Below are positions 1 to 64,000 of a stretch of 64,000 nt of DNA, piece by piece. The stretch spans positions 1-64,000 of IMG/VR virus record IMGVR_UViG_3300033487_000003. The stretch is one strand, 5' to 3'. The stretch is from a virus. Taxonomy: Duplodnaviria > Caudoviricetes. Within the stretch, counting starts at the first letter, position 1. Each line of letters starts with the position of its first letter. Under the pieces are notes generated by a model. The model was not told the DNA's origin, searched no databases, and worked only from the letters and a program-made list of their open reading frames with translations. A program made the position numbers and the translations under genes.

Positions 1-135
1 TAGGGCACTGAAGGTATGCCATGATCAGGGCATTATCGTCTATCGAGGTATCCGGCGGGAGTAGCCATGGCCATCACAGCCCAGAGTGGTACGGCGTCGA
101 ACTACATGACGCTCACACATCGAGGGGACCCCACC

Positions 136-327
136 ATGCCGAGCCGAGCACACACCGTAGCTGTCATCTTGGGTGTCCTCGCTATCGTCCTGGTGGTGGG
201 ATCTGCTATCGCTGGGATAGTAGATCTTCGACACCTGGCAGTCGCCATGGTCTCCAGTAGCGCCGTGGTAGCAGCCCTCGCTGGGATGATGGCCGCGTTG
301 GACGTAGCCCGAACACACCGAAAGTAA
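136..327 (+). CDS. small membrane protein (2 hydrophobic helices)
   Basis: GAGGGG SD at 122-127, ATG 136; two hydrophobic stretches; followed by a hairpin. Confidence 0.55.
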   Translation: MPSRAHTVAVILGVLAIVLVVGSAIAGIVDLRHLAVAMVSSSAVVAALAGMMAALDVARTHRK

Positions 328-336
328 CCAAAAGAG

Positions 337-366
337 TGAGCCCCCAGCCTTGACTCTGGGGGCTCA
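337..366 (+). terminator. hairpin TGAGCCCCCAG/CTGGGGGCTCA
   Basis: 11-bp inverted repeat just after the 327 stop. Confidence 0.5.
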
Positions 367-385
367 TCACACCGGGAGCAACGAC

Positions 386-1363
386 ATGACCGCATCTCCT
401 GTCTCACAGCGTAGCGCCATCGAAGGTACGGACGTACGCAACCCGCAGACCTTCGTGAATCCCGTGACCGGGAAACAGATCACCGTAGACGACCCGTACC
501 ATCCGGTACACGCGTTCGACAACGCCGATTCGAACACCCGTACCTACATTCACCCGCGCACGGGTGAGCGTTTCACCTCCGTGACCACCGCTCTCGGGAT
601 CGTCGAAAAGCCTGGTCTGGCGCCCTGGTACGCCAAGCTGGCGACCCTCGACGCCGTCAGCCACCTCGACCAGCTGACCACGGCGGCCCAGAGGGGAAAC
701 GCATCCTGCGGCGATCAGTGGTGTGGGGAGTGCCTCACCTGTCTGATCGCCAGTTTCCGAAAGGCCCCGGAGCGCGAGCGCGACGCGGCGGCCGATCGGG
801 GGACCCGCTTCCATCACATCGCGGAAATCTATGCCCTCACCGGAAAGGTCGTCGGCCACGCCGACGACCTCAAACCCCACGTGGCCCACCTCCTGGATTT
901 CGTGCGGGTCCACCAGGTCACCTTCCAGGCGGCCGAGATCACCGTCCTCCACCGGGTAGACGGATGGGGAGGCACTCTCGACGGCGTCATCACGTGCGGG
1001 TGGATGCCCCCGAAACACCGGGACCTGATCGGTGTTCCGCTGGTGGTGGACTACAAGACGTCGAATCGCATCTTCAAGCAGGCCGGATTGCAGCTGGCCG
1101 CGTACAACAACGCAGAGTGCGCGCTCCTCGACGATGGCAGCGAGCATCCGTTGCCGCCGTCGCACCCCGACGTCGCCCTGTCGCTTCAGATCAACGCGTC
1201 CGGGTGGTGGGTACGGCCCTGTCCGACCACCAAGCAGGCGTACGACAAGTTCCGCCGTGTACTGGAGATCTGGCGGGATCTGAACGAGCCAGACCTGGAC
1301 CTGGTCGAGCGGGCCATGTACAAGCCCAGTGCGAAGACCACCACCACCACGACGGACGCGTGA
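386..1363 (+). CDS. PD-(D/E)XK phage exonuclease (RecB/Cas4/YqaJ-like)
   Basis: SVTT..G motif, AADRGTRFH, GTLDG, VVDYKTS and LQLAAY motifs; GGGAG SD before ATG 386. Confidence 0.8.
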   Translation: MTASPVSQRSAIEGTDVRNPQTFVNPVTGKQITVDDPYHPVHAFDNADSNTRTYIHPRTGERFTSVTTALGIVEKPGLAPWYAKLATLDAVSHLDQLTTAAQRGNASCGDQWCGECLTCLIASFRKAPERERDAAADRGTRFHHIAEIYALTGKVVGHADDLKPHVAHLLDFVRVHQVTFQAAEITVLHRVDGWGGTLDGVITCGWMPPKHRDLIGVPLVVDYKTSNRIFKQAGLQLAAYNNAECALLDDGSEHPLPPSHPDVALSLQINASGWWVRPCPTTKQAYDKFRRVLEIWRDLNEPDLDLVERAMYKPSAKTTTTTTDA

Positions 1364-1374
1364 GGAGACCCAAG

Positions 1375-2514
1375 ATGCCGATCATCAACTTGCAGCGACG
1401 GTTACAGCGCGCCGGAGCGATTCGTCTGGGAAATCAACTCGTCAAGAAGGACAGTTCGGGACGTCCGGTACTGGACCACAAGGGGTATCCGGTCATGTAC
1501 CCGAACAAACTCGACACGTTTCGGGTGACCTCCCCGCATCGCGAGATCGCCGATGCGGTCGCCGAGCGTTTCGGCGGACAGGTCCTGTCCTGGCGGGGGC
1601 CGAAAGGTCCCGAGTGGGAGGTCATCACCACGTGTACCGAATTACCTGTATTCGTACCTAAGCAGATTATTGATCCAAATTACGAGTTTTGGGGTAACAA
1701 GATCAAGGTTCGGTTCTGTGACGGAGCTGTCGAACGGATCCGGGGGGTGCCCTGCTTGTGTCAGCGGTGGGACAACCACAAACACCGGTACAACCGGGGA
1801 CGCTGTCAGTTCTGTGGCCTCGATCAGAGGTGGAAGGGCGACCCCCACACCCACGAATTCGACCAGGGCGAATGCGTGATCTGCGGGTGTGGGCGACTGT
1901 GCAAGCCGACTACCCGCGTGAACGTCCTGATCCAGGGCATCCCCGGCCTCGGGGATTTCAAGATCGAATCGCACGGCTTCAATGCGGCTGTCGAGTTACC
2001 CACCCTCTCCGAAATGATCTCTACTGCCCCGATGCCCCTACCGGCCGTGCTGGGTATGCGATTTGAAGAGCGCAGCCACATGACCAAGCAGGGGGAGATA
2101 GCGACCCGGAAGTTCTACGTACCAGAACTGCGGTTCCCGTGGGCGACCCCAGAGTTGATGTTCGCCGATTCGAGGCAACTGGAACACGCGGCCCGTCGGT
2201 CCCTGCCATCCCCGGTGGTACTCCAGGCGATCGCCGCCACACCCGAATCCCTCGACCAGGCGGACGAGGCGGACGAGGCAGCGCAGTTGACCCGGGAGGA
2301 CGTTCTACAGCTGATCATCACAGCTTCGAATGTCGATACGATCCGGGGATTGTGGACAGATGCCGGCAAGGCCGGTTGTCTCGATGGTCCGATGCGACGA
2401 CTGCTAGCTGATCGAGCCAAGGAGCTGGTGCTCCTGGAGGATGAGGGAAAAGAGGCGAGTCCTTGCCCACGGGACGATGGGGACGATGTCCTCGACGCTG
2501 AGATCGTCGGGTAA
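1375..2514 (+). CDS. Gp3-like (recombination-directionality-factor-like) putative recombination/annealing protein
   Basis: MPIINLQRRL..AGAIRLG, KLDTFRVTS, CKPTTRVNV, ESHGFNAA.EL pattern; directly downstream of the exonuclease; GAGGAG SD. Confidence 0.6.
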   Translation: MPIINLQRRLQRAGAIRLGNQLVKKDSSGRPVLDHKGYPVMYPNKLDTFRVTSPHREIADAVAERFGGQVLSWRGPKGPEWEVITTCTELPVFVPKQIIDPNYEFWGNKIKVRFCDGAVERIRGVPCLCQRWDNHKHRYNRGRCQFCGLDQRWKGDPHTHEFDQGECVICGCGRLCKPTTRVNVLIQGIPGLGDFKIESHGFNAAVELPTLSEMISTAPMPLPAVLGMRFEERSHMTKQGEIATRKFYVPELRFPWATPELMFADSRQLEHAARRSLPSPVVLQAIAATPESLDQADEADEAAQLTREDVLQLIITASNVDTIRGLWTDAGKAGCLDGPMRRLLADRAKELVLLEDEGKEASPCPRDDGDDVLDAEIVG

Positions 2515-2611
2515 TGACACGATCGGGACGGGTCGGCCGACCCGTCCCGATCCCGGGAAAGACCCGGAGACGATGCCACGTCCCCGGGAACGACCAGACA
2601 CGGAGCTGATC

Positions 2612-3445
2612 ATGAAGGATCGTAACGAGTACGGAACCCTGCCGCGTATCCCGACCCCGGGAACGCTACGGCTGGAAATCGATGGCAGCCTGGACCAGCT
2701 CAGGCTGTATATGATCGACAATGGCGATTACGTGGTCCTCGCCGAAATCGGTCTCAGGGAAGTCGGATCTCCAGAGAAGATCGACTGGACCTGTCTGAAC
2801 TGGGGTAAGAATGTTGCCACCGATTGTGGCTTCATGGCTCTCGGTCACTGCGAGATCACACCGATTCTGTACGTGCTGGAAGGTCCGGCCTCGACCCGTG
2901 ATCGACTTGTGTTGCTCGATACCGGATCGGGCTATCTGCTCAGCGATCCGACCATCGATCCACCCCGAAAAATGGATCTTGGACCGAAGACTCTTGAGGA
3001 CGCGGACATGGTTCAGGTCGCGGCTCAGCGAGCGAGGGATGAAGGATACAGGCCCATCGGGTACCGCCATACATTTCCGGGATGCTGGGTCCTGGCTGAG
3101 GCACTTCCCTTTCCGTCATCGGATTCCGATGTCGTGAAACTGCTCGCCCGAGACGAGTCCCGGTCGCGCAGTGGTATTGAGATGGCGGCCATCCTCGTGA
3201 CCACCTTCGTTCTCGGAGCGTCGTTCGTAGCTACAGTCGGGGGAGTCTGGTGGGTGTCCTGGGCATCCGCTGTGGTGGCGTTGGTGTCCTTGCTCGTCAT
3301 CAGATCGGGCCGGAGGACGTGGCACTCCTGGTCGTGTGAGATCTGTCAGGGCAATGGGCTGATGTTTACGGCAAGATTCCGATCCGCGCGGGAAGCGCGT
3401 AAGGCGAGGGAAGAGCATATGTGTATTTCTCACGGCCAGTCGTAG
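2612..3445 (+). CDS. hypothetical protein with C-terminal TM helices and CxxC
   Basis: ORF track frame, GGAG before ATG 2612; hydrophobic segments near the C-terminus; terminator follows; start uncertain. Confidence 0.5.
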   Translation: MKDRNEYGTLPRIPTPGTLRLEIDGSLDQLRLYMIDNGDYVVLAEIGLREVGSPEKIDWTCLNWGKNVATDCGFMALGHCEITPILYVLEGPASTRDRLVLLDTGSGYLLSDPTIDPPRKMDLGPKTLEDADMVQVAAQRARDEGYRPIGYRHTFPGCWVLAEALPFPSSDSDVVKLLARDESRSRSGIEMAAILVTTFVLGASFVATVGGVWWVSWASAVVALVSLLVIRSGRRTWHSWSCEICQGNGLMFTARFRSAREARKAREEHMCISHGQS

Positions 3446-3463
3446 GCTGACAGGGGAGAGAGG

Positions 3464-3500
3464 AAGCCGCCCAGTCCGTCACGGACTGGGCGGCTTTTGT
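3464..3500 (+). terminator. intrinsic terminator
   Basis: AAGCCGCCCAGTCCGT/ACGGACTGGGCGGCTT 16-bp stem followed by TTGT. Confidence 0.8.
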
Positions 3501-3521
3501 GTGTCACACATCACAAACTTC

Positions 3522-3570
3522 GGGGGGACGTAGATTTTGCCTACGGGTAGCCCATGGGTAGTATTTGTGA
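3522..3570 (+). promoter_or_regulatory. promoter with half cassette palindrome (CGGGGGGACGTAGATT), TTGCCT and -10 TAGTAT
   Basis: same G-run element as other cassette promoters; TAGTAT at 3559-3564. Confidence 0.55.
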
Positions 3571-3598
3571 TGTCAGAAACACACAGAGAGGTGTCAAA

Positions 3599-4825
3599 GT
3601 GATCAACACCACCGAAACCACCGCAGTGACCTACTACATCGCCAGGAGCGATGTAAACCAGGCCATCGAGCGAGTCGACAAGGCCAACAAGCGCGCAACC
3701 CGCATCGGCCAGCCCGGATACACCTGCCAGTTCACCGAGGCAGCCCCCCTGCCCGTCTACGACGAGGTGTTCGACGGCTCGATCGGCGGTTTCGTCAGCC
3801 GCAGAATCGAGCCCCTGTACTTCATCGAAATGGTCGACTTCACCATCATGGGCCTGGTACCCCGCCTCGGCGACTGGGAGGTCATCGCACTACTCGAAGA
3901 CGACGAGCACGCCGGAGCCGTCTCCCGCCTCTTCCCCGGTGTGACCAACGTCGACCTGACATCTGTCAAGGCCGATTCGATGCAGTGCGACCACTGCCAC
4001 ACCAACCGCTCGCGGATCAAGACCTTTGTCTTGCGCGACAAGGACGACAATCTGATCAAGGTTGGGCGTAACTGCCTTGAGTTGTATACGGGAATCGAGG
4101 TCTCGGGAAACTTCGACGTCAGTGCGATGAAGCTGTCCGACGAGATGGACGAAATCGTCAGCCGCGCCATCGGTACCTGCGACCTGTCAGCCCCCGTTCA
4201 GGAGGTGCTCACCCTGGCAGTCGGAGCTGTCAAGCTTCACGGATGGAGGTCGACGGCAACCGCCCGAGACATGGGCAAAGCCAGCACCGGCGACTACGTA
4301 CGCGGTGCGTACGGCCGCAGTTCGAAGAGTCGCCAGGCATACGACGATCTGACCGAGGCAGCCGACCCGGCGAAGGTCGCGGCCATCATCGACTACCTCG
4401 GCACCCTGGAGGGCGACGGCAGCGAGTACCTCAACAATTTGATCGCCTGTACCCGCGCTCCCTCCGGACTGGTCAGCTGGACGAACATTGGTCTGGTCGC
4501 CTCGGCGGTGGCCAGTTACGACCGGTTCATGGAGCGCCAGGCGCGCGAGGCCGTAGTGACCAAGTCCGAGTGGGTCGGAACGCCCGGTACCCGCGAGAGG
4601 TTCGAAGACGTCAAGATCCTCGACATCCGGCAGCTGGTAGGGGAGTGGTCGAACCCAGACCTCGTCAAGATGGTCACCACCACCGGTGCGGTACTCACCT
4701 GGTTCGCCAGCAAGGGCACCACCTGGAGTGTCGGAGACGTCGTTACGATCACTGTTCGAATCAAGGGCCACAGCATCTACCAGGGCTGCAAGGAGACTCA
4801 GGTGACGCACGTCAAGAAGATGTGA
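3599..4825 (+). CDS. conserved phage hypothetical protein with CxxC Zn site and C-terminal OB-fold-like segment
   Basis: long ORF; CDHC..R..TFVL..KVGRNC; C-terminal SEWVG..VLTWFAS..IKGH..Y.G.KETQV; GAGAGG SD before GTG 3599. Confidence 0.7.
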   Translation: MINTTETTAVTYYIARSDVNQAIERVDKANKRATRIGQPGYTCQFTEAAPLPVYDEVFDGSIGGFVSRRIEPLYFIEMVDFTIMGLVPRLGDWEVIALLEDDEHAGAVSRLFPGVTNVDLTSVKADSMQCDHCHTNRSRIKTFVLRDKDDNLIKVGRNCLELYTGIEVSGNFDVSAMKLSDEMDEIVSRAIGTCDLSAPVQEVLTLAVGAVKLHGWRSTATARDMGKASTGDYVRGAYGRSSKSRQAYDDLTEAADPAKVAAIIDYLGTLEGDGSEYLNNLIACTRAPSGLVSWTNIGLVASAVASYDRFMERQAREAVVTKSEWVGTPGTRERFEDVKILDIRQLVGEWSNPDLVKMVTTTGAVLTWFASKGTTWSVGDVVTITVRIKGHSIYQGCKETQVTHVKKM

Positions 4826-4840
4826 TCTATCATCACGGTC

Positions 4841-4881
4841 GGGGTGTCGCCACCAGGGGGTGTGACACCCCGTTCTTTTTT
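4841..4881 (+). terminator. intrinsic terminator
   Basis: GGGGTGTCGC/GTGACACCCC stem followed by TTCTTTTTT. Confidence 0.75.
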
Positions 4882-5119
4882 GCCCCGCCCTGTCAGGACG
4901 CCGAGACCTCGACAGATGGTTGTCCCCTACCAGGTCAGCAGCACGTTGATTCTGTGGTCTGTCCGGCCAGCTGAGATCTGGATTCGCCTTGATGGGTTCG
5001 AGGTGGTTCGGGAGCGCTCCCAATCAATAGATGATATTCAATTAGTTATCGGAGTGGCAACATTCCGTAAGATCAGCGATCATTGATCACGGATCACCAC
5101 AAGATCACAGGAGCGCACC

Positions 5120-5362
5120 ATGACAACCACAACCCTCCACCGCACCGTCCGCCACCGTCGCGCCATTCAGATCAAACAGCACGTCCCATACGAACACCCC
5201 GACGTACCAGGCGTCTGCCACACCTGTCGCCTGCCCATCCTCACCACCACCGACGGCCGGTACACCAACGAACGACACGTGACCCTAGACCAGCTACTCA
5301 GCCAGATCGTCACCAGTCAGCATGACGTCATGGCACTAGCTGCCGGAGAACGCTACGGATAG
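5120..5362 (+). CDS. small hypothetical protein (CxxC)
   Basis: CAGGAG SD, ATG 5120, ends at a strong hairpin. Confidence 0.55.
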   Translation: MTTTTLHRTVRHRRAIQIKQHVPYEHPDVPGVCHTCRLPILTTTDGRYTNERHVTLDQLLSQIVTSQHDVMALAAGERYG

Positions 5363-5367
5363 ACAAA

Positions 5368-5407
5368 CTGGTCAGGGACGCCACGGTGTCGTGGCGTCCC
5401 TGACCAG
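5368..5407. terminator. bidirectional terminator hairpin
   Basis: 18-bp perfect inverted repeat CTGGTCAGGGACGCCACG between convergent genes. Confidence 0.75.
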
Positions 5408-5446
5408 CCGATACGAAAAATCCTGTCAGACGTCCCGTTCCAGCCG

Positions 5447-5734
5447 TCAGGCCGGTACGGGAAGCAGGGCCACGCCCTGGGCGTGGAGTTCCATTAGCGC
5501 CTGGGCGTACGCCACGCCAGAACCAACCCCGCCCAGAATGACCATGATGCCACCGTCGTGATACTCGGTCCGACTCATCAGATCGTGGACGCGGGACGCA
5601 ACGCCCTGCCGGTACTCGGCGGGAGCTTGCAACATCCAGTTGGCATAGACGCGCTGTCCGTCGCCGCGCTCCCGCCAGTCGAGTAGGTACTCATCGGTGT
5701 ACTGGGATAGGACGACGTCGTGACGTTCGATCAT
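5447..5734 (-). CDS. hypothetical protein, paralogue 1 (MIERHD...ALLPVPA)
   Basis: GGAAGG SD; near-identical termini to the 5797-6072 product. Confidence 0.7.
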   Translation of the reverse strand: MIERHDVVLSQYTDEYLLDWRERGDGQRVYANWMLQAPAEYRQGVASRVHDLMSRTEYHDGGIMVILGGVGSGVAYAQALMELHAQGVALLPVPA

Positions 5735-5796
5735 GGTCGTTCCTTCCGTTGCCGGTGATCGTACGAAAAATCCTGTCAGACGTCCCGTTCCAGCCG

Positions 5797-6072
5797 TCAG
5801 GCCGGTACGGGAAGCAGGGCCACGCCCTGGGCGTGGAGTTCCATTAGCGCCTGGGCGTACGCGTCGTCGAATCCGATTTCGGTAGGTACGCTCGACCAGA
5901 AGCCGATTTGGTGGCTGATTCGATACACGAGCGTGTGGACGCGGATCGCAATACCGTGTCGGTACTCGGCGGGGGCTTGCAGTAGCTGATCGGTATAGCC
6001 GATGCCGCGCTTGCGCTGACTGAGAAGGTACTCATCGGTGTACTCGGGTAGGACGTCGTGACGTTCGATCAT
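5797..6072 (-). CDS. hypothetical protein, paralogue 2
   Basis: same SD and start context as paralogue 1; ATG at 6072. Confidence 0.7.
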   Translation of the reverse strand: MIERHDVLPEYTDEYLLSQRKRGIGYTDQLLQAPAEYRHGIAIRVHTLVYRISHQIGFWSSVPTEIGFDDAYAQALMELHAQGVALLPVPA

Positions 6073-6103
6073 GGTCGTTCCTTCCGTTGCCGGTGATCGA
6101 AGG

Positions 6104-6649
6104 CTAGAGATTGGCGACGTGAGCGAAGTGACGTCGCCACCGATACCAGCCATGTGGCGTTCTGACCAGGGCATATTCTCCCCTTCCATCATCAGATCTG
6201 AATATCACGTCGAGTATTCTTACCTGAATGTGCCCATCCGGAAGTCCAGAGGCGTACATCAGATCATCGACTCGCAGCTCCGCCGTCTGGACCACGGCGA
6301 AGCAACCGACCCCAGGTAGCGGAGTCAGCTCACCCAGAATCTCCGCCTGGTCTGGTTCGCGGACCGACCGAGTGTCGATCCTCCACCAGCCCTCCCATGG
6401 TCCGGCTGAGAGTAGGACGTAAGTCCTGGTAGGCGATGCGACCACGACATCACATATGCGGAACGTTTCAGGATCTACCAGGTGTTCCGGTGTCTTGGGC
6501 AGGTCAAACAGCTCCGTTACGAGATCATATCCAGGGACTAGACATGCAAGATCGAAATCATGTGGGGCGTGAAGTCCGAGCACCCCACGAATCACGGTCG
6601 GCGCGGGAAGACGGGTGTCGTACACCCGAGTCACGGTGTCAGATATCAT
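6104..6649 (-). CDS. hypothetical protein (leaderless)
   Basis: -10 TAGAAT + 6 nt + ATG on the minus strand. Confidence 0.65.
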   Translation of the reverse strand: MISDTVTRVYDTRLPAPTVIRGVLGLHAPHDFDLACLVPGYDLVTELFDLPKTPEHLVDPETFRICDVVVASPTRTYVLLSAGPWEGWWRIDTRSVREPDQAEILGELTPLPGVGCFAVVQTAELRVDDLMYASGLPDGHIQVRILDVIFRSDDGRGEYALVRTPHGWYRWRRHFAHVANL

Positions 6650-6708
6650 ACACACATTCTACTCCCCCCCGTCACACATCACCAACGGGGAAGGGTAGAA
6701 TCATGAGC
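6650..6708. promoter_or_regulatory. divergent pair of leaderless promoters sharing a CCCCG...CGGGG palindrome
   Basis: TAGAAT on both strands, 6-7 nt before the ATGs at 6649 (-) and 6709 (+). Confidence 0.7.
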
Positions 6709-7029
6709 ATGACCGCAGTAGCCCGCCTACTAGCCGAAACCACCGGACTCCGATACCGCATGCTCACCATGTGCGCACCATCCGCCATAGCATGCCCCCG
6801 CTGTGGCGCCGAACCCGGACACGAATGCATGTCCAACACCGGACACCGACCACTGTCCTACCACGCCCCACGGCGCAGACTCATAGCGGCAATGCAGGAC
6901 GACGACGCACTAAAACTACTACTCGGCGTATACGAGAATCTCGCCATACAGATCTCCGGAGAATCCGTCTGGGCGATGCGGGCAGAGATCCTCCGTCAAC
7001 TCCTCACCACCATAGAAGACGACAGATGA
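6709..7029 (+). CDS. zinc-finger protein (CPRCGAEPGHEC...H)
   Basis: CxxC...C...H motif; leaderless start. Confidence 0.65.
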   Translation: MTAVARLLAETTGLRYRMLTMCAPSAIACPRCGAEPGHECMSNTGHRPLSYHAPRRRLIAAMQDDDALKLLLGVYENLAIQISGESVWAMRAEILRQLLTTIEDDR

Positions 7030-7316
7030 GCCAAAGAGGAATCGTGATCACCAAGCCACTAATCAACTCCCACTGGATCGACGCCAGAAAAACAGACGTC
7101 CCAGCAACCGCCCTGGACAAGGCAGCTGGCGACGGCCCATACCGCCGAATCGTCAAAGTAGTTGGATGCGCGAACGGACGCTCCGTCTGCGTGGACGGCA
7201 TGTGGCAGGAACAACGCGAAGGAGAGTGGAAAACGCTGACCAAGCGAACCACGTATTGCGATATCAAATCGTTCTGGCGGAAATACCAAGAACTCGACGA
7301 TAAGGAAAGCGCATGA
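7026..7316 (+). CDS. hypothetical protein
   Basis: ATGA start/stop overlap with both neighbours. Confidence 0.6.
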   Translation: MSQRGIVITKPLINSHWIDARKTDVPATALDKAAGDGPYRRIVKVVGCANGRSVCVDGMWQEQREGEWKTLTKRTTYCDIKSFWRKYQELDDKESA

Positions 7317-7759
7317 GACGCCGCGACCCACAAGCCAACACCGGGTGCATCAACTGGCCCACCAACACATGCCAGAACACCGGAGAAGGCGGCATGTGGG
7401 CCTACGCCATCGTCGCACCAACCGAAGATTGGGAAGACAACTTCGTCCACTGCTACGGACCAACCACCACAATCAACCTACCCATGCCCGACGTCGTAAC
7501 CAACGACTCCGGTGAAATCTACGAAAACCTCCCAGAACCAGACGACACCTACCCCCACGCCTGGTGCCACGTCGGAAAACCCGTCCTCGCCGCCATATGT
7601 CTAGGCACCTCCGGAGGCTCCTGGCACGACGAAAGGACAGGGGATTACTGGGCCTGTACCCAAGATGACCTGACCGACGCCGGACGCGCCCTGATCGACG
7701 GACTAAGCGCCCTATACGGCAACGTGACCGTACACATCACCACATACCTCGACACCTGA
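7313..7759 (+). CDS. hypothetical protein
   Basis: coupled ATGA overlap; ends in a TYLDT motif. Confidence 0.65.
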   Translation: MRRRDPQANTGCINWPTNTCQNTGEGGMWAYAIVAPTEDWEDNFVHCYGPTTTINLPMPDVVTNDSGEIYENLPEPDDTYPHAWCHVGKPVLAAICLGTSGGSWHDERTGDYWACTQDDLTDAGRALIDGLSALYGNVTVHITTYLDT

Positions 7760-7770
7760 AGAAATTGACC

Positions 7771-7977
7771 ATGTCCAACCCACTGCCCAGTACATATGAC
7801 CGCTGGACAGGCGACCCCGACACCGACCGGGCCGAACTCATCGCCCAAGCCCGCCTAGCCGCACCCCACACCCCACCACCAAACCGACAAAGCGCCCTCC
7901 CCGGATCAGCCGACGTCGTAATCACCATCACCCTGATCGTGCTGCTGATCGGGATCGTCCTAGCCGCATCGTCCTAA
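7771..7977 (+). CDS. small protein with C-terminal TM helix
   Basis: hydrophobic C-terminus; operon position. Confidence 0.55.
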   Translation: MSNPLPSTYDRWTGDPDTDRAELIAQARLAAPHTPPPNRQSALPGSADVVITITLIVLLIGIVLAASS

Positions 7978-8004
7978 TCCGCGCACATTCCAGGAGGACA
8001 AGCC

Positions 8005-8304
8005 ATGACCACGATCGCCCAAGCCATCACCGAAACCGCCGACCTCCCCAACCCGCAGGCCATCACCCCACTCGTCGCCGCGATCCTCACCCAGACCGCC
8101 AACGACAACGCCTACCGCACAAACGCCCTACTCGACGGATACCAGGCCGACCTCGACACCGCCAGGGCAACCATCGCCGCGATCCGCGACACCATCCGCG
8201 TCCTGTTCGCCGGCCCGTACATGCCCACCCCCAGCGCGGTAATCGCCTGCCTGTACCCAACGACGGAAGAAATCGACCACTACCGCACCAACTCTGGAGA
8301 GTGA
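8005..8304 (+). CDS. hypothetical protein
   Basis: AGGAGG SD. Confidence 0.65.
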   Translation: MTTIAQAITETADLPNPQAITPLVAAILTQTANDNAYRTNALLDGYQADLDTARATIAAIRDTIRVLFAGPYMPTPSAVIACLYPTTEEIDHYRTNSGE

Positions 8305-8705
8305 CCATGCGCGCCGTGAACGGCGACCCCGACTACAAGCCCGCCACAACTCCCGAAGAAATCCAGGAGCCCGCCAACGAATTCGGCTGCCTACCCCAAG
8401 AAGACCCCGCCCACGCCGGCTGGGACCTATCAATGGGCGCCCGTATCAACTACGGACGCGACCCCAACGGCCAGCTCTGTGTTGATCTGCACCTCGGCCC
8501 CGACTACGACGGCAGCGGCATCGTCCGCCGGGCAGTAACCCCCAACCAGCTCGTCCAACACGCCATGCACCTACTACAGGTCGTGCGTGGCGAAATCCTC
8601 CTCGACGGAACCCGGCCCGTGGCTATGGCCATGGCTCGCCACGATATCGACGAAGCGATCGAATACATCCAAATCGCTAAACGCCTCCTCAACCGCCAGC
8701 ATTGA
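8301..8705 (+). CDS. hypothetical protein
   Basis: GTGA overlap with the upstream stop. Confidence 0.6.
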   Translation: MTMRAVNGDPDYKPATTPEEIQEPANEFGCLPQEDPAHAGWDLSMGARINYGRDPNGQLCVDLHLGPDYDGSGIVRRAVTPNQLVQHAMHLLQVVRGEILLDGTRPVAMAMARHDIDEAIEYIQIAKRLLNRQH

Positions 8706-8720
8706 AAGGACCCCAACACC

Positions 8721-9320
8721 ATGACCACCGAACCCGCCACCGACCAGCTCAACACGATCCTCAACGACCTCGCCACCATGCCCCGCGAGGAAGCCCGATC
8801 GAAGCTGTACCGCCAGCTGGATGGACTGCTGAACAACGGCCCGGCATCGGCTCTCATCACCCTCATGGTGGATGCGGTAATCGCACTGGCCGACGAACGC
8901 GGCTCGCACGCGTCGAAGGAGGCCGCCGGCAAGACTCCGGCCGACAAACCGTGTGATCCGATCGTGATCGTCGATTCGGCAACGCTCACGATCAGATGCG
9001 CCGAGACTTCGGGCATCATCGTGCAGACCGGCCCATCATGCCTATGGAGGTCCCTGGCCCGAGCGGTGGCCACACACCGCTGCGTGACGTCAGCACCGAA
9101 AGGGGACCTGGCAGCCGACAAGGCGTGGGCCGCGCTTGACGAGGTGCTCATGCCGATCGTGGCCAGCGAGCTGGCCAGGCAGGCCGTCGACCGGTGCGAC
9201 ACCTGTGGCGACACCGGCGAGATCTACGAGGAGGGGCAGCCCACCGGAGTACACGGGGGTTTCGCGCCCTGTCCGGACTGCCGCACCACGGGAGTGAACC
9301 GTGAGGAAGGGGAAGACTGA
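8721..9320 (+). CDS. hypothetical protein with C-terminal DnaJ-type Zn ribbon (CDTCGDTG...CPDC)
   Basis: AAAGGA SD; CxxCxGxG-like motifs. Confidence 0.65.
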   Translation: MTTEPATDQLNTILNDLATMPREEARSKLYRQLDGLLNNGPASALITLMVDAVIALADERGSHASKEAAGKTPADKPCDPIVIVDSATLTIRCAETSGIIVQTGPSCLWRSLARAVATHRCVTSAPKGDLAADKAWAALDEVLMPIVASELARQAVDRCDTCGDTGEIYEEGQPTGVHGGFAPCPDCRTTGVNREEGED

Positions 9321-9565
9321 TGGCGAGCGATCTTGAGCGTCAGGCGTACCACGGAGAAGTCGCGGCGGAGCGTGTGAAATTGCTTCGCGAGGTGGACGAC
9401 TTGCTCAGATCCGCGCAGGATGCGCGGGATCAGGTCGCTACCGGTGGGACTCTTACCGTTTCGGAGGCGCGTCGGTTGGCAGCTGTTGCGGCTGAGGTGG
9501 TGTCGCTGACTGCGGTGGTTGTGGCGTTGGAGCGGGTGCGGTTCCTGGCGGATGGCGCTAGCTGA
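9320..9565 (+). CDS. hypothetical helical protein
   Basis: TGATG coupling; GAGGAAGGGG upstream. Confidence 0.55.
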   Translation: MASDLERQAYHGEVAAERVKLLREVDDLLRSAQDARDQVATGGTLTVSEARRLAAVAAEVVSLTAVVVALERVRFLADGAS

Positions 9566-9589
9566 CTGACAACCGATGCCAACGTCCTA

Positions 9590-9635
9590 TGTCCCCCCGT
9601 TGGACAAAACCAACGGGGGGACGTAGACTTTTGGT
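9590..9635 (+). promoter_or_regulatory. palindromic cassette promoter (leaderless)
   Basis: GTCCCCCCGTTGG-ACAAAA-CCAACGGGGGGAC; -35 TTGGAC, 18 nt, -10 TAGACT, 6 nt, ATG. Confidence 0.8.
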
Positions 9636-10355
9636 ATGACGGACACCACAGACCAACCAGGCGACCGGTCTCCCGAAGACATCGATACCGAACTCGCCGA
9701 ACTGGATGCCACGCTCAGCCGCTGCTATCGCGAGATCGACCACCAGCTGGACCTAGCCCACCGCGCATTCGGGGACACCCCAATGCGCTACCCCCGGGGA
9801 GCCCGGTCGGCGGTCTGGCGCACAACTCCCGAACAGACCCGCGAACGCCTAGCCGTCCGCGCCCGGTCGGCAGATCCGACCACCGCCTGGTTGATCTACA
9901 ACGAGGCAACGATTCTCGCCACCCTCACCAACCTGGACCAAACCGTCGTCACCACAACCGTCCGCATCACTTTGCTGGAAGACGAGTACGACCGGCGACA
10001 GTGGTCCCGATTCTTTCTGGTCACCTCCAGTGATGGACGGATCCATTCCTCCCGGAGCTGCTCTACCTGCCGACCCACCACGGAGTACGGATGGCTCCCG
10101 CGACTGTCCGGCCGTACCGAGGCTGAGGCCGTCAACGAGCACGGACCTCTGCTCTGCTCGGTGTGCTTCCCAACCGCACCGGTCGAGTGGACCCACAAAC
10201 CGGAGCGCTCGCATTGCGCGGGGAGAACTCCGAAGGTCGACACGATCCGCTCTTGGGCCCGTGGCCTGTTCGCCGAGTGCCCTGTCTGCGGAAAGAGCAT
10301 CGACGTCAAGGCGAATGGTGAGCTGAGGAAGCACCAGCCACCGAAGAGCGCCTAG
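9636..10355 (+). CDS. conserved actinophage hypothetical protein with Cys/His motifs
   Basis: IHSSRSCSTC, WLPRLSG, LCSVCFP and CPVC motifs; leaderless start. Confidence 0.7.
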   Translation: MTDTTDQPGDRSPEDIDTELAELDATLSRCYREIDHQLDLAHRAFGDTPMRYPRGARSAVWRTTPEQTRERLAVRARSADPTTAWLIYNEATILATLTNLDQTVVTTTVRITLLEDEYDRRQWSRFFLVTSSDGRIHSSRSCSTCRPTTEYGWLPRLSGRTEAEAVNEHGPLLCSVCFPTAPVEWTHKPERSHCAGRTPKVDTIRSWARGLFAECPVCGKSIDVKANGELRKHQPPKSA

Positions 10356-10375
10356 CACTGACAGGAAGGAACCAC

Positions 10376-10480
10376 ATGGGATACACGAAGATCAAAAGCA
10401 AAATCGTGATAAGTGCCGCAGACGGCTGATACCAGGCTGATAGAGACGTCCTCGACCAGGACGGGAAGAGCCAACCAGCC
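10376..10480 (+). pseudogene. degenerate deletion-riddled copy of the 10505-10768 gene
   Basis: shares AACCACATGG, TACACG, GACGGCTG and AGACGTCCTCGACC blocks; TGA at 10427 where the intact copy has TGG. Confidence 0.6.
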
Positions 10481-10504
10481 CTTTCACCGACAGGGAGAAA
10501 CCAC

Positions 10505-10768
10505 ATGGACGACACCAGGTACACGGACATCAAAACCGCAGAAGACGTCACCGACGAGGTCATGAAGATCGTGCTGGACGTAGTCGACGGCTGGTACCAG
10601 TTCGGTCGGATCGACTGGGAAGACGTCCTCGACCGGGTCGAGGGAAGCGAACTCGAAGACGGAAGCAGGATCGACTTCGGCGACGGACTGAACGAGGCCA
10701 GCACCGACACCAGCGGAGCTATCAAGAAGATCAAGGCCCTTGTCCGGAAGCACCGCCGCAGCCAGTGA
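10505..10768 (+). CDS. small acidic hypothetical protein
   Basis: GGGAGA SD; IDWEDVLDRVEG motif. Confidence 0.65.
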   Translation: MDDTRYTDIKTAEDVTDEVMKIVLDVVDGWYQFGRIDWEDVLDRVEGSELEDGSRIDFGDGLNEASTDTSGAIKKIKALVRKHRRSQ

Positions 10769-10832
10769 CCTAGCTCATAGCGCCTGCCCGTGGGGAAACA
10801 CGGGCAGGCGCACCTACGACAGGAGTAGCACC

Positions 10833-11474
10833 ATGCTGGACACCATGACCGTAACCGTTCCGGAGGGCACCTCTGGCAACGTCTCGATCTGCCGGATGGT
10901 CGCCGGACCACCCTCGCTGCGAGACATGATTCGAGACTCCGAACGCCTGGTACCTGAGGGATACCAGTTCACCGCCCTGTACCGACACGGTTATCTGTGG
11001 ATGTCGGACACCCCAGCCGAACGTAGAGATCACTTTCCCGCGCTACGTAAGGCGCACGAACTGACCGCCCGACGCGTCCTGATCAACGGTCTCGGCCTGG
11101 GGATGGTAGTACAGGGCCTGCTACAGGTTGCCAGCGTCGAGCACATCGACGTCGTGGAGATTGATCCAGATGTGATCGCCCTGGTCGGTGACCACTACCG
11201 TCAGCAGGCGACAGCGGCCGGCAAGACCATTGAGATCCACCAGGACGACGCGTACACGATCCGCTGGCCACGTCAGACCACCTGGGATATCGCATGGTCG
11301 GACATCTGGATGGATGCGACCACCGACAACCTGCCAGAGATGACCCGTCTCAGCCGCCGGTACGGCAGACGAGTCGCCTGGCATGGGCACTGGTTGCGCG
11401 AGACATTGCGAACTATCCAGCGTGAAGAGCGGTTGCTTCAGCGGCAGCGAGCCGCGTTGGTCGGTAGATGGTAG
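10833..11474 (+). CDS. class I SAM-dependent methyltransferase-like protein (spermidine-synthase-like fold)
   Basis: VLINGLGLG, VVEIDPDVI, DDAY and WSDIW motifs; AGGAG SD. Confidence 0.75.
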   Translation: MLDTMTVTVPEGTSGNVSICRMVAGPPSLRDMIRDSERLVPEGYQFTALYRHGYLWMSDTPAERRDHFPALRKAHELTARRVLINGLGLGMVVQGLLQVASVEHIDVVEIDPDVIALVGDHYRQQATAAGKTIEIHQDDAYTIRWPRQTTWDIAWSDIWMDATTDNLPEMTRLSRRYGRRVAWHGHWLRETLRTIQREERLLQRQRAALVGRW

Positions 11475-11483
11475 AAATACCCC

Positions 11484-11530
11484 ACGCCCCCCGTTGGACA
11501 AAACCAACGGGGGGACGTTACAATGGTGGT
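11484..11530 (+). promoter_or_regulatory. palindromic cassette promoter (leaderless)
   Basis: ACGCCCCCCGTTGG-ACAAAA-CCAACGGGGGGACGT; -10 TACAAT + 6 nt + ATG. Confidence 0.8.
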
Positions 11531-12100
11531 ATGGCAGCCGCCATCGAAGATCACGCGATATCCATTCCCATCCCGAGACGGACCACCGTTTCATCCACTC
11601 AACAGAGGATCATCATGACCACGCCAGACCCCACCTCAGCACCAGATCTGTCGAAGCTAGTTGCAACGTTGGATGTGATGACACCGACGTGCGATATCGC
11701 ATTCGTGACAGATTTCCTGGCGTACCACCTCGCCAGCAATCCGCCGGCCGAACCCGAAGGCCCATGGAAACCCGGAAGCGAACATGTTCGCTGGCCCTCT
11801 GTGGCCCGACTGATCGTCGAGCGGTTCGGCGACTTTGAGATCTACGCCAAGGCCGAAGAAAATGCATCCGTGATCGGATATAATGACCTGATTCGCGCGT
11901 CTCTACGTGAATGTCTGAAATGCTGTGAACAGATGACGATAGAGGCTAGTGCACTGCTACACGAGCTGACTCACAAGGTCTACGACGTCGAGTTCGCCGA
12001 GGGTTACCAGGGTGAGGACATGGAGCACATGCTGAAGCAAAACATCAGACACTTCAGGCGTGTCATCGCCCTGTTCGACCAGGCTGTCGCCTTCCACTGA
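11531..12100 (+). CDS. hypothetical protein
   Basis: leaderless start; stop lies inside the next repeat. Confidence 0.6.
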   Translation: MAAAIEDHAISIPIPRRTTVSSTQQRIIMTTPDPTSAPDLSKLVATLDVMTPTCDIAFVTDFLAYHLASNPPAEPEGPWKPGSEHVRWPSVARLIVERFGDFEIYAKAEENASVIGYNDLIRASLRECLKCCEQMTIEASALLHELTHKVYDVEFAEGYQGEDMEHMLKQNIRHFRRVIALFDQAVAFH

Positions 12101-12176
12101 CCAAAAGTCCCACGTCCCCCCGTTGTGCGAAAGCCACGGGGGGACGTAGACTTTGGGTATGACGAACACACAGCAG
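12097..12176 (+). repeat. cassette repeat copy A (promoter hairpin plus first codons)
   Basis: 12097-12161 identical to 13049-13113 (65 bp); 12107-12176 identical to 12596-12665 (70 bp). Confidence 0.95.
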
Positions 12177-12584
12177 ACCACCGATGACCCGACCTATCAG
12201 GTCCGGCGCTTCGCGCACGTCCTTATCCGCACGATTGCCCACCACGGCGGCAAAGAAAAGGTGTTCGTCCAAGCAGATGGAACACTGCGGGTCGTGGCCC
12301 GTAGCGTCGCCGAGGCCAGCGTCATGATTCATCGCGCCGAGCACTACGGACAGGTGAAGCTGTCTGAGATTGCCGACGTCTACCAGGTGCGATTCTGGGG
12401 CACCGATCTGGTGGGTACCTATCCGACAGTGGCGACTCCGACTCGACCGGGCGTCGATGTCCGTACCGGAATGATCATCGATCAGTCCAGCCCTGAACTG
12501 GTCTCCCCCTGGCGATACACCTGTGGACACTGCGGACAGCAGCCCCTACATCACACGTCTACCTGCCCGAACAGGCGACACTGA
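12159..12584 (+). CDS. hypothetical protein (C-terminal CxxC..H..C)
   Basis: leaderless ATG 6 nt after TAGACT. Confidence 0.65.
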   Translation: MTNTQQTTDDPTYQVRRFAHVLIRTIAHHGGKEKVFVQADGTLRVVARSVAEASVMIHRAEHYGQVKLSEIADVYQVRFWGTDLVGTYPTVATPTRPGVDVRTGMIIDQSSPELVSPWRYTCGHCGQQPLHHTSTCPNRRH

Positions 12585-12595
12585 ACTCACCGAAC

Positions 12596-12665
12596 GTCCC
12601 ACGTCCCCCCGTTGTGCGAAAGCCACGGGGGGACGTAGACTTTGGGTATGACGAACACACAGCAG
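12596..12665 (+). repeat. cassette repeat copy B
   Basis: identical to 12107-12176. Confidence 0.95.
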
Positions 12666-13052
12666 CCGACGACCACCCGTACCCGCCGCATCCGTCGTCC
12701 CGGTATCCCGATGACACAGATCAAGGTCACGTGCTCCGCACCTCGTATGGATCCACATTTTCCCGGAATTCGCGCCAGCAAGGGACGGGAGATCTGGGGC
12801 GCCGAATCTACTGATGGCATCTGGACCTATGAGCGCTCTGAAGAGCCAGGCACACCATGGGTAGTGACCCATCAGCCAACAGGTCACATCGAGTTCTTCG
12901 CCTCACTGCCGAAAGCTCGGCGCTGGACCTGTAGTGAGCACGCTATTTCTGACATTTGTCAGGTGCTGACCGCGCGACGACTGTATGAGACTGGAGAAGA
13001 ATCCAGTGACAGTTTGGTCGCCCTGGTCGCGTTGACGGTCCTGGCAGCCTGA
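12648..13052 (+). CDS. hypothetical protein
   Basis: leaderless ATG; first six codons identical to the 12159 gene. Confidence 0.65.
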   Translation: MTNTQQPTTTRTRRIRRPGIPMTQIKVTCSAPRMDPHFPGIRASKGREIWGAESTDGIWTYERSEEPGTPWVVTHQPTGHIEFFASLPKARRWTCSEHAISDICQVLTARRLYETGEESSDSLVALVALTVLAA

Positions 13053-13113
13053 CCAAAAGTCCCACGTCCCCCCGTTGTGCGAAAGCCACGGGGGGACGTA
13101 GACTTTGGGTATG
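13049..13113 (+). repeat. cassette repeat copy C
   Basis: identical to 12097-12161. Confidence 0.95.
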
Positions 13114-13674
13114 GCAAATCGTAAGATCAAGATTCAGGTTGTCCTGGAGATCGAGGTCGACCCACGCACGTGGGCAAAGAACCGCGACCTACTCGACCCC
13201 ACCGGCGGGTATCAGCTCTTCAGGATCTACGAAGACGTCAACAACGCCTTCCAGAACCTAGCGCTCGACTCCAACCTGGTCGAGGAGATGGAAGCGACCG
13301 TCAACGGCATTCGTCCCGATCCCTCGCTCCCTACCCTCCCACCAGCCCTCGTCCGCCAGGACGACGGTACCTATGTCCGCGTCGAGGACGGCTTGCGTAG
13401 TCCCGCAGCGATCTCCCAGACGATGACAGAGCGATTCAGCTACGCCTGCAACGACGGTGAGATCCTCGTGACCGAAGACGACGACGTGTTCCGACTCGAC
13501 TACCAGGGCAACTACTTCCAGAAGCAGGGACCATGTGACTGCCACTTCGGCAGCTGCGATTGCGTACAGACAGGGCGAGAGGTCGTCAACCGGTACGACA
13601 TCGAAGTCGGTGGCGACTACACGACGATGATCACCTGTCCGGACTGTACCGAACGCATGGAACAAAGTATCTGA
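13111..13674 (+). CDS. hypothetical protein with Cys-rich C-terminus
   Basis: leaderless ATG; CDCH..SCDC and CPDC motifs; terminator follows. Confidence 0.65.
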   Translation: MANRKIKIQVVLEIEVDPRTWAKNRDLLDPTGGYQLFRIYEDVNNAFQNLALDSNLVEEMEATVNGIRPDPSLPTLPPALVRQDDGTYVRVEDGLRSPAAISQTMTERFSYACNDGEILVTEDDDVFRLDYQGNYFQKQGPCDCHFGSCDCVQTGREVVNRYDIEVGGDYTTMITCPDCTERMEQSI

Positions 13675-13681
13675 CCAGCTA

Positions 13682-13725
13682 ATACGAAACGGCGCCACGC
13701 TTGGGGGACGTGGCGCCGTTTCGTA
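13682..13725. terminator. bidirectional terminator hairpin
   Basis: 18-bp inverted repeat ATACGAAACGGCGCCACG between convergent genes. Confidence 0.75.
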
Positions 13726-13747
13726 TCGATCAACTATGGCAGTTGGA

Positions 13748-14002
13748 CTATATCAGTCCATCCTGCCCAACGCGCTTACCTACGTCGGCTCCACGACCCG
13801 CCACACCGACTTGCCCTACACTCGCCGAGGAGTCGACCGGAACCGTAGACGAGACCAGCTCATCGCCACTCTTCAACAGCCCGAACGCCGCTACCAGCCC
13901 CCAGCACGCCCCACAAATTCCGATCACGACCAGGACGATCGTCACCCACGGCCAGATCTTCCACTCTCTGGATATCGCCTGTTTTCCTCGATATACGGTC
14001 AT
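13748..14002 (-). CDS. small membrane protein
   Basis: single TM (WVTIVLVVIGIC...); start uncertain. Confidence 0.45.
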   Translation of the reverse strand: MTVYRGKQAISREWKIWPWVTIVLVVIGICGACWGLVAAFGLLKSGDELVSSTVPVDSSASVGQVGVAGRGADVGKRVGQDGLI

Positions 14003-14049
14003 GCCGTAGATCGTATGATCGGTGGCACCGTACAAGGAGCTCCCTGACC

Positions 14050-14178
14050 ATGGAAAAACCACAACCACCGATGTGGGCGAAGATCATCGCCTCGATCATC
14101 GCGGCAACGATCCTGATCTTGATTCTCGCGATCGTCATCGGAGGTCTCGTAAATCTCGTCGTCGCTGTCTGGACCTAG
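14050..14178 (+). CDS. 42-aa membrane peptide (not in the ORF track)
   Basis: AAGGAG SD; MEKPQPPMWAKIIASIIAATILILILAIVIGGLVNLVVAVWT. Confidence 0.55.
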   Translation: MEKPQPPMWAKIIASIIAATILILILAIVIGGLVNLVVAVWT

Positions 14179-14236
14179 AAGAAGAGTCCCAACCAGTTGG
14201 TTGGGACTCTTCACAAAGACGAACTTCCAGCCGACT

Positions 14237-14962
14237 TCAGTCGTTGTCAGTCCAGGAGAACAGAAGCTCTTCCTCGACGGGCTCATCGTCCTTGTCGGGA
14301 GTACGGAGAAGAATGACTTCAGAGTCATCCTCAACATCCAGTCCCGAACTACGCAGTATGTCCAAAAAGTATGACTTGACCGAATTCTTCACACCTTCCA
14401 TGATCTCCGTGAGCGTAAGACGGACCACCTGATGGTCTGTATCTTCCTTCAACCGATACATACTGGAAGAAATCTGCGCCATATTCATAGCATCCTGAGC
14501 GATACGCTTCACCCTCCTGAGCTCCACCCCCATGGCCCTCGGAGATACCAGACTGATCGGACGCCGATCGATCATGCTCAATCCCGCCGCAGCCAGTACC
14601 TGTGTCACCAGCTCTTCTGACAGTCCAGGATCGGTCAGGACAACTCCGATACTTCGGCTGCCCCGCTGGTGGATCAGCCGGTAGTCCGAGCGGTCGACCT
14701 CCGCATCGTCGAGAGCACTTCGCACCGTCCGGCTGATCCCCTCATCGAGAAGACGGAAGAGCTGAGCGTCCGATACCCCCAACACCCTGGCCGCGCGAGT
14801 CATCCGACCACGCTGCTTACCAACCAGCCTACGTAACGCTGCGTTCCGGGCTGCCATGAGTTTCATTTCTTCCTCGCGCCACGTCTCACGGGCAGTGCGT
14901 AATGCTGTATCGGCCGCACGGTAGATCTCGATCTCTAATTCAGATATCTCAATCGTGGTCAT
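14237..14962 (-). CDS. putative HTH DNA-binding protein
   Basis: RMTRAARVLGVSDAQLFRLL HTH-like segment; GAGGAG SD. Confidence 0.6.
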   Translation of the reverse strand: MTTIEISELEIEIYRAADTALRTARETWREEEMKLMAARNAALRRLVGKQRGRMTRAARVLGVSDAQLFRLLDEGISRTVRSALDDAEVDRSDYRLIHQRGSRSIGVVLTDPGLSEELVTQVLAAAGLSMIDRRPISLVSPRAMGVELRRVKRIAQDAMNMAQISSSMYRLKEDTDHQVVRLTLTEIMEGVKNSVKSYFLDILRSSGLDVEDDSEVILLRTPDKDDEPVEEELLFSWTDND

Positions 14963-14983
14963 GATCTTCTCCTCATGTCGTAT

Positions 14984-15030
14984 CCCACCATCCTACGTTG
15001 CGACGTAACCAAACACAACGGGGGGGAGTC
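14984..15030 (-). promoter_or_regulatory. promoter with left-arm half site (CCCCCCCG-TTGTGT-17 nt-TAGGAT)
   Basis: same C-run adjacent to the -35 as the cassette promoters; right arm missing. Confidence 0.65.
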
Positions 15031-15070
15031 GACAAGAGGGGGGTGCCACCACGAACACCGAACCAACGAC

Positions 15071-15100
15071 AAGAGGGTCTACCAGACGGTAGACCCTCTT
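15071..15100. terminator. 13-bp hairpin
   Basis: AAGAGGGTCTACC/GGTAGACCCTCTT. Confidence 0.45.
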
Positions 15101-15333
15101 ACCCCCCAGGAGGACACCACAGCACCCTATGCACCGGTATCCCGCGCTCAAAGCGTCAACGAACATCAATCACAGACCGACATCCGTCCCATCACGCATC
15201 ATCACCTACCAACAGAGCCCAGACCAGTAACCAGCCAGCCAAAGGAAACCAGCCAACCAGACACCCAAGATCAACGCACGGACATGATCACATCCACCAT
15301 ACAATGATCTTCACAGAAACCGGGGAGGTAGTC

Positions 15334-15924
15334 ATGGGAATACAACGGCTTGACCTCGCCACCGACCGAGACCCCTGGGACCGCCAACCAAACGAATCAG
15401 CCAAACAGTACGGACGATTCACGTGCTACCGAGATCTCGGCCGGATACGCACCCTAACCCAGGTACACAAGATCCTGACAGCCAGCGGAGACACACTCAA
15501 ATACGGCACACTACGACAAACCGCCTACGAGTTCAGGTGGACCACCCGCGTCGAAACCTGGGACATCTCCCAAGACCAGGCCGATCGCGAGCAGCTCATC
15601 GCCGAACGCCGCGACATGATCAAACGGCACCGATCCGTCGCCAGCGCACTCCTCACAAAAGCCATACAAGCACTACAAATCATCCCAGTAGCCGAAATGG
15701 AACCCGCAGACGTCGCCCGATACGTCAAGCTCGCCACCGATATCGAGCGCATCGCCATCGGCGAACCACAACGCAGCATCGCCCTCACCGGCCCAACCGG
15801 CGGCCCCATCCAAACCGAAGATCTCACCAATCTGACCGCAGAGGAACGCCGCTCACGTCTTGCAGAGATCGTGTCCGAGCTGTCCCGGAGAGCTGGAATC
15901 GGTGAGGCAGACGAGGACGAATGA
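15334..15924 (+). CDS. terminase small subunit-like protein
   Basis: PWDRQPNES.K.Y..F..YRDLG..RT..QV...RW..RV..WD pattern typical of actinophage TerS-like genes; TACAAT -10 and GGAGG SD. Confidence 0.65.
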   Translation: MGIQRLDLATDRDPWDRQPNESAKQYGRFTCYRDLGRIRTLTQVHKILTASGDTLKYGTLRQTAYEFRWTTRVETWDISQDQADREQLIAERRDMIKRHRSVASALLTKAIQALQIIPVAEMEPADVARYVKLATDIERIAIGEPQRSIALTGPTGGPIQTEDLTNLTAEERRSRLAEIVSELSRRAGIGEADEDE

Positions 15925-15969
15925 TCACATCCATGCCATGATCGGATCACCAGACAGAGGGGGACCACC

Positions 15970-16260
15970 ATGTCACACGACCAGCAACCACCAGCAACCC
16001 CCATACCAGCATCCACCGGACAAACCATCGGACACCTCGCCGCTAGCTTCGCCGCTACCGTGATTGTGATGCTGGTGCAATTCGGGGTACCGATCAGCCC
16101 CGAGCAGCAAGCCGCCATCCTGTCAGTGATCGTGACCGGATGGGCGTTCGGCTCAGCGATATACGCGTTTTGGCACCGTTCCCGAACCAACACCATCGCC
16201 ATCGCCGCTCACCAGCAACAGGTCACAGCACCGACCCTGCCAGCGGCCGAACCACGCTGA
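15970..16260 (+). CDS. holin-like two-TM membrane protein
   Basis: two TM helices, QQAAI..V and basic RSRT after TM2. Confidence 0.5.
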   Translation: MSHDQQPPATPIPASTGQTIGHLAASFAATVIVMLVQFGVPISPEQQAAILSVIVTGWAFGSAIYAFWHRSRTNTIAIAAHQQQVTAPTLPAAEPR

Positions 16261-16284
16261 CCCAACCACCCGAGAGAGGCACAG

Positions 16285-16971
16285 ATGGGAGACCTTCCAC
16301 TCGCCGACGGCACCCACAGAGACGGCACCCACAGAATCCGCATGTTCCCGCTCGACGAAATCCCCCCGGCTGATCACAACCCGAAACTTCACGACATCAT
16401 CCACCTACGCCAACTCATCAGCCGTTTCGGATACACCACACCTGGACTGCTCGACGACCGTACCGGGAGACTGATCGTGGGCCACGGCCGCCGTGAAGCA
16501 CTCCTCGCGATGCGAGCCGACGGCGAAACCCCACCCCGGGGAATCGGGATAACCGACGAAAACCAGTGGCTAGTACCCGTGATCACCGGATGGTCATCGA
16601 CGAGCGACGCCGAAGCCGCCGCCTACCTGGTCGGCGACAACCAGGCCACCATCAACGGCGGATGGAACAACGAAGAACTTCAACACCTTATCGACGAGAT
16701 CGAAAAGGTAGATCCCACCCTCGTTGAGATGACCGGCGTCGACCTCGACGCCCTGAACGACCTGATCAAAGCGAACGAGCCCCCGGACCTAGACGACCTC
16801 GCCGCGAAACTGGGAGATCCTCAGGAGTCCGACACGTGGCCATCAGCCCGGATAACCGCCCCACCCCACGTCATCGCCGCGTGGCGTGACCAGGTCTCCC
16901 AGTACGCCGACGACGATCACCCCGAGGCATCCGCGCTCGCCGCGCTCCTGGAAGTCGACCTCTGCTTATGA
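16285..16971 (+). CDS. ParB/Sulfiredoxin N-terminal-like domain protein
   Basis: NPKLHD...SRFGYTTPGLLD.RTGRLIVGHGRREAL...AYLVGDN..GGW. Confidence 0.75.
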   Translation: MGDLPLADGTHRDGTHRIRMFPLDEIPPADHNPKLHDIIHLRQLISRFGYTTPGLLDDRTGRLIVGHGRREALLAMRADGETPPRGIGITDENQWLVPVITGWSSTSDAEAAAYLVGDNQATINGGWNNEELQHLIDEIEKVDPTLVEMTGVDLDALNDLIKANEPPDLDDLAAKLGDPQESDTWPSARITAPPHVIAAWRDQVSQYADDDHPEASALAALLEVDLCL

Positions 16972-17855
16972 TAGAGATCGTTTCCTACCCGATCGACGTC
17001 CTGACCTCGTATCACTACTTCCGCACGGATGCCGAACGCATGGCCAATCTCCACGACCAGGGCATCATGCGGTTCGTCGCCGACTCTGGCGCGTTCTCCG
17101 CCCACCAGCTCGGCGCGACCATCAAACTCGCCGATTACGCGGCGTGGTGCCACCAACTCCGCAGCCGTCTGCACTGGTGCGCGGCCCTCGACGTCATCGG
17201 CGACCCACAAGCCTCCTGGACCAACTGGACAACTCTCCAAGATCGCCATCACCTACAGACCGTACCAACCCTGCACGCCGGTACCGACCCGAAATGGCTC
17301 GACGCATACGCCCGACAAGGCGTCGACCTCATCGGCCTCGGAGGAATGGCAGGTCTCGGCCAGGCCCCCCGCGCATACCGATGGGCGGTCCACACGATTC
17401 GACACGCTAGGGATCACTGGCCCCAGATGCGATTTCACTTCTGGGGAGTGACCGGCTGGCAGTTCCTGGAAACCCTACCGGCCTGGTCAGCGGACTCATC
17501 CGGTTTCCTCGGTAACGCCCGTAGGTGGGGAATAATAAGGATCTTCAATCCAAAAACTGGAAAAGTCGTGCTCGCTAGTCTGCGCCGCGACGCCGGAAAC
17601 ACCCTCTACAAGATCGCCCCCCTGCTCCGGGAGACCTACGGAATCGACCCGGCAACCATCCAGACATCCGGTGAGACGAACCGCGCCACGATCATGCGCC
17701 TAGCCATCGGCTCATCCCAGCGCTACGCCACCTGGCTACAACAACGCCACCAGGTGACAGCACCTGCCAGCTACCACGGCGAGGCGACCACCGGACCACG
17801 CATCTACGTCGTCTCGGGGAAGATCGGAGACCTGGAAGCGGCGGTCCACGAATGA
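16968..17855 (+). CDS. TGT-fold (DpdA-like) guanine transglycosylase, paralogue 1
   Basis: SYHY, ADSGAFS, LDVIGD, PTLH, IGLGG, FHFWG and SADSS motifs; no CxCxxC Zn site. Confidence 0.7.
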   Translation: MIEIVSYPIDVLTSYHYFRTDAERMANLHDQGIMRFVADSGAFSAHQLGATIKLADYAAWCHQLRSRLHWCAALDVIGDPQASWTNWTTLQDRHHLQTVPTLHAGTDPKWLDAYARQGVDLIGLGGMAGLGQAPRAYRWAVHTIRHARDHWPQMRFHFWGVTGWQFLETLPAWSADSSGFLGNARRWGIIRIFNPKTGKVVLASLRRDAGNTLYKIAPLLRETYGIDPATIQTSGETNRATIMRLAIGSSQRYATWLQQRHQVTAPASYHGEATTGPRIYVVSGKIGDLEAAVHE

Positions 17856-18742
17856 AACCGTTTTACCCCATTGACGCGCTGATCAGCCATCACTATTTCC
17901 GCGAACCCCGCCAGGTCGCCGAGGTCATGCAGCTCCAACAGGCCGGCATCACCCGCTTCATCGGAGACTCCGGAGCGTTCTCCGCCCTGTCCCTCGGCGC
18001 GACAGTCGACCTACCAACCTACGCGACCTGGTGCCGTACCTGGTGGAACCGGTTCTGTTGGTGCGCGTCTCTCGACGTCATCGGCGACCCTCGCGGTTCC
18101 TGGGAGAACTGGCACACCCTCCGCGACAAGTACGACCTACTTACCGTCCCAACGCTGCACGCTGGGTGCGGAACGGAATGGTTGGACGCGTACGCCCACG
18201 AGGGCGTTGACCTCATCGGTCTCGGAGGAATGGCCAGCAAGGTCCAGGCTCCCCGCGCGTTTCGGTGGGTACTGGAGATGATCCGCCATGCTAGGGATCA
18301 CTGGCCTGTGGTGCGGTTCCACCTCTGGGGAGTGATCGGACATAACTTCCTGGAAACCTTTCCCGTCTGGTCAGCGGACTCCTCTGGCCTGCTGATCAAG
18401 GCCGCGAAGTTTGGGGATCTACGGCTGTTCGACCCAGCACTGGGTGCCAACCGCACCGTGCCGTTACGAGGTAACGCTGTGTACAAGATCGGAAGACTTT
18501 TACGGAAAACCTACGGCGTCGACCCTGCGATGATCGAGCGCTCGCACAGCGGTAACCGTGATCTGCTGATGCGTCTCCAGATCACCTCGGCGCAGTACTA
18601 CGCGGACTTTCTCCAACGCCGCCACCAGGTCACCCCACCGGTGATGTTCCGAGACGGGGCAGCCGCCCGGTTGCGTGGTCCCAGACTGCACATCGTCGAT
18701 ACCAACTTCGACCAGCTCAAACCGATGCTCAACGAGCGGTAG
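17852..18742 (+). CDS. TGT-fold (DpdA-like) guanine transglycosylase, paralogue 2
   Basis: same motifs (GDSGAFS, LDVIGD, PTLH, IGLGG, FHLWG, SADSS); shares DNA identity blocks with paralogue 1. Confidence 0.7.
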   Translation: MKPFYPIDALISHHYFREPRQVAEVMQLQQAGITRFIGDSGAFSALSLGATVDLPTYATWCRTWWNRFCWCASLDVIGDPRGSWENWHTLRDKYDLLTVPTLHAGCGTEWLDAYAHEGVDLIGLGGMASKVQAPRAFRWVLEMIRHARDHWPVVRFHLWGVIGHNFLETFPVWSADSSGLLIKAAKFGDLRLFDPALGANRTVPLRGNAVYKIGRLLRKTYGVDPAMIERSHSGNRDLLMRLQITSAQYYADFLQRRHQVTPPVMFRDGAAARLRGPRLHIVDTNFDQLKPMLNER

Positions 18743-18780
18743 CCGGATCCCAGACAGTGATGGTCTGGGATCCGGCTACC
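18738..18780. terminator. bidirectional terminator hairpin
   Basis: 18-bp inverted repeat GGTAGCCGGATCCCAGAC between convergent genes. Confidence 0.75.
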
Positions 18781-18796
18781 GACCGGCTAGGAAATA

Positions 18797-19204
18797 TCAG
18801 AAAGTATCGAGTTGCTCGTCTCCCCTGACACCTTGCGGATGATCAGGGCACCCACACGACGCGTAGGAATTAATAATGATGTCGGCGTAGACGACGAACC
18901 GCGTCGCGTCGATGACCTCCTTAGCCGTCTGTAGCGTCACCCAGTTCGGCCGGTTACGGAGCCTGCCGAGATTAGCCAATGCCCGCTCATGGTTGGTGAT
19001 CGCTCCCCGCAGCCGAGCGACGATCTGAGTGTCGCGCACACGATCGGACAACGCGTCGACAATGTCCTGACTCTTCGCGTAGAACCTCGCCGTCTTGGCT
19101 GCACTGCGCTCATCTGGCGGACGCATCTCATAGCAGATCTCAGCCTCGACGGTGGTGTACAGGTCGTCGATCAGCTCGCCGATGGGACGATCGGACAGCG
19201 ACAT
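18797..19204 (-). CDS. hypothetical protein
   Basis: GAAAGG SD; own promoter TTGCGA-17-TAAACT. Confidence 0.55.
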   Translation of the reverse strand: MSLSDRPIGELIDDLYTTVEAEICYEMRPPDERSAAKTARFYAKSQDIVDALSDRVRDTQIVARLRGAITNHERALANLGRLRNRPNWVTLQTAKEVIDATRFVVYADIIINSYASCGCPDHPQGVRGDEQLDTF

Positions 19205-19235
19205 GGTGATCACCTTTCTGTGTGGTCGAACTGAC

Positions 19236-19291
19236 CATCACAGTTTACGGTCCCCCGAAATATTTCGCAACGGGTATGGGTAGTATGAGGT
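19236..19291. promoter_or_regulatory. divergent promoters around a CCCG...CGGG palindrome
   Basis: minus: TTGCGA-17-TAAACT; plus: TAGTAT + 5 nt + ATG 19292. Confidence 0.65.
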
Positions 19292-19831
19292 ATGGCACAA
19301 CATCGACCATCACGCTTCACCCTCCCCGCATTTCCCCCACCAGCCCCATCGTCGACCCGCGCACCACGACGCCGAATCGAAGCAGGCTTCCAAGCAGCGG
19401 TCATCGACCTCATCACCTATCGGCAGCTGTGGTGCTTCCACCTGACAGACTCCCGTACCGCCCCGGCGGGCTGGCTGGACCTGACGATCCTCGGCCAGGG
19501 CGGTATCCTGTTCCGCGAACTCAAGACCGCGACCGGACGCCTGTCCAAGGCGCAGAAACATGTCATCGGACTGCTAGAAGCCGCCGGACGAGACGTCAAG
19601 GTCTGGCGGCCCGTAGACCTCCAGTCAGGGCTGATCGTCCGGGAACTCGACACGATCCGTCGACCACGTCCCCGACTCCAACCCGAGGACGTCGCCTGGC
19701 TAGTGCGCGAGCTACGCGGCTACGACCAGGCACGTCCAACCGGAGACCAGGTTTGGTCCCACTGGCGGAACCTGCTAGAGATCATGCTCAAAGTTGACGT
19801 CGGAACTCTCGACACCACCACGAACCACTAG
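19292..19831 (+). CDS. VRR-NUC domain nuclease
   Basis: EAGFQ..V.DL, GWLDL.I, FRELKT.TGRLS.AQ and VWRP motifs. Confidence 0.8.
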   Translation: MAQHRPSRFTLPAFPPPAPSSTRAPRRRIEAGFQAAVIDLITYRQLWCFHLTDSRTAPAGWLDLTILGQGGILFRELKTATGRLSKAQKHVIGLLEAAGRDVKVWRPVDLQSGLIVRELDTIRRPRPRLQPEDVAWLVRELRGYDQARPTGDQVWSHWRNLLEIMLKVDVGTLDTTTNH

Positions 19832-19840
19832 GAGAAACAG

Positions 19841-20122
19841 ATGTTGGTGACTATTCAGGTCGAGTCTGACTCGACCGTACTGGAGATCCGTCAGGAGAAT
19901 TTGCTACCACATATGACATCACAGAAGACATTCGACGCAAACCTGGTTTCCGCCGTAGTGACGATGGGCGAGTGCGCTGGTCGGATGATCGCCGCTCTGG
20001 TAGCTGGGGGTGAAACGCCGATAGACGTCATGATCGAAGAGTTTCAGAAGAAAGTCATTCGATCGGCGCGGAGCAGCATCTCTGATACGGCGCACGTCTG
20101 TGATGGGACTGGGTGCCGCTGA
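19841..20122 (+). CDS. hypothetical protein
   Basis: AGGAGA SD; terminator follows. Confidence 0.55.
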   Translation: MLVTIQVESDSTVLEIRQENLLPHMTSQKTFDANLVSAVVTMGECAGRMIAALVAGGETPIDVMIEEFQKKVIRSARSSISDTAHVCDGTGCR

Positions 20123-20147
20123 GGGTTCCTCAGGTTTCGTATTTACC

Positions 20148-20183
20148 GTGACCCCGAACAGTGTGTTCGGGGTCACATTTTTC
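20148..20183 (+). terminator. intrinsic terminator
   Basis: GTGACCCCGAACA/TGTTCGGGGTCAC + ATTTTTC. Confidence 0.8.
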
Positions 20184-20191
20184 GGGAGGGA

Positions 20192-20227
20192 GTGACAGAA
20201 CACTCCGGGGGGACGTAGACTTGTGGC
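20192..20227 (+). promoter_or_regulatory. cassette promoter, right arm only (leaderless)
   Basis: GTGACA-18-TAGACT-6-ATG with CGGGGGGACG in the spacer. Confidence 0.75.
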
Positions 20228-20800
20228 ATGACGACAATGACCCTCAAGACCGAAAACGCCCAGATCATCGTGGAAGTCATCAGCTACATGTCCTCCAGGA
20301 CGGTCCTCCGTGGGGTTACGGAAATCAACACCCTGCTCGATGACGCCATCACCTACGTCACCAACAGGCACCGCTACAACCACCGCTACAACCACAACTG
20401 CGCCGACTCCAAAGGGTGCCAGTTTGGCAATCCGGAGCACATCGACCGTCTGCTCTCCGAAGCCAAGTACTACATCGTGAACTTCGTTCGTGTTTACGCC
20501 ACTCCCACCTCCAAAGAACTTCGGGAACTGGCGGATCTGATCGAGGCAGCTAGCAATCTCTACCTCGGCATCCTCGCCGCGCGCGACGAGGGCATGCTTG
20601 CCATCCCCGAGGACGCCGAGGTAGAGATCAAGTTCGGACATGCGAGCGGCTCCGACATCACGATCGTCGTATCCGCGATCGACCCGGGTGGTCTCCCCAT
20701 CCTGGACCAGGTCCACACCGTGATCGGTGAAATCCTCGCCGACTCGACCTGGTGCGATTACACCCACGCCACCATCGCTGGTTCTCTGATCGCCCAGTAG
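20228..20800 (+). CDS. hypothetical protein
   Basis: leaderless ATG; internal 12-bp repeat (HRYN x2). Confidence 0.65.
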   Translation: MTTMTLKTENAQIIVEVISYMSSRTVLRGVTEINTLLDDAITYVTNRHRYNHRYNHNCADSKGCQFGNPEHIDRLLSEAKYYIVNFVRVYATPTSKELRELADLIEAASNLYLGILAARDEGMLAIPEDAEVEIKFGHASGSDITIVVSAIDPGGLPILDQVHTVIGEILADSTWCDYTHATIAGSLIAQ

Positions 20801-20822
20801 TCAGCCACCACCCAAATATCCC

Positions 20823-20870
20823 ACGTCCCCCCGTAGCGTCTATGCTATGGGGGGACGTATACTTGTGGGA
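20823..20870 (+). promoter_or_regulatory. palindromic cassette promoter
   Basis: ACGTCCCCCCGTAGC-GTCTAT-GCTATGGGGGGACGT; -10 TATACT; short leader with GGAGG. Confidence 0.75.
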
Positions 20871-20897
20871 GTACCGCACATCAAACCGGAGGACCCC

Positions 20898-21530
20898 ATG
20901 ACCAGAGCGAACTACCAAACCGGAGCGCTCCGCGCACTCAAATACCTGGCAGACAGTTCCATGAGCAACAACGTTCCGCTACGAACCAAAATCGAACACG
21001 TGATCGAATACTACGAACTGGTCGAGCTGAAAGACTTCGCCGACGCGATCGACTACGCGATGCACTACCTCGCCATAGCAGCGAGGCAGGTCCCCACCGC
21101 GTTCGTACCGTCGATGACCTCCGTCGCCGACCTCATCGAAGTCGACCGCACCTACACCATCGGATCAATCTGTCGACAGGCGATAGAGCTCATGACCTGC
21201 GACATGCCCCCCAGCATCCTCGATCACCAGCTGGCAGCGCAGGCTCTCCGAGGAATCGCCCACACCATCACCACGACACCCGGGGATACGATTCTGAATC
21301 TTCTCAACTCGGCCACGTTCGGCGCTCTGATCCGGAAAGAGCTTAAGCAACCCGGCTACCACGACGCCGACCACCCGAACTGCATCCGTAGAGCCATCTG
21401 CGCCAGACTCACCAAGGCCGCAGACCAGGAAGTCAACCTGGAGAACTTCCCCCTGGACGTCGTCCCACTGACTAGCCTGGTTGGTCTGTTCAACCGGGCA
21501 GCGAACATGGTCGATCCGATCTGGCCGTAA
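20898..21530 (+). CDS. hypothetical protein
   Basis: GGAGG SD before ATG 20898. Confidence 0.65.
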   Translation: MTRANYQTGALRALKYLADSSMSNNVPLRTKIEHVIEYYELVELKDFADAIDYAMHYLAIAARQVPTAFVPSMTSVADLIEVDRTYTIGSICRQAIELMTCDMPPSILDHQLAAQALRGIAHTITTTPGDTILNLLNSATFGALIRKELKQPGYHDADHPNCIRRAICARLTKAADQEVNLENFPLDVVPLTSLVGLFNRAANMVDPIWP

Positions 21531-21551
21531 CGGTCCAGAACCCAGACGAGG
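21474..21551 (+). repeat. 78-bp direct repeat, copy 1 (copy 2 at 22709-22786)
   Basis: 70/78 identical by manual alignment. Confidence 0.9.
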
Positions 21552-21641
21552 TAGACGACCTCATAGACGATGCCCTTGGCATCTGACCAATCCACCTGGC
21601 CCGATGGACAACCACCGGGCCGCAACCACGAAAGGACAACC

Positions 21642-22631
21642 GTGAGCAAAATCTACTTCCACACCCTGACCCACACGGTAGAACTCATGGGCTCCGAACG
21701 CGGCTGGCTCCGCGCTGTGGCCGCGAACACCGCTCGACCCTGGTGGGGCCTGGACGGATCAATACCAACAAGCGAATGGACCTCACACCGGGCATTCGAC
21801 ATCATCGACATGATTACCCCCGGGACGTGTGGCCAATACGTCATCGACGTCGCCAGATCCGTCCGGAACGGCCGATACGACGACGCCACGATCAAGACCC
21901 TCATCGACGTCCTCGCCACCTGCCTTCGCGTCAACGACGTCCCATTCCGCGTCGGCGACCACGTCGTGTCGTCGGCGAACGTCGAACTCAACACCGCGCT
22001 CGCCACCGGCAACGACCTCGTGTGCCTTGCCGCGAAGATCCACGGATGGTGTGAGATCCACCCCTGGTTCGAGGAGACCGACCGAGCGTGGTGCGCTGAC
22101 ATCATCGAACGCGCCCTCACGGCCGGCGTGTACCGCTCCGGTCTGTGGTACACCGGCCACTGCGGGCAACGCACCTGGTGCGAGCAGGGATGGACGGATG
22201 TCGTCGCCCTTCTCCGTGACACCACCACACACCCCGGACCGGTAGTCCTGTCCTACTCGATTTGCGACGGATTTCCGAATCCCGACGTAGCCCTCACCAT
22301 GCCGACCTGGCCGAACGGAATCCCCAAGGACTGGAATGCATTGACCACGGTCCAGCAAGAAGAACGCCGTACGGCGATCACGGCCTGGTACAACCTCCCC
22401 GAATCCCAACAGTGGGAGACCGCCATGGACGGTATCCGCCGTGACCAGTCATGGGCGAACATCGGACCGACGAACCTCACGACCACCACGTTTGGTCCGC
22501 CCATCACCCTGTTCGACCTGTTTCATACGGACAGAGTCGACCGAGTTCACGCGGCGTACGCCTCTGCCGTAGTAGACGGAAAAGCCGAAGATACGGCACG
22601 GAATGACCCGAGGAGAACAGGCGACAGATGA
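21642..22631 (+). CDS. hypothetical protein
   Basis: AAAGGA SD, GTG start; long ORF with protein-like composition. Confidence 0.7.
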   Translation: MSKIYFHTLTHTVELMGSERGWLRAVAANTARPWWGLDGSIPTSEWTSHRAFDIIDMITPGTCGQYVIDVARSVRNGRYDDATIKTLIDVLATCLRVNDVPFRVGDHVVSSANVELNTALATGNDLVCLAAKIHGWCEIHPWFEETDRAWCADIIERALTAGVYRSGLWYTGHCGQRTWCEQGWTDVVALLRDTTTHPGPVVLSYSICDGFPNPDVALTMPTWPNGIPKDWNALTTVQQEERRTAITAWYNLPESQQWETAMDGIRRDQSWANIGPTNLTTTTFGPPITLFDLFHTDRVDRVHAAYASAVVDGKAEDTARNDPRRTGDR

Positions 22632-22765
22632 CCAGCATGATCTTCAAGGTTGATCCGGAATCCGACGCCGACCGATACATGATCTAGTCCACCGTGAACG
22701 ACATGCCGAGCCTGGTCGGTTTGTCAAACCGGGCAGCGAACATGGTCGACCCGATCTGGTCGTAA
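22628..22765 (+). pseudogene. chimeric gene fragment with internal TAG
   Basis: MTSMIFKVDPESDADRYMI*STVNDMP then SLVGLSNRAANMVDPIWS, which copies the C-terminus of the 20898 gene. Confidence 0.55.
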
Positions 22766-22786
22766 CAGTCCAGAACCCAAACGAGG
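22709..22786 (+). repeat. 78-bp direct repeat, copy 2
   Basis: matches 21474-21551. Confidence 0.9.
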
Positions 22787-22818
22787 GACGCCCCGAAAAC
22801 ATCCGGGGCGTCCCTCGT
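22781..22818. terminator. bidirectional terminator hairpin
   Basis: 15-bp inverted repeat ACGAGGGACGCCCCG between convergent genes. Confidence 0.75.
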
Positions 22819-22832
22819 CGTTCGACCACCCG

Positions 22833-23744
22833 CTACCCACCCAGCATAGCCGCGAACGCAGCCTGATGACGCACCTCATCACCCCGGATCTCGACGAACA
22901 GCTCAGCTTCCGCCACATCACCAACAGCCGTCGCCTCACCCGCCCACGTCGCATACGAGGCGACCGCACCATCCTCAGCCGCGAGCGCCGACGTGAGATT
23001 CTCCGTGGTGTCGACCGAGACCAGGCCAGCAAGACTGGCCAGCTCAGCGAAGTGCTCGTACAACTCGATCTCCGACAGACGCAGGAAGAACGCCCCAACG
23101 GTCGTGTTACCGCGCTGATAGGCAGCTTGCGAGAACATCAGGTACCGCGCCGACGCGAACGCCTCACCACGCATCGCCGCCCACAGATTCGTCAGGGTCC
23201 GTCCCGTTGACTGCGTCGGTCCGGCAACGATCGCAACCGGACTGACCGTGGGCAGTACTGGCCACCTACCGCCGACTCTCACGACGTGTCGGACCCGCGT
23301 CAGCGTCCTCTGGTGCGAGCACTCGTCTCTGGCCAACTCCGCGAACAACTCCTCAGCCACCACGTCTCCGTCAACGCCAGCCTGAGCAGAGAACCCCGGA
23401 TAGAGCGTCCTGGCCTCGGCGCGCTCATCGACGATCGCCGTCCCGAGATTCGCCACGTCCGAACCGACCAGCTGGTACGCGGCGGCCAGCTGGGAAAAGT
23501 GATCGTCTCTCTCCTCGTTGGCGGTCGCGACCAGCAAGCTGGCGACATCCGGGTTTCCGGTAGCAGTCGCGCGTACCGACCAGGCGTGATATTCGGCGTA
23601 CGCAAGCGCCTCATCGTGCATCGCGGTCGACAGGTTGATAGTGGTCTGTCCGGACGTGGCGACTGCCGGATGACCCGACCCAGCGACCAGGGCGCAGACC
23701 AACCCGCCAGCAACGATCACGTTCGTCAGTGCTCTGAAACGCAT
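22833..23744 (-). CDS. secreted tandem rubrerythrin/ferritin-like di-iron protein
   Basis: Sec-type signal peptide (AVA cleavage site); two repeats of NL..AM..EA.A...Y / E..xH / E...Y / DE..H; no rubredoxin CxxC; AGGAGG SD. Confidence 0.8.
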   Translation of the reverse strand: MRFRALTNVIVAGGLVCALVAGSGHPAVATSGQTTINLSTAMHDEALAYAEYHAWSVRATATGNPDVASLLVATANEERDDHFSQLAAAYQLVGSDVANLGTAIVDERAEARTLYPGFSAQAGVDGDVVAEELFAELARDECSHQRTLTRVRHVVRVGGRWPVLPTVSPVAIVAGPTQSTGRTLTNLWAAMRGEAFASARYLMFSQAAYQRGNTTVGAFFLRLSEIELYEHFAELASLAGLVSVDTTENLTSALAAEDGAVASYATWAGEATAVGDVAEAELFVEIRGDEVRHQAAFAAMLGG

Positions 23745-24012
23745 TTCGTGTCCCTCCTACGATTGAGTGATGACTGGATTCACCATCTTGCATACCACCG
23801 AGGATGACTCCACGGCATCCGCCACGCAGCAATAAGGTGTCTATCTGCCGTAGGGCTACCCCATACGAGGTCTGATCGAGGACGGTTCGCGAGTGAGGAT
23901 GCTCCGGAGAAGGCGATCTGTCATACGCAAGAGGGGAGCGAATTACTTCGTCCAGTAGTTGATCAAGTCTAGGGACGCCGCGAAACGTAAGATAGCGGAC
24001 TACAAAGACTGG

Positions 24013-24056
24013 CCCCACCCGTTGTCGAAACCTACGGGGTAGGGTAGACTTTTGGT
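24013..24056 (+). promoter_or_regulatory. variant palindromic cassette promoter (leaderless)
   Basis: CCCCACCCG-TTGTCG-17-TAGACT-6-ATG with CGGGGTAGGG arm. Confidence 0.75.
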
Positions 24057-24404
24057 ATGGCGAACGACATCACCCACACCTACACCAACGACGGCAACGA
24101 AAACCCCTACACCGTCTATCGCATACTCCAGGAAACCGGCAACAGGCTCATGACCACCGACAGCGTGGTCGAAGCGATCGAAGCAGCCATGACCGAAATC
24201 GTTCCCAACGTCTCCGATCCCGGAGACCACTTTGCCGCAGCCCTCGACGTAGCCGTAAACGCCGGCATCTCCTTCTTCGACGGAATCACCGACCAGCCCT
24301 GGCTGGTACGTCGTGGACGCGAGGAGACCCTTCTTGCCGAGGCTCTCGTCTACGCTCGTCAGCTGTGCCCCGCCGTATTCACCTTCACCCCGCGTATCGG
24401 CTGA
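24057..24404 (+). CDS. hypothetical protein
   Basis: leaderless ATG; terminator follows. Confidence 0.65.
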   Translation: MANDITHTYTNDGNENPYTVYRILQETGNRLMTTDSVVEAIEAAMTEIVPNVSDPGDHFAAALDVAVNAGISFFDGITDQPWLVRRGREETLLAEALVYARQLCPAVFTFTPRIG

Positions 24405-24413
24405 TCAAACACT

Positions 24414-24449
24414 GAAGTGCCCGCTAACCTTCGTGGTGGCGGGCACTTC
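24414..24449. terminator. hairpin between convergent genes
   Basis: GAAGTGCCCGC/GCGGGCACTTC. Confidence 0.6.
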
Positions 24450-24471
24450 CCATTTTCAAGACCAACAAAGG

Positions 24472-24726
24472 TCAGGGAGCGTTTCCGTCAGCGTACGGAC
24501 GGTTTCCGAGAACTCCTAGGAGCCATTCGGCAGCCCACCGGTACATGCCCTCGCAGACGATCATCTCCCGCCATCCCTCGTCGCATCGGATCATGTAGCG
24601 GTCGGTGGCGTCTCCGGTGTCTTCCAGCACCATCGTGTACGTCGGACACTCCGGAGTTGGCCGGGATGTCACATATCCAGTTTCACCCATTTTGTCTTCC
24701 TTTCTAGACACGGGATGGGGTCGCAC
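24472..24726 (-). CDS. small hypothetical protein
   Basis: protein-like ORF (DRYMIRCDEGWRE.IVCE.MY.WAA.WL); start uncertain. Confidence 0.5.
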   Translation of the reverse strand: MRPHPVSRKEDKMGETGYVTSRPTPECPTYTMVLEDTGDATDRYMIRCDEGWREMIVCEGMYRWAAEWLLGVLGNRPYADGNAP

Positions 24727-24796
24727 GGGGAGACCCTCCCTACCCCACGAACAACATCATGATCATACTTAGGTGACAACCCCATCGGGAGGAACC

Positions 24797-25546
24797 ATGT
24801 CTTATGCCGTCGTCGTCCTGTCCGGAGGACTGGACTCCACCGTGGCGCTCTGGAGTGAGCTGCTGACCGCCACGATCGATCTTCGGCTAGGGCCCACGAT
24901 CGAAGAAAGATGTGCCAGAGGTGTCACCGCCGTAACTGTCGATTACGGCCAACGTCACCGCAGGGAGATCAGCGCCGCGCGCGCGGTGGTCGAGTGCTGG
25001 CAAGCTGAAGCCGCCCACCGTATGAGCGAAGGACGGCGAGCTATCACGCTCGACCACGTGATTGTCGAGGCGCCGAGCCTCGGCCACGTGCTGTCAGGGT
25101 CTGCGCTTACCGACCAGACGATAGCCGTCCCCCACGGTCACTACACGGCGCCCACGATGGTGGACACGATCGTCCCGAACCGAAATATGATCATTTCCTC
25201 GATCGCGGCGGGAATCGCCGTGGCGCGTAAAGCGGAACGCCTCGTACTCGGCGTTCATGCTGGGGACCATCCGATCTATCCCGACTGTCGTCCAGAGTTC
25301 GTGCAGTCGCTACAGCACTGCATTCAGGTCGGCACGGGAACACGACTTCATGTAGATGCCCCGTTCCTGACCATGACGAAAGACCAGATCGTCAGAATGG
25401 GCGCCGATATGGCCACACCCATGAATCTGACATGGTCGTGCTACCAGGGCGGCAACAAGCACTGCGGAAAGTGCGGTACCTGCGTGGAACGACGCGAGGC
25501 GTTCTCCCTCGCGAACGTAAGCGACCCAACCGAATACGAGGAGTGA
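24797..25546 (+). CDS. queC: 7-cyano-7-deazaguanine synthase QueC
   Basis: LSGGLDST, DYGQRH, VPNRN, YPDCRPEF, TWSCY..HCGKCGTCVER. Confidence 0.95.
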   Translation: MSYAVVVLSGGLDSTVALWSELLTATIDLRLGPTIEERCARGVTAVTVDYGQRHRREISAARAVVECWQAEAAHRMSEGRRAITLDHVIVEAPSLGHVLSGSALTDQTIAVPHGHYTAPTMVDTIVPNRNMIISSIAAGIAVARKAERLVLGVHAGDHPIYPDCRPEFVQSLQHCIQVGTGTRLHVDAPFLTMTKDQIVRMGADMATPMNLTWSCYQGGNKHCGKCGTCVERREAFSLANVSDPTEYEE

Positions 25547-25547
25547 C

Positions 25548-26030
25548 ATGTATCGGATTACGAAACGGTGGAAGTTCGACGCCGCACACCAACTACACGG
25601 ACTCCCCGACGACCACAAGTGTGGTCGACTTCATGGTCACACCTACACCGTGGAAGTCGAGGTATCAGCGGAAGACCTTGACGATCGTGGATTTGTGGTC
25701 GACTTCGCCGACCTCGCACCGGTCAAGCAGCTGATCGACGGAGTTTACGATCATAGGTTCCTCAACGACATCTTGCCAGCGTCATTCAACCCGACGGCGG
25801 AGAATCTGGCCTCGCTGCTCTACGCGCATATCACGATGATCTACCACGTGCGTGGTCGATCGGCTACGAATGACCCTATCGATCTTGAAATCGTCCTGCC
25901 ACGTTGCGAACCGCTCCTACTTCACAAGGTCGTACCACTACGGGAAGGGGTAGAGATCACCGCTATCCGCGTGTCGGAGACCGGATCCAGCTGGGCGGAG
26001 TACCGGAATGACCTCCCTGCCAGTCGTTGA
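25548..26030 (+). CDS. queD: 6-carboxy-5,6,7,8-tetrahydropterin synthase QueD
   Basis: FDAAH.L, CGRLHGHTY, DHRFLND, PTAENLA and SET motifs. Confidence 0.95.
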   Translation: MYRITKRWKFDAAHQLHGLPDDHKCGRLHGHTYTVEVEVSAEDLDDRGFVVDFADLAPVKQLIDGVYDHRFLNDILPASFNPTAENLASLLYAHITMIYHVRGRSATNDPIDLEIVLPRCEPLLLHKVVPLREGVEITAIRVSETGSSWAEYRNDLPASR

Positions 26031-26742
26031 GATCATCGGCCCTACCGTGCAGGGAGAAGGACCACGCGTCGGTCGCCGCGTCGCCCTGATCCGTCTCGGA
26101 GGATGCAATCTGACCTGCGAATCCTGCGATACCCGGTACTCCTGGGACGGTAGCGAACCAACAGTTCAGGCCGGAAACCAGGCGATCATGGAACAGCTGG
26201 CGGACGTCGCAGGGAAACACCCCCTGTACCAGGTCGTCATCACGGGTGGAGAACCGCTTATCCACCAAAATCGAAACGCGTTCCGGGAACTCGTCATCGG
26301 CATACTCGCTCGGGGTATGTCGGTAGAGATCGAGACGAACGGCACGATCGTCCCCGCGCCATGGTTTCAGCCCCGACTGGTCGCGGGTGGTCTCGACGTC
26401 GTGGCGGTGTCGTTCTGCGTGTCTCCAAAGATCGTGGGAGGGCTCGCGACCGATCCCGAACCGAAACGGATCAAGGGAAACGCATTGCGTTGGTTCGCAG
26501 CGTGTGACTGCGCCACATTCAAGATCGTTTGCCGGACCGTGGACGACGTCACCCGTATCGGCACCTGGGCCGACATCAACCACATCAACCGCCACCAAAT
26601 CTGGATCATGCCGGAGGGTGCCACCTGGAATGATCACATCACACGAGCGCGCGCGCTCGTCGACCGCATCCTGACCGAGGGAATGCATATCTCTTCCCGG
26701 CTACACCTGGGACTGTGGCCAACCACGATGAGGGGACGTTGA
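26008..26742 (+). CDS. queE: 7-carboxy-7-deazaguanine synthase QueE (radical SAM)
   Basis: TVQGEG, GCNLTCESCDT (CxxxCxxC), ITGGEP, IETNGT, SPK, RLH. Confidence 0.95.
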   Translation: MTSLPVVEIIGPTVQGEGPRVGRRVALIRLGGCNLTCESCDTRYSWDGSEPTVQAGNQAIMEQLADVAGKHPLYQVVITGGEPLIHQNRNAFRELVIGILARGMSVEIETNGTIVPAPWFQPRLVAGGLDVVAVSFCVSPKIVGGLATDPEPKRIKGNALRWFAACDCATFKIVCRTVDDVTRIGTWADINHINRHQIWIMPEGATWNDHITRARALVDRILTEGMHISSRLHLGLWPTTMRGR

Positions 26743-27338
26743 TGACCGCAGCCATGGAGGGCGAACCCAAACACGATGCGGAAGATGCCCTATACCGCAA
26801 TCTCCTTCACTTCATGGGACTAACCGCTCACGTCGATGACCAAACCGCGACCCGCTACGTCCGAGCGCTACGACAACTCACCTACGGGACGGCGGTCGAT
26901 CCGGAACGACACCTCCAGGTGACCTTTCCCCCGGTCACAACCACCGCCGTCCTCGTGACCGTCGCGGACGTACCCTATGTCTCGATGTGTGCCCATCACA
27001 TGCTGCCCTTTTGGGGTACCGCGACGATCGCCTACCTACCCAGACCAGGAGCGAAGATCGTCGGACTGTCAAAAATCAGTAGATGCTTCCGAGAGCTGGC
27101 GGCACGTCCTCAGGTGCAAGAGCAGCTGGGTCAGCAGATGAGCGACGCGATTGCCAGGAATTTGGACGTCGATGGCGTGGCCGTTGCGATCTGTGGAACC
27201 CACACCTGTATGGCGCTACGGGGTGCCACCACGGGAATCGGAGCACGGATGGTGACGACGAGCAGTTCTGGTGAGCTGGAACGAGAGCCCTGGCTGGGAC
27301 AGTTCCGCAGCATCGCGGATACCGTACTCAGAGGGTAG
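26742..27338 (+). CDS. folE: GTP cyclohydrolase I FolE
   Basis: SMCAHHMLPF, GLSKI.R, RPQVQE.L and HTCM..RG motifs. Confidence 0.92.
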   Translation: MTAAMEGEPKHDAEDALYRNLLHFMGLTAHVDDQTATRYVRALRQLTYGTAVDPERHLQVTFPPVTTTAVLVTVADVPYVSMCAHHMLPFWGTATIAYLPRPGAKIVGLSKISRCFRELAARPQVQEQLGQQMSDAIARNLDVDGVAVAICGTHTCMALRGATTGIGARMVTTSSSGELEREPWLGQFRSIADTVLRG

Positions 27339-27342
27339 ATGT

Positions 27343-27368
27343 CGGGGGGCTCTGATAAGAGCCCCCCG
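27343..27368. terminator. hairpin between convergent genes
   Basis: CGGGGGGCTCT/AGAGCCCCCCG. Confidence 0.6.
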
Positions 27369-27369
27369 G

Positions 27370-27753
27370 TCAGAGAAGTTCGAGCAGCGTAGTTCCGGAA
27401 ATTCCCGTGTCCTTCTTACGGCGAGATCGCCGTGGTTTGAACGCCTTGTTCACCAGGTTCCGACACCACAGCAGATGTTCGGATCGTTCGTTGCGGGCAC
27501 CGGGATCAGTAGTCTCGGCCAGCTGATCAGACCGGTAGGTCCTGCGTCTGGCCAGATAGAGCAGGTGTGAGATGCCGGTCTTGACGATGATGTTCTTCGT
27601 GGCGTCGCGGATCTCACGGATGCCGGGCTCTCGGTCGAATCCGAAGTCGATCTCACCGAGAATCGCTACCAGGTCGCGGGGATCGAGTTCGAACTCGACC
27701 TTGATCTTTATTGGTCGGTCGCTACCAGTGACAGTGGGTTCTACGGTTTCCAT
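27370..27753 (-). CDS. hypothetical protein (leaderless)
   Basis: TAGTGT + 6 nt + ATG on the minus strand. Confidence 0.6.
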   Translation of the reverse strand: METVEPTVTGSDRPIKIKVEFELDPRDLVAILGEIDFGFDREPGIREIRDATKNIIVKTGISHLLYLARRRTYRSDQLAETTDPGARNERSEHLLWCRNLVNKAFKPRRSRRKKDTGISGTTLLELL

Positions 27754-27826
27754 ACCACAACACTACCAGTACCCATAATATTAGTCTACGGGGGGAAGTA
27801 GTAGGCGGAATAAATATCATCCGATC
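27754..27826. promoter_or_regulatory. divergent leaderless promoters (27753 gene and terminase)
   Basis: minus: CCCCCCG-TAGACT-17-TAGTGT; plus: TATCAT + 6 nt + ATG 27827. Confidence 0.55.
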
Positions 27827-29545
27827 ATGACAACGTCCCAGCTACGAGAACCCTGGACGATGGCAGACGCCGAACTACTCGCCGAAGCAAGGGAACTTCA
27901 GCGCCAAGACGACCAGGACGCTGCCCACGATCCCGCCAAACTCCTACACCACCTCACCCCAACCACCTACCGCTACCGCACCCACCTGAAAGTCATCTCG
28001 TCCGCCCTGGTCGACGTCCGTCAGCAGCACGACGCGCGCACCAGCGTTCACGGACCCCGACTACTCATCGAAGAACCACCACAAACCGGAAAAACCGTTA
28101 CCGCCGTGGTCGGAGCGGCCTTCTGGTGGCTCATCCACCACCCCACCCACCGAATCGTCATCGGCTCACACGGCGACGCCCTCGCCGTCGACCGGGGCAG
28201 CGACATCAAAAAACTCGTCGAGGAACACGGCGACCGCTACGGACTCAAACTTGCCAGGGGCTCCACCAGCAAACAAGACTGGCGACTGGCAACCAGAGGC
28301 GGCGTCAAGAGCGTTGGTGTCGGTACCGGCATCGCAGGATGGCCAGCTGACGTCGTATTCGTGGACGACCCGCACAAAAGCAGACAGGAGGCTGACAGCA
28401 TCGTCAGCCGCGAGCGAGTCTGGAAGTGGTTCAGCGCGGACATCACGTCACGACTGGCACCAGGAGCCCCGGTCATCCTGATCATGACTCCCTGGCATCC
28501 CGACGACCTCGCCGCACGGCTCATATCAGAACAGGGCCGAATCGAAGAAAGCGGCAGGTGGCGGGTCCTACGCATGCCAGCCTTCTGCGACGATCCGAAA
28601 CGTGACCCCCTCGGCCGCAAATTCGGTGACCCCCTGCCACACCCCTTGATCCACCCCCGCGACACCAAATCACTCATCGACCACTGGAACGGACGCCGCG
28701 CGGCCTCGACCGTGCAGGACTGGCACAGCCTGTACATGTGCGACCCGAAACCCGAAGAAGGCGCCCTACTCCAACGCGCGCTTCTTCGCGAACGCCGCTG
28801 CTACATGACCAGCTCACCCAGTCACCCATGCGACCAGAAACCGACGAAAGCCGCCGTGGCGGTCGACCCATCTGGTGGTGGCCGAGACACCGCCGGGATC
28901 GTCGGTGGTTACCTTGGTTCCGACAAACGCCTCTATATCAGCCACGATTACACCGGCGTCATGCCCTCGGACCAATGGGCCAGAAGAGCATGCGAAATGG
29001 CCGTGCTGATCGATGCCGACCATGTGGTGATCGAAAACAACTTCGGTGGCGACATGGGTAGGTTGGCGATCCGCAGTGCGTGGGACGTCCTGATCCGAGA
29101 GGTCATGGAGCGCTACCAGAAGGCCAGAGACGAGGTAGGCCGCGACCGAACTCTTTCACCAGACACCCGACGCGCGGCCCTGGCCGAACTGGATGCCACG
29201 GTGCGCGCCTACCGGAGATTGTGTCCGAGGATCTCAACGGTCCGCGCCCGAAAGAACAAGCGGCTACGCGCAGAGCCGATCGCCCAGCAATGGACCGAAG
29301 ACCGCATCAGAACCGCCACATACCTACCCGAACTGGAAGATGAGTGGGCAACATGGCAACCAGACCTCCGCGACTCACCAGGTCGAATCGACGCGAGCGT
29401 GTACCTCGCCTACGACCTATTACCAATACCAGGAATGGGATCCGGTACGGTCCGCAAGGAACCAACCGGAAACCTACCCACCTCGGGTATGTCCCCGTTG
29501 GGTGGATCGAGTGGGGGAGTGTCGAGCCTCGGCCCACTCGGATGA
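27827..29545 (+). CDS. terL: terminase large subunit
   Basis: Walker A PPQTGKT, Walker B VFVDDP, MTPWH.DDL, RNase H-like VAVDPSGG, IENNFGG and SPGRIDA. Confidence 0.92.
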   Translation: MTTSQLREPWTMADAELLAEARELQRQDDQDAAHDPAKLLHHLTPTTYRYRTHLKVISSALVDVRQQHDARTSVHGPRLLIEEPPQTGKTVTAVVGAAFWWLIHHPTHRIVIGSHGDALAVDRGSDIKKLVEEHGDRYGLKLARGSTSKQDWRLATRGGVKSVGVGTGIAGWPADVVFVDDPHKSRQEADSIVSRERVWKWFSADITSRLAPGAPVILIMTPWHPDDLAARLISEQGRIEESGRWRVLRMPAFCDDPKRDPLGRKFGDPLPHPLIHPRDTKSLIDHWNGRRAASTVQDWHSLYMCDPKPEEGALLQRALLRERRCYMTSSPSHPCDQKPTKAAVAVDPSGGGRDTAGIVGGYLGSDKRLYISHDYTGVMPSDQWARRACEMAVLIDADHVVIENNFGGDMGRLAIRSAWDVLIREVMERYQKARDEVGRDRTLSPDTRRAALAELDATVRAYRRLCPRISTVRARKNKRLRAEPIAQQWTEDRIRTATYLPELEDEWATWQPDLRDSPGRIDASVYLAYDLLPIPGMGSGTVRKEPTGNLPTSGMSPLGGSSGGVSSLGPLG

Positions 29546-29587
29546 CGTCCTCCATATCATGATCTATTTGGATTGGTCTGGTGCTTG

Positions 29588-29911
29588 ATGGTCGATGACA
29601 GTATCGTGACGTGGTTACATATCCAACTCGACGCGGACGAGACCTCTGCCCGGGGACTCTCCGAGCAGACACGGAAAATCAAACCCGATGTAGTACGGAT
29701 GGCTACTGGAGTCCTCGCGGACATCGAAGCCAAGCGGGCAATTCTGGACGCACATGAAAATGCCCGTAGTACCTATCACCGTCGCTATCGGCGTGGGGTC
29801 GGAACGGCCACAGAACGCGCGACAATCTATGCGCTAGACCACGTGGTGTGCCTGTTGGCTAACACGTACGCTGACCGCCCCGGGTTCCGCGAGGAGTGGA
29901 GGTCGCGTTGA
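29588..29911 (+). CDS. DUF6221-like protein
   Basis: WL..QLD.DE..A...VLADIEAKRAIL...LLA..YADRPGFREEWR; paralogue of 63545-63961. Confidence 0.7.
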   Translation: MVDDSIVTWLHIQLDADETSARGLSEQTRKIKPDVVRMATGVLADIEAKRAILDAHENARSTYHRRYRRGVGTATERATIYALDHVVCLLANTYADRPGFREEWRSR

Positions 29912-30090
29912 GCGCCGCGCCGACCCCGTCGCTGATGAGCCGTAGCACGGTGGTACTCGGTGGCTTGGGGACGCTGACCGCCCTGGTTGGGCTACTCGCT
30001 GCGGCGGTCGGCGCCCCACGCCTTGTCGCTGCTGTCGGGGGAGTGCTGGCGATCAGCTGTGCTCTGGTGGCTTCTGGTCGTAGGTGTTGA
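29908..30090 (+). CDS. small two-TM membrane protein
   Basis: TTG start overlapping the upstream stop, GGAGG SD; hydrophobic. Confidence 0.4.
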   Translation: MSAAPTPSLMSRSTVVLGGLGTLTALVGLLAAAVGAPRLVAAVGGVLAISCALVASGRRC

Positions 30091-30367
30091 TGGGTTCTAC
30101 GTCTACACCCATGAGGTGAGCCCGTATGATCCAGCCCACGATCACCTGTACTGTCGAGCGATTCATGACGCGACTAAGATCGATAATTGTTGTTTCTTCC
30201 AGTGATGACAGTCGTAACACTCCCGCCATCATGAGTGCTTCACGGAGAACTATGACGCCCTTGCTCGCGTCGTCTCCGGGTATTCCGTACGTCGAGGCGT
30301 CGAACTGGGATTCAGCGTCCTCGCGTGAGACGTACGGTCCGTTGTTTCGGATCGGAGAGGGTTCCAT
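30053..30367 (-). CDS. hypothetical protein (leaderless)
   Basis: TAGTTT + 5 nt + ATG; L..AL..AGV...V..I.GW..RA pattern. Confidence 0.6.
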   Translation of the reverse strand: MEPSPIRNNGPYVSREDAESQFDASTYGIPGDDASKGVIVLREALMMAGVLRLSSLEETTIIDLSRVMNRSTVQVIVGWIIRAHLMGVDVEPINTYDQKPPEHS

Positions 30368-30420
30368 ACCACAAACTACCACCCACCCCGTTACGTGTTA
30401 CTACGGGGTAGAGCAAAATA
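30368..30420. promoter_or_regulatory. variant palindromic promoter region
   Basis: ACCCCGT...ACGGGGT inverted repeat adjacent to the minus-strand -10. Confidence 0.55.
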
Positions 30421-30619
30421 TGGTGGCTGGTAAACCACCATGGCAGCCAAGAAACCGCGTACCATAGCTCATGACGCGAGCGTACGAACGCTCACGTACC
30501 TTTGTGATCTACAGAACGTGTGGACGGACGGACAACGACGCCCTCTCCCCGGAGAGGGCGTCGCCGTATCTACCCACCGAGATCGTGTGACTTTCACCAG
30601 CTCCCTTTATGATCACTAC

Positions 30620-30949
30620 ATGCCGTCTGTGCTGGTACTCCTGATCTACGCCCTCGCGGTAGCCCGCCTAACGACCATCATCACCACAGACGAGATCAGT
30701 CGACCTGTCCGCCAAGCGCTGGTTCGTCGATTCGACCCGACCAAACGGCTGCATCGTTGGATCGTCTACCTACTCGGCGACGCCGAGGATGGCACCGCCA
30801 GCGGCTGCCCCTGGTGCGTGTCCATCTGGATCGGACTACTGTCCGCGCCGCTGGTATGGGCGGCCCCCACGAGTCCATGTCTGCTCGTACCGCTCATGGG
30901 GCTTGCCGCATCGCAGGTCACGGGAATGATATTCAGGATCGGCAGGTAG
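30620..30949 (+). CDS. DUF1360-like membrane protein
   Basis: ALAVARLT.I.T.D.I...CPWC.S.W motif; TATGAT + 6 nt + ATG. Confidence 0.75.
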   Translation: MPSVLVLLIYALAVARLTTIITTDEISRPVRQALVRRFDPTKRLHRWIVYLLGDAEDGTASGCPWCVSIWIGLLSAPLVWAAPTSPCLLVPLMGLAASQVTGMIFRIGR

Positions 30950-30953
30950 TGAG

Positions 30954-33011
30954 ATGGTCGGTATCCCCCGGCAACGCAAGCCGGCCGCCAAAGACCAGAA
31001 ACCCACCATCGAACAAGACCCCGCAATCGCTGACGCAAACCGCCGCGCACGGGCGATTGACCATGCCGAGCAGCTGGCCTACGTCGAAGAGCAACGCCGT
31101 AAGCAGCTGGAAGACGAACTTACCCATCCCGCACCAATAGACCCGGAGATTCGTCACGTTGCCCTGAAAGCCGCCGCGACCCGAACCCACACCATCACAG
31201 CGGCGGTTAGCCGGGTAGAACTCGACGGCGTCAGCTGGAAAAGCTACCGATTCGGTGACCGTGCCTGGCAGGCTGACGCGTGGCGACTGTACGACATAAC
31301 CGGACAACTCAGATTCGTGTCGAACTGGGCCGGGAACTGCCTCTCCCGCTGCATCCTACGCGTCCACGAGGTCGACGAGCAAGGAAACATTGGTGCGGCG
31401 GTCGAGAATCCGGAGATCGCACAGCTCGGATCCGGCCCACTAGGGGTAGGTGACTCCCGCGCGGAATCACTCCGACTGTGCGGCATTGACCTGTTCGTGT
31501 CCGGTGAGGCATTCCTGATCGCCGAGGCCGAGGGTAGCCCAGACGGCTCTGATCTCTGGTGGGTAGTGACCGCCAGACAGATCAAGCGGAATGGCGACGT
31601 CATCACCATTCCCCGCTCACCCCTCCACGGTGGTGGAATATTCACCTACCGTGATGGTATTGATCTGATCCTACGATGCTGGACCCCTCACCCCAACGAC
31701 ACCAACGAACCAGATTCCTCAACCAGATCCGCGATTCCGGACCTACGGAAAATGGAAGCCATCCGCAAGAGAGAATTCGCGGAACTCGACTCCCGTCTGA
31801 TCGGCGCCGGAGTCATGTTCGTCCCAGACAGCATGGACCTTCCCCGGGGAGAAGACGACCCACAGGGACCTGAAGGATTCTCCGCGCTCCTGATGCGCAC
31901 CATGGCAGCATCGTTGCGCGATCGGTCCTCGTCCGCCGCCATGGTGCCGATCATCGTGCAGGGCAACGCCACCGACATCGACAGGGTCAAGCATCTAACA
32001 TTCTGGTCGCCGATGTCGGAACAGCTGTCCGGCATGTGGCAGAACACCCTGATCAGCCTGGCCGAAGATCTCGACGTCCCACCCGAGGTCATGACCGGAC
32101 TCGGCGGGTCGAATCATTGGAGTGCCTGGGCGGTCAGTGACGCTGCGGTCACCGAACAGATCAAGCCATTGGCGTCCCGGATAGCCTCCGCCCTGACCAT
32201 CGGCTACCTCTGGCCAGCGTTGGAAAGCCTCGGCGTCGAAGACGTCACCCAGTTTGCCTACCAGTTCGACACGGCACTGCTGACGGTCCGACCGAACCGA
32301 TCCAGCGATGCGATGACCTACCACACCGCTGGTTTGATCTCCGACGAAACCGCGCGTACCGCCGGAGCGTGGGGAGACGACGATGCCCCATCCGAAGAGG
32401 AACGCGCACGACGTATCGCCGAGCAACTTCTCCTGTCCGCACCACAGATCGCCCTCGCCGACCCCGGTATCCGTCAGCTCCTTTCCCTCCCGGAAATAGG
32501 TGCGGTACCAGCGAACACAGACCAGGGACCGACCGGAGAGCAGCCAGCGCTCGAACCCGGTAACGAGGAGAACGGGCCACCAGACACGCAACCCCAGGGG
32601 ACCGACGGCCGCCCCGACGACCAGCAATCCCCACCACCACCAGTAGCAGCGATCGACCTCCATGGCTTGGACGTCGCACTTACCCTCATGGCACGTAGGG
32701 CTATGACCCTCGCCGGACAGCGTCTGGTACCACACACCCAGCGCTCCCGGTATGGCAAGGTTCCTGGATACCAGCTTTCCGCCAAACACGGCGCCGTACT
32801 CGCCGATCAGGTGTCCACCCTGCTCGCTAAAGCCTGGACTGACCTTGACATGGTCGCCCTACGGTACCGACTGGACACCACAGCACTGACAGAGCTCATG
32901 GACGGGTTCTGCCGGGAACTACTGATCCGAGGTATCGCCTATGGAGACGACCTCCTGAAGGACCTACTGTCCTCTCCAAACGTCATCCGGAGGTTGACGA
33001 ACCATGTCTGA
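30954..33011 (+). CDS. portal protein (cluster-B-like)
   Basis: AWRLYD..GQLRF..NW....SRC, PDSS.RSA, RL.GAG..F.P, NHWSAW..; position between TerL and MuF. Confidence 0.88.
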   Translation: MVGIPRQRKPAAKDQKPTIEQDPAIADANRRARAIDHAEQLAYVEEQRRKQLEDELTHPAPIDPEIRHVALKAAATRTHTITAAVSRVELDGVSWKSYRFGDRAWQADAWRLYDITGQLRFVSNWAGNCLSRCILRVHEVDEQGNIGAAVENPEIAQLGSGPLGVGDSRAESLRLCGIDLFVSGEAFLIAEAEGSPDGSDLWWVVTARQIKRNGDVITIPRSPLHGGGIFTYRDGIDLILRCWTPHPNDTNEPDSSTRSAIPDLRKMEAIRKREFAELDSRLIGAGVMFVPDSMDLPRGEDDPQGPEGFSALLMRTMAASLRDRSSSAAMVPIIVQGNATDIDRVKHLTFWSPMSEQLSGMWQNTLISLAEDLDVPPEVMTGLGGSNHWSAWAVSDAAVTEQIKPLASRIASALTIGYLWPALESLGVEDVTQFAYQFDTALLTVRPNRSSDAMTYHTAGLISDETARTAGAWGDDDAPSEEERARRIAEQLLLSAPQIALADPGIRQLLSLPEIGAVPANTDQGPTGEQPALEPGNEENGPPDTQPQGTDGRPDDQQSPPPPVAAIDLHGLDVALTLMARRAMTLAGQRLVPHTQRSRYGKVPGYQLSAKHGAVLADQVSTLLAKAWTDLDMVALRYRLDTTALTELMDGFCRELLIRGIAYGDDLLKDLLSSPNVIRRLTNHV

Positions 33012-33267
33012 CAAACCAAAGATCGACGCGCTAGAAGCAGCCCAGTCGTCACCAAACGCCATGGTCAATGCTCGGGGCGACGTATTCTACCCAGACGACG
33101 GAACAGAAGCAGCATGGTTCGCCATCGAACACGGAGCACGTCCCCTGTCTCCTGACCGGTTCCCATTCACTCCAGATCCGTTGACGGTCAAATATCTCTG
33201 GCCAGCGTTGAAAAGCCTCGACGTCGATGACGCCACCCAATATCGCCTCGAATGGGAACAGCAGTGA
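33004..33267 (+). CDS. small hypothetical protein containing a portal-derived segment
   Basis: overlaps both neighbours; YLWPALKSLDVDDATQY matches portal YLWPALESLGVEDVTQF. Confidence 0.55.
   Translation: MSDKPKIDALEAAQSSPNAMVNARGDVFYPDDGTEAAWFAIEHGARPLSPDRFPFTPDPLTVKYLWPALKSLDVDDATQYRLEWEQQ
33196..33239 (+). repeat. 44-bp copy of portal sequence 32208-32251
   Basis: 40/44 identical. Confidence 0.85.
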
Positions 33268-34076
33268 CCGAACCGTGGACCGGAGAAGGTACTGACCCGT
33301 GGCTTCCTGACCGGATCGGATTCGCCGAACAGGCCGCCGCCGCTGAGATGGCGGTACGTAAGCAGATATGGGCCGAACTGTCCGGCTGGCTGGTCGACGT
33401 GTCCCGCGTGGTTCTTGCCACGGCGCGTCCCGATCCGGTCGCAGTGTTCTCTCAGCAGCCGGCCTGGTCAGCTGCTGTGAACCGGATCGTGTCGGACACG
33501 ATCACCGACACGATCGGTACCGCGTACAAGACGATGCTCGGCGATGATTATCGGTTCGAGTCGCGGCCGATGGTCGTTGATCACCTCGCTCAGGTCACCA
33601 ACCGCATGGTCCGTACCCCGGATCAGGTCTTCGATCTGGTGGCGTCCGAGGTCGCCAGGGGTGCTGAGCTGGGCGAGTCGATTCCGAAGATCGCCAATCG
33701 AATCGAGGATGTGCTTGACGTGACGCGCACGGAGCGTTGGGCTAACCGGGCGACCGTGGTAGCTCGTACGGAGACGATGGGCGCGCTGAACGCAGGTCGT
33801 ACCGGGGCGTTCGCGGCGGTTGCCGAGGAGACCGGCGACGAGTTCGAACAGGTGTGGTTGGCGACGATCGACCGCCGCACCAGGTCCACGCACAAGACAG
33901 CAGATGGGCAACGGGTTCCGGTTGGGCAGCCGTTCATGGTTGGTGGCGCGTCTCTGAGGTATCCGGGTGATCCTCTCGGACCGGCCAAAGAGATCATTCA
34001 ATGCCGATGCTCGTCTTTGCTTGTGGAGCCTGGCGAAACGCTGGACCTGTCGAATCGTCAGTTTCGGACGGGGTGA
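33264..34076 (+). CDS. phage minor head protein (MuF-like)
   Basis: RA..VARTE, WLAT.D.RTR..H..ADGQ, YPGDP.GP..E.IQCRC. Confidence 0.85.
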   Translation: MTEPWTGEGTDPWLPDRIGFAEQAAAAEMAVRKQIWAELSGWLVDVSRVVLATARPDPVAVFSQQPAWSAAVNRIVSDTITDTIGTAYKTMLGDDYRFESRPMVVDHLAQVTNRMVRTPDQVFDLVASEVARGAELGESIPKIANRIEDVLDVTRTERWANRATVVARTETMGALNAGRTGAFAAVAEETGDEFEQVWLATIDRRTRSTHKTADGQRVPVGQPFMVGGASLRYPGDPLGPAKEIIQCRCSSLLVEPGETLDLSNRQFRTG

Positions 34077-34080
34077 TCTT

Positions 34081-34299
34081 ATGGACGATCAACAGTGCTG
34101 GTTTTGTGAAGAAAGAAACGTATCCGTCTGGCATGCGGCTTTTTGTTCAGTACGTGAGCTGTTTGGTGGTACTCCGCTGACAACCACCTGGACCGGTAGC
34201 ACGGTTCCAGGGAAAGCCGCGCTGATCATCACCCTCACCACGATCATTACCGGAATGCTCACAGTCATCTACGCAAACATGACCATATGGACAAACTGA
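34081..34299 (+). CDS. small membrane protein with N-terminal CxxC
   Basis: ATG 34081; C-terminal TM. Confidence 0.4.
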   Translation: MDDQQCWFCEERNVSVWHAAFCSVRELFGGTPLTTTWTGSTVPGKAALIITLTTIITGMLTVIYANMTIWTN

Positions 34300-34318
34300 G
34301 CCGAAAGGGGCCAGCATC

Positions 34319-36190
34319 ATGGGCACACGGTGGCGGGGCATGCTCGCCCCACTAGGAATACCAACAGGAGACGGACGCCGGTTTCTCGCCGACGGCATCA
34401 CCTACCGAGAACTCCCCCTTGCGCTGAAATGGCAACGCACCGACGAGGGAGGACACGACACCTCAGTCGTCGTCGGACTGGTCGACACGATCGACGTCCA
34501 AACCGACGCGGCGTGGGGAGAAGGAGAATTCTTCGATGACCTAGACCCAATCGAGTTTGAGCGTCTCCTGAAAGACGTCCGAGAGGCCATGCTCCTTACC
34601 GGCAAGAAGGTCATCGGCCCGTCCGTCGACCCTGGTGCGGTAGAGATGGCCTACGTCAGAACAGGTGATGACACTCCCCTGACCAGTGATGAGCTTGACG
34701 AGCTCTTCTGGGAAGAGATGGAGACCGGAGAACCCACCCAACTGGAACTCCTGTTCACCAAATACGAGATCAGCGCTGCGACCCTGGTCACAACCCCCGC
34801 GTTCGCCGAGTGTCGTCCGTTCGAACTCCTCGAACCAGCCCTGACCGCAGCCATTCGCTCATCAGGATGGGATCAGTTCCCACTGGGCGCGCGGGAAGCC
34901 GAATGGGACGAATCAGAAGCAGAGCGCCGTATCGCCGACGACGCGGGTATCGGGGGAGACAACCCCGACTGGGCCCGGTACGCGGAGGCGTTCCTGTACC
35001 GCGAGGACGACGCCGACCCAGAGCTGAAAGGATCGTACGGGTTCCAGATCATTGACGTAGTCGATGGTGAGCGGGTCATCATGCCCCGAGGAGTGTTCAC
35101 CGTCGCTGGGGTGCTGGAAGGATCGATGGGGGGAACCAACATCCCCGACCAGGATCAGCAGAACATGAAGGAAGTCGTTTCCGGCTTGTACGAGAGGATG
35201 GCCGAGGAGTTCGACGACGACACGATCGTCGTACCGTGGGAAACGTCCGCGTCGTCGTCCGCCGCCCTGGTCGCGTCGTTGACCGCCGCCGCTGCGACGC
35301 GCGTGTACGACCTCGCAGCGTTCGCGCCACCCGAGACCCCAGAGGACGGATTGGTCGGCCTGACCGTCACCGACGACGGTAGGGTGTACGGACACATCGC
35401 CGCCCACGACGTGTGTCACCTCGGCATCCCCGGGGTGTGCATGACCGCCCCGGTCGACCTCGTCGGATTCGACCAGTTCCACCGCTACCCGGTAATGGGC
35501 TCCGACGGGGAGCCGATCGCGGTAGGACGCCTCACCTACGGTGGGGGAAAGTTCGCCCACGCCTGTTCCTGTTGCCGGGGCAGTGACGATCACGCGTGCA
35601 ATGCCCTGTCGATGGGTGGGGCGATCGCCCACCACGACCAGATGACCACCGTGGCGTACGTGCGCGCGTGGGAAGACGCGGCGAACAACGCGATCAGAAT
35701 TTCGGGGGTCCTTGCCGAGGGTGTGACCGCCGATCAGATCAAGGCACTTGCCCGGGGACGGGTATCCGGGGACTGGCGGGCATACGGTACCGATCTGGCC
35801 CTGACAGAGATCCTGGTGCTCTCCCGAGAACGCCCTGGGTTCCCGCTGCCACGGGGTCGGATGGCAAATCAGCGGATGATGGCGCTGACAGCAGCCGGAA
35901 CGATCAGTCCGCGCCGTAAGAGCATGGCCGCTACCGTCCCGGACATCGACTACGAACGGTTGGCTGGGCTGATCGCGGACAGACTGACGTCGGCTGGTCT
36001 GCTCTCCAACGGGGTGGACAACACCACCCGGCAGGATGACGAGCGTCCTGTTGACAGCGCCGATACTGGTCAAACCGGTGAGGTGGAGAACCTGGTCGCC
36101 GAGCTGGGCGTGATCTTCGCAGGACGCGACGAGGTGGAAGCCCGCCGGTTGGCGGGAGAAGTGGAGATGATCACTTATGTGCTGCGGTAA
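34319..36190 (+). CDS. capsid maturation protease-like multidomain protein
   Basis: N-terminal TGDGR.F..LPL.L.WQ..GH..S..VG..SVD..AT.V..PAF; C-terminal GRVYGHIA..CH and SGDWR..GFP domain; position before capsid genes. Confidence 0.75.
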   Translation: MGTRWRGMLAPLGIPTGDGRRFLADGITYRELPLALKWQRTDEGGHDTSVVVGLVDTIDVQTDAAWGEGEFFDDLDPIEFERLLKDVREAMLLTGKKVIGPSVDPGAVEMAYVRTGDDTPLTSDELDELFWEEMETGEPTQLELLFTKYEISAATLVTTPAFAECRPFELLEPALTAAIRSSGWDQFPLGAREAEWDESEAERRIADDAGIGGDNPDWARYAEAFLYREDDADPELKGSYGFQIIDVVDGERVIMPRGVFTVAGVLEGSMGGTNIPDQDQQNMKEVVSGLYERMAEEFDDDTIVVPWETSASSSAALVASLTAAAATRVYDLAAFAPPETPEDGLVGLTVTDDGRVYGHIAAHDVCHLGIPGVCMTAPVDLVGFDQFHRYPVMGSDGEPIAVGRLTYGGGKFAHACSCCRGSDDHACNALSMGGAIAHHDQMTTVAYVRAWEDAANNAIRISGVLAEGVTADQIKALARGRVSGDWRAYGTDLALTEILVLSRERPGFPLPRGRMANQRMMALTAAGTISPRRKSMAATVPDIDYERLAGLIADRLTSAGLLSNGVDNTTRQDDERPVDSADTGQTGEVENLVAELGVIFAGRDEVEARRLAGEVEMITYVLR

Positions 36191-36356
36191 CACGATCGCC
36201 AGGAACTACGGTCAGGCAGGCGACAGTCAGCAGACAGGGTGGGTCGTGACCTACCCGAACGGAGCGACCGAGACGAAGACGACTGAGGTCGCCGCGCGGT
36301 TGGCCGCAGCCCTGGTGCCTGGGGCGAAGTATGTCAAGGCTGAGACATCCGTGTGA
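36177..36356 (+). CDS. 59-aa Cys-start protein (MCCGN...W.VT.PNG...EVAA..AA), not in the ORF track
   Basis: overlaps the protease 3' end; resembles small conserved ORFs that follow the protease in this head-module type. Confidence 0.6.
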   Translation: MCCGNTIARNYGQAGDSQQTGWVVTYPNGATETKTTEVAARLAAALVPGAKYVKAETSV

Positions 36357-36373
36357 CATTGACAGTGTGATGA

Positions 36374-36405
36374 TCGAGGCGCGGACCACCCGGTCCGCGC
36401 CTCGA
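36374..36405 (+). terminator. 14-bp hairpin
   Basis: TCGAGGCGCGGACC/GGTCCGCGCCTCGA. Confidence 0.55.
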
Positions 36406-36421
36406 CCCGTAGGGAGAGCAG

Positions 36422-36688
36422 ATGATTCAGCCAGACACCACTCCTAGGATCACCTGGGCTGTGCTGACGGTCCAGGACAGCGACGGCAAGGTCAGCGTCA
36501 TGGAGATCCCGGTCGGTAACAACATCGATGTGGAGTACGAAACTAGTTACAGGGAGTCACCGTATTTTCTTCTCGATGAGACGGTACCTGTGTCTACGAG
36601 ATCTCTCGGACAGAAATTGACAGTCGTGATCGAGGCGACGGTGGGAAACCCGAATGTGCCCCTGATGGTGCTGAGGGGCCATGGATGA
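36422..36688 (+). CDS. hypothetical protein
   Basis: GGGAGAG SD; coupled to the first glycosyltransferase. Confidence 0.55.
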   Translation: MIQPDTTPRITWAVLTVQDSDGKVSVMEIPVGNNIDVEYETSYRESPYFLLDETVPVSTRSLGQKLTVVIEATVGNPNVPLMVLRGHG

Positions 36689-37353
36689 GCGGATACACGG
36701 ACGCCGATCTTGTGATCCTCGTTCCGATGTTGGGACGGCCGCAGCACGTCGCTCCACTGTTGGCCACGATCGAGGCGACGGTCCCGAACGCCGAGGTGTT
36801 GTTCCTGTGTTCCCCGCAGGACTGGGCAGTTCTTGACGAGATCAAGAGCGCGGATAGGTCGTACGTCGAGGTTCCGTACTACCCGGTTGGTGACTACGCC
36901 CGGAAGATCAACAGGGGGGTGTTCGCCACCACCCATTCGCTGATCTTCCTTGGCGCGTCAGACCTCGCGTTCTACCCGAACTGGTTCGAACACGCGATCG
37001 AACACCTCCATCCCGGGATCGGTGTCGTAGGAACCAACGACCTCGGAAACGCGCGAGTCATCGCCGGAACCCACTCCACCCACTCCCTTGTGACCAGGGA
37101 ATACGCCGCCCTGGGAACCATCGACGCCCGAGAGAAGTTGCTCCATGAGGGCTATCACCACGAGTTCGTCGATGACGAGTTCATAGAAACTGCCCGATTC
37201 AGACAAGCGTTCGAAATGGCCCCAGAATCGATCGTCGAACACCTACACCCCAACTGGGGAAAGGCCACCACCGACCCGCTCTACGACCAACAACGACGCC
37301 GCATGGCCTACGGCCATCGGCTCTACAACCACCGGAGACGACTGTGGCAATGA
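36685..37353 (+). CDS. GT-A fold glycosyltransferase (GT2-like) 1
   Basis: VILVPMLGRP, KIN.G, FLGASD, FVDDE and VEHLHP motifs. Confidence 0.75.
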   Translation: MSGYTDADLVILVPMLGRPQHVAPLLATIEATVPNAEVLFLCSPQDWAVLDEIKSADRSYVEVPYYPVGDYARKINRGVFATTHSLIFLGASDLAFYPNWFEHAIEHLHPGIGVVGTNDLGNARVIAGTHSTHSLVTREYAALGTIDAREKLLHEGYHHEFVDDEFIETARFRQAFEMAPESIVEHLHPNWGKATTDPLYDQQRRRMAYGHRLYNHRRRLWQ

Positions 37354-37568
37354 CCCTTTCCCTGAGCGACCACGGCCCGACGATTCCACGCGAGCAGAGC
37401 ATGAACACAGCAATCGCACAAATTGGATGGATTGGAAAGACCGGAACCGTGTACCGACTCGACCAGCCACCCACGAGCAGTAGCGAACCGGGAGGTTTCG
37501 CACCGCTGCTGATCTCCGTCGGAACGTGGGAACACCTCGGAAACGAACATTGGGGTATCCATGACTGA
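37350..37568 (+). CDS. small hypothetical insert in the glycosylation cluster
   Basis: overlaps both neighbours; WIG.TG.VY motif. Confidence 0.45.
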   Translation: MTLSLSDHGPTIPREQSMNTAIAQIGWIGKTGTVYRLDQPPTSSSEPGGFAPLLISVGTWEHLGNEHWGIHD

Positions 37569-38172
37569 CGTGACCATCCTGGTCGCCACCTACGGTGATC
37601 AGGCATGGGAGCACCTCGCTCAGGTTCGTGCGATCCCATCGGCACAGGAGCAGGGTGTTCCGGTCATACACCGCCATGGCGCGACATTGCACGAGGCACG
37701 TAACGCCTGCCTGCACGCGGCGCGAACCACGTGGGTCGTACACCTGGACGCCGACGACGAACTAGAAGACCACTACATCACCACCTTGATGAGCGGATCA
37801 TCCGACGTCCGTGCCCCATCAGTGCGCTACGTGCAGGGCAACTACGCCCAACCACCACGGGTCCCCACCGTCTACGGACATTCGCACACCTGTACGGCAG
37901 AGTGTTTGCCCTACGGGAACTGGATCATCGTCGGAGCGCTGGCACGCAGACAGCTGCTCATCGACATTGGTGGATGGCGTGACTTCAGCTGGTCGGAGGA
38001 CTGGGACCTCTGGTTACGTTGTCACCTCGCCGGCGGAAGTATCGAGACAATCCCACAAGCCATCTACCGCGCACACGTCCGACTCGCCTCCCGTAACCGG
38101 GCAGCCAGCCACGAGCAACGCCTGGCTGTGCACCGCGCGATCGCCCAAGCGAATGGAGTACCCATACCGTGA
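37561..38172 (+). CDS. GT2 family glycosyltransferase 2
   Basis: VTILVATY, ARNA.L, HLDADD (DxD), IGGW, EDWDLWLR. Confidence 0.85.
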   Translation: MTDVTILVATYGDQAWEHLAQVRAIPSAQEQGVPVIHRHGATLHEARNACLHAARTTWVVHLDADDELEDHYITTLMSGSSDVRAPSVRYVQGNYAQPPRVPTVYGHSHTCTAECLPYGNWIIVGALARRQLLIDIGGWRDFSWSEDWDLWLRCHLAGGSIETIPQAIYRAHVRLASRNRAASHEQRLAVHRAIAQANGVPIP

Positions 38173-39182
38173 CGCAATTCGACCCGTACGCGCTTCTCGG
38201 CCGTGATCCGATCCAGATCAACCCCGACGGTTCGTACCTCACGGGCAAACGGGTTCTGGTCACCGGGGCTGGTGGGTCGATCGGATCCGTGATCTGTCGA
38301 CACGTCACCCGGTTCAACCCCGAAGAGCTGATCATGCTCGACCGGGACGAGTCCGCGCTTCACGCTGTCCAACTCGCCCTGACCGGTCGCGCCCTTCTCG
38401 CCGACGCGTCAACCATCCTCGGTGACCTCCGTGACCGTATGTGGATCTATCGGATTCTGACCCAACGGCGTCCCGAGATCGTGTTCCACGCGGCTGCCCT
38501 CAAGCACCAACCGCTCTTGGAGCGCTTCCCTGGTGAGGCGTTCAAGACCAACGTCCTCGGCACCCGGAACCTGGTACAGGCAGCGATGACCATCGGCGTA
38601 GGTGTCCTCGTGAACATCTCAACCGACAAGGCCGCTAACCCGTGCTGTGCGCTCGGTACGTCGAAGCGGATCGCCGAGCGCCTGGCATCCGGGTGTGCTC
38701 CCCGCCAGTACGTTTCCGTTCGGCTCGGCAACGTTCTCGGGTCGCGGGGATCGATACTGGAGACGTTCTCAGCCCAGTTGGATGCCGGCGTACCGCTGAC
38801 CGTGACCGACCCAGGCATGATGCGGTTCTTCATGACCGCTGACGAAGCGGTGTCCCTGATCGTGCACGCGGGGGCGATTGGGCGACCGGGTGAGGTGCTA
38901 GTACCCGACATGGGAACACCTGTACGAATCGTCGACATCGCCGAGCGGATGATATCCATGACCAGAGGAAATGGGAAGATCGCATACACGGGACTACGAC
39001 CAGGGGAGAAGGTGAACGAAGAACTTCTAGGGGCGGGGGAGCGCGACGAACGCCCATACCATCCGATGATCTCGCAGATTCCAGTTCCCGCGCTTACTTC
39101 GTCCGCGCTGAACATCGTCACGAGTTCCGACAACGGCTTTCCTGAGATCGCACAACAGATGATCACACTATGTAATCAATAA
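38169..39182 (+). CDS. CapD/PglF-like nucleotide-sugar 4,6-dehydratase (catalytic domain only)
   Basis: VTGAGGSIGS, FHAAALKH, ISTDKAANP, VRLGNVLGSRGS, RFFMT, GLRPGEK. Confidence 0.92.
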   Translation: MTQFDPYALLGRDPIQINPDGSYLTGKRVLVTGAGGSIGSVICRHVTRFNPEELIMLDRDESALHAVQLALTGRALLADASTILGDLRDRMWIYRILTQRRPEIVFHAAALKHQPLLERFPGEAFKTNVLGTRNLVQAAMTIGVGVLVNISTDKAANPCCALGTSKRIAERLASGCAPRQYVSVRLGNVLGSRGSILETFSAQLDAGVPLTVTDPGMMRFFMTADEAVSLIVHAGAIGRPGEVLVPDMGTPVRIVDIAERMISMTRGNGKIAYTGLRPGEKVNEELLGAGERDERPYHPMISQIPVPALTSSALNIVTSSDNGFPEIAQQMITLCNQ

Positions 39183-39193
39183 GGAGGCGTTTG

Positions 39194-39904
39194 GTGAACG
39201 ACGAGCAAACGATCGCCCTGGTCATCATCGGCGACGGCCGCGACGACTACCTCCGGAAGTGCGTCACCTCACTGCACTACCTCTCCGGGCCCATCGTCGA
39301 ACTGTGGATGTACGACGACACCGGAGACCCGATCTACCGCGACGACCTCGCCAGGCGATACCCGCCCTTTCGACACATCAACGGCGGACCACGCCAAGGC
39401 TGCGCAGGGGCATTTCAGCAGGTCTGGCGACAGGTCCGCAAAGACACCACGGCCCGGTTCGTGTTCCTCGTAGAGCAGGATTTCCGGTTCATCCGCCCGG
39501 TAGACCTCGTTGGAATGGCCGATCTCCTCGACGCTCGTCCGCACCTCGCCGAGGTAGCGCTACGTCGGCAGCCGTGGAACGAGGTCGAGAAAGCCGCCGG
39601 GGGCATCGTCGAGTCACACCCCGACTGGTACATCGACATGGAGGACGACGCCGGTCGGCAGTGGCTAGAGCAGGGCGCGTTCTTCACCACGAACTGTCCC
39701 TTGTTCCGCACGTCCCTTCTCGACGTCCCCTGGCCAGACTCGCGACCAGGCTGCTACTCCGAAGGCACCTTCCACCAACACCTCAAGATCCACGGAACAC
39801 CCGAGGTACCGGGAGATCAGGTCACCTACGCCTACTGGGGTGCCAGAGACTCCGGGGTATGGGTAGAACACATCGGCCAACACCGGATAGGAACAGGGTA
39901 CTGA
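39194..39904 (+). CDS. GT-A fold glycosyltransferase 3
   Basis: LVIIGDGR, MYDD, FLVEQDF, ALRRQPW, FTTNCPL, EGTF; GGAGG SD. Confidence 0.7.
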   Translation: MNDEQTIALVIIGDGRDDYLRKCVTSLHYLSGPIVELWMYDDTGDPIYRDDLARRYPPFRHINGGPRQGCAGAFQQVWRQVRKDTTARFVFLVEQDFRFIRPVDLVGMADLLDARPHLAEVALRRQPWNEVEKAAGGIVESHPDWYIDMEDDAGRQWLEQGAFFTTNCPLFRTSLLDVPWPDSRPGCYSEGTFHQHLKIHGTPEVPGDQVTYAYWGARDSGVWVEHIGQHRIGTGY

Positions 39905-39906
39905 TC

Positions 39907-40626
39907 ATGCTCACTGTCATCGTCCCCAGCCGTGGCCGTCCGGACGCGATGCTCGACCTGATCAATTCTGTGGTCGATACCCGACAGGTCGCCACGACGA
40001 ACGTGGTGCTCGCCGTTGACGACACTGACCCGATGCTCGACCTGTACGAAGAAGTGGTCAACGTTCGACCAGACGTCAGCAGACTGGAGGTCGTACGCGG
40101 TGGGTGGATGGTCGCCGCCCTGAACGAGGCCGCCCAGCGAGTCGTGGCGGACCCAGCCGTAACCGCTGTCGGATTCCTCGGAGACGACCACCGACCACGC
40201 ACGAAAGGCTGGGATGCCGCCTATCTGACCGCCCTACGACAGATGGGTGCGGGAATCGTCTACGGTGACGACCTTCTACAGCACGACTTCGTACCAACCC
40301 AGTGCGCGATGACAGCAGACATCATCCGACGAGTGGGATGGATGGCTCACCCGTCGCTACGGCACATGTACGTCGACACGCTGTGGCGAGACATGGCCAG
40401 AGGAGTCGGCAAGCTCCGCTACCTTCCGGACATCGTCGTTGAGCACCTTCACTACCTGAACGGAAAGGCGATCGAGGACGACGGCTACAAGCGCGTCAAC
40501 GACCCGCAGGTCTACAAGGCCGACGAGGATGCGTTTCGGCGACTCCACGCGACTGGGGTTGTCCGGTCGGCGTCCGAGGTGATCCGGCAGCTGGCGAACG
40601 TCGCACTCAACCAAAAGGAAATGTAG
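39907..40626 (+). CDS. GT-A fold glycosyltransferase (GT2-like) 4
   Basis: VIVPSRGRP, ALNEAA, FLGDDH, YVDT.W, VEHLHY; paralogous to 36685-37353. Confidence 0.75.
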   Translation: MLTVIVPSRGRPDAMLDLINSVVDTRQVATTNVVLAVDDTDPMLDLYEEVVNVRPDVSRLEVVRGGWMVAALNEAAQRVVADPAVTAVGFLGDDHRPRTKGWDAAYLTALRQMGAGIVYGDDLLQHDFVPTQCAMTADIIRRVGWMAHPSLRHMYVDTLWRDMARGVGKLRYLPDIVVEHLHYLNGKAIEDDGYKRVNDPQVYKADEDAFRRLHATGVVRSASEVIRQLANVALNQKEM

Positions 40627-40717
40627 TGAGCATATACGAGTTCGTTATTCCATTACCAACTGTAATGGAATGTGGAAGATGTCAAAACGCACGCCGAAAC
40701 GTCGGAGGTGAGAAGTT

Positions 40718-41731
40718 GTGAAAGTTCTTGTGACAGGATCTTCTGGATTTGTTGGTCGGCACATGTGCGAGCAGCTAAAACGTCTCGGATGGGACGTTGT
40801 TGGTGTCGACCAGAATAAAAATCGTAACGTATTGCAGAAGTTGACATTTTCGTCTGACAGCATTTTTGATGAGGAAAAGCCTTGGAACGTGTTCGTGCAT
40901 TCTGATGTACGGACCATCTTCTGGGAACGCTGTCGTCCTTTCTCCGAGAATGTCTTCGACGAACTGGCGGAAACCAGATACGACCTGGTGGTGCACTGCG
41001 CCTACCACGTCGGTGGGCGGGCTGCGATCGATGGAAACCCGTCGCTCCTGGCTCTGAATCTGGAACTCGACGCGCGGCTGTTCGAGTGGGCGGTCCGTAC
41101 CCGACAGCGCGCGGTCATGTACTTCTCGTCGTCGGCGGTCTACCCGATCAAGTATCAGCAGGGCGGGAAGCAGCCACCGCTGTCTGAGCACCTGATCAGT
41201 GTTGATGGTCCGGTTCAGCCTGACGCGCGGTATGGGTGGGCGAAGTTGACCGGGGAACATCTGGCAGATGCTGCCACGACGCAGGGACTACGGGTCCATG
41301 TGCTTCGGCCGTTCTCTGGGTATGGGGCTGACCAGGACGACACCTACCCGTTCCCAGCTATCTTGGCTCGGGTCCTTGCTGGTGACCTCTCCGTGTGGGG
41401 ACCACCTGGTCAGATCCGTGACTGGATCCATATCGACGATGTGGTTGGTGGTGCGCTTGCGGTCTACGAGAAGGATTATCGGGAACCAGTCAATTTGTGT
41501 ACCGGGGTTGGTACGGAGTTCGGCGTTCTGGCCACGATGATGGCGCGGCGATTAGGAATCGATGTCGGTGCTGTTGATCCCCGGGGGCGCGCTGAGCGGG
41601 TGACGTATCTAGAGGATCGACCAACGGGAGTATTGTGTCGGGTTGGTGATCCGACAAGGATGTTGAATATTTATGAGCCAGAGATTGGTCTTGATGAGGG
41701 AATTCGTCGCGCGATTGGTGACCTAACTTGA
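40718..41731 (+). CDS. NAD-dependent epimerase/dehydratase (extended SDR)
   Basis: VLVTGSSGFVG, FSSSAVY, YGWAK (YxxxK), RPFSGYG, RDWIHIDD. Confidence 0.9.
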   Translation: MKVLVTGSSGFVGRHMCEQLKRLGWDVVGVDQNKNRNVLQKLTFSSDSIFDEEKPWNVFVHSDVRTIFWERCRPFSENVFDELAETRYDLVVHCAYHVGGRAAIDGNPSLLALNLELDARLFEWAVRTRQRAVMYFSSSAVYPIKYQQGGKQPPLSEHLISVDGPVQPDARYGWAKLTGEHLADAATTQGLRVHVLRPFSGYGADQDDTYPFPAILARVLAGDLSVWGPPGQIRDWIHIDDVVGGALAVYEKDYREPVNLCTGVGTEFGVLATMMARRLGIDVGAVDPRGRAERVTYLEDRPTGVLCRVGDPTRMLNIYEPEIGLDEGIRRAIGDLT

Positions 41732-41831
41732 CCTGCGATCAGAGATCTTATGACACGATTCGATCCGAGACCGATGTGATCGAGGACATTGTGGGGAATG
41801 GAATCAGTAAGACGCTCGCGGAGGTGTGGTC

Positions 41832-42632
41832 GTGAAGGTCGTTGGTATCTCAATGGTCCGTAACGAAGCGGACATCATCGCACAAACCGTGCTTCATATG
41901 GCGTATCACTGCGACCACCTGATCGTCTCCGACAACATGTCGGACGACGGCACCCGAGAGATCCTGGACTACCTCGCCGAAGACCTTCCCCTCGACGTCG
42001 TCACCGACTCGGATCCGGCGTACTACCAGTCCAGGAAGATGACTTCCCTTGCCGAGCTGGCCGCGACCAGGTTTGGCGACGAGGATCTGTGGATCGTTCC
42101 GTTCGATGCCGATGAACTGTGGAATCCGTGGGATGATCCGAACCAGCCGATCCGGGAACTACTGGTCGACCGACTGTGCTGCGTCGCGCAGGCCGCCCTG
42201 TTCGACTACCGGGCAACGGCCCTCGATCCCCCCGGGATCTATCCGGTGAAGACGATGCAGTGGTGTACGGCGAAACCCGCAGGGTTGCCGAAGGTCGCCT
42301 TCCGGTGGCAGGAAGGAGCGCGGATCCATCAGGGCAACCACGGGGTGGACCTACCCGACGGCGGGTCGACGGAGATCCTTCTCCGCGTCAACCACTTTCC
42401 CTACCGATCCGCGTCGCAGTTCGTGTCGAAGGCCCTTCAAGGCGCTGCCGCGTATGCGGCCACTGATCTGCCCGAGGACATGGGTGCACACTGGCGCGCA
42501 TACGGTCGGCTATACCAGACCTATGGGCAACAGGTCTTGGAGGATGTGTTCCGACAGTACTTCTGGACGTTGTCTCCGACAGATAGCGACCTGATCCACC
42601 AGCCGGTCACCTACCACGGGGACGATCTGTGA
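41832..42632 (+). CDS. GT2-like glycosyltransferase 5 (Glyco_tranf_2_4 type)
   Basis: ISMVRNEADII, DNMSDDGT, PFDADE; GGAGG SD. Confidence 0.85.
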   Translation: MKVVGISMVRNEADIIAQTVLHMAYHCDHLIVSDNMSDDGTREILDYLAEDLPLDVVTDSDPAYYQSRKMTSLAELAATRFGDEDLWIVPFDADELWNPWDDPNQPIRELLVDRLCCVAQAALFDYRATALDPPGIYPVKTMQWCTAKPAGLPKVAFRWQEGARIHQGNHGVDLPDGGSTEILLRVNHFPYRSASQFVSKALQGAAAYAATDLPEDMGAHWRAYGRLYQTYGQQVLEDVFRQYFWTLSPTDSDLIHQPVTYHGDDL

Positions 42633-43384
42633 CCAGCGTTGGTGTGGTGATCCCCTGGTACCAGAAAGGTCCGGATCCGTGGCGTGAGCGGGCACTGGCT
42701 CATGTGCGCGCCTGGTGGGACACGGCTTTTCCGGGGAGAGTCGTCCTTGGGACCATCAGTAGCGACGATGGACCATGGCGTAAGGGCCTCGCCGTACACC
42801 GGGGGATCGCCGAACTCGACGCGGAGATCGTTGTGGTTTCCGACGCGGACGTGATTTGCGAGGGAGTAGACGACGCAATCGCTCAGATCAGCCGGTTTGA
42901 CGTCGGTTGGGCAATCCCGCATCGCATGGTCTGCCGACTGACGGCGGACGCCACGACCATGCTGCTACAGGACAACACCTACCCGCCTACTCCGACCCGC
43001 ACCGGGGTAACAGGTCCCCACTACGCGGAGGTCTATCCTGGCGCTCCCGGTGGTGGCCTGGTCGTTCTCCCCCGAAGACTCCTGGAGGATGTTCCGATCG
43101 ACCCGCGTTTCTGCGGCTGGGGTCAGGAGGACTACGCCTGGGCAAGGGCGCTGACGATGATCGCCGGACATCCGTGGCGAGGACGTTTCCCCCTGTTCCA
43201 TCTCTTCCATGAGCCACAGCAGCGAATGAGCCGAGGTATCGGCTCGTCGGACAGTCACAGATTGTGGCAGCGTTATCACACTGCCCCGAATCTTCCGGTC
43301 ATGCTGGACCTGATCGAGGAAGCACGGAAGGCTCTCCACACGACGACCGAGAAGACATTGTCAGATCCGCTGGCTACAATCTAG
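42629..43384 (+). CDS. GT-A glycosyltransferase 6 (GT2/GT7 C-terminal-like)
   Basis: VVIPW, VSDADV (DxD), GGG..L, FCGWGQED. Confidence 0.8.
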   Translation: MTSVGVVIPWYQKGPDPWRERALAHVRAWWDTAFPGRVVLGTISSDDGPWRKGLAVHRGIAELDAEIVVVSDADVICEGVDDAIAQISRFDVGWAIPHRMVCRLTADATTMLLQDNTYPPTPTRTGVTGPHYAEVYPGAPGGGLVVLPRRLLEDVPIDPRFCGWGQEDYAWARALTMIAGHPWRGRFPLFHLFHEPQQRMSRGIGSSDSHRLWQRYHTAPNLPVMLDLIEEARKALHTTTEKTLSDPLATI

Positions 43385-43427
43385 ACTTGTCGTGGTCCTT
43401 GAGGGGCCGACGTCGAAACGCATTCAC

Positions 43428-43458
43428 ACAATGTCCCCGACCACGCCGGGGACATTGT
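43428..43458. promoter_or_regulatory. 12-bp perfect inverted repeat upstream of the capsid leader (terminator or operator)
   Basis: ACAATGTCCCCG-N7-CGGGGACATTGT. Confidence 0.55.
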
Positions 43459-43506
43459 CATTTCCGACCAGGGTATCTCGTGCTACCTTCCCATTAGCGA
43501 TCATGT

Positions 43507-43588
43507 GATCTGGTGCTGCTACGGTCCGGCTAGATCTTCCGATCGTGGGACGACGCACCAGCGCTGCCATGGTCCGGCTGGGTGTCGC
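43507..43588 (+). other. two tandem hairpins with a shared loop in the capsid 5' leader
   Basis: GCTGCYAYGGTCCGGCTRG at 43515 and 43563, each closed by a stem. Confidence 0.5.
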
Positions 43589-43610
43589 GCTTCCGTGAGG
43601 AATCACGACC

Positions 43611-45380
<1,770 letters not shown>

Positions 45381-45421
45381 CCAGGAGCGACCGTAACCGA
45401 CCAGCTGAGAGACGGTGACCG

Positions 45422-46201
45422 ATGGCAATCACACCCAGGATGGTCGTCGATCCTCCAGAGCCCCGTGGTTTGCGGTACGGGCTGTTCGTCGTCGCCAACG
45501 GCCCGAACGACCTCTTGCCGCACGGGGCTGCGGGTGGGGTGACCTACGACCCGGTGTCCTGCGGGCAGGCGCGCTACTACGACACGGCGTGCGGGGGTGA
45601 CGGGGGCGAGAAGACCTTCGACTCCAACGACGCGCTGATCACGGCGAACCCATTCACCGTGTACGCGTCGCTGACGTGCGGTTCCGCTGGTAGGACTGCG
45701 GCCGAACTGGAAACGAAGGTCCTGCGACGGCTGGCCAACGGAGAGCAGACGATCGCCGAGTACGGAATGGGTCTGGTTCTGGCAGCCGGTGCGACACCGC
45801 TCGCACCAGCTGACGGAACGATGACCGGGGTTGTCGCGGACCTTGAGGGCTGGCTGTACGGGATCGGCGGGGCCAACTACGGCAACGTTGGCTACCTGCA
45901 TGCCTCGTCCAGGATGGCCGCGTACGCGGCAGAAGAGAGCCTGGTGGTTCGTGACGGACCGCTGCTGAAGACCCCATTGGGATCGATCTGGTCTTTCGGT
46001 GGTGGCTATCCGGACAACGGAATGATCTACATCTCTGGTCAGGTGACCGTGTGGCGAACCCCGGGGATCTTCGTGACGCCACCTGGACAGGTCCTCAATC
46101 TGACCACGAATCAGTACTACATGCTTGCTGAGCGGGAGTACGCGGTGGCGTACGACTGCGTGGCGGCATCAGCGGTATTCGATTGGATGCCACTTTCATG
46201 A
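45422..46201 (+). CDS. major capsid pentamer protein
   Basis: P....YGLF.V, PFTVYA...C, L..P.G..W.FG.GY, AER.Y.V..DC; follows the hexamer gene. Confidence 0.7.
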   Translation: MAITPRMVVDPPEPRGLRYGLFVVANGPNDLLPHGAAGGVTYDPVSCGQARYYDTACGGDGGEKTFDSNDALITANPFTVYASLTCGSAGRTAAELETKVLRRLANGEQTIAEYGMGLVLAAGATPLAPADGTMTGVVADLEGWLYGIGGANYGNVGYLHASSRMAAYAAEESLVVRDGPLLKTPLGSIWSFGGGYPDNGMIYISGQVTVWRTPGIFVTPPGQVLNLTTNQYYMLAEREYAVAYDCVAASAVFDWMPLS

Positions 46202-46452
46202 TCATTATCAAGAATGTTCCTGGGCTCACCACGCCCGAAGTCATGGCGGCGATCGCTGACCAGGTCCCACTCGAACAGGTCGAAACCGGCTATGGCGGAA
46301 TCGTCGTCAACGAACGCACCGCCCTGACCTTCCTTCAGCGATACCTCGCGGCGGTCGACGGCGAACCACTCAGTACGAGCGAGGTACCCCCACCAGAGGG
46401 AACAACCAGGGCGCGCAGCCCTCGGAAGAGGAAAGAGGAGGTGGCGCCATGA
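46198..46452 (+). CDS. small hypothetical protein
   Basis: ATGA overlaps at both ends. Confidence 0.55.
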   Translation: MIIIKNVPGLTTPEVMAAIADQVPLEQVETGYGGIVVNERTALTFLQRYLAAVDGEPLSTSEVPPPEGTTRARSPRKRKEEVAP

Positions 46453-47147
46453 CGGCAACCTGCGACGAGTTCCTCCAGGGCTTCGCCGTTCGGCTGACCA
46501 AACTTGACACCTGTGGGGCGGTGGTCGCCGGAGCCTGCTCGACAGCCATCTCCGAGGGGTTCATCAAGGTTGAACTCGAAGCGGACGAGGCCGATGGTGA
46601 GGAGATCGAACAGACCCTAGCCAACGGAAAGCGCTGCTACTACCGCAAGACCGCTAAGCAGCTCAACGGGTACACGGTCAATATCGAATTCTGTAACGTG
46701 GACCCGGAGCTGTTCAACATCGCCACCGGCGTCAGTTTGATGCTCGACGATGCGGCATCGCCGGTGGCGCAGGGTTTCGCCGTCGACTCAGCTACCTACG
46801 CCACGGCGCATTTCGCCCTGGAGATCTGGACGGATCTATCAGACGGTGGATGCCTGGACCCCAGTGGTCGCAAGTGGGGATACATGCTCCTACCGTGGCT
46901 GCACAACGGCACGGTGTCACCACCGACGATCGAGAACGGGTCGGCAAACTTCATCGTCAATGAGGCGATGACCCGCGACGGTAACCAGTGGGGTGTGGGG
47001 CCGTACAACATCCAGACCACTCAGCTGGGTGTGCCGTCGCCGTTGTTCTCCCCGATCACTTCGACGACGCACTACGTCCTGTATAAGGTAAACACCGCTC
47101 CGCCAACGGGAGTGTGTGGTTGTCAGACCCTGGTACTGCCCACCTGA
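46449..47147 (+). CDS. major tail (tube) protein
   Basis: RLTKLD.CG, SEGFI.V.L, IEFC.VDPEL, FALE.W, WG.GPY; terminator follows. Confidence 0.8.
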   Translation: MTATCDEFLQGFAVRLTKLDTCGAVVAGACSTAISEGFIKVELEADEADGEEIEQTLANGKRCYYRKTAKQLNGYTVNIEFCNVDPELFNIATGVSLMLDDAASPVAQGFAVDSATYATAHFALEIWTDLSDGGCLDPSGRKWGYMLLPWLHNGTVSPPTIENGSANFIVNEAMTRDGNQWGVGPYNIQTTQLGVPSPLFSPITSTTHYVLYKVNTAPPTGVCGCQTLVLPT

Positions 47148-47153
47148 TCGACC

Positions 47154-47190
47154 AGCCGGGGCACGGATAGTCATCTGTGCCCCGGCTTTC
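47154..47190 (+). terminator. hairpin after the major tail gene
   Basis: AGCCGGGGCAC/GTGCCCCGGCT + TTC. Confidence 0.55.
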
Positions 47191-47206
47191 CCAGGAGGGA
47201 CTGAGC

Positions 47207-49975
47207 ATGGCGCTCCCACCAGATATCAACGTTGTCACGATCACCGGAACGTACATTGGCGGAGACGCGGTAGCGGAATCAGGTTTCGTGACGTTCCTGC
47301 CCTCCGTCGACACGATCCGAGATCCCGCGAGCGACCAGGTTGTGAAACTGGCACCACAGCGGGCGGTGCTCGACGTGGCTGGACATTTCACGATCGATGT
47401 AATCGCTTCGGACGATCCGGACATCGTCCCGACTGGCTGGTACTACACCGTCACGGAGCGGGTCACCCGTCATGATCAACGTAGTTGGTTCATCCGGGTC
47501 CCATACACTTTGGTCAGTATCGATCTAGCGGACATTCCAGAAGTCACTGATCCCTCTGGCCCAACCTACCCAGCAATGACCTCTGCCGTTACCTCCGTCG
47601 TCGGACAGGTTGGCGACGTTACCGGAGCGGAGATCTTGGCCGATGCCACGGTGGCCGCAGCGTTCGCTACCAAGGCCGATGAGGCTGACCTCACTACCCT
47701 GGCTGGGGTTGTCGCTACCAAGGCCGATGAGGCTGACCTCACTACCCTGGCTGGGGTTGTCGCTACCAAGGCCGATACCAGCGCGCTCGCCACGTTGGTC
47801 CCGTACACCGGGGCTACGAATGACGTGGATCTTGGCACGCGCTCGCTGCGCTCCGATAACGTCGCCGTCAACGAGGGCACGTTGACCGATCCCACGGTCA
47901 CTGATCTTGGTGGATTGCAGGTATCGGTAACCTCCGTCGATTGCCTGATCCGCTCCGACACCACCTACGGAGACGACGGATGGCTGTACCGGGCAACCGT
48001 CCCCGCAGCGATTCTGCCTGTCGTGGACAACGCGGTTAACCACCTGTACGTCACCTATAACGCTGGTACACCGGTCTACGCGATGACGACTGACCGTAAT
48101 GTGTTGAACCTGTCGAATACGATCCCGACGTTCCGTCTTCTGGTACAGGGCGGTGCGGTCACCGCGATGCTGCCGTTCGGTTTCATGGGGCGTTCGGCTG
48201 GTATTCGGTGGCTCTTGCGTGAAGTTCGGATCACCGATCCGGTGGGTGGGGTGCGCGAGTCCGGACTGGGGTTGAGCGAAACCGCGACCAGGGTTGTCAA
48301 CGTCGCTTCTGGTACAGCCTGGTTCGTTTTGAATCACCTCGTACTTCCTGCTGTCGCTCAGGGCGGTGCGGGCGTCTCGTCGTATCTGCTTCACCACGTG
48401 GCTGGGGTATGGACAGAAACTTCAATAACCCAGTACAACAATATGCAGTATGACAACGGTACAGATCTGGTCACGTTGACGAACAATCGGTATGCCGTGA
48501 ACTGGGTGTATCGAAGTCTCGCCACGTCCGAAATCATCATCGTCTTGGGTGGTGGCGACTACTCGGCTAGCAGTGCCTTGACGTCAGCCGTTCCGACAAC
48601 CCCATCACACATCGACGAATTTTACTATCTGTGTGGGCGGATCATCGTCCAGAAAAACGCGAGCACTGCCTATAGCATCGAGAACACCGATACCGCGCAA
48701 TTCGCGTCCAGTGCTGTGACGTCCCACAACGATCTCGATGGGTTGCAGGGTGGGCAGATCGGGGAGTACTACCATCTGACAGCAGCCGAACACACGTCGA
48801 TCGGTACGATATCAACGGGGATGGTTCCGTATACCGGAGCTACCGGAAACGTCGATCTCGCCACGCACTCGCTGTATGCGGACAACGTGCCATTCACCGA
48901 GGGTGTGGTCACCGATCCGGTGATCACCGATGCGACCGGGGTCGCTGTGGCGATCACCTCCTGTGAGGTGCTCATCCGGTCGGATGACCTGTGGGGTGGC
49001 GACGAGCGGCTATACCGGATGACCGTACCGGCGGTGGCCAGTCTTGCCCTGACCGACAACACGGTGAACTATATCGATGTGATCTGGAATGGTGGATCAC
49101 CCATTTACGCGGCCACCACCGACAGATTCACCATCAACTTCTCCGATCGTATTCCAGTCGCACGGGTCGGCATGGAGTCCGGAAGCATCGAATACCAACT
49201 GATGTACGGATACCTAGCAAAGGGATCAACGTCGAGGAACACTGACCGGGTGTTGAAGACCCGGGGCCGTGGTGGTATCGAACGCGAATCTGGACTGGGA
49301 ATCAGCGAGTCCGCGACACGGGTCGTGAGTATCGGATCAGGTGCCGTGTGGTTCGGACTTCAAAGATTCTCTTTGAGTGCTGTGACGTCCGGAGTCGGAG
49401 GAACTGGTTTCCATCTGTGGTATCACTCGTCCGGTGTGTGGACGAATACGACGATCACCCAGTACAACAACACCCAGTACGACAACGGTACCAATCTAGC
49501 GACTCTCACCTCCAACAGATACGGCGTTAACTGGGTATACCGGAATCTCGTCACGGACGAAATCGACATCGTCCTGGGAATCGGGGACTACACCCTAGCT
49601 CAAGCTGAGGCGTCAACTCTCCCGTCCATTCCGGAAATGGTTGCCGCATTTTACGTTCTGTGTGGGCGGATCATCGTCCAGAAAAACGCGAGTACGGCGA
49701 CGACCATCGAAAACGTCTCAACGACCACGTTCAATACAGCCGCCGTATCGATCCACAACGACCTGTCCGGAATACAAGGTGGAACCACCGGCGAGTACTA
49801 CCACCTCACCAGCTCCCAACATGCCGCGTACGGAACCGCAACCGCACTGGCAGCTGGAACACCTGCGTCAAGTGCGGCAGCTGGAACACCTGGACAGGTT
49901 CTCTACGACACTAACTACATCTATGTCTGTGTTGCCCCAAATACCTGGCGACGTGCCACTTTGAACATTTTTTGA
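47207..49975 (+). CDS. large virion fibre/appendage protein with a duplicated ~330-aa domain
   Basis: N-terminal V.ITGTY..G.V.F.P..DDP..W.YTV.E adaptor typical of actinophage fibres; two homologous domains (VPYTGAT...HNDL.G.QGG..GEYYHLT). Confidence 0.75.
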   Translation: MALPPDINVVTITGTYIGGDAVAESGFVTFLPSVDTIRDPASDQVVKLAPQRAVLDVAGHFTIDVIASDDPDIVPTGWYYTVTERVTRHDQRSWFIRVPYTLVSIDLADIPEVTDPSGPTYPAMTSAVTSVVGQVGDVTGAEILADATVAAAFATKADEADLTTLAGVVATKADEADLTTLAGVVATKADTSALATLVPYTGATNDVDLGTRSLRSDNVAVNEGTLTDPTVTDLGGLQVSVTSVDCLIRSDTTYGDDGWLYRATVPAAILPVVDNAVNHLYVTYNAGTPVYAMTTDRNVLNLSNTIPTFRLLVQGGAVTAMLPFGFMGRSAGIRWLLREVRITDPVGGVRESGLGLSETATRVVNVASGTAWFVLNHLVLPAVAQGGAGVSSYLLHHVAGVWTETSITQYNNMQYDNGTDLVTLTNNRYAVNWVYRSLATSEIIIVLGGGDYSASSALTSAVPTTPSHIDEFYYLCGRIIVQKNASTAYSIENTDTAQFASSAVTSHNDLDGLQGGQIGEYYHLTAAEHTSIGTISTGMVPYTGATGNVDLATHSLYADNVPFTEGVVTDPVITDATGVAVAITSCEVLIRSDDLWGGDERLYRMTVPAVASLALTDNTVNYIDVIWNGGSPIYAATTDRFTINFSDRIPVARVGMESGSIEYQLMYGYLAKGSTSRNTDRVLKTRGRGGIERESGLGISESATRVVSIGSGAVWFGLQRFSLSAVTSGVGGTGFHLWYHSSGVWTNTTITQYNNTQYDNGTNLATLTSNRYGVNWVYRNLVTDEIDIVLGIGDYTLAQAEASTLPSIPEMVAAFYVLCGRIIVQKNASTATTIENVSTTTFNTAAVSIHNDLSGIQGGTTGEYYHLTSSQHAAYGTATALAAGTPASSAAAGTPGQVLYDTNYIYVCVAPNTWRRATLNIF
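47664..47776 (+). repeat. 48-bp tandem repeat (2.3 copies; ATKADEADLTTLAGVV)
   Basis: perfect copies. Confidence 0.9.
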
Positions 49976-49984
49976 TGGAGAACC

Positions 49985-50401
49985 ATGACGATCAGACTTC
50001 CGATCGCATCCCGGAACGCAGCGGCTAACGCGGTCGTCGACTTGGTCGATGCCGGGGCCGGTTCCGGTCTGATTCGGCTCTATTCCGGATCCCAGCCGGC
50101 CAGCGCTGACCTTGCCGCCACCGGAACACTCCTAGCTATATTCACATGCAACGATTCGGCGTTCGGGCCGGCAGCGGGTGGGACGGCGACCCTCGTGGTT
50201 ACCCCAGCACTGTCGGCGACCGGGGTCGCCGCTGGTAACGCCGGGTGGTTCCGGGTCGTCGACAGCACCGGAGCAACCGTGTTTGACGGATCTGTCACAG
50301 CAAGTGGTGGCGGCGGAGATCTGATCATGAGTACGGTCACGGTCAGCGTCGGTCTGGCACTGAATCTGACCGCTGGTACGACGACGATGCCGGCATCCTG
50401 A
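49985..50401 (+). CDS. conserved virion structural protein
   Basis: G.I.LYSG.QPA.AD.A.TGTLLA...G.AGWFR..DS.G..V.DGSV..GG.DL pattern. Confidence 0.7.
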   Translation: MTIRLPIASRNAAANAVVDLVDAGAGSGLIRLYSGSQPASADLAATGTLLAIFTCNDSAFGPAAGGTATLVVTPALSATGVAAGNAGWFRVVDSTGATVFDGSVTASGGGGDLIMSTVTVSVGLALNLTAGTTTMPAS

Positions 50402-50601
50402 TGGCAACAGACTGCCAGCTTGCCGCGAACCTACCAGCCGTGGATCTAGCGCTTACGGAATCGAGTTCGGCAACCGGAGCGGTCACCGCGTCCCTGCCCG
50501 ATCTCGCAGCACACATCACGGTAGGGGCGGTAACCCCACCACCGGCGATGGTGGCGACAGCGGCGACGCGGGACCTGCTCGCCACCGCCACGGTTGTCTG
50601 A
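50401..50601 (+). CDS. small hypothetical protein
   Basis: TGATG coupling. Confidence 0.45.
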   Translation: MATDCQLAANLPAVDLALTESSSATGAVTASLPDLAAHITVGAVTPPPAMVATAATRDLLATATVV

Positions 50602-50610
50602 GGAGAAGCG

Positions 50611-50961
50611 ATGCCATCCAACGTCCTGCTAACCCTACGGCAGAGCAACGACGAGATCATCGACGTGGTGATCACACCAAACTCGGCGCTCGACGATCTG
50701 TCCCTGGTCACCCAGCTGGTAGCTGTGCTGAAGCCGGATCAGTGCACGACGGACACCGACGCGTCCACGCTGACATTGACGAGTAATGATCCAACGCAGA
50801 TCGTGATCACGGCGCAAACCGCCCTGTCGATCTCCGCGACGGTGTACGTGCCCGCGTCAGCGCTACTGGTGCCCTATAACCGCTGGTGGCGGCTGGACGC
50901 GTACGTGGGGACGTTGAAACGGACCGCTCTGTATGGTCTGGTCACCCTGATCGACCTCTAG
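50611..50961 (+). CDS. hypothetical virion protein
   Basis: GAGGAG SD; WW.LD..V..RT..YG.V pattern. Confidence 0.6.
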   Translation: MPSNVLLTLRQSNDEIIDVVITPNSALDDLSLVTQLVAVLKPDQCTTDTDASTLTLTSNDPTQIVITAQTALSISATVYVPASALLVPYNRWWRLDAYVGTLKRTALYGLVTLIDL

Positions 50962-50974
50962 GAAAAGGGCAACG

Positions 50975-51763
50975 ATGGTATCTCCGTGCGGATGGACGGT
51001 CACGAAGTGTGGATGTGGGACCTGTTGGGATACCTATACCCCGCAGGTCAAGGCCACGGCGAGCGCCCTGGCAACGATGGTGATGTGGGCGGCGACCGGA
51101 CGTCAGTTCGGCAGGTGCCAGATCACGGTACAGCCCTGTACCCGACGGGAGCTGATCCCCGAGTACCAGACCTATCCGGTTGCGGCTGAGGGGTTCATGT
51201 CCGGGCCGTACATCTCAGGTGGGGTTTGGCACAACGACTGCCCAGGGTTGGACGAATCGACCTGTCCGTGTTCGGTCGACGGGTCCTGTTCGGTGCTGCT
51301 GTCCGGAACAACCACCACGGCGGGCATCGTCGCGATCACGATTGGTGGGGTGCTGCTTCCGGCCGGATCGTACGTGATCATCAATGGCAACACGCTGGTG
51401 CGTACTGATGGTCAGTGCTGGCCTTCGTGCCCGTCCCTGACCAGTCAGACGATCCCGGATTTTGAGGTCACCTACCTGGTGGGGTTGCCGATTCCCGAAG
51501 CTGTCCAGGCCGCCACGGAGCGGCTCGCGTGCGAATTTGCAAAAGCCTGCAAGGGTGGGCCGTGCGTGCTCCCCCAGGCGCTGAAGTCTTTGACCAGACA
51601 GGGCGTCGAGGTGGAGATTGCCAGTCTCCCGGAGGACCCGAACCTGATCCGTACCGGAATCAGGGAGGTCGACCTGGTGATCGTGGCGATGAACCCCAAC
51701 GGACTGATGCAGCGACCGACGGTCCTGAGTCTGGACCTGTCGATGCCGAGGAGAGTCACCTGA
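50975..51763 (+). CDS. head-to-tail adaptor
   Basis: A...MWAATGR.FG.C..TV.PC, LACE.AK.C....C.LP..S..RQGV, TGI.EVD. Confidence 0.75.
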   Translation: MVSPCGWTVTKCGCGTCWDTYTPQVKATASALATMVMWAATGRQFGRCQITVQPCTRRELIPEYQTYPVAAEGFMSGPYISGGVWHNDCPGLDESTCPCSVDGSCSVLLSGTTTTAGIVAITIGGVLLPAGSYVIINGNTLVRTDGQCWPSCPSLTSQTIPDFEVTYLVGLPIPEAVQAATERLACEFAKACKGGPCVLPQALKSLTRQGVEVEIASLPEDPNLIRTGIREVDLVIVAMNPNGLMQRPTVLSLDLSMPRRVT

Positions 51764-52311
51764 TGACGACGCCGTTGTATGACCTGGTGGTCGCCCCGGT
51801 GGTGGCTGATCTACTTGCGTGTCTGACGGTTGAGATGGGGAAGACTCCGCAGCCTCCGGCGAGCGTGTGTGTGCGGATCGGTAACCGGGTGGACCTTCTG
51901 CTGTCGGAGATCTATGACGAGTGCTGCGTGGGGTTGGCGTGGGTGCGGTTGGTCCGACAGTATCCGTCTCGCTCTTTTCCCGATCCTGACGAGACGGCCT
52001 CTCCCTGTTCGGTCTCCAGGTGGGCGCTGGTATTGGAGCTGGGGGTGGCGCGGTGTGCCCCGACGGGGGACGCGGGGACCATTCCGACATGTGAGGACTG
52101 GACGGCGGCGGCGGTCACCCACTACGCGGATCTTGCCGCGTTACGGCGAACGGTGTGCTGCTACGAGAAAGCGCACCATCCGGACCGGAAGGTCGTGATC
52201 TCCGATGCGGTTCCCCAGACGGTCGAGGGTGGTTGTACGTCCGTGACGATGCAGGTCACGATATCGGCGTTGGCATGTGATCCGGTGTGTAGGGAGAGTC
52301 CTGGTGGGTAG
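51763..52311 (+). CDS. tail terminator/neck-like protein
   Basis: Cys-rich, DECC.GLAWVR, ELGVARC and GGC motifs; position. Confidence 0.6.
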   Translation: MTTPLYDLVVAPVVADLLACLTVEMGKTPQPPASVCVRIGNRVDLLLSEIYDECCVGLAWVRLVRQYPSRSFPDPDETASPCSVSRWALVLELGVARCAPTGDAGTIPTCEDWTAAAVTHYADLAALRRTVCCYEKAHHPDRKVVISDAVPQTVEGGCTSVTMQVTISALACDPVCRESPGG

Positions 52312-52558
52312 AAAACAACGTGGCGTTGCGGTAGATGTTCCGGTGCCAGTGGTGACGGGGGAACCGGGTGCCGTGGTCGATGCGAGGGTGGTCGAGTCGC
52401 CCCGGGTTGATCGAGTGTGGGTACGGGTCGAGGTAGCTCACGATGGCCTGTACGCGGGGCAGGTGTACGAAATGGTGCTGTCGCAGCGAGTTCAGGCGCT
52501 GATCAGGGCCGGATATTTGGAGATTGTGGTACCTCCGGATGGTGTCTGGCCAGTCTGA
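52304..52558 (+). CDS. small hypothetical protein
   Basis: GTG overlapping the upstream gene, GGGAGAG upstream. Confidence 0.4.
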   Translation: MGRKQRGVAVDVPVPVVTGEPGAVVDARVVESPRVDRVWVRVEVAHDGLYAGQVYEMVLSQRVQALIRAGYLEIVVPPDGVWPV

Positions 52559-52569
52559 TAGGTGGTGTC

Positions 52570-53058
52570 GTGGCTGATCTGTTTGTGATCAAGTTTACGA
52601 AGGTCACGATCACGGTTGATCGACCTGCGGCGACCAGGGTCGCACGGGACGAGGGCGTTCGCCGGGTGACGACGTTCTGCCGACGGACACAGAACCAGTC
52701 GATCATCGACTGTCCGGTGGACACGGGGAACTTGCGTGGTCATCATCGAATGCGGGTCAAGACGATGGCGACAAAGGTCGTTGGTGAGGTCTACAACGAT
52801 GCCGAGTACGCGGCGGCGGTCCACGATGGCAGCAAACCTCATGTGATCGTCGGACGCAGGATGCGTAAGCCGACGAGGAAGCGTAAGTACCGGGGTGTGA
52901 AGACTTTGCGTTTCACGATCGGGGGGATGGTGATCTACCGGCGACGCGTCAATCATCCGGGTAGCAAGGGGCGGCCGTGGCTTCGGGAGGCTGCTAAGAA
53001 GATCGCTCAGTCGGAGGGGTTTGACTGGAGTTCTGGATCCGCTGGTGAGGCCGCGTAA
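52570..53058 (+). CDS. HK97 gp10-like tail completion protein
   Basis: CPVDTGNLR, EYAAAVHDG, V.HPG.K..PWL. Confidence 0.75.
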   Translation: MADLFVIKFTKVTITVDRPAATRVARDEGVRRVTTFCRRTQNQSIIDCPVDTGNLRGHHRMRVKTMATKVVGEVYNDAEYAAAVHDGSKPHVIVGRRMRKPTRKRKYRGVKTLRFTIGGMVIYRRRVNHPGSKGRPWLREAAKKIAQSEGFDWSSGSAGEAA

Positions 53059-53099
53059 GGTTTGATCATCGTATCGGACACGGAGGAAGTGAGGACGCG

Positions 53100-53657
53100 A
53101 TGACATCACCGAAACGGACCGCATCGGGGCATGCCACGGGTGCCAAGGGTGCCACGCGGAAAGTGACAGCTGTGCCAGCGGACGGTGTACCGGACACGGA
53201 CGAGATTGCTGTGGTCGGTGAGGGTCCGTCTGTGGGTGAGACTCAGCAGGGCGGGAAAGAACGGCCGGCGGGGATGGTCACAGCCGATGGGCAGAAGCTG
53301 AAGACTGATCATGTGACGTTCAGGGGTCGCACGATGGTCGTGGGTGTTCCGGACGAGGTGCAGTTGTCGATCATGCAGCGGTTCTCTGATCAGTACTCGG
53401 CTATGGCGGACAGCAAGATGGTCGACGCTAAGGTCGCCGTTCGGATGTCCGGGAGGGCGATATCGATCATCCAGTCCGTCCTGACTGACGAGGATGACAA
53501 GGCGTGGGTAGAGGACGCCCTGCTCCGTAAGGATTTCGAGATCATGGACGCGCTGTGGATCGTCGAGGAAGCCATGGCACGGCTCAAGGTCGCGAATGCG
53601 CCGAACCGCGAGGGACGGCGTGCGGCAGGAAAGAAATCCCGCCTTGTGACCAGTTGA
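53100..53657 (+). CDS. tail assembly chaperone
   Basis: position before the tape measure; PNR..RRA C-terminus; GGAGG/GAGG SD. Confidence 0.6.
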   Translation: MTSPKRTASGHATGAKGATRKVTAVPADGVPDTDEIAVVGEGPSVGETQQGGKERPAGMVTADGQKLKTDHVTFRGRTMVVGVPDEVQLSIMQRFSDQYSAMADSKMVDAKVAVRMSGRAISIIQSVLTDEDDKAWVEDALLRKDFEIMDALWIVEEAMARLKVANAPNREGRRAAGKKSRLVTS

Positions 53658-53658
53658 G

Positions 53659-54195
53659 GTGAAGGACTCAGATGGTCTGGCTGCACTTCGGTGCTGGCCG
53701 GTCGAGGTGGAGCTGGCCGGACGGTCCTATCGTATTTCGGGTCGTCCGGCCATAGATTGGATCTTGAAGTTAGCTTACGAGAACTGGCTGGGAATCGTCC
53801 CCGGGATGGTCGAGGGTGACGAGATCGACGACATGATCGAGAGCGGGGATATTTCTCTCAGGGCGCTGGTGGCAGCGGGGAGGGACGCTACGGCGACGGC
53901 TACGGGTATGCCGTGGTGGGCTGCCTGCCGGTTAGTTAAGGCAACGGTAAGTGATGTCGAGTTGGTTGGCGCGCTGGTGCTGGCTGGGGTCGACGTCGAG
54001 CGCGTGTCGATCGGGGCCTACGTCGCTGCTACGTACCGGCTGATGATGGACGGTCGGGACAAGAAGCAGCGGGCGTCTCTGGACGCGGACATCACTAAGG
54101 TTCCGAAGGGGATCCGGACTGAGGAGTTGTACGACTCGCAGAAGGCGGGTCAGCAGTTCGAGAGGGCGTTTGCCAGGCAGCGCACGCCACAGTAA
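53659..54195 (+). CDS. second tail assembly chaperone-like protein
   Basis: follows the first chaperone by 1 nt; PWW.A.RL, GVD....S.G pattern. Confidence 0.6.
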   Translation: MKDSDGLAALRCWPVEVELAGRSYRISGRPAIDWILKLAYENWLGIVPGMVEGDEIDDMIESGDISLRALVAAGRDATATATGMPWWAACRLVKATVSDVELVGALVLAGVDVERVSIGAYVAATYRLMMDGRDKKQRASLDADITKVPKGIRTEELYDSQKAGQQFERAFARQRTPQ

Positions 54196-54256
54196 CGGAC
54201 CTGATTTGGGGGAGATGGGATACACATGGTGATGCCACACCATTTGACGACGCGGA

Positions 54257-54556
54257 GTGATGATGAGCAGAAAGCACAAGGACGGCGACGAGGTACCGGT
54301 GGAGATCGTCCACGCGAACAACAGATCACGATTTTCCATCATCGGTGGGGTGATCTGCGCCATCGTCGTAGTGGTTTTTGAGATCGTTGGCGCCGATTTA
54401 TGGTCAATCACGGTTGTTTCGGTAACGGCGATAGGCCAATTTGGTCGAGCCTTGTGGCATCAGGGGTACTCGACCGGCTATCGGGGTGGTCTGTCGTCGA
54501 CCTACCGTGTCGAGCCGCTCGGGCAAGCCACCGATACGCGGTGGGACGTTTCGTGA
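54257..54556 (+). CDS. small membrane protein
   Basis: hydrophobic segments; GGAG upstream; 3' end overlaps a convergent gene. Confidence 0.4.
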   Translation: MMMSRKHKDGDEVPVEIVHANNRSRFSIIGGVICAIVVVVFEIVGADLWSITVVSVTAIGQFGRALWHQGYSTGYRGGLSSTYRVEPLGQATDTRWDVS

Positions 54557-54959
54557 CACCCCACAGATCGGCTATGGCGGTAGCTGGCCCACCAGGACGG
54601 TTCGTGTTTGTCGCCCAGGTAGCGACCGACAGCACGTGATCCCAGTGGTTGTCCGGCCAGCTGCGTGACCCGGAAGGTTTCAGGCTCGCGGCGGCCGTCC
54701 ACCACACCTCGTCAGGGGTGATGGTCTGGACGGCCGCCGCGAGTCGTTGTATCTGGGGTAGGGGGAGACGAGATAGGGCCGCTTGGTTGATCCGGCCGGT
54801 TGGATGTCTGGTCGTGATGGTCAGTTGACTGATCCGGTGGTGCTCGTCGAGGCGGATCGTGACGAGCAGGGGTGATCCTGGATCGTCGATGGTGATCGCT
54901 CCCTGGTCGCCGATGGTTACTTGGGCGTCTTCTGGGTTGAGGAGTGTCATCATCACCAT
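54408..54959 (-). CDS. putative HTH protein inserted antisense in the tail operon
   Basis: AIADLWGVT...AYRWLARA HTH-like segment; TATGAT + 6 nt + ATG. Confidence 0.6.
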   Translation of the reverse strand: MVMMTLLNPEDAQVTIGDQGAITIDDPGSPLLVTIRLDEHHRISQLTITTRHPTGRINQAALSRLPLPQIQRLAAAVQTITPDEVWWTAAASLKPSGSRSWPDNHWDHVLSVATWATNTNRPGGPATAIADLWGVTKRPTAYRWLARAARHGRSTTDHPDSRSSTPDATRLDQIGLSPLPKQP

Positions 54960-55014
54960 GGGATGATCATATTCTGACGTTGGATTGATCTTAACCACCA
55001 ATCATGATCATGAT
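54960..55014. promoter_or_regulatory. divergent leaderless promoters (HTH gene and tape measure)
   Basis: minus TATGAT-6-ATG; plus CATGAT-6-ATG 55015. Confidence 0.45.
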
Positions 55015-58000
55015 ATGGCGAAGACCGGTGAAGCCTCGATCCTGGCCGTAGCGGATGTCAGTAAATTCGCCGCCCAACTCCAAAAAGACCTAAACTCCGC
55101 CATAGCGGGCATAAAGCTCAACGCTGACAACCTAGGCAAGCAAATCAGCCAGGGCGTCAAAGAAGGCGTCGACCAGGCGAACACCGAACTCCGCCGTCTG
55201 GGCGATCAGTCTGGCCAGACCACCAACATCATCACTGCCAACTCGACTCGCGCCGGACAGAGCATGGCCGCCGCGTTCAGCCGCGTCGGATCTGAGATGA
55301 GCGGCATCGGCGAGCAGATGTCGATGTTCGTGTCGTTGCCCCTGGCTGCCGCTGGCGCAGCGTCGGCGAGAGCGGCCGGAAATTTTGAACAGATGATGAA
55401 CCGGGTCAAGGCCGCCACAGAGGCGACCGGGCCGGTGTTCGAGCAGCTACGACAGCAGGCAATCGATCTGGGTGCCACCACCGCGTTCTCGGCGACTGAA
55501 GCCGCTGGTGCTATGCAGATCCTGGCAACTGCCGGATTCAACACCACGCAGATCATGGAAGCCGTACCCGCCGTCCTCGACATGGCAGCCGCCGGAGCGG
55601 TCGACCTCGCAACGGCTGCCGAGATCGGCTCGGACATCCTCAACGGTTTTGGTTTCGAGGCCAAGGACCTGAGCAAGGTCAACGACGTGCTGGCGCGCAC
55701 GTTCATGGCGACCGCGACGAATCTCGTCGACCTGGGAAACAGCTTCAAGTACGTCGGTCCGATCGCTAAGGGCGTCGGATTGTCGTTCGAGGAAACCTCG
55801 GCGGCTATCGGATTGATGGGCAACGCGGGCATCAAGGGCGACATGGCGGGCACCGCCCTACGGGGAGCGCTTTCTCGGCTCATGTCCCCGACGAAGGACG
55901 TCACCGAGGTGTTGACGAAATTAGGCATCTCACTTACCGACTCCAGTGGGAAGATGCTGCCGCTCGTCGACATCATGAGACGCCTGGAAAACTCTGGGGC
56001 GTCCACTGCCGACATGCTGAAGCTCTTCGGCCAGGAAGCCGGTCCGGGCATGATGGCCCTGCTGACGCAGGGATCCGGAGCGTTGGCGAATCTGACGACG
56101 CAGCTGCGAAATTCTGGTGGTACGGCTGACAAGGTAGCGAAGACCCAGATGCAGGGGCTGAATGCCCAGCTGGACAACCTGTCGGGTGCTGTGGAAACCC
56201 TGATGATCGCGATCGGCGATGCTGGTCTGCTCGCGGTACTGACACGGGTAGCAACCAAGATGACAGATCTTGTCGGGTCGATGGCACAGACCTCTCCGGT
56301 CGTCTTGAATGTCGTGACGGTTATCGGCGCGTTACTGGCCGCTGCGGGTCCCTTGCTGTTCATCACGGGGAAGATCGCCGAGGCGATCGGGTTCCTCCTT
56401 CCGTGGATCAAGAAGTTTGGTACGGCTTTCAAGGCGTTCGGCACGGGAGCAATGGCATTCTTCGCGACGCCGGCTGGGTGGGTGGTGCTGGCAATCGCGG
56501 CGATCGTGGCCGCGATGGTGATCGCCTACAAGTACTCCGACAAGTTCCGGGCGTTCGCGCAGCGTGCTTTCGTGGCGGTTGGGAACGCGGGTAAGTGGCT
56601 CTGGGAGAGCGCGTTGCAGCCGGCGTTCAAGGGCATCGTCAAGGGAATGCAGCTGTTACGGCAGAGAGTCGGGCAGCTGTGGACCGTGGTGCGTCCGATC
56701 TTCACGGGTCTTGGGCGGGTACTCATGGCTGCGTGGAGTGGGCAGATCCGGCCGGTGTTGCAGGGTTGGGCGGCTGGGTTCGTGTCTGCGGGAGCGAGGA
56801 TCAGGGCGTTCTGGATTAGTTCGGTGGTACCAGCGATCGGGGCGATTGTCGGCTGGTTCCGCGTGTTGGCAAATGTGATCCGTACCTGGTGGGCGGGGAA
56901 CGGTGATGCTGTTTTCAGTGCTGCCCGGGGTGTGATGACCCAGGTCGGCGGGATGATCGCGACGATATGGTCGGGTGTGATAGCCGTTTTTCGGGCGGTT
57001 GGGGCGGTTGTCGGCTGGGTATTCACAAATGTGGTTATTCCGGTCGTGAAGGCCGTAATCGCTGTGATCAAACTCTTAATCGATGTGATCATCGCCTTGA
57101 AGCCGGTGTGGATCATCATCGGTGCGGTCATCGCCGTAGCCGTTGGTGTGATCATCGCGGTGGTGCGGGTTCTCTGGGCGGCATTCGTGTGGGCGTTCAA
57201 CGCGATAGCGGCCGTCGTTCAGTGGCTGTGGGGATCGGTGATCAAACCGGTGTTCTCACTTCTTGGCGTGCTGATCCAGGGCGTGGCGGCTGTGATCCAG
57301 TGGCTGTGGACGTCGGTGATATCGCCAGTCGTGATGTTGATCGCGACCGCGATCGGCGTGCTCGGGTCGGTGCTGATCTGGTTGTGGAGCAACGTCGTGG
57401 TACCGGTCTGGAATGCGATCGGCGCCGTGATCTCGTTCGTGTGGACCTCGATCATCATGCCGGTCTTCAACGCGCTGAGGACGGCGGTCGGCGCGGTGGT
57501 CGCCGTGTTCCAGTGGTTGTGGAATACGTTCTCACCGGTGTTCGCGGCGATCGGGAATCTCATGTGGACTATCTGGTCAGGGATCATCTCGATTGTGTTC
57601 GACCTGATCAAGGTGGGGTTCGCCGTGATCTGGGGCGTGATTCAGGTCTGGTGGACGGGTTTCAAGATGGTGCTCAACGCTCTCGGCGCGGTGTTCACCT
57701 GGTTGTGGGGTGTGATCAGTCCGGTGTTCGCGGCGATCGGCGCGGTGTTCGTCTGGTTGTGGAATGTCGCGAAGATGGCGATAGATGGTGTTGGTATGAC
57801 GTTTGCCTGGCTGTGGGGAGTCGTCTCTCCGGTGATCAGCATGATTAGTAGTGCGTTGTCGTGGTTGTGGGGCGTGATTGTAACGATCTTCAACGCTGTC
57901 GTGATGTTCGTTCGCTCGGCGATCACCCAGATTGTTACTGCGGCAAATGGGGTGACCGCATTTGTCAATGCGATATCTGGACACTTCCAGGCGGTTGTCA

Positions 58001-58593
58001 ATTCGGTTCGCGAAAAAATCGGTGCCGTCACGGATTTTGTTCGCGGACTTCCTGGTCGGATCATCGCAGCTGTAGGTAATCTTGGAAGTCTTTTGTACAA
58101 TGCTGGTCAGAATGTGATCAATGGCCTTATCGATGGTATAGCGTCACGAATAGGGGCATTGCGAGACAAGATGGCATCGGCTGCCCAGTCGATCAGAGAC
58201 CATCTGCCATTCTCACCCGCGCGGATCGGCCCACTGTCAGGACGGGGAGATCCCACCCTGTCCGGCGGTAAGATCATGACGATGATCGCGGGGGGTATGG
58301 ATTCGAAGATTCCAGAGATCCTGTCCTCGATTGGATCGATAGCGGGTGCCATCTCTACCGGGCTGGCAACTTCTGGATCCATGGGGATGGCCCCGGTGTC
58401 TGACGTGCTTGGCGTGTCCCGTACCGCGCTGGCCGTCGCTAGTCCTGGTGGCGTTGGTGTCCCGGGTGCTGAAAGGACGACGCTCACCTATCAGATCACG
58501 GTCAACAGCCTTGACTCACGAGGGGCCGCCACCGCTGTCGTGGACGCGATCAAGGAGTACGAGCGACGTAATGGTAAAGGCTGGCGCACATGA
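55015..58593 (+). CDS. tape measure protein (TP901-type core)
   Basis: T.FSA.EAA.A...LA.AG, AGTALR..L.RL, W-periodic helical repeats, SPA..GPLSG.G. Confidence 0.92.
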   Translation: MAKTGEASILAVADVSKFAAQLQKDLNSAIAGIKLNADNLGKQISQGVKEGVDQANTELRRLGDQSGQTTNIITANSTRAGQSMAAAFSRVGSEMSGIGEQMSMFVSLPLAAAGAASARAAGNFEQMMNRVKAATEATGPVFEQLRQQAIDLGATTAFSATEAAGAMQILATAGFNTTQIMEAVPAVLDMAAAGAVDLATAAEIGSDILNGFGFEAKDLSKVNDVLARTFMATATNLVDLGNSFKYVGPIAKGVGLSFEETSAAIGLMGNAGIKGDMAGTALRGALSRLMSPTKDVTEVLTKLGISLTDSSGKMLPLVDIMRRLENSGASTADMLKLFGQEAGPGMMALLTQGSGALANLTTQLRNSGGTADKVAKTQMQGLNAQLDNLSGAVETLMIAIGDAGLLAVLTRVATKMTDLVGSMAQTSPVVLNVVTVIGALLAAAGPLLFITGKIAEAIGFLLPWIKKFGTAFKAFGTGAMAFFATPAGWVVLAIAAIVAAMVIAYKYSDKFRAFAQRAFVAVGNAGKWLWESALQPAFKGIVKGMQLLRQRVGQLWTVVRPIFTGLGRVLMAAWSGQIRPVLQGWAAGFVSAGARIRAFWISSVVPAIGAIVGWFRVLANVIRTWWAGNGDAVFSAARGVMTQVGGMIATIWSGVIAVFRAVGAVVGWVFTNVVIPVVKAVIAVIKLLIDVIIALKPVWIIIGAVIAVAVGVIIAVVRVLWAAFVWAFNAIAAVVQWLWGSVIKPVFSLLGVLIQGVAAVIQWLWTSVISPVVMLIATAIGVLGSVLIWLWSNVVVPVWNAIGAVISFVWTSIIMPVFNALRTAVGAVVAVFQWLWNTFSPVFAAIGNLMWTIWSGIISIVFDLIKVGFAVIWGVIQVWWTGFKMVLNALGAVFTWLWGVISPVFAAIGAVFVWLWNVAKMAIDGVGMTFAWLWGVVSPVISMISSALSWLWGVIVTIFNAVVMFVRSAITQIVTAANGVTAFVNAISGHFQAVVNSVREKIGAVTDFVRGLPGRIIAAVGNLGSLLYNAGQNVINGLIDGIASRIGALRDKMASAAQSIRDHLPFSPARIGPLSGRGDPTLSGGKIMTMIAGGMDSKIPEILSSIGSIAGAISTGLATSGSMGMAPVSDVLGVSRTALAVASPGGVGVPGAERTTLTYQITVNSLDSRGAATAVVDAIKEYERRNGKGWRT

Positions 58594-59957
58594 CATTGGT
58601 TCTGTTCGAGGACGCGTGTGAACCCGGGGTAGAGCTGATCGTAGAGCTAGGTCTGATGACTCCGACCAGTTCGTCTGCGATCTGGGACGTGTCTCTGTGG
58701 GACTCGGCGATATGGGGTACCGGCCCGGATCGAACGGATGTTTCTGCCTATGTTAGGTCGTTTGAGACGGATAGGTCTTTTTCGTCCGATATGAGAACAT
58801 GGAATGCCGGATCTGTTCGAATAGTGCTAGATAATCCTGACGGTAGATTCAGTCCGGACAACCTGGAACCAGGCGCACCTTATGTCGCCGCCGGATTAAG
58901 TGGTATGAGACCAGGTTGTCATATCTGGATATCAATGGTGTACAACGGAACAACCTATCCCATATTTTTTGGATACGTGACAGACCTCGACGAGGGATGG
59001 GCTCTGCACGGAATCAGCCCCAGCGACTGCAACACGAGCGACCCAGAACTCCTTGAACGAACCGGCGACGCCATCATGACGATCGTTGGAGTTGACGACT
59101 GGGGACGGCTGGCACGCCAGAAGAAGCAACTTCCCGTAGCACCAATCGGCGCTGGGGACACCTTTGGACAGCGGGTCTCACGAATTCTGTCCGCAGCCGG
59201 CTATACCGGGCCGGTGACCCTTGGTCTAGGTGTCATCACATGTCAGGACACCGATCTTTCTACTGAGGTGGTCACAGAGCTCAACAAGGTTGCGCAAAGC
59301 GAGGGTGGGGCCATCTGGGACAATGTAGAAAATATTGTCGCCAAAGGTAGATACTCACTCATTGAGGAACCAAGATCGTCAACCGTGCAGGTTGCCTACG
59401 GGGACAACCCAGATGCCGGAGAGATCATGTGGTCCGACATAAGTGTCGCTCCGGTCAGTGACGAAAAGATAATCAATCACGCCGTCTACGCACGATCGGG
59501 TGGAACACCTCAGGAATACAGAGATGCTACGAGCACGGTCCTGTACGGGGTGTGTGATGACGATAGTCAACCCACTGATCTGATCTGCGAAACTGATGCG
59601 CAGGTAGCGGGTTTGGCGCAGTGGAGAGTAATAGTCGGTAAGGACCCCGAAGCACGCATCGAATACATAGAGCTGAAACCACGGTGTGATCTTGCTTTGC
59701 TGGCGCCTCTGGTTCTGGAGACACAGATACGTGATCTCGTATCGGTAAGAGTCAGACCACCATCAGCTCAACATCACTACATGTATCGAGAATGCTTCAT
59801 ATCAGGAATAATTTTTACTGTGGCACAAAATGATTGGACGGTAAGATTCGGTCTCTCTACCGCAACCGCATATCGCATCTACAGCAACAGTAAATGGGGA
59901 TCGGGAACATGGGGCGCCAATGATACCGATCAGACAGCGGCGAGGTGGTTCGTGTGA
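58590..59957 (+). CDS. minor tail protein (distal tail/hub-like)
   Basis: follows the TMP; WD.S.WD, L.N.DGRFSP, F.GYV..W.., IN...Y, LE..I.D.V.V. Confidence 0.7.
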   Translation: MTLVLFEDACEPGVELIVELGLMTPTSSSAIWDVSLWDSAIWGTGPDRTDVSAYVRSFETDRSFSSDMRTWNAGSVRIVLDNPDGRFSPDNLEPGAPYVAAGLSGMRPGCHIWISMVYNGTTYPIFFGYVTDLDEGWALHGISPSDCNTSDPELLERTGDAIMTIVGVDDWGRLARQKKQLPVAPIGAGDTFGQRVSRILSAAGYTGPVTLGLGVITCQDTDLSTEVVTELNKVAQSEGGAIWDNVENIVAKGRYSLIEEPRSSTVQVAYGDNPDAGEIMWSDISVAPVSDEKIINHAVYARSGGTPQEYRDATSTVLYGVCDDDSQPTDLICETDAQVAGLAQWRVIVGKDPEARIEYIELKPRCDLALLAPLVLETQIRDLVSVRVRPPSAQHHYMYRECFISGIIFTVAQNDWTVRFGLSTATAYRIYSNSKWGSGTWGANDTDQTAARWFV

Positions 59958-60298
59958 GTGATGAGTTAGGACGAGAGTTTCTTACGCCGGACATAGTAGT
60001 GTGGATTCATCCCATAAACACTACTGCACATCCGTCTTATCGTCCCGGATACCGCTGGGCGGTACACGCTGGCGGGAAAGCTCCATCAGACCTTCGATTC
60101 TGTTGCAATGCCGGACGTGAGGACACGTTGACGGAAGCACGGATCGTTGGGGAGTCGCATGGGGTCGCGGCGTGCAAGGCGACAAGAATACTGGGTGTAA
60201 GCGCGCGATATTTTGTGCGCGAAATCGGATGGGATCCCATACCGTCAGCAGCCGATGATATTCCACATGAAATATGGAAGGAGGGACCCTTGCCATGA
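59954..60298 (+). CDS. hypothetical protein inserted between tail genes
   Basis: GTGA and ATGA overlaps at both ends. Confidence 0.5.
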   Translation: MSDELGREFLTPDIVVWIHPINTTAHPSYRPGYRWAVHAGGKAPSDLRFCCNAGREDTLTEARIVGESHGVAACKATRILGVSARYFVREIGWDPIPSAADDIPHEIWKEGPLP

Positions 60299-60960
60299 GT
60301 CTCATATCTGATGTGGTGGCGGGAACGGTCATCACGGTGTCGTGGGGGAACGCTATTCGCGATCAGGTGATCGCGACGTTTCCAGACGAGGCGACCAGGG
60401 ACGGAAGTCTTGCCGCTACCGCCGGAAGATATGCGGATGTCGCAAGTATAAACTCTCTGACGCGAGGTAATGGCGCGACATGGGATATTGTGGCGTCGAA
60501 AAATCTGTTCGCTAGTCTTTCGGCAAGTGCTGCGGGCATATCGAACAATACTGTTCTTGCCAGTATCGCGGGTCTTTCCATTCCAGTTTTGGCTAATCGT
60601 GTATATCAGCTCTATGCGGATATTCTGTACGATGCAGCTGGTGGAGCTGGTGCGGCACAGATGAAAGCCGGATGGTCTGGACCGGCAGGAGCGACCATGG
60701 TATGGGACAACCTGGGTCCTGTGGTCAATGGTCCTGCCGGAGTCTCCGCAACTCCAACGTTTGACGTGTCTGCCATAACCGACGCGCGAAGCTTTGGTGC
60801 TGCCGGAGTAGGAACTCCGGTACACGTCATCATCAACGGACGACTTGTCGTAGCCGGAACAGCTGGAAATCTGGCTTTCCAGGCCGCACAGGTCGTATCA
60901 TCGGCCAATGTTACGACGATTCGTGTAGGCTCGTACATGAGTCTTGTCATGCTGGCATAG
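60295..60960 (+). CDS. minor tail / fibre-like protein
   Basis: G.VI..SWGNAIRDQV N-terminus; C-terminal GTAG...FQ.AQ..S...T.I..GSY domain. Confidence 0.7.
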   Translation: MSLISDVVAGTVITVSWGNAIRDQVIATFPDEATRDGSLAATAGRYADVASINSLTRGNGATWDIVASKNLFASLSASAAGISNNTVLASIAGLSIPVLANRVYQLYADILYDAAGGAGAAQMKAGWSGPAGATMVWDNLGPVVNGPAGVSATPTFDVSAITDARSFGAAGVGTPVHVIINGRLVVAGTAGNLAFQAAQVVSSANVTTIRVGSYMSLVMLA

Positions 60961-60969
60961 ACTAGCTCC

Positions 60970-62124
60970 ATGCTGCTGAAGAGAATGTGCTACGCCGTGG
61001 TACTTGCCACGGCGATGGCAACAACAGTGATGTTCTGTACGACACCCGAATTTGGTGCTAGTGCTGACACGCCGATGCCTCCCGTTTCAGGCGTTACCCT
61101 GTCTGGGCTCGACGCGCACGACGGAACCATCTACCAGGACGATTCCACGCTTTACCTGGTTGGCACACGGTACGGATGTGGCTACGAATGGCAAAACGCG
61201 AATTCGCCATTCTGCGGTTTTGGGGCGTGGGAATCAACGTCTGGAATAGGTGGTCCGTGGACGTACCGTGGGCTGCTGTTCGACCCGACCGGTATGAACA
61301 CGACTCGGAACGAGCCGTGGAAGACCACGTGTAACACCGGCGGCAACGGATGTTTCAACCCCCGAATGGTCCAACGCCATGACGGGGTTTGGGTGCTCTA
61401 CTTCAACGCCCCCGCCGAGACGATCCGGGGCCGCGACGAGGCGTACTACGTGATGGGCTGCAACGGTCCTACCGGGCCGTGTGGTGCGTCAGCTGGTGCT
61501 CCGCACGGGTCGACGCGTCAGTTGCCAATGGGTGCCTGCAACATGGGAGGCGATTTTTCGATCATTGTCGATGGAGCCACCGCCTATCTGGCGTGCTCGT
61601 CCGGATCGATAACAATCGAACAGCTAGATTACTGGTGGACCACGGGTATCGCGAATCAGGTGACTGGCGCTGGTGCGGTACGCAATGTCTCGTACCTGAG
61701 CAATGCGGAGGCCCCAGGATTTTTCAAGGCCCCGGACGGCATGTGGGTGATGACGTACGGGGATCCGATGTGCGGCTACTGCGCTGGCACCGGGACGGCG
61801 TACTCGGTTGCACAGACTGCTATGGGCAATCCCACGCCGGCTACCAGCCCGCTGGGGGTGTGGCTGCCACCTGCGAACGTCGGGTGGGCCGCTCCGAGCA
61901 GCGGCCGACGCAGTATCTCTGGCACCTCCTGTGGTGGTCAGCCGCGTACCGTCGTCAGCGTTGACGGCCAGCCCTACCAGTGGATCGACCTCTGGTACGG
62001 ATCCGCCAACGAGACCAACGCCAGCGTGCGCCTGGAGCCGATCGTGCTGACCGGACAGGCATGGCGCGCACCGGCTGACGGTCAGGTTTGGCGCGGCGCC
62101 ATCCGCGCCTTCACCTGCGAGTAG
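60970..62124 (+). CDS. secreted GH43-like five-bladed beta-propeller glycosidase
   Basis: signal peptide; AHDG, NPRM, GDFS..VD and EAP motifs; Cys-rich. Confidence 0.65.
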   Translation: MLLKRMCYAVVLATAMATTVMFCTTPEFGASADTPMPPVSGVTLSGLDAHDGTIYQDDSTLYLVGTRYGCGYEWQNANSPFCGFGAWESTSGIGGPWTYRGLLFDPTGMNTTRNEPWKTTCNTGGNGCFNPRMVQRHDGVWVLYFNAPAETIRGRDEAYYVMGCNGPTGPCGASAGAPHGSTRQLPMGACNMGGDFSIIVDGATAYLACSSGSITIEQLDYWWTTGIANQVTGAGAVRNVSYLSNAEAPGFFKAPDGMWVMTYGDPMCGYCAGTGTAYSVAQTAMGNPTPATSPLGVWLPPANVGWAAPSSGRRSISGTSCGGQPRTVVSVDGQPYQWIDLWYGSANETNASVRLEPIVLTGQAWRAPADGQVWRGAIRAFTCE

Positions 62125-62134
62125 GGGGGGACGT

Positions 62135-62941
62135 ATGAGCTGGAGAGTCGCACGCAGTCTTGAGGTTCTACGCGATCAGATCAACGCTGCGTACCCGGGT
62201 CGGAATACGGCGTCGGATGGCACGATCGGGGACGCCGCCCACCAGGCCAGCGTCAGTGATCACAACCCGGACGCTGGCGGGGTGGTCCGCGCGTTGGACA
62301 TCACCCACGACCTGGACAGCGGGTGTGACATCGACCGGCTTACCGACGAGCTGGTCGCGAGTCGTGATCCTCGGATCTCGTACCTGATCGCCAATGGCCT
62401 GATCACGGGACCGGACTACGGATGGGTATGGGATTCCTACGATGGATCGGATCCCCACACCAATCACTTCCATCTGTCGGTGGTGGGAGATGGGCGCGCG
62501 GACGATCCCCGTCCGTGGGATATCGCAACTGCCGTGAGCGTTCCGGGAAAGGATGATCGAGAAATGCGTACTTTGATGCGGTATAAGGGTAGTCCGCACG
62601 TTTTCCTCACCGATGGTCTGATCGCCCGATGGATCAGGAATGAGGCAGAAATAGCCGATCTCCGCACACTCGGCGCGGATGGGTCCATCCGTCTCGGCAA
62701 CGGCGGTCAGGTGCGGATCGTCACCCGTGAGGAGTTGATCGGTCGCATCATCGGCCCTGTACCCGCTGAGTGGGAGGACTACGCCGATAGTCCCGTGACC
62801 ATCACCGATCAACAGCTCTTCGTGCTCGCTGCGGAGGTCGCAAAGGTACTGGGTGCGCGGATGGATGATGTGGACGGCATGGTCGGTCGGATTGTCTCCG
62901 CCCTCGTGGCGGCGGGTAATGCCGCTGGGACAGTGGAGTGA
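62135..62941 (+). CDS. endolysin (M15-like Zn peptidase type)
   Basis: L..LR.Q.N...P.R...SDG.IGD..H...SDHNP...V.ALDIT...H..H.H.S. Confidence 0.8.
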   Translation: MSWRVARSLEVLRDQINAAYPGRNTASDGTIGDAAHQASVSDHNPDAGGVVRALDITHDLDSGCDIDRLTDELVASRDPRISYLIANGLITGPDYGWVWDSYDGSDPHTNHFHLSVVGDGRADDPRPWDIATAVSVPGKDDREMRTLMRYKGSPHVFLTDGLIARWIRNEAEIADLRTLGADGSIRLGNGGQVRIVTREELIGRIIGPVPAEWEDYADSPVTITDQQLFVLAAEVAKVLGARMDDVDGMVGRIVSALVAAGNAAGTVE

Positions 62942-63189
62942 TCAAAGGCGGCTGGAAGTCGATCGTGTTCCTCGGAGCCATCGGTGCCGTCCTGGGATGG
63001 GAGATTTTCGCGTCCTGGGACGGCGACGAGACTTCCTCACCGTTGACCGATCTGATAGTGACCTACGTACCGGCTGAGGTCACCACGGTGATACTGGGTG
63101 GGCTGATCGTATGGCTACCGGTACATTTCGCGATTCGGTACTACAGGAAGACCCGAAGACAGCGGGACGATGACGTGGGCGGATCGTGA
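62938..63189 (+). CDS. putative holin
   Basis: two TM helices, basic C-terminus, overlaps the endolysin stop. Confidence 0.55.
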   Translation: MIKGGWKSIVFLGAIGAVLGWEIFASWDGDETSSPLTDLIVTYVPAEVTTVILGGLIVWLPVHFAIRYYRKTRRQRDDDVGGS

Positions 63190-63227
63190 TTCGTGATTTG
63201 TGAAGTTTGATCAATTTCATGGTGAGT

Positions 63228-63268
63228 ACAGTTCGAAGGTCCGGCATGGTGTCGGACCTTCGAACTGT
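63228..63268 (+). terminator. hairpin after the lysis genes
   Basis: ACAGTTCGAAGGTCCG/CGGACCTTCGAACTGT. Confidence 0.7.
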
Positions 63269-63285
63269 CAGGGGAGAATGTGACC

Positions 63286-63552
63286 ATGGCAAAATTCTTC
63301 GAGCGATTCGAGGATCGGCATCCCTCCGTTACTGGCGTGCTCCGATTCCTGGAGTTCGAGCACCTCGGGAATCCTGCGGCCCACGCGCTGTCGCGTGAGT
63401 TCGCGCGACTGGCTGAGCTACTACTTGAGGTGCTTCCTGACGATCCGGAGCTGAGCGCGACACTTCGTAAGCTCCGCGAGGCCAAAGACTGTGCGGTTGG
63501 ATTGGTGGCTGTGGTGGATAAGTCTCGGGTGGAGAAGGACAGCGATGCTTGA
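63286..63552 (+). CDS. small helical phage protein (possible Acb2/Tad1-hairpin-like fold)
   Basis: RHP....L.F.F.HL....S..F..LA.....LP..PE....LRKL.EAKDCAV; GGGGAG SD. Confidence 0.65.
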   Translation: MAKFFERFEDRHPSVTGVLRFLEFEHLGNPAAHALSREFARLAELLLEVLPDDPELSATLRKLREAKDCAVGLVAVVDKSRVEKDSDA

Positions 63553-63961
63553 TGATCTTGTTGTGTGGTTGAAATTCCAGCTGGCCAGGGAAGAAGCCAT
63601 GGCCAGGGATGCGGGAGACGGAGACGCCGGACGCTGGAATTTCGAGACTGATAGTGGTGGTGGATGTGCGCAGATACGCAATGGCGTTGGGGACGTCGTT
63701 GTGTATGGCGAGGGCAATGCGACTGATGAAGAAGCCGCCCATATCGCATATCATGATCCACTTTTTGTCAGCAGTGATATTTCGGCCAAAAGACGAATCA
63801 TCATCCGCTGTCTGGAGGTGATCGAGACGGCGAGTGACCATCACACCGTCGAGTCGTGTGACGAGGATGATGCAGTCCTCGCCGAGGCCGTGCTCCGGGC
63901 ACTCGCGTCGGCCTACGCTGATCGTCCCGGATATCGCGAGAAGTGGAGGCCGTGGTGTTGA
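63545..63961 (+). CDS. DUF6221-like protein
   Basis: DDLV.WL..QL..EE..A, A.HIA.HDP..V..DI.AKR.I, LA..YADRPGY.E.WRP. Confidence 0.75.
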   Translation: MLDDLVVWLKFQLAREEAMARDAGDGDAGRWNFETDSGGGCAQIRNGVGDVVVYGEGNATDEEAAHIAYHDPLFVSSDISAKRRIIIRCLEVIETASDHHTVESCDEDDAVLAEAVLRALASAYADRPGYREKWRPWC

Positions 63962-64000
63962 TGACCTGGTGGTGGCGCCGTGGAGACGTACATAATGCTA

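Follow-up and report, generated by a model that had tools for sequence, protein, structure and literature searches.

The 64,000-nt stretch of DNA analysed here (hereafter the window; positions 1 to 64,000 of the IMG/VR record IMGVR_UViG_3300033487_000003, Caudoviricetes) carries a Rosebush-type phage dPreQ0 DNA-modification cassette in which the DpdA gene is duplicated. Gene content, protein fold, catalytic residues, the retention of both DpdA copies, the recurrence of such arrays and the linkage to a gene for a ParB-like protein are direct observations. That these genes serve the dPreQ0 modification of DNA is very likely, with the DNA substrate and the preQ0 base judged from homology and context. 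For the complete reading, a dPreQ0 cassette with two active DpdAs that insert the same base in different site contexts and are assisted by a ParB-fold helper, we see an even chance.

The genes with coordinates given here are all encoded on the plus strand. A TerS-like gene (15301..15924; phrog_6299 terminase small subunit, E 1.9e-27), whose start is uncertain with a frame open back to 14998, lies 360 nt upstream of the gene for a 228-aa ParB/Srx-fold protein, a putative DpdA helper (16285..16971; RBS GAGAGG), with a small hydrophobic ORF between the two. The genes for DpdA-a (16968..17855; 295 aa), a predicted DNA guanine transglycosylase of the DpdA1 type, and for its paralogue DpdA-b (17852..18742; 296 aa) follow. 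Both the ParB-like/DpdA-a and the DpdA-a/DpdA-b junctions are ATGA overlaps indicative of translational coupling, so that the two coupled paralogues described in an earlier, sequence-only reading of this DNA are indeed present. The genes for the synthesis of the modified base are found about 6 kb downstream of the DpdA pair: QueC, a 7-cyano-7-deazaguanine synthase in its plain form without a Gat domain (24773..25546; PF06508 3e-55; TIGR00364 9e-50, above the cut-off), the 6-carboxytetrahydropterin synthase QueD (25548..26030; PF01242 3.3e-31; phrog_2389), the radical-SAM 7-carboxy-7-deazaguanine synthase QueE (26008..26742; phrog_2076 6.3e-45; Radical_SAM and Fer4_12) and the GTP cyclohydrolase I FolE (26715..27338; PF01227 8.2e-41). 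As in Rosebush, the gene for the large terminase subunit TerL (27827..29545; phrog_38 2.8e-75) forms the downstream boundary of the cassette; its product is 47% identical to that of Saccharomonospora phage PIS 136, and no near-identical genome was found among GenBank phages. The genes that intervene between the DpdA pair and QueC are unrelated or unannotated and include a rubrerythrin/ferritin-like gene. Given this spacing of about 6 kb, co-regulation of the DpdA pair with the preQ0 pathway is not evident, and a scan of positions 14900-19400 for promoters and terminators returned nothing beyond chance.

Among the closest described counterparts of this arrangement is gp1-gp7 of the cluster B2 Mycobacterium phage Rosebush, in which genes for a ParB-like protein, DpdA, QueC, QueD, QueE, FolE and TerL follow each other in the same order and whose DNA contains dPreQ0 at about 28% of G (PMC6884629). 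DpdA-a is 42% identical to Rosebush gp2 (tblastn, E 7e-48), and neither phage has an amidotransferase or QueF, so that dPreQ0 is the expected modification here as well. The two loci differ in that Rosebush possesses a single DpdA, which is 385 aa in length and extends further at its C-terminus, whereas the window encodes two of about 295 aa; furthermore, the 6-kb gap in front of QueC and the upstream TerS-like gene are particular to the window, and its cassette does not lie at the end of the record.

Both DpdA copies match phrog_7068 (E 1.9e-65 for DpdA-a and 1.1e-60 for DpdA-b), a family labelled 'queuine tRNA-ribosyltransferase', as well as phrog_887, and they are about 54-55% identical to each other over their full length (E 1e-113). 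Neither copy was matched by Pfam (including TGT PF01702), NCBIfam or PADLOC, and searches of PDB sequences with phmmer and the family profile revealed no meaningful link to TGT or to the bacterial DpdA (bDpdA). The AF2 model of DpdA-a (pLDDT 92.7) adopts the (beta/alpha)8 TGT fold: archaeal, bacterial and human TGTs superimpose at Z 16.0-16.5 with an rmsd of about 3.0 Å over 237-245 residues (about 243), the human TGT 7nq4 at Z 16.3, and bDpdA 7ui4 is among the best Foldseek matches (E 1.7e-4). BFVD models of actinophage DpdAs match at E 1e-16 to 1e-22. The catalytic pattern of TGTs that had been noticed in both copies (DSG, LD, HxWG, DSS) corresponds to D39/G41, L74/D75, H157/G160 and D176/S178, and these residues are invariant in our 43-member family alignment; D39, D75, D176, H103 and H157 are kept in 200-202 of 202 relatives and in both copies. 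In an alignment with the E. coli TGT by hhalign (E 0.055), the DSG motif alone was aligned (D39-SGAF to D89-SGGF), and we infer the equivalence of D75 and D176 to the active-site Asp residues of TGT from motif order and fold. According to Thiaville et al., as far as cited in PMC6884629, a conserved His at 'position 196' tells DpdA/DpdA1 from DpdA2; both copies here have two invariant His residues, H103 and H157. On these sequence grounds, both look catalytically competent, and the idea of a pseudo-enzyme subunit was rejected, as every catalytic residue is intact in both copies.

The absence of a Zn site, which had been noticed in both copies, is real but does not distinguish the pair. A CxCxxC motif is missing from both copies, whose Cys residues are found at positions 61/71 and 61/69/71/106, and from all 202 relatives, the validated DpdA of CAjan included. 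Deletion of this CAjan enzyme abolishes dPreQ0. The missing Zn site sets the phage enzymes as a family apart from TGT and bDpdA, and it is no argument against activity since the CAjan DpdA is active without it. The DpdA1 enzymes of the Queuovirinae CAjan (Escherichia) and iggy (Pseudomonas), for which dPreQ0 insertion and defined short target motifs have been established (PMC7544227, PMC10484667), belong to the same Zn-less phage family and share its catalytic columns; the CAjan DpdA is 27% identical to DpdA-a (tblastn, E 2e-9). They differ from the proteins studied here by this low identity, by being single-copy, by having no ParB-like neighbour and by their proteobacterial hosts. The DpdA of Salmonella Montevideo (7ui4; PMC10164549) is likewise a TGT-fold enzyme that inserts preQ0 into DNA, with an Asp/Asp/His/Asp site and an adjacent gene for a ParB-fold NTPase, DpdB, and both protein types have fold matches at our locus. 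It possesses, however, a CxCx2Cx22H Zn site and a large insertion, Ins8, neither of which is present here, and it is part of a system with DpdC-K restriction genes that have no counterpart in the cassette.

The gene content lends itself to the following scheme. FolE, QueD, QueE and QueC would convert GTP into preQ0, and after replication both DpdA paralogues would remove guanine from the double-stranded phage DNA and put preQ0 in its place. This would proceed by the double displacement of TGTs, in which D176 would be the nucleophile and D39 the general acid/base, and the base would be read by D75 together with a His residue. The resulting dPreQ0 would shield the phage genome from host restriction. 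[quoted passage not shown]

It had further been considered that the two enzymes might differ in the base they insert. One copy could then use preQ0 and the other CDG, ADG or a tailored derivative, so that two modifications would arise. DpdA2 enzymes accept any of preQ0, preQ1 and CDG (PMC10516641), and the unannotated and rubrerythrin/ferritin-like genes ahead of QueC could in principle tailor a base. Yet all six pocket motifs (DSGAF, LD, TLH, GGMA, HxWG and DSS) are identical in DpdA-a and DpdA-b, and where the copies differ beside the GGMA loop, the difference is not kept within the clade of DpdA-b. Moreover, QueF was not found on the contig, on which the 7-deazaguanine pathway consists of FolE-QueD-QueE-QueC only; QueC is without a Gat domain; and a search for tailoring enzymes at 20228-22631 with Pfam, PHROG, NCBIfam and Atlas gave no match. 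We therefore regard a division of labour by base as highly unlikely, and both copies would insert the same one.

The identity of the two copies drops to 33% at residues 181-210 and to 28% at residues 271-295, compared with 60-73% in the core, which bears out the reported divergence of their C-terminal parts. DpdA-b has a 3-residue deletion in the hairpin that follows the nucleophile, and the differences that are conserved within the two clades include F180/L180 and R186-W187/K186-F187, which lie in the helix right after the nucleophile. In bDpdA, this post-nucleophile position is where Ins8 starts, the insertion that bears Phe265, an essential residue of the DNA face. The identical DNA blocks mentioned in the sequence-only reading come down to one 20-mer that occurs exactly twice, 884 nt apart, with 0 occurrences expected by chance. 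It codes for the invariant LDVIGDP motif and is embedded in 300 nt of 73% nucleotide identity, so that its meaning is that of ordinary motif conservation, and gene conversion was rejected as an explanation.

Whether these differences matter for target choice has to be weighed against the variability of the family as a whole. In 11 of 13 independent pairs, the copies have diverged further in segment 181-195 than distance-matched controls have there, although this segment was chosen post hoc as one of 19 windows and the result would not survive correction. At residues 181-210, in what is the most variable region of the family, 21% of the controls have an identity as low as or lower than that of our pair. 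The extra divergence of this segment, which is presumed to contact DNA, is suggestive, a trend only. Evidence for the retention of both copies comes from phylogeny and codon substitutions. DpdA-a has an orthologue of 71% identity (P0003) and DpdA-b one of 74% (P0007), both probably from one other metagenomic phage, judging by single contigs of identical length. The a-clade and the b-clade each receive 100/99 support, and their stems are of nearly equal length (0.43 and 0.44). The dN/dS between the copies is 0.36, against 0.18-0.5 for orthologous copies elsewhere, values that are indicative only with a dS of 1.09 near saturation, and they point to purifying selection on both.

Under the reading we favour, the two copies would be retained for different short sequence contexts and would together cover more G positions than one enzyme alone. 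Precedent for such differences within the family is provided by the CAjan DpdA, which targets GA/GGC, and the iggy DpdA, which targets GA only (PMC10484667). That DpdA-a and DpdA-b differ in site preference is, in our estimate from these comparisons, a possibility that falls somewhat short of an even chance. The duplicate might instead have been kept for the amount or the sturdiness of modification at the same site with the same base, for instance through early and late expression or as a safeguard where a host inhibitor blocks one of the two, or it might be on its way to being lost. The identical pocket motifs would fit such redundancy, as would the location of the divergence hotspot in a generally variable region in which our pair is no outlier. 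Nevertheless, dosage duplicates are usually young or homogenised, and the copies described here are only 55% identical, have long and symmetric stems, each possess a conserved orthologue and both appear to be under purifying selection.

The wider family bears on this question from both sides. Among 120 non-redundant related loci, 21 (about 17%) contain two or three DpdA copies and about 83% a single one, which accords with the statement that one DpdA is the usual state and makes the tandem pair a minority arrangement. The prevalence of single-copy cassettes, the 28% of G that Rosebush reaches with one enzyme, and an array with one frameshifted copy (L103), from which it follows that copies do decay, all speak for redundancy. 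On the other hand, the pairs of Megan, L069, L094/95, L006/7 and L034-L074 each cluster within their own lineage and therefore reflect several independent duplications, and nearly all array copies retain their catalytic residues; the repeated origin and retention of two or three diverged copies favours a difference between them over a mere increase in amount. On balance, we consider redundancy or dosage unlikely as the reason for the duplication.

The only cultured phages in which we found a tandem DpdA pair are the Microbacterium phages Megan and Nicole72. Their genes gp1-gp10 resemble the present locus in encoding a ParB-like protein, two coupled DpdAs, a QueC-type protein, QueD, QueE, FolE and TerL, and both Megan copies match our model at TM 0.74-0.78. 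Their pair differs from ours in stemming from an independent duplication, as the Megan copies are mutual nearest relatives and about 28-32% identical to those of the window. The final base of Megan may differ, since its QueC-like gene encodes 455 aa. The tandem pair is annotated in the records of Megan and Nicole72, and we found no discussion of it in the literature.

A third possibility builds on the heterodimer raised beforehand: DpdA-a and DpdA-b would be obligate partners and only together make up the active DNA transglycosylase. The coupling by ATGA overlaps would yield near-equimolar amounts of the two proteins, TGTs are known to dimerise, and in eukaryotes two different paralogues pair up in the enzyme (to the extent that PMC6884629 and PMC10164549 cite this). 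With QTRT1 and QTRT2, joint action of two paralogues of the TGT fold is an established arrangement. However, QTRT2 is non-catalytic, and the eukaryotic pair has a Zn site and acts on tRNA, whereas catalytic residues are complete in both copies of the window and in nearly every array copy, so that no inactive subunit of the QTRT2 type is seen. In addition, bacterial DpdA is monomeric in the crystal and in solution, one copy suffices in most relatives, and some arrays contain three copies or copies with other genes between them (L069, L091, L078/79). An obligate heteromer is therefore quite improbable, and we retain the view of two individually active enzymes.

The ParB-like protein upstream of the pair matches phrog_620 (E 2.5e-21) and, at its N-terminus, phrog_498 (E 5.3e-21), and its AF2 model (pLDDT 91.8) finds PadC (Z 9.7), KorB (9.2), the ParB-N domain of pNOB8 (9.0) and Srx (8.5) as fold matches, together with ParB-CDP 6sdk (Foldseek E 4e-4). 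Its earlier designation as a ParB-N gene beside the terminase small subunit holds by PHROGs, fold and the position of the TerS-like gene, but not by Pfam, whose ParB_N model gave no match at E<=1. The protein contains nucleotide-binding-type motifs, NPK and G66-H-G-R-R-E-A, which read NPR and GxGRxxA in the 41-member family alignment. Its C-terminal half (residues 126-228) is helical and acidic, and neither an HTH nor a clear known fold was matched there. In PADLOC, the sole match was to an MTase_II N-terminal module (1.6e-11); the DpdB model was not matched and the DGQQR motif is absent. DpdB, the ParB-fold ATPase needed by the bacterial DpdA (PMC10164549), differs further in its size of about 390 aa and its SspE-like C-domain, compared with 228 aa and a GHGRREA motif here. 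The published DpdB model matched the same structures, namely PadC, KorB, pNOB8 ParB and Srx. By sequence, the ParB-like protein is not a member of the DpdB family; by analogy of fold and neighbourhood, it may work like one.

DpdA has the ParB-like gene as its immediate upstream neighbour in 77 of 87 loci (89%), wherever the cassette sits, and in some arrays this gene is found between the DpdA copies. No ParA-type ATPase was found in the entire 82.9-kb record, which is about 93% complete. Because of this adjacency and the missing ParA, a DpdB-like helper is likelier than a partition or packaging coupler. By analogy with DpdB, we consider it probable, with some reserve, that the protein assists DpdA, and it would act as an accessory factor that probably clamps or remodels DNA in an NTP-dependent manner and so lets the transglycosylases reach the duplex. 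Such a helper is no general requirement of DpdAs, since those of phages such as 9g, CAjan, nt-1 and VH7D are active in E. coli with no ParB-like partner.

Two conventional labels suggest a different interpretation, in which the ParB-like protein is a true partition, packaging or replication factor that merely shares synteny with DpdA, or in which tRNA is the substrate of one or both TGT-like enzymes. In its favour, the protein folds like a ParB CTPase, TerS and TerL are encoded nearby, and homologues are called 'ParB-like partition protein' and 'queuine tRNA-ribosyltransferase' in public records. Against this stand the missing ParA, the C-terminal half with neither an HTH nor a known fold, and the 89% adjacency to DpdA, including the arrays with the ParB-like gene between copies. 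As to tRNA, both enzymes are devoid of the tRNA-type Zn subdomain, no tRNA genes are present in the 64,000-nt window, and homologous cassettes modify DNA. We thus hold either variant to be extremely improbable, and the idea that the ParB-like gene couples modification to replication or packaging found no support, given the adjacency, the lack of ParA and the DpdB precedent (PMC10164549).

Going beyond this locus, the DpdA arrays of actinophages might represent a modular 'specificity expansion', with a distinct motif for each copy and a shared, obligatory, NTP-driven ParB/Srx-fold loader, hitherto unrecognised, as a minimal phage counterpart of DpdB. We offer this generalization tentatively, as it is rather doubtful in its full extent. 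If true, duplication and diversification would raise the fraction and the variety of protected G, and the array would reveal the protein elements by which the DNA context is recognised and account for the dependence of some DpdAs on a partner with the ParB fold.

How DpdAs choose their guanines is poorly understood, and target motifs have been published for two phage enzymes only. Diverged, co-resident and catalytically intact paralogue pairs such as DpdA-a and DpdA-b, and likewise the independent arrays in related phages, are ready-made comparisons for the determinants of specificity. At the same time, the near-universal ParB-fold neighbour poses the question whether actinophage DpdAs need an NTPase helper on duplex DNA. 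The answers bear on the evasion of restriction and CRISPR by phages, and on the use of DpdAs as sequence-specific DNA-modifying tools.

The locus in the window adds one more member to the Rosebush-type dPreQ0 cassettes, in which a DpdA transglycosylase is encoded together with the QueC/QueD/QueE/FolE preQ0 pathway. The window spans the initial 64 kb of an IMG/VR record of 82.9 kb (estimated 93% complete; about 60% G+C). A ParB-like gene (16285-16971, + strand, 228 amino acids) with the ribosome-binding site GAGAGG is followed by DpdA-a (16968-17855, + strand, 295 amino acids) and DpdA-b (17852-18742, + strand, 296 amino acids), and both junctions are ATGA start/stop overlaps. A TerS-like gene (phrog_6299, 1.9e-27) lies 360 nt upstream of the ParB-like gene; the small hydrophobic ORF between the two (15970-16260, + strand, 96 amino acids) may encode a membrane protein. 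Downstream of DpdA-b, about 6 kb of other genes (18797-24772) precede QueC, QueD, QueE, FolE and TerL, in this order, whereas QueC directly follows DpdA in Rosebush, Megan and most related loci. The insert contains an orphan (18797-19213, - strand), a VRR-NUC-like nuclease gene (19292-19831; phrog_93, 2.6e-12) and three orphans (20228-20800, 20847-21530, 21570-22631) with no match in Pfam, PHROG, NCBIfam or Atlas. It also holds a gene for a two-domain rubrerythrin/ferritin-like protein (22833-23744, - strand; PF02915, 1.8e-14), which matches the NCBIfam rubrerythrin and nigerythrin families below their cut-offs; such a gene, on the opposite strand inside a modification region, is unusual for a phage. 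QueF is absent from the 82.9-kb record. TerL is closest to its counterpart in Saccharomonospora phage PIS 136 (47% identity), followed by those of Gordonia, Mycobacterium and Microbacterium phages, and the window phage is consequently an actinobacteriophage; no near-identical genome is present among GenBank phages.

Full-length identity between DpdA-a and DpdA-b is 54%. Each has a match to phrog_7068 (about 1e-65 for DpdA-a and 1e-61 for DpdA-b) and, in tblastn searches, shares about 42% identity with gp2 of Rosebush-like mycobacteriophages and about 27% with the DpdA of phage CAjan. Despite blank searches of Pfam, NCBIfam, PADLOC and PDB sequences, even with a 43-member profile, our AF2 model (pLDDT 92.7, pTM 0.90) unambiguously predicts a TGT fold, superimposing on archaeal, bacterial and human TGTs with Z scores of 16.0-16.5 (rmsd about 3.0 Å over 237-245 residues). 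The Foldseek matches include the bacterial DNA preQ0 insertase DpdA (7ui4), and the best predicted viral structures are actinophage DpdA-type proteins, both Megan copies among them. The invariant family columns are D39-S-G, L74-D75, H103, G125-G126, H157-x-W-G and D176-S-S, with D39-SGAF aligned to D89-SGGF of E. coli TGT. In bacterial DpdA, Asp95 serves as general acid/base, Phe99 stacks on the base, Asp130 and His181 read it, and Asp256 is the nucleophile (PMC10164549); motif order and fold suggest that D75 and D176 hold the equivalent roles.

What the sequence-only reading observed is confirmed, and its interpretation as a possible dual-specificity base-exchange system is partly supported. 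Its coupled paralogues are indeed joined ORFs whose motifs coincide with the invariant columns. The Zn site that it noted as lacking is truly absent, as it is throughout the family: CxCxxC occurs in none of 202 members, including the CAjan DpdA, whose deletion abolishes dPreQ0. The 20-mer cited as an identical DNA block is present exactly twice; since it encodes the invariant LDVIGDP within DNA that is about 73% identical, it reflects ordinary conservation. DNA base exchange by these genes is very likely. That the two copies would insert different bases is unlikely, because their pocket motifs are identical and the only pathway encoded is that for preQ0, and a heterodimer finds no support.

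Different target motifs for DpdA-a and DpdA-b are plausible. Known targets of phage DpdAs are short (GA/GGC for CAjan, GA only for iggy; PMC10484667). Identity between the copies drops to 33%, with a 3-residue indel, at residues 181-210, a helix and β-hairpin directly after the nucleophile, and clade-specific substitutions mark this post-nucleophile segment (F180/L180, R186-W187/K186-F187). In bacterial DpdA, Ins8 begins at the corresponding position and carries the essential DNA-face residue Phe265 (PMC10164549). When co-resident paralogues were compared, segment by segment, with distance-matched non-paralogous pairs, identity in segment 181-195 fell below that of the controls for 17 of 19 pairs; with each duplication event represented by a single pair, it did so for 11 of 13 (sign test, p = 0.02; Wilcoxon test, p = 0.008). 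We regard this excess divergence as suggestive, not as evidence, because the segment was picked after viewing 19 alignment windows, the a/b pair itself is not unusual (21% of controls are equally low), and the region varies more than any other across the family.

Our database search found 251 relatives. Orthologues of DpdA-a (P0002, P0003) are about 72% identical to it and that of DpdA-b (P0007) 74%, while P0003 and P0007 share 55% identity, equal to that of DpdA-a and DpdA-b. Because P0003 and P0007 each come from a single JGI contig of 57,952 nt, they very probably lie together as a second instance of this pair. In the maximum-likelihood tree, the a- and b-clades (support 100/99 each) have symmetric stems (0.43, 0.44); hence, the duplication is older than the divergence from the nearest known relative, and the two copies changed at similar rates. 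A well-supported clade of 12 members contains both, but their sister relation is only weakly supported (86/42). Between DpdA-a and DpdA-b, dN/dS is 0.36, at a dS close to saturation. Two more probable pairs, each presumably co-located, are P0010/P0012 (5,371-nt ENA contig) and P0122/P0017 (9,921-nt Logan contig). They fall into the same clade, within which an older duplication, or several, may therefore have taken place.

Arrays of this kind recur. We fetched about 140 related loci from IMG/VR and metagenomes, and 21 of the 120 non-redundant ones carry two or three DpdA genes. Layouts include three tandem copies (L040:8956-11802), DpdA-ParB-DpdA-QueC (L069:9986-12385) and DpdA-QueC-ParB-DpdA (L091:184-3585); in one array, a frameshift splits the second copy (L103:9943-11767). 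Catalytic residues are kept in nearly all array copies, and orthologous copies in other lineages have dN/dS values of 0.18-0.5. Since pairs cluster within their own lineages in an approximate tree (Megan, L069, L094/95, L006/7 and the L034-L074 group), we infer that duplication happened independently several times (about 8 to 13 events by our own count, without formal reconciliation). Among cultured phages, a pair occurs only in Microbacterium phages Megan (NC_073368, L001 1-6307) and Nicole72 (OR159674), with a ParB-like gp1 annotated as hypothetical and tandem DpdA genes gp2/gp3; our literature search, whose coverage was not complete, found no mention of two DpdA genes in one phage. Their QueC-like gene (455 amino acids) is possibly a fusion of the Gat-QueC type, and in that case a base different from preQ0 would be expected.

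The ParB-like protein has no match to Pfam ParB_N; it matches PHROG ParB-like families and the ParB module found at the N-terminus of phage DNA methyltransferases. Its structure model (pLDDT 91.8) has a ParB/Srx-fold N-domain (Z scores of 9.7 to PadC, 9.2 to KorB-CTP, 9.0 to pNOB8 ParB-N and 8.5 to sulfiredoxin; background about 4), and its top Foldseek matches are ParB-CDP and Noc. The published DpdB model had matched these same structures (PMC10164549). The C-terminal half is without a clear fold match; an acidic C-terminal block is conserved in the family, as are the motifs NPR and GxGRxxA (NPK and GHGRREA in the window protein). The suggested coupling to packaging or replication is unsupported: no ParA was found in the 82.9-kb record, and profile HMMs detect such a gene immediately before a DpdA in 77 of the 87 loci with enough upstream sequence, including arrays in which it is located between the copies. 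The best reading is a putative DpdB-like helper of the transglycosylases, because preQ0 insertion by bacterial DpdA requires the ParB-fold ATPase DpdB (PMC10164549), although sequence, size and motif all place the protein outside the DpdB family, and proteobacterial phage DpdAs function without such a partner.

Collectively, the variant feature of this cassette, duplicated, diverged and intact DpdA genes with a conserved ParB-fold partner, is recurrent in nature and unstudied. Megan and Nicole72 are the obvious experimental system. The biology extends a system that is already known, and the locus lends itself to a clean, inexpensive experiment on the sequence specificity and helper dependence of DpdA.

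Follow-up and report, generated by a model that had tools for sequence, protein, structure and literature searches.

A portable glycosyltransferase cassette in the head module of an uncultured actinomycete phage, with a probable role in virion glycosylation

The IMG/VR genome of an uncultured actinomycete phage (83 kb, 93% complete) contained, on the + strand at positions 36685–43384 of the 64,000-nucleotide stretch analysed here (the window), six GT-A glycosyltransferases (GTa–GTf), a soluble PglF/CapD-type 4,6-dehydratase, and an extended SDR. The cluster, whose genes mostly overlap, was placed between a capsid maturation protease gene upstream and the major capsid (hexamer) gene downstream. 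Judged from sequence comparison, the cluster is probably a late-expressed machinery that glycosylates the phage's own virion. The features concerned are as follows.

34319–36190, + strand: capsid maturation protease-like gene (phrog_21470/859/18402), upstream edge of the slot
36376–36403, + strand: perfect 12-bp-stem hairpin with loop ACCC, read from the sequence, in the gap before the cluster
36422–36688, + strand: 88-aa ORF, ATGA-coupled to GTa, no family match
36685–37353, + strand: GTa, GT-A glycosyltransferase, first gene, core cassette
37344–37568, + strand: 74-aa ORF, window-specific filler in the GTa/GTb interval
37561–38172, + strand: GTb, GT2-family glycosyltransferase (PF13632, Glyco_trans_2_3, 41.3 bits; PF13641; PF00535), core cassette
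38169–39182, + strand: PglF/CapD/WbpM-type nucleotide-HexNAc 4,6-dehydratase (PF02719, Polysacc_synt_2), accessory module
39194–39904 (alternative start 39191), + strand: GTc, GT-A glycosyltransferase, core cassette
39907–40626, + strand: GTd, GTa paralogue (phrog_14945, 1.5e-37), accessory module
40718–41731, + strand: extended SDR, nucleotide-sugar epimerase or 4-reductase (PF01370, 130 bits), accessory module
41826–42632, + strand: GTe, Glyco_tranf_2_4 glycosyltransferase (PF13704, 47.6 bits), core cassette
42629–43384, + strand: GTf, GT-A glycosyltransferase (phrog_1721), last gene, core cassette
43611–45380, + strand: major capsid protein, hexamer type (MCPh; phrog_777, 5e-140), ending ...DLGCCHS
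45422–46201, + strand: pentamer-type capsid protein (MCPp; phrog_779), ending ...DWMPLS
46449–47147, + strand: major tail protein (phrog_792, 1.3e-71), ending ...CGCQTLVLPT
49985–50401, + strand: 138-aa virion structural protein (phrog_3758), ending ...TTMPAS

The original prediction had described eight sugar enzymes in a mostly coupled gene set within the protease/capsid slot. All eight were present on the + strand according to Pfam, PHROG, and structure models, in the order GTa, GTb, dehydratase, GTc, GTd, SDR, GTe, GTf, and both the overlaps and the families of the flanking genes agreed with the proposed arrangement. ATGA overlaps were found at the junctions 36685, 38169, and 42629, and an 8-bp overlap at 37561. 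The intergenic gaps measured 2–11 bp at GTc and GTd, and those on either side of the SDR gene were 91 and 94 bp. The upstream flanking gene has a homologue in Microbacterium phage FuzzBuster that is annotated as a capsid maturation protease. The product of 45422–46201 was read as a pentamer protein because its gene follows the hexamer gene, by analogy with Jabs (bioRxiv 10.64898/2026.07.24.740622). The 88-aa ORF was placed outside the conserved cassette because its sole homologue sits elsewhere in locus L097. The 74-aa ORF had no homologue in any locus compared, and in other contigs GTa directly abuts GTb without it. No T-run followed the hairpin in the gap before the cluster, and the hexamer TTGACA was located at 36359–36364.

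Pfam cut-offs were passed by GTb and GTe, and the assignments of GTa and GTf rest on high-confidence models. The transferases showed conserved DxD-type motifs in the family alignments, with Ser-Asp in GTa for the family Asp-Asp (Asp93 invariant, residue 92 Ser versus consensus Asp). GTa itself had no Pfam match and zero matches in 50,697 phage records; part of its 2384 homologues carried PF00535/PF13641. Its AlphaFold (AF2) model had a pLDDT of 94.5, and the Foldseek neighbours were SpsA, WrtF, PcManGT, and GpgS (E ~1e-8 for SpsA, WrtF, and GpgS). The GTf model (AF2, pLDDT 90.7) adopted a GT-A fold whose closest Foldseek neighbours were beta4GalT1, chondroitin synthase, and ppGalNAc-T2, and its DAD and GWGQED motifs were conserved in the family alignment. 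The motifs LDADDELE and SEDWDLW of GTb were kept across 46 homologues, and PFDADE of GTe across 40. GTc was borderline for PF00535 (23.1 bits, cut-off 23.3), matched phrog_3047 at 1e-9, and was placed in GT2 viral clusters by the ESM Atlas (0.99); its start is likely the GTG at 39194, which is preceded by AGGAGG. GTd matched the GTa family in hhalign (98.3%), and its homologues include the N-terminal domain of phiAsp2 Pas34 and Streptomyces and Arthrobacter phage genes named 'glycosyltransferase'. A GTd start at 39901 was rejected in favour of the ATG at 39907.

Five of the six transferases (GTa, GTb, GTc, GTe, and GTf) form a portable cassette. This core, in constant order, was found in about 45–50 of 65 viral loci, as well as in prophage sequence or MAG contigs from Parafrankia (a Parafrankia soli prophage), Solirubrobacterales, Ilumatobacteraceae, Mycobacterium, and Gemmatimonas. 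In the loci compared, the cassette occurred only within structural modules, near capsid or tail-tube genes, and across three unrelated capsid families. Where the capsid belongs to phrog_283 or phrog_10, it lay 10–2800 bp downstream of the MCP gene. In phrog_777 phages, it occupied the protease/MCP slot or stood before or after the tail-tube gene. In all three capsid lineages the cassette was on the same strand as the late structural operon and coupled within it. The GTa tree intermixed the capsid families even inside well-supported clades; therefore, the association of cassette and capsid arose repeatedly. Dehydratase, GTd, and SDR constitute an accessory insert present in a few contigs only, and GTd was always accompanied by the SDR in the loci compared. 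The full eight-enzyme order recurred in L097 and L099/L010, and partially in L098 and L137.

The virion proteins encoded near the cassette share a distinctive C-terminus. MCPs adjoining the cassette were Ser-terminal in 38 of 41 cases, 35 of them ending in [G/A/S]-Ser, and the reference proteins end similarly (Che8 gp6 ...KTGS, Che8 gp11 ...SDGS, Corndog gp41 ...LVGS). Beyond the capsid, GS endings occurred in cassette phages on the major tail protein, the tail terminator, and the head-tail adaptor, with tail tubes ending in ...GS or ...AS. Within the phrog_283 MCP family, [GAS]S terminated 11/11 distinct C-termini with nearby cassette transferases versus 6/31 without (Fisher p = 3e-6, relatedness not fully corrected for). 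Either the tag is not exclusive to the cassette, or other glycosyltransferases lay out of range in these six cassette-free types. The MCPs of three distant phrog_777-like loci (L107, L125, and L133) had no terminal Ser. A terminal Ser was present in all ten cassette-bearing phrog_777-family relatives that showed MCPh/MCPp genes, and the tail protein ended in Thr in those that showed its gene. The 138-aa protein shares the MP-x-S ending with MCPp; its homologues end in ...TMPAS (L009), ...TMPAA (L008), and ...GVAG (L012).

The endings in the window (H-S in MCPh, L-S in MCPp, and P-T in the tail tube) differ from the Gly-Ser form of plain five-GT cassette phages, which leaves some room for glycosylation of virion proteins away from the C-terminal residue. 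The target would then be internal Ser/Thr, the Cys-rich tails through S-glycosylation of ...GCC.../...CGC..., or a minor component, for instance the fibre-like protein of 932 aa. GT2-family enzymes S-glycosylate Cys in glycocins, and the Cys-rich C-termini of MCPh and tail tube are conserved in the window lineage. However, these Cys motifs are conserved equally in cassette-free relatives, whereas it is the terminal Ser or Thr that varies together with the cassette, and modification elsewhere on the virion is accordingly judged unlikely.

Virion O-glycosylation has reportedly been described in mycobacteriophages by Freeman et al. in 2023 (Che8 gp108–110; Corndog gp35–38; Myrna). According to PMC12363180, which cites that study, capsid and tail tube are glycosylated by the transferase sets of Che8 and Corndog, and glycosylation of the capsid requires Che8 gp110/Corndog gp38 as an essential component. 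The portal/protease interval of Corndog houses an O-methyltransferase and three transferases, so a head-module transferase cluster is not new in itself (PMC4351075). The present phage resembles both in having GT-A transferases expressed with or inside structural genes, in the homology of GTf to Corndog gp37 (blastp E 2.6e-12, 26% identity over 196 aa) and Che8 gp109 (blastp E 9e-8), and in capsid and tail-tube proteins with a short C-terminal Ser tag (Thr in the window tail tube). The location of the set inside the head module is shared with Corndog. However, there are six transferases here and two or three in Che8 and Corndog, the set additionally includes a PglF-like dehydratase and an SDR, the capsid family differs in comprising hexamer and pentamer proteins, and in cassette relatives the terminator and adaptor proteins bear the tag as well. 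No O-methyltransferase or gp110/gp38 homologue was found in this phage (in the cluster, no blastp or phmmer match for the latter, hhalign at most 17%); gp110/gp38 homologues exist in other relatives (L027, L041, and L079). The combination of PglF-like dehydratase and SDR was found in no cultured actinophage of the GenBank phage set.

Virion proteins are suggested as the target because the cassette is confined to structural modules, the tags track it, and GTf is homologous to transferases of Che8 and Corndog. The virion glycan coat of the original prediction thus gained support from cassette synteny, tag co-variation, and GTf homology, all of which are comparative evidence.

The dehydratase scored 300.8 bits for PF02719 (cut-off 20.2), and its best PDB match was PglF (5BJU, E 2.6e-58), to whose catalytic domain residues 9–296 are ~40% identical. 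It belongs with the UDP-GlcNAc 4,6-dehydratases PglF (C. jejuni), CapD (S. aureus), and WbpM (P. aeruginosa) of the Polysacc_synt_2 family. The glycine-rich nucleotide-binding motif (TGAGGSIGS; GxxGxxG) was present, and ISTDKA aligned with ISTDKA of PglF, which retains the Thr-Asp-Lys catalytic motif of PglF. Leu occupies the position of PglF Met405, the usual site of the classical SDR Tyr, so that PglF and the phage enzyme share a non-Tyr residue there; the PDB variant 5BJY has Tyr at this position. Unlike PglF, CapD, and WbpM, the phage-encoded enzyme of 337 aa had no N-terminal multi-pass membrane domain, started with the linker that precedes the Rossmann fold, and reached a maximum hydropathy of 1.34, which points to a soluble form. 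It scored below the NCBIfam equivalog thresholds for PseB (168 bits, cut-off 407.75) and FnlA (127.9 bits, cut-off 730).

A bacillosamine route is unlikely because neither a PglE-type aminotransferase nor a PglD-type acetyltransferase was present; 4-reduction to QuiNAc or FucNAc would be the simplest continuation. The SDR carried the motifs GSSGFVG, SSS, and YGWAK, and the D/E pair of dehydratases was absent. Its PDB neighbours were UDP-Glc and UDP-GlcA 4-epimerases, GDP-Man 3,5-epimerase, and GDP-fucose synthase, and the GC3 of its gene was 0.59. The proposal that the phage makes its own deoxy sugar is plausible as far as the dehydratase is concerned, but the SDR is not established as the partner 4-reductase because the relatives L009, L012, L013, and L119 carry it and have no dehydratase.

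Giant viruses have glycosylation gene clusters of their own, as for the capsid glycans of chlorovirus PBCV-1 and the fibril glycans of Mimivirus, the latter with virus-encoded nucleotide-sugar pathways. The likeness lies in a virus-encoded 4,6-dehydratase, a reductase/epimerase, and several GT-A enzymes that would build a complex particle glycan independently of host machinery. Those are eukaryotic viruses with other capsid architecture and attachment chemistry, and the sequence relationship shown goes no further than the general SDR and GT-A folds.

The usual role of PglF, CapD, and WbpM is to supply surface polysaccharide synthesis, and the PDB neighbours of GTa include the wall-polymer enzymes RmlT and WrtF. 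The enzymes could on this basis modify an envelope glycopolymer or glycolipid of the host during infection (arabinogalactan, teichoic-acid-like polymers, or surface glycolipids), blocking superinfection or preventing re-adsorption of released virions, with the head slot as a permissive site for moron insertion. The content of the protease/MCP slot does vary: phiAsp2 and other relatives have unrelated genes there, on the reverse strand. However, the cluster contained no membrane-anchored transferase, polyprenyl-phosphate transferase, or flippase, hydropathy revealed no transmembrane-like or hydrophobic segment in any cluster protein, and the dehydratase lacks the membrane domain of its bacterial counterparts. 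An envelope target also fits poorly with a cassette that is co-stranded and coupled in late structural operons across three capsid lineages unrelated to one another, and does not predict its tracking of virion C-terminal Ser tags. It is thus considered improbable.

Least probable is glycosylation of the phage DNA, as a hypermodified base (T4, RB69, or 5hmC/5hoC type) or as a novel sugar on the 7-deazaguanine bases of this phage; this DNA is modified through queC-queD-queE-folE, but glycosylated deazaguanine is not known in DNA. The GTf homologue of Streptomyces phage Satis sits among replication genes, which counts for a DNA target and against a virion one. GT-A enzymes with DxD and ED motifs, at times with epimerases nearby, do glycosylate DNA in many metavirome clusters (bioRxiv 10.1101/2023.12.21.572611). 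Phage clusters for DNA sugar hypermodification (5hmC/5hoC, GT-A/GT-B; bioRxiv 10.1101/2023.12.21.572611; PMC13326640), in which several GT-A enzymes act serially, include or adjoin a thymidylate-synthase homologue or 5mYOX/TET plus a methyltransferase, whereas the cassette never adjoined such genes in the loci examined and stood beside capsid and tail genes, not DNA metabolism. Searches of the 83-kb genome (93% complete) for PF00303 (thymidylate-synthase-like) and PF00145 (C5 methylase) gave no match although their positive controls did; the search of the same genome for PF12851 (Tet_JBP) gave no match, and its control matched nowhere either.

For glycosylation of the virion, one transferase would recognise, late in infection, the free C-terminal tail that major virion proteins expose during or after their assembly. 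Candidate acceptors are MCPh (...CCHS), MCPp (...MPLS), the tail tube (...LPT), and perhaps the 138-aa protein (...MPAS). The initiating enzyme may be GTa, the most conserved transferase, or GTf, which is homologous to Che8 gp109 and has structural neighbours of the ppGalNAc-T kind, and it would place the first sugar on the terminal Ser or Thr. The remaining transferases would build on this sugar, giving an oligosaccharide made up of several kinds of residue. The inserted dehydratase/SDR/GTd module of this phage and a few relatives would widen the sugar repertoire. The dehydratase would convert a host UDP-HexNAc to a 4-keto-6-deoxy intermediate, and the SDR would reduce or epimerise this intermediate or another host nucleotide sugar, giving a QuiNAc- or FucNAc-type 6-deoxy-HexNAc. 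GTd probably transfers the product sugar, since it always travels with the SDR. If this scheme is true, the phage would bear a glycan coat on head and tail, for which shielding, stability, and adhesion are candidate benefits in soil or wetland.

The window covers bases 1–64000 of its source contig, which was 82,899 bp in IMG/VR, with an estimated completeness of 93%, and the late region of the window had the gene order of Rosebush/phiAsp2-type siphoviruses. The genes were located as follows.

Genes of the window (window coordinates; the eight clustered enzymes lie on the plus strand)
22833–23744 (−), phage-encoded rubrerythrin/ferritin-like protein
27827–29545, terminase large subunit
30954–33011, portal
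33252–34076, MuF-like protein
34319–36190, capsid-maturation-protease-like gene
36685–37353 (+), GT-A glycosyltransferase GTa
37561–38172 (+), GT-A glycosyltransferase GTb
38169–39182 (+), dehydratase (Polysacc_synt_2, 300.8 bits)
from 39194 (+), GT-A glycosyltransferase GTc, probable GTG start
from 39907 (+), GT-A glycosyltransferase GTd, ATG start
40718–41731 (+), SDR with an epimerase- or reductase-type Ser/Tyr/Lys set
41826–42632 (+), GT-A glycosyltransferase GTe
42629–43384 (+), GT-A glycosyltransferase GTf
43611–45380, major capsid hexamer protein (MCPh), phrog_777
45422–46201, pentamer-type capsid protein (MCPp)
46449–47147, major tail protein
54985–58593, tape measure

The protease-to-capsid gap contained ten same-strand ORFs, eight of which were the enzymes placed there by the original prediction; this placement was confirmed. 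The majority of the cluster junctions overlapped or were separated by a few bases. The start codons of GTd and GTc were revised, the latter with AGGAGG upstream. A 59-aa ORF (36177–36356) with the N-terminus MCCG overlapped the protease stop codon. Between the protease gene and the cluster, in a gap of 230 bp, lay a perfect hairpin with a 12-bp stem and an ACCC loop (36376–36403), which had TTGACA on its 5′ side (36359–36364) and no T-run after it.

GTb and GTe scored above the Pfam GT2-type cut-offs, GTc was borderline (23.1 versus 23.3 bits), and GTd and GTf matched PHROG glycosyltransferase families. The PHROG match of GTa was weak, and part of its 2384 homologues carried GT2 domains. The fold of GTa was settled by a search with its AlphaFold model (pLDDT 94.5), which matched GT-A enzymes such as SpsA, WrtF, and GpgS, the comparison of its profile with PDB sequences being uninformative (E about 0.5). 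The model of GTf (pLDDT 90.7) was also of the GT-A type, and was nearest to β-1,4-galactosyltransferase, chondroitin synthases, and polypeptide GalNAc-transferases. GTa and GTd were paralogous (hhalign 98%). DxD-type acidic motifs were conserved in every family alignment of the transferases, except that the window GTa itself has Ser-Asp at the position of the Asp-Asp of its family.

The dehydratase most resembled C. jejuni PglF in its catalytic domain (E 2.6e-58), and both the glycine and the Thr-Asp-Lys motifs were retained. It fell below the PseB and FnlA equivalog cut-offs, and the membrane domain found in PglF, CapD, and WbpM was absent. The SDR was only distantly related to characterised enzymes. 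A candidate role for it as a 4-reductase dedicated to the dehydratase was called into question by four related loci (L009, L012, L013, and L119), at which SDR and GTd occurred together without the dehydratase. The third-position GC of the GTd–SDR segment was below that of its neighbours.

When IMG/VR was searched with the window capsid protein, cluster-homologous transferases in the same slot were found only in the closest capsid relatives (52–59% capsid identity), and their gene content was variable: GTf alone, GTe with GTf, GTd-SDR-GTf, or, in locus L007, another GT2 enzyme with a double methyltransferase and GTf. A search with GTa retrieved 65 loci, about 45–50 of which carried GTa-GTb-GTc-GTe-GTf consecutively and in the same order. 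Only in the window, L097, L099/L010, L098, and L137 was the core interrupted in its middle by the dehydratase, GTd, and SDR; L097 and L099/L010 contained all eight genes in the window order, with 50–81% identity. The eight-enzyme operon thus consists of a conserved five-transferase core cassette and an accessory sugar-supply insert.

At every locus with sufficient flank and a recognisable capsid gene, the cassette lay within the virion structural module. It occupied the protease/capsid slot in the window, L093, L097–L099, L119, and L137, lay between the head genes and the tail-tube gene in L133, and was directly 3′ of the tail-tube gene in L107 and L125. The commonest site was 10–2800 bp (usually about 450–1050 bp) downstream of a gene for a ~300-aa major capsid protein of phrog_283 or phrog_10, which follows the terminase, portal, and protease genes. 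In the GTa tree, the three capsid families were intermixed, even within well-supported clades, indicating that cassette and capsid modules recombined several times.

Prophage or metagenome-assembled copies were present in Parafrankia soli NRRL B-16219, Parafrankia sp. FMc2, and Solirubrobacterales, Ilumatobacteraceae, Mycobacterium, and Gemmatimonas assemblies. In the prophage of the cultured strain P. soli NRRL B-16219 (L229; NZ_MAXA01000047.1, 67362–88027), a capsid gene ending in ...LTTAGS was followed directly by GTa-GTb-GTc-GTe-GTf; this prophage offers a cultured entry point and a possible experimental system. GTa had no match among 50,697 GenBank phage records, no cultured actinophage in GenBank had a close match to the dehydratase or SDR, and the 8-kb region was without a megablast match among GenBank phages.

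The Che8 capsid protein gp6 (...KTGS), the Che8 tail-tube protein gp11 (...SDGS), and the Corndog capsid protein gp41 (...LVGS) all end in Gly-Ser. Freeman 2023 is said to have located O-glycans at these three C-termini. A passage of PMC12363180 that cites Freeman 2023 describes the Che8/Corndog capsid and tail-tube proteins as glycosylated. Among capsid proteins adjacent to the cassette, 38 of 41 ended in Ser and 35 of 41 in Gly/Ala/Ser-Ser ([GAS]S), for example ...NGAS, ...ATGS, ...NSGS, ...GQGS, and ...EAGS, and the residues ahead of this tag varied from lineage to lineage. The same ending was found at cassette loci in the major tail protein (phrog_117), the tail terminator (phrog_123), and the head–tail adaptor (phrog_137). 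As a control, distinct C-termini were counted over 80 loci whose capsid protein belongs to the phrog_283 family, with HMM searches on six-frame ORFs. All 11 C-termini with cassette genes nearby ended in [GAS]S, whereas 6 of 31 without them did so (Fisher p = 3e-6, which ignores relatedness); most of the other cassette-free C-termini lacked any extension beyond the conserved RAVK(I/L) strand.

In the capsid family of the window, MCPh, MCPp, and the tail tube ended in Ser or Thr in the window and in the ten cassette-bearing relatives showing these genes. The window endings (MCPh ...CCHS, MCPp ...MPLS, and tail tube ...LPT) differ from the Gly-Ser form, and MCPh of cassette-free relatives mostly ended in ...GCCP. 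According to the Jabs preprint (bioRxiv 10.64898/2026.07.24.740622), the C-terminus of the hexamer protein is extended by 17 residues, which build a surface turret at the centre of the hexon. By analogy with Jabs, drawn from the shared two-capsid-protein architecture, the MCPh tag would lie on the outside of the particle; neither MCPh nor the tail tube had a sequence match in the PDB. The phrog_777 capsid lineage (L006–L084 and the window) had Cys-rich C-termini throughout, with or without transferase genes (MCPh ...GCC..., tail tube ...CGCQ...). The Jabs preprint describes disulfide-linked virions in this architecture, and the cysteines it names are others than the C-terminal ones.

The glycan could possibly be attached to virion proteins elsewhere than at the terminal tag, including the conserved Cys-rich tails of the lineage; S-glycosylation of these tails, as an extension of tag-directed modification, is the less likely form. 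Glycosylation of DNA by the cluster is unlikely. The cassette adjoins capsid genes rather than DNA-metabolism genes, and neither a thymidylate-synthase homologue nor a C5 methylase was found in the genome. A TET/JBP search of the genome gave no match, but its control was silent everywhere, so this search carries no weight. The genes queC, queD-like, queE, and folE (24773–27338) formed a complete preQ0 pathway like that of Rosebush-type phages, a route to 7-deazaguanine modification of DNA, and the phage is, judging from these genes, already provided with another DNA modification. Modification of the host envelope is likewise unlikely, since the cluster lacked a membrane-bound transferase, a lipid-carrier enzyme, and a flippase, and an envelope model does not predict the tag association.

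The first glycosylated phage particles were reportedly described in 2023, and only for a handful of mycobacteriophages, each with two or three transferases. The predicted system would work like Che8/Corndog virion glycosylation, with which it has in common one transferase family and the Ser tag at the C-terminus. It differs in the number and families of its transferases, in the PglF-like dehydratase and SDR encoded by the window phage, in the capsid family of that phage, and in the wide, uncultured distribution of the core cassette. No counterpart of Che8 gp110 or Corndog gp38 was detected in the cluster by blastp, phmmer, or hhalign.

Transferases like gp110/gp38 were present in cassette-free relatives, 7–9 kb downstream of the capsid gene (L020/L079, 18.0–19.8 kb; L027, 17.9–19.0 kb; L041, 17.5–18.6 kb). 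There, MCPh and the tail tube shared the tail ...(V/T)IESP or ...SP, which looks like a second, distinct tag–enzyme pairing in the same capsid lineage. Actinoplanes phage phiAsp2 (L086, 28287–31466) encoded Pas33 (a glycosyltransferase), Pas34, and Pas35 3′ of its tail genes. Pas34 combined a GTd-like domain with an O-methyltransferase in one protein, and because of this fusion phrog_2675, labelled 'DNA methyltransferase', matched GTd. Streptomyces phage Satis gp73 (L087), a GTf homologue of the ~186-kb Streptomyces phages, was surrounded by helicase, DnaQ, Cas4, primase, and polymerase genes, not structural ones.

The proposed virion glycan coat was supported on genomic grounds by the cassette placement, the Ser tag association, and the shared transferase family. 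We give an even chance to the joint reading that the five-transferase cassette and the C-terminal Ser tag form a portable, tag-directed virion glycosylation system. It would have spread across unrelated capsid lineages in Actinomycetota phages, and possibly in phages of other soil phyla, so far without a cultured phage representative, and would mark the capsid, tail tube, tail terminator, and head–tail adaptor. The window version would be upgraded with its own 6-deoxy-HexNAc-type donor to build a particle heteroglycan of six or more residues.

If this is true, phage self-glycosylation would be far more elaborate than known, with phage-made nucleotide sugars. The cassette together with the terminal Ser tag would allow virion glycosylation to be predicted by sequence, and would offer a simple and testable criterion for telling modified virion proteins from others. 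The enzymes would also provide a toolbox for sugar-coating particles, which bears on particle stability and antibody recognition (cf. therapeutic mycobacteriophages). Self-glycosylation would then be a modular trait, widespread in environmental actinophages.
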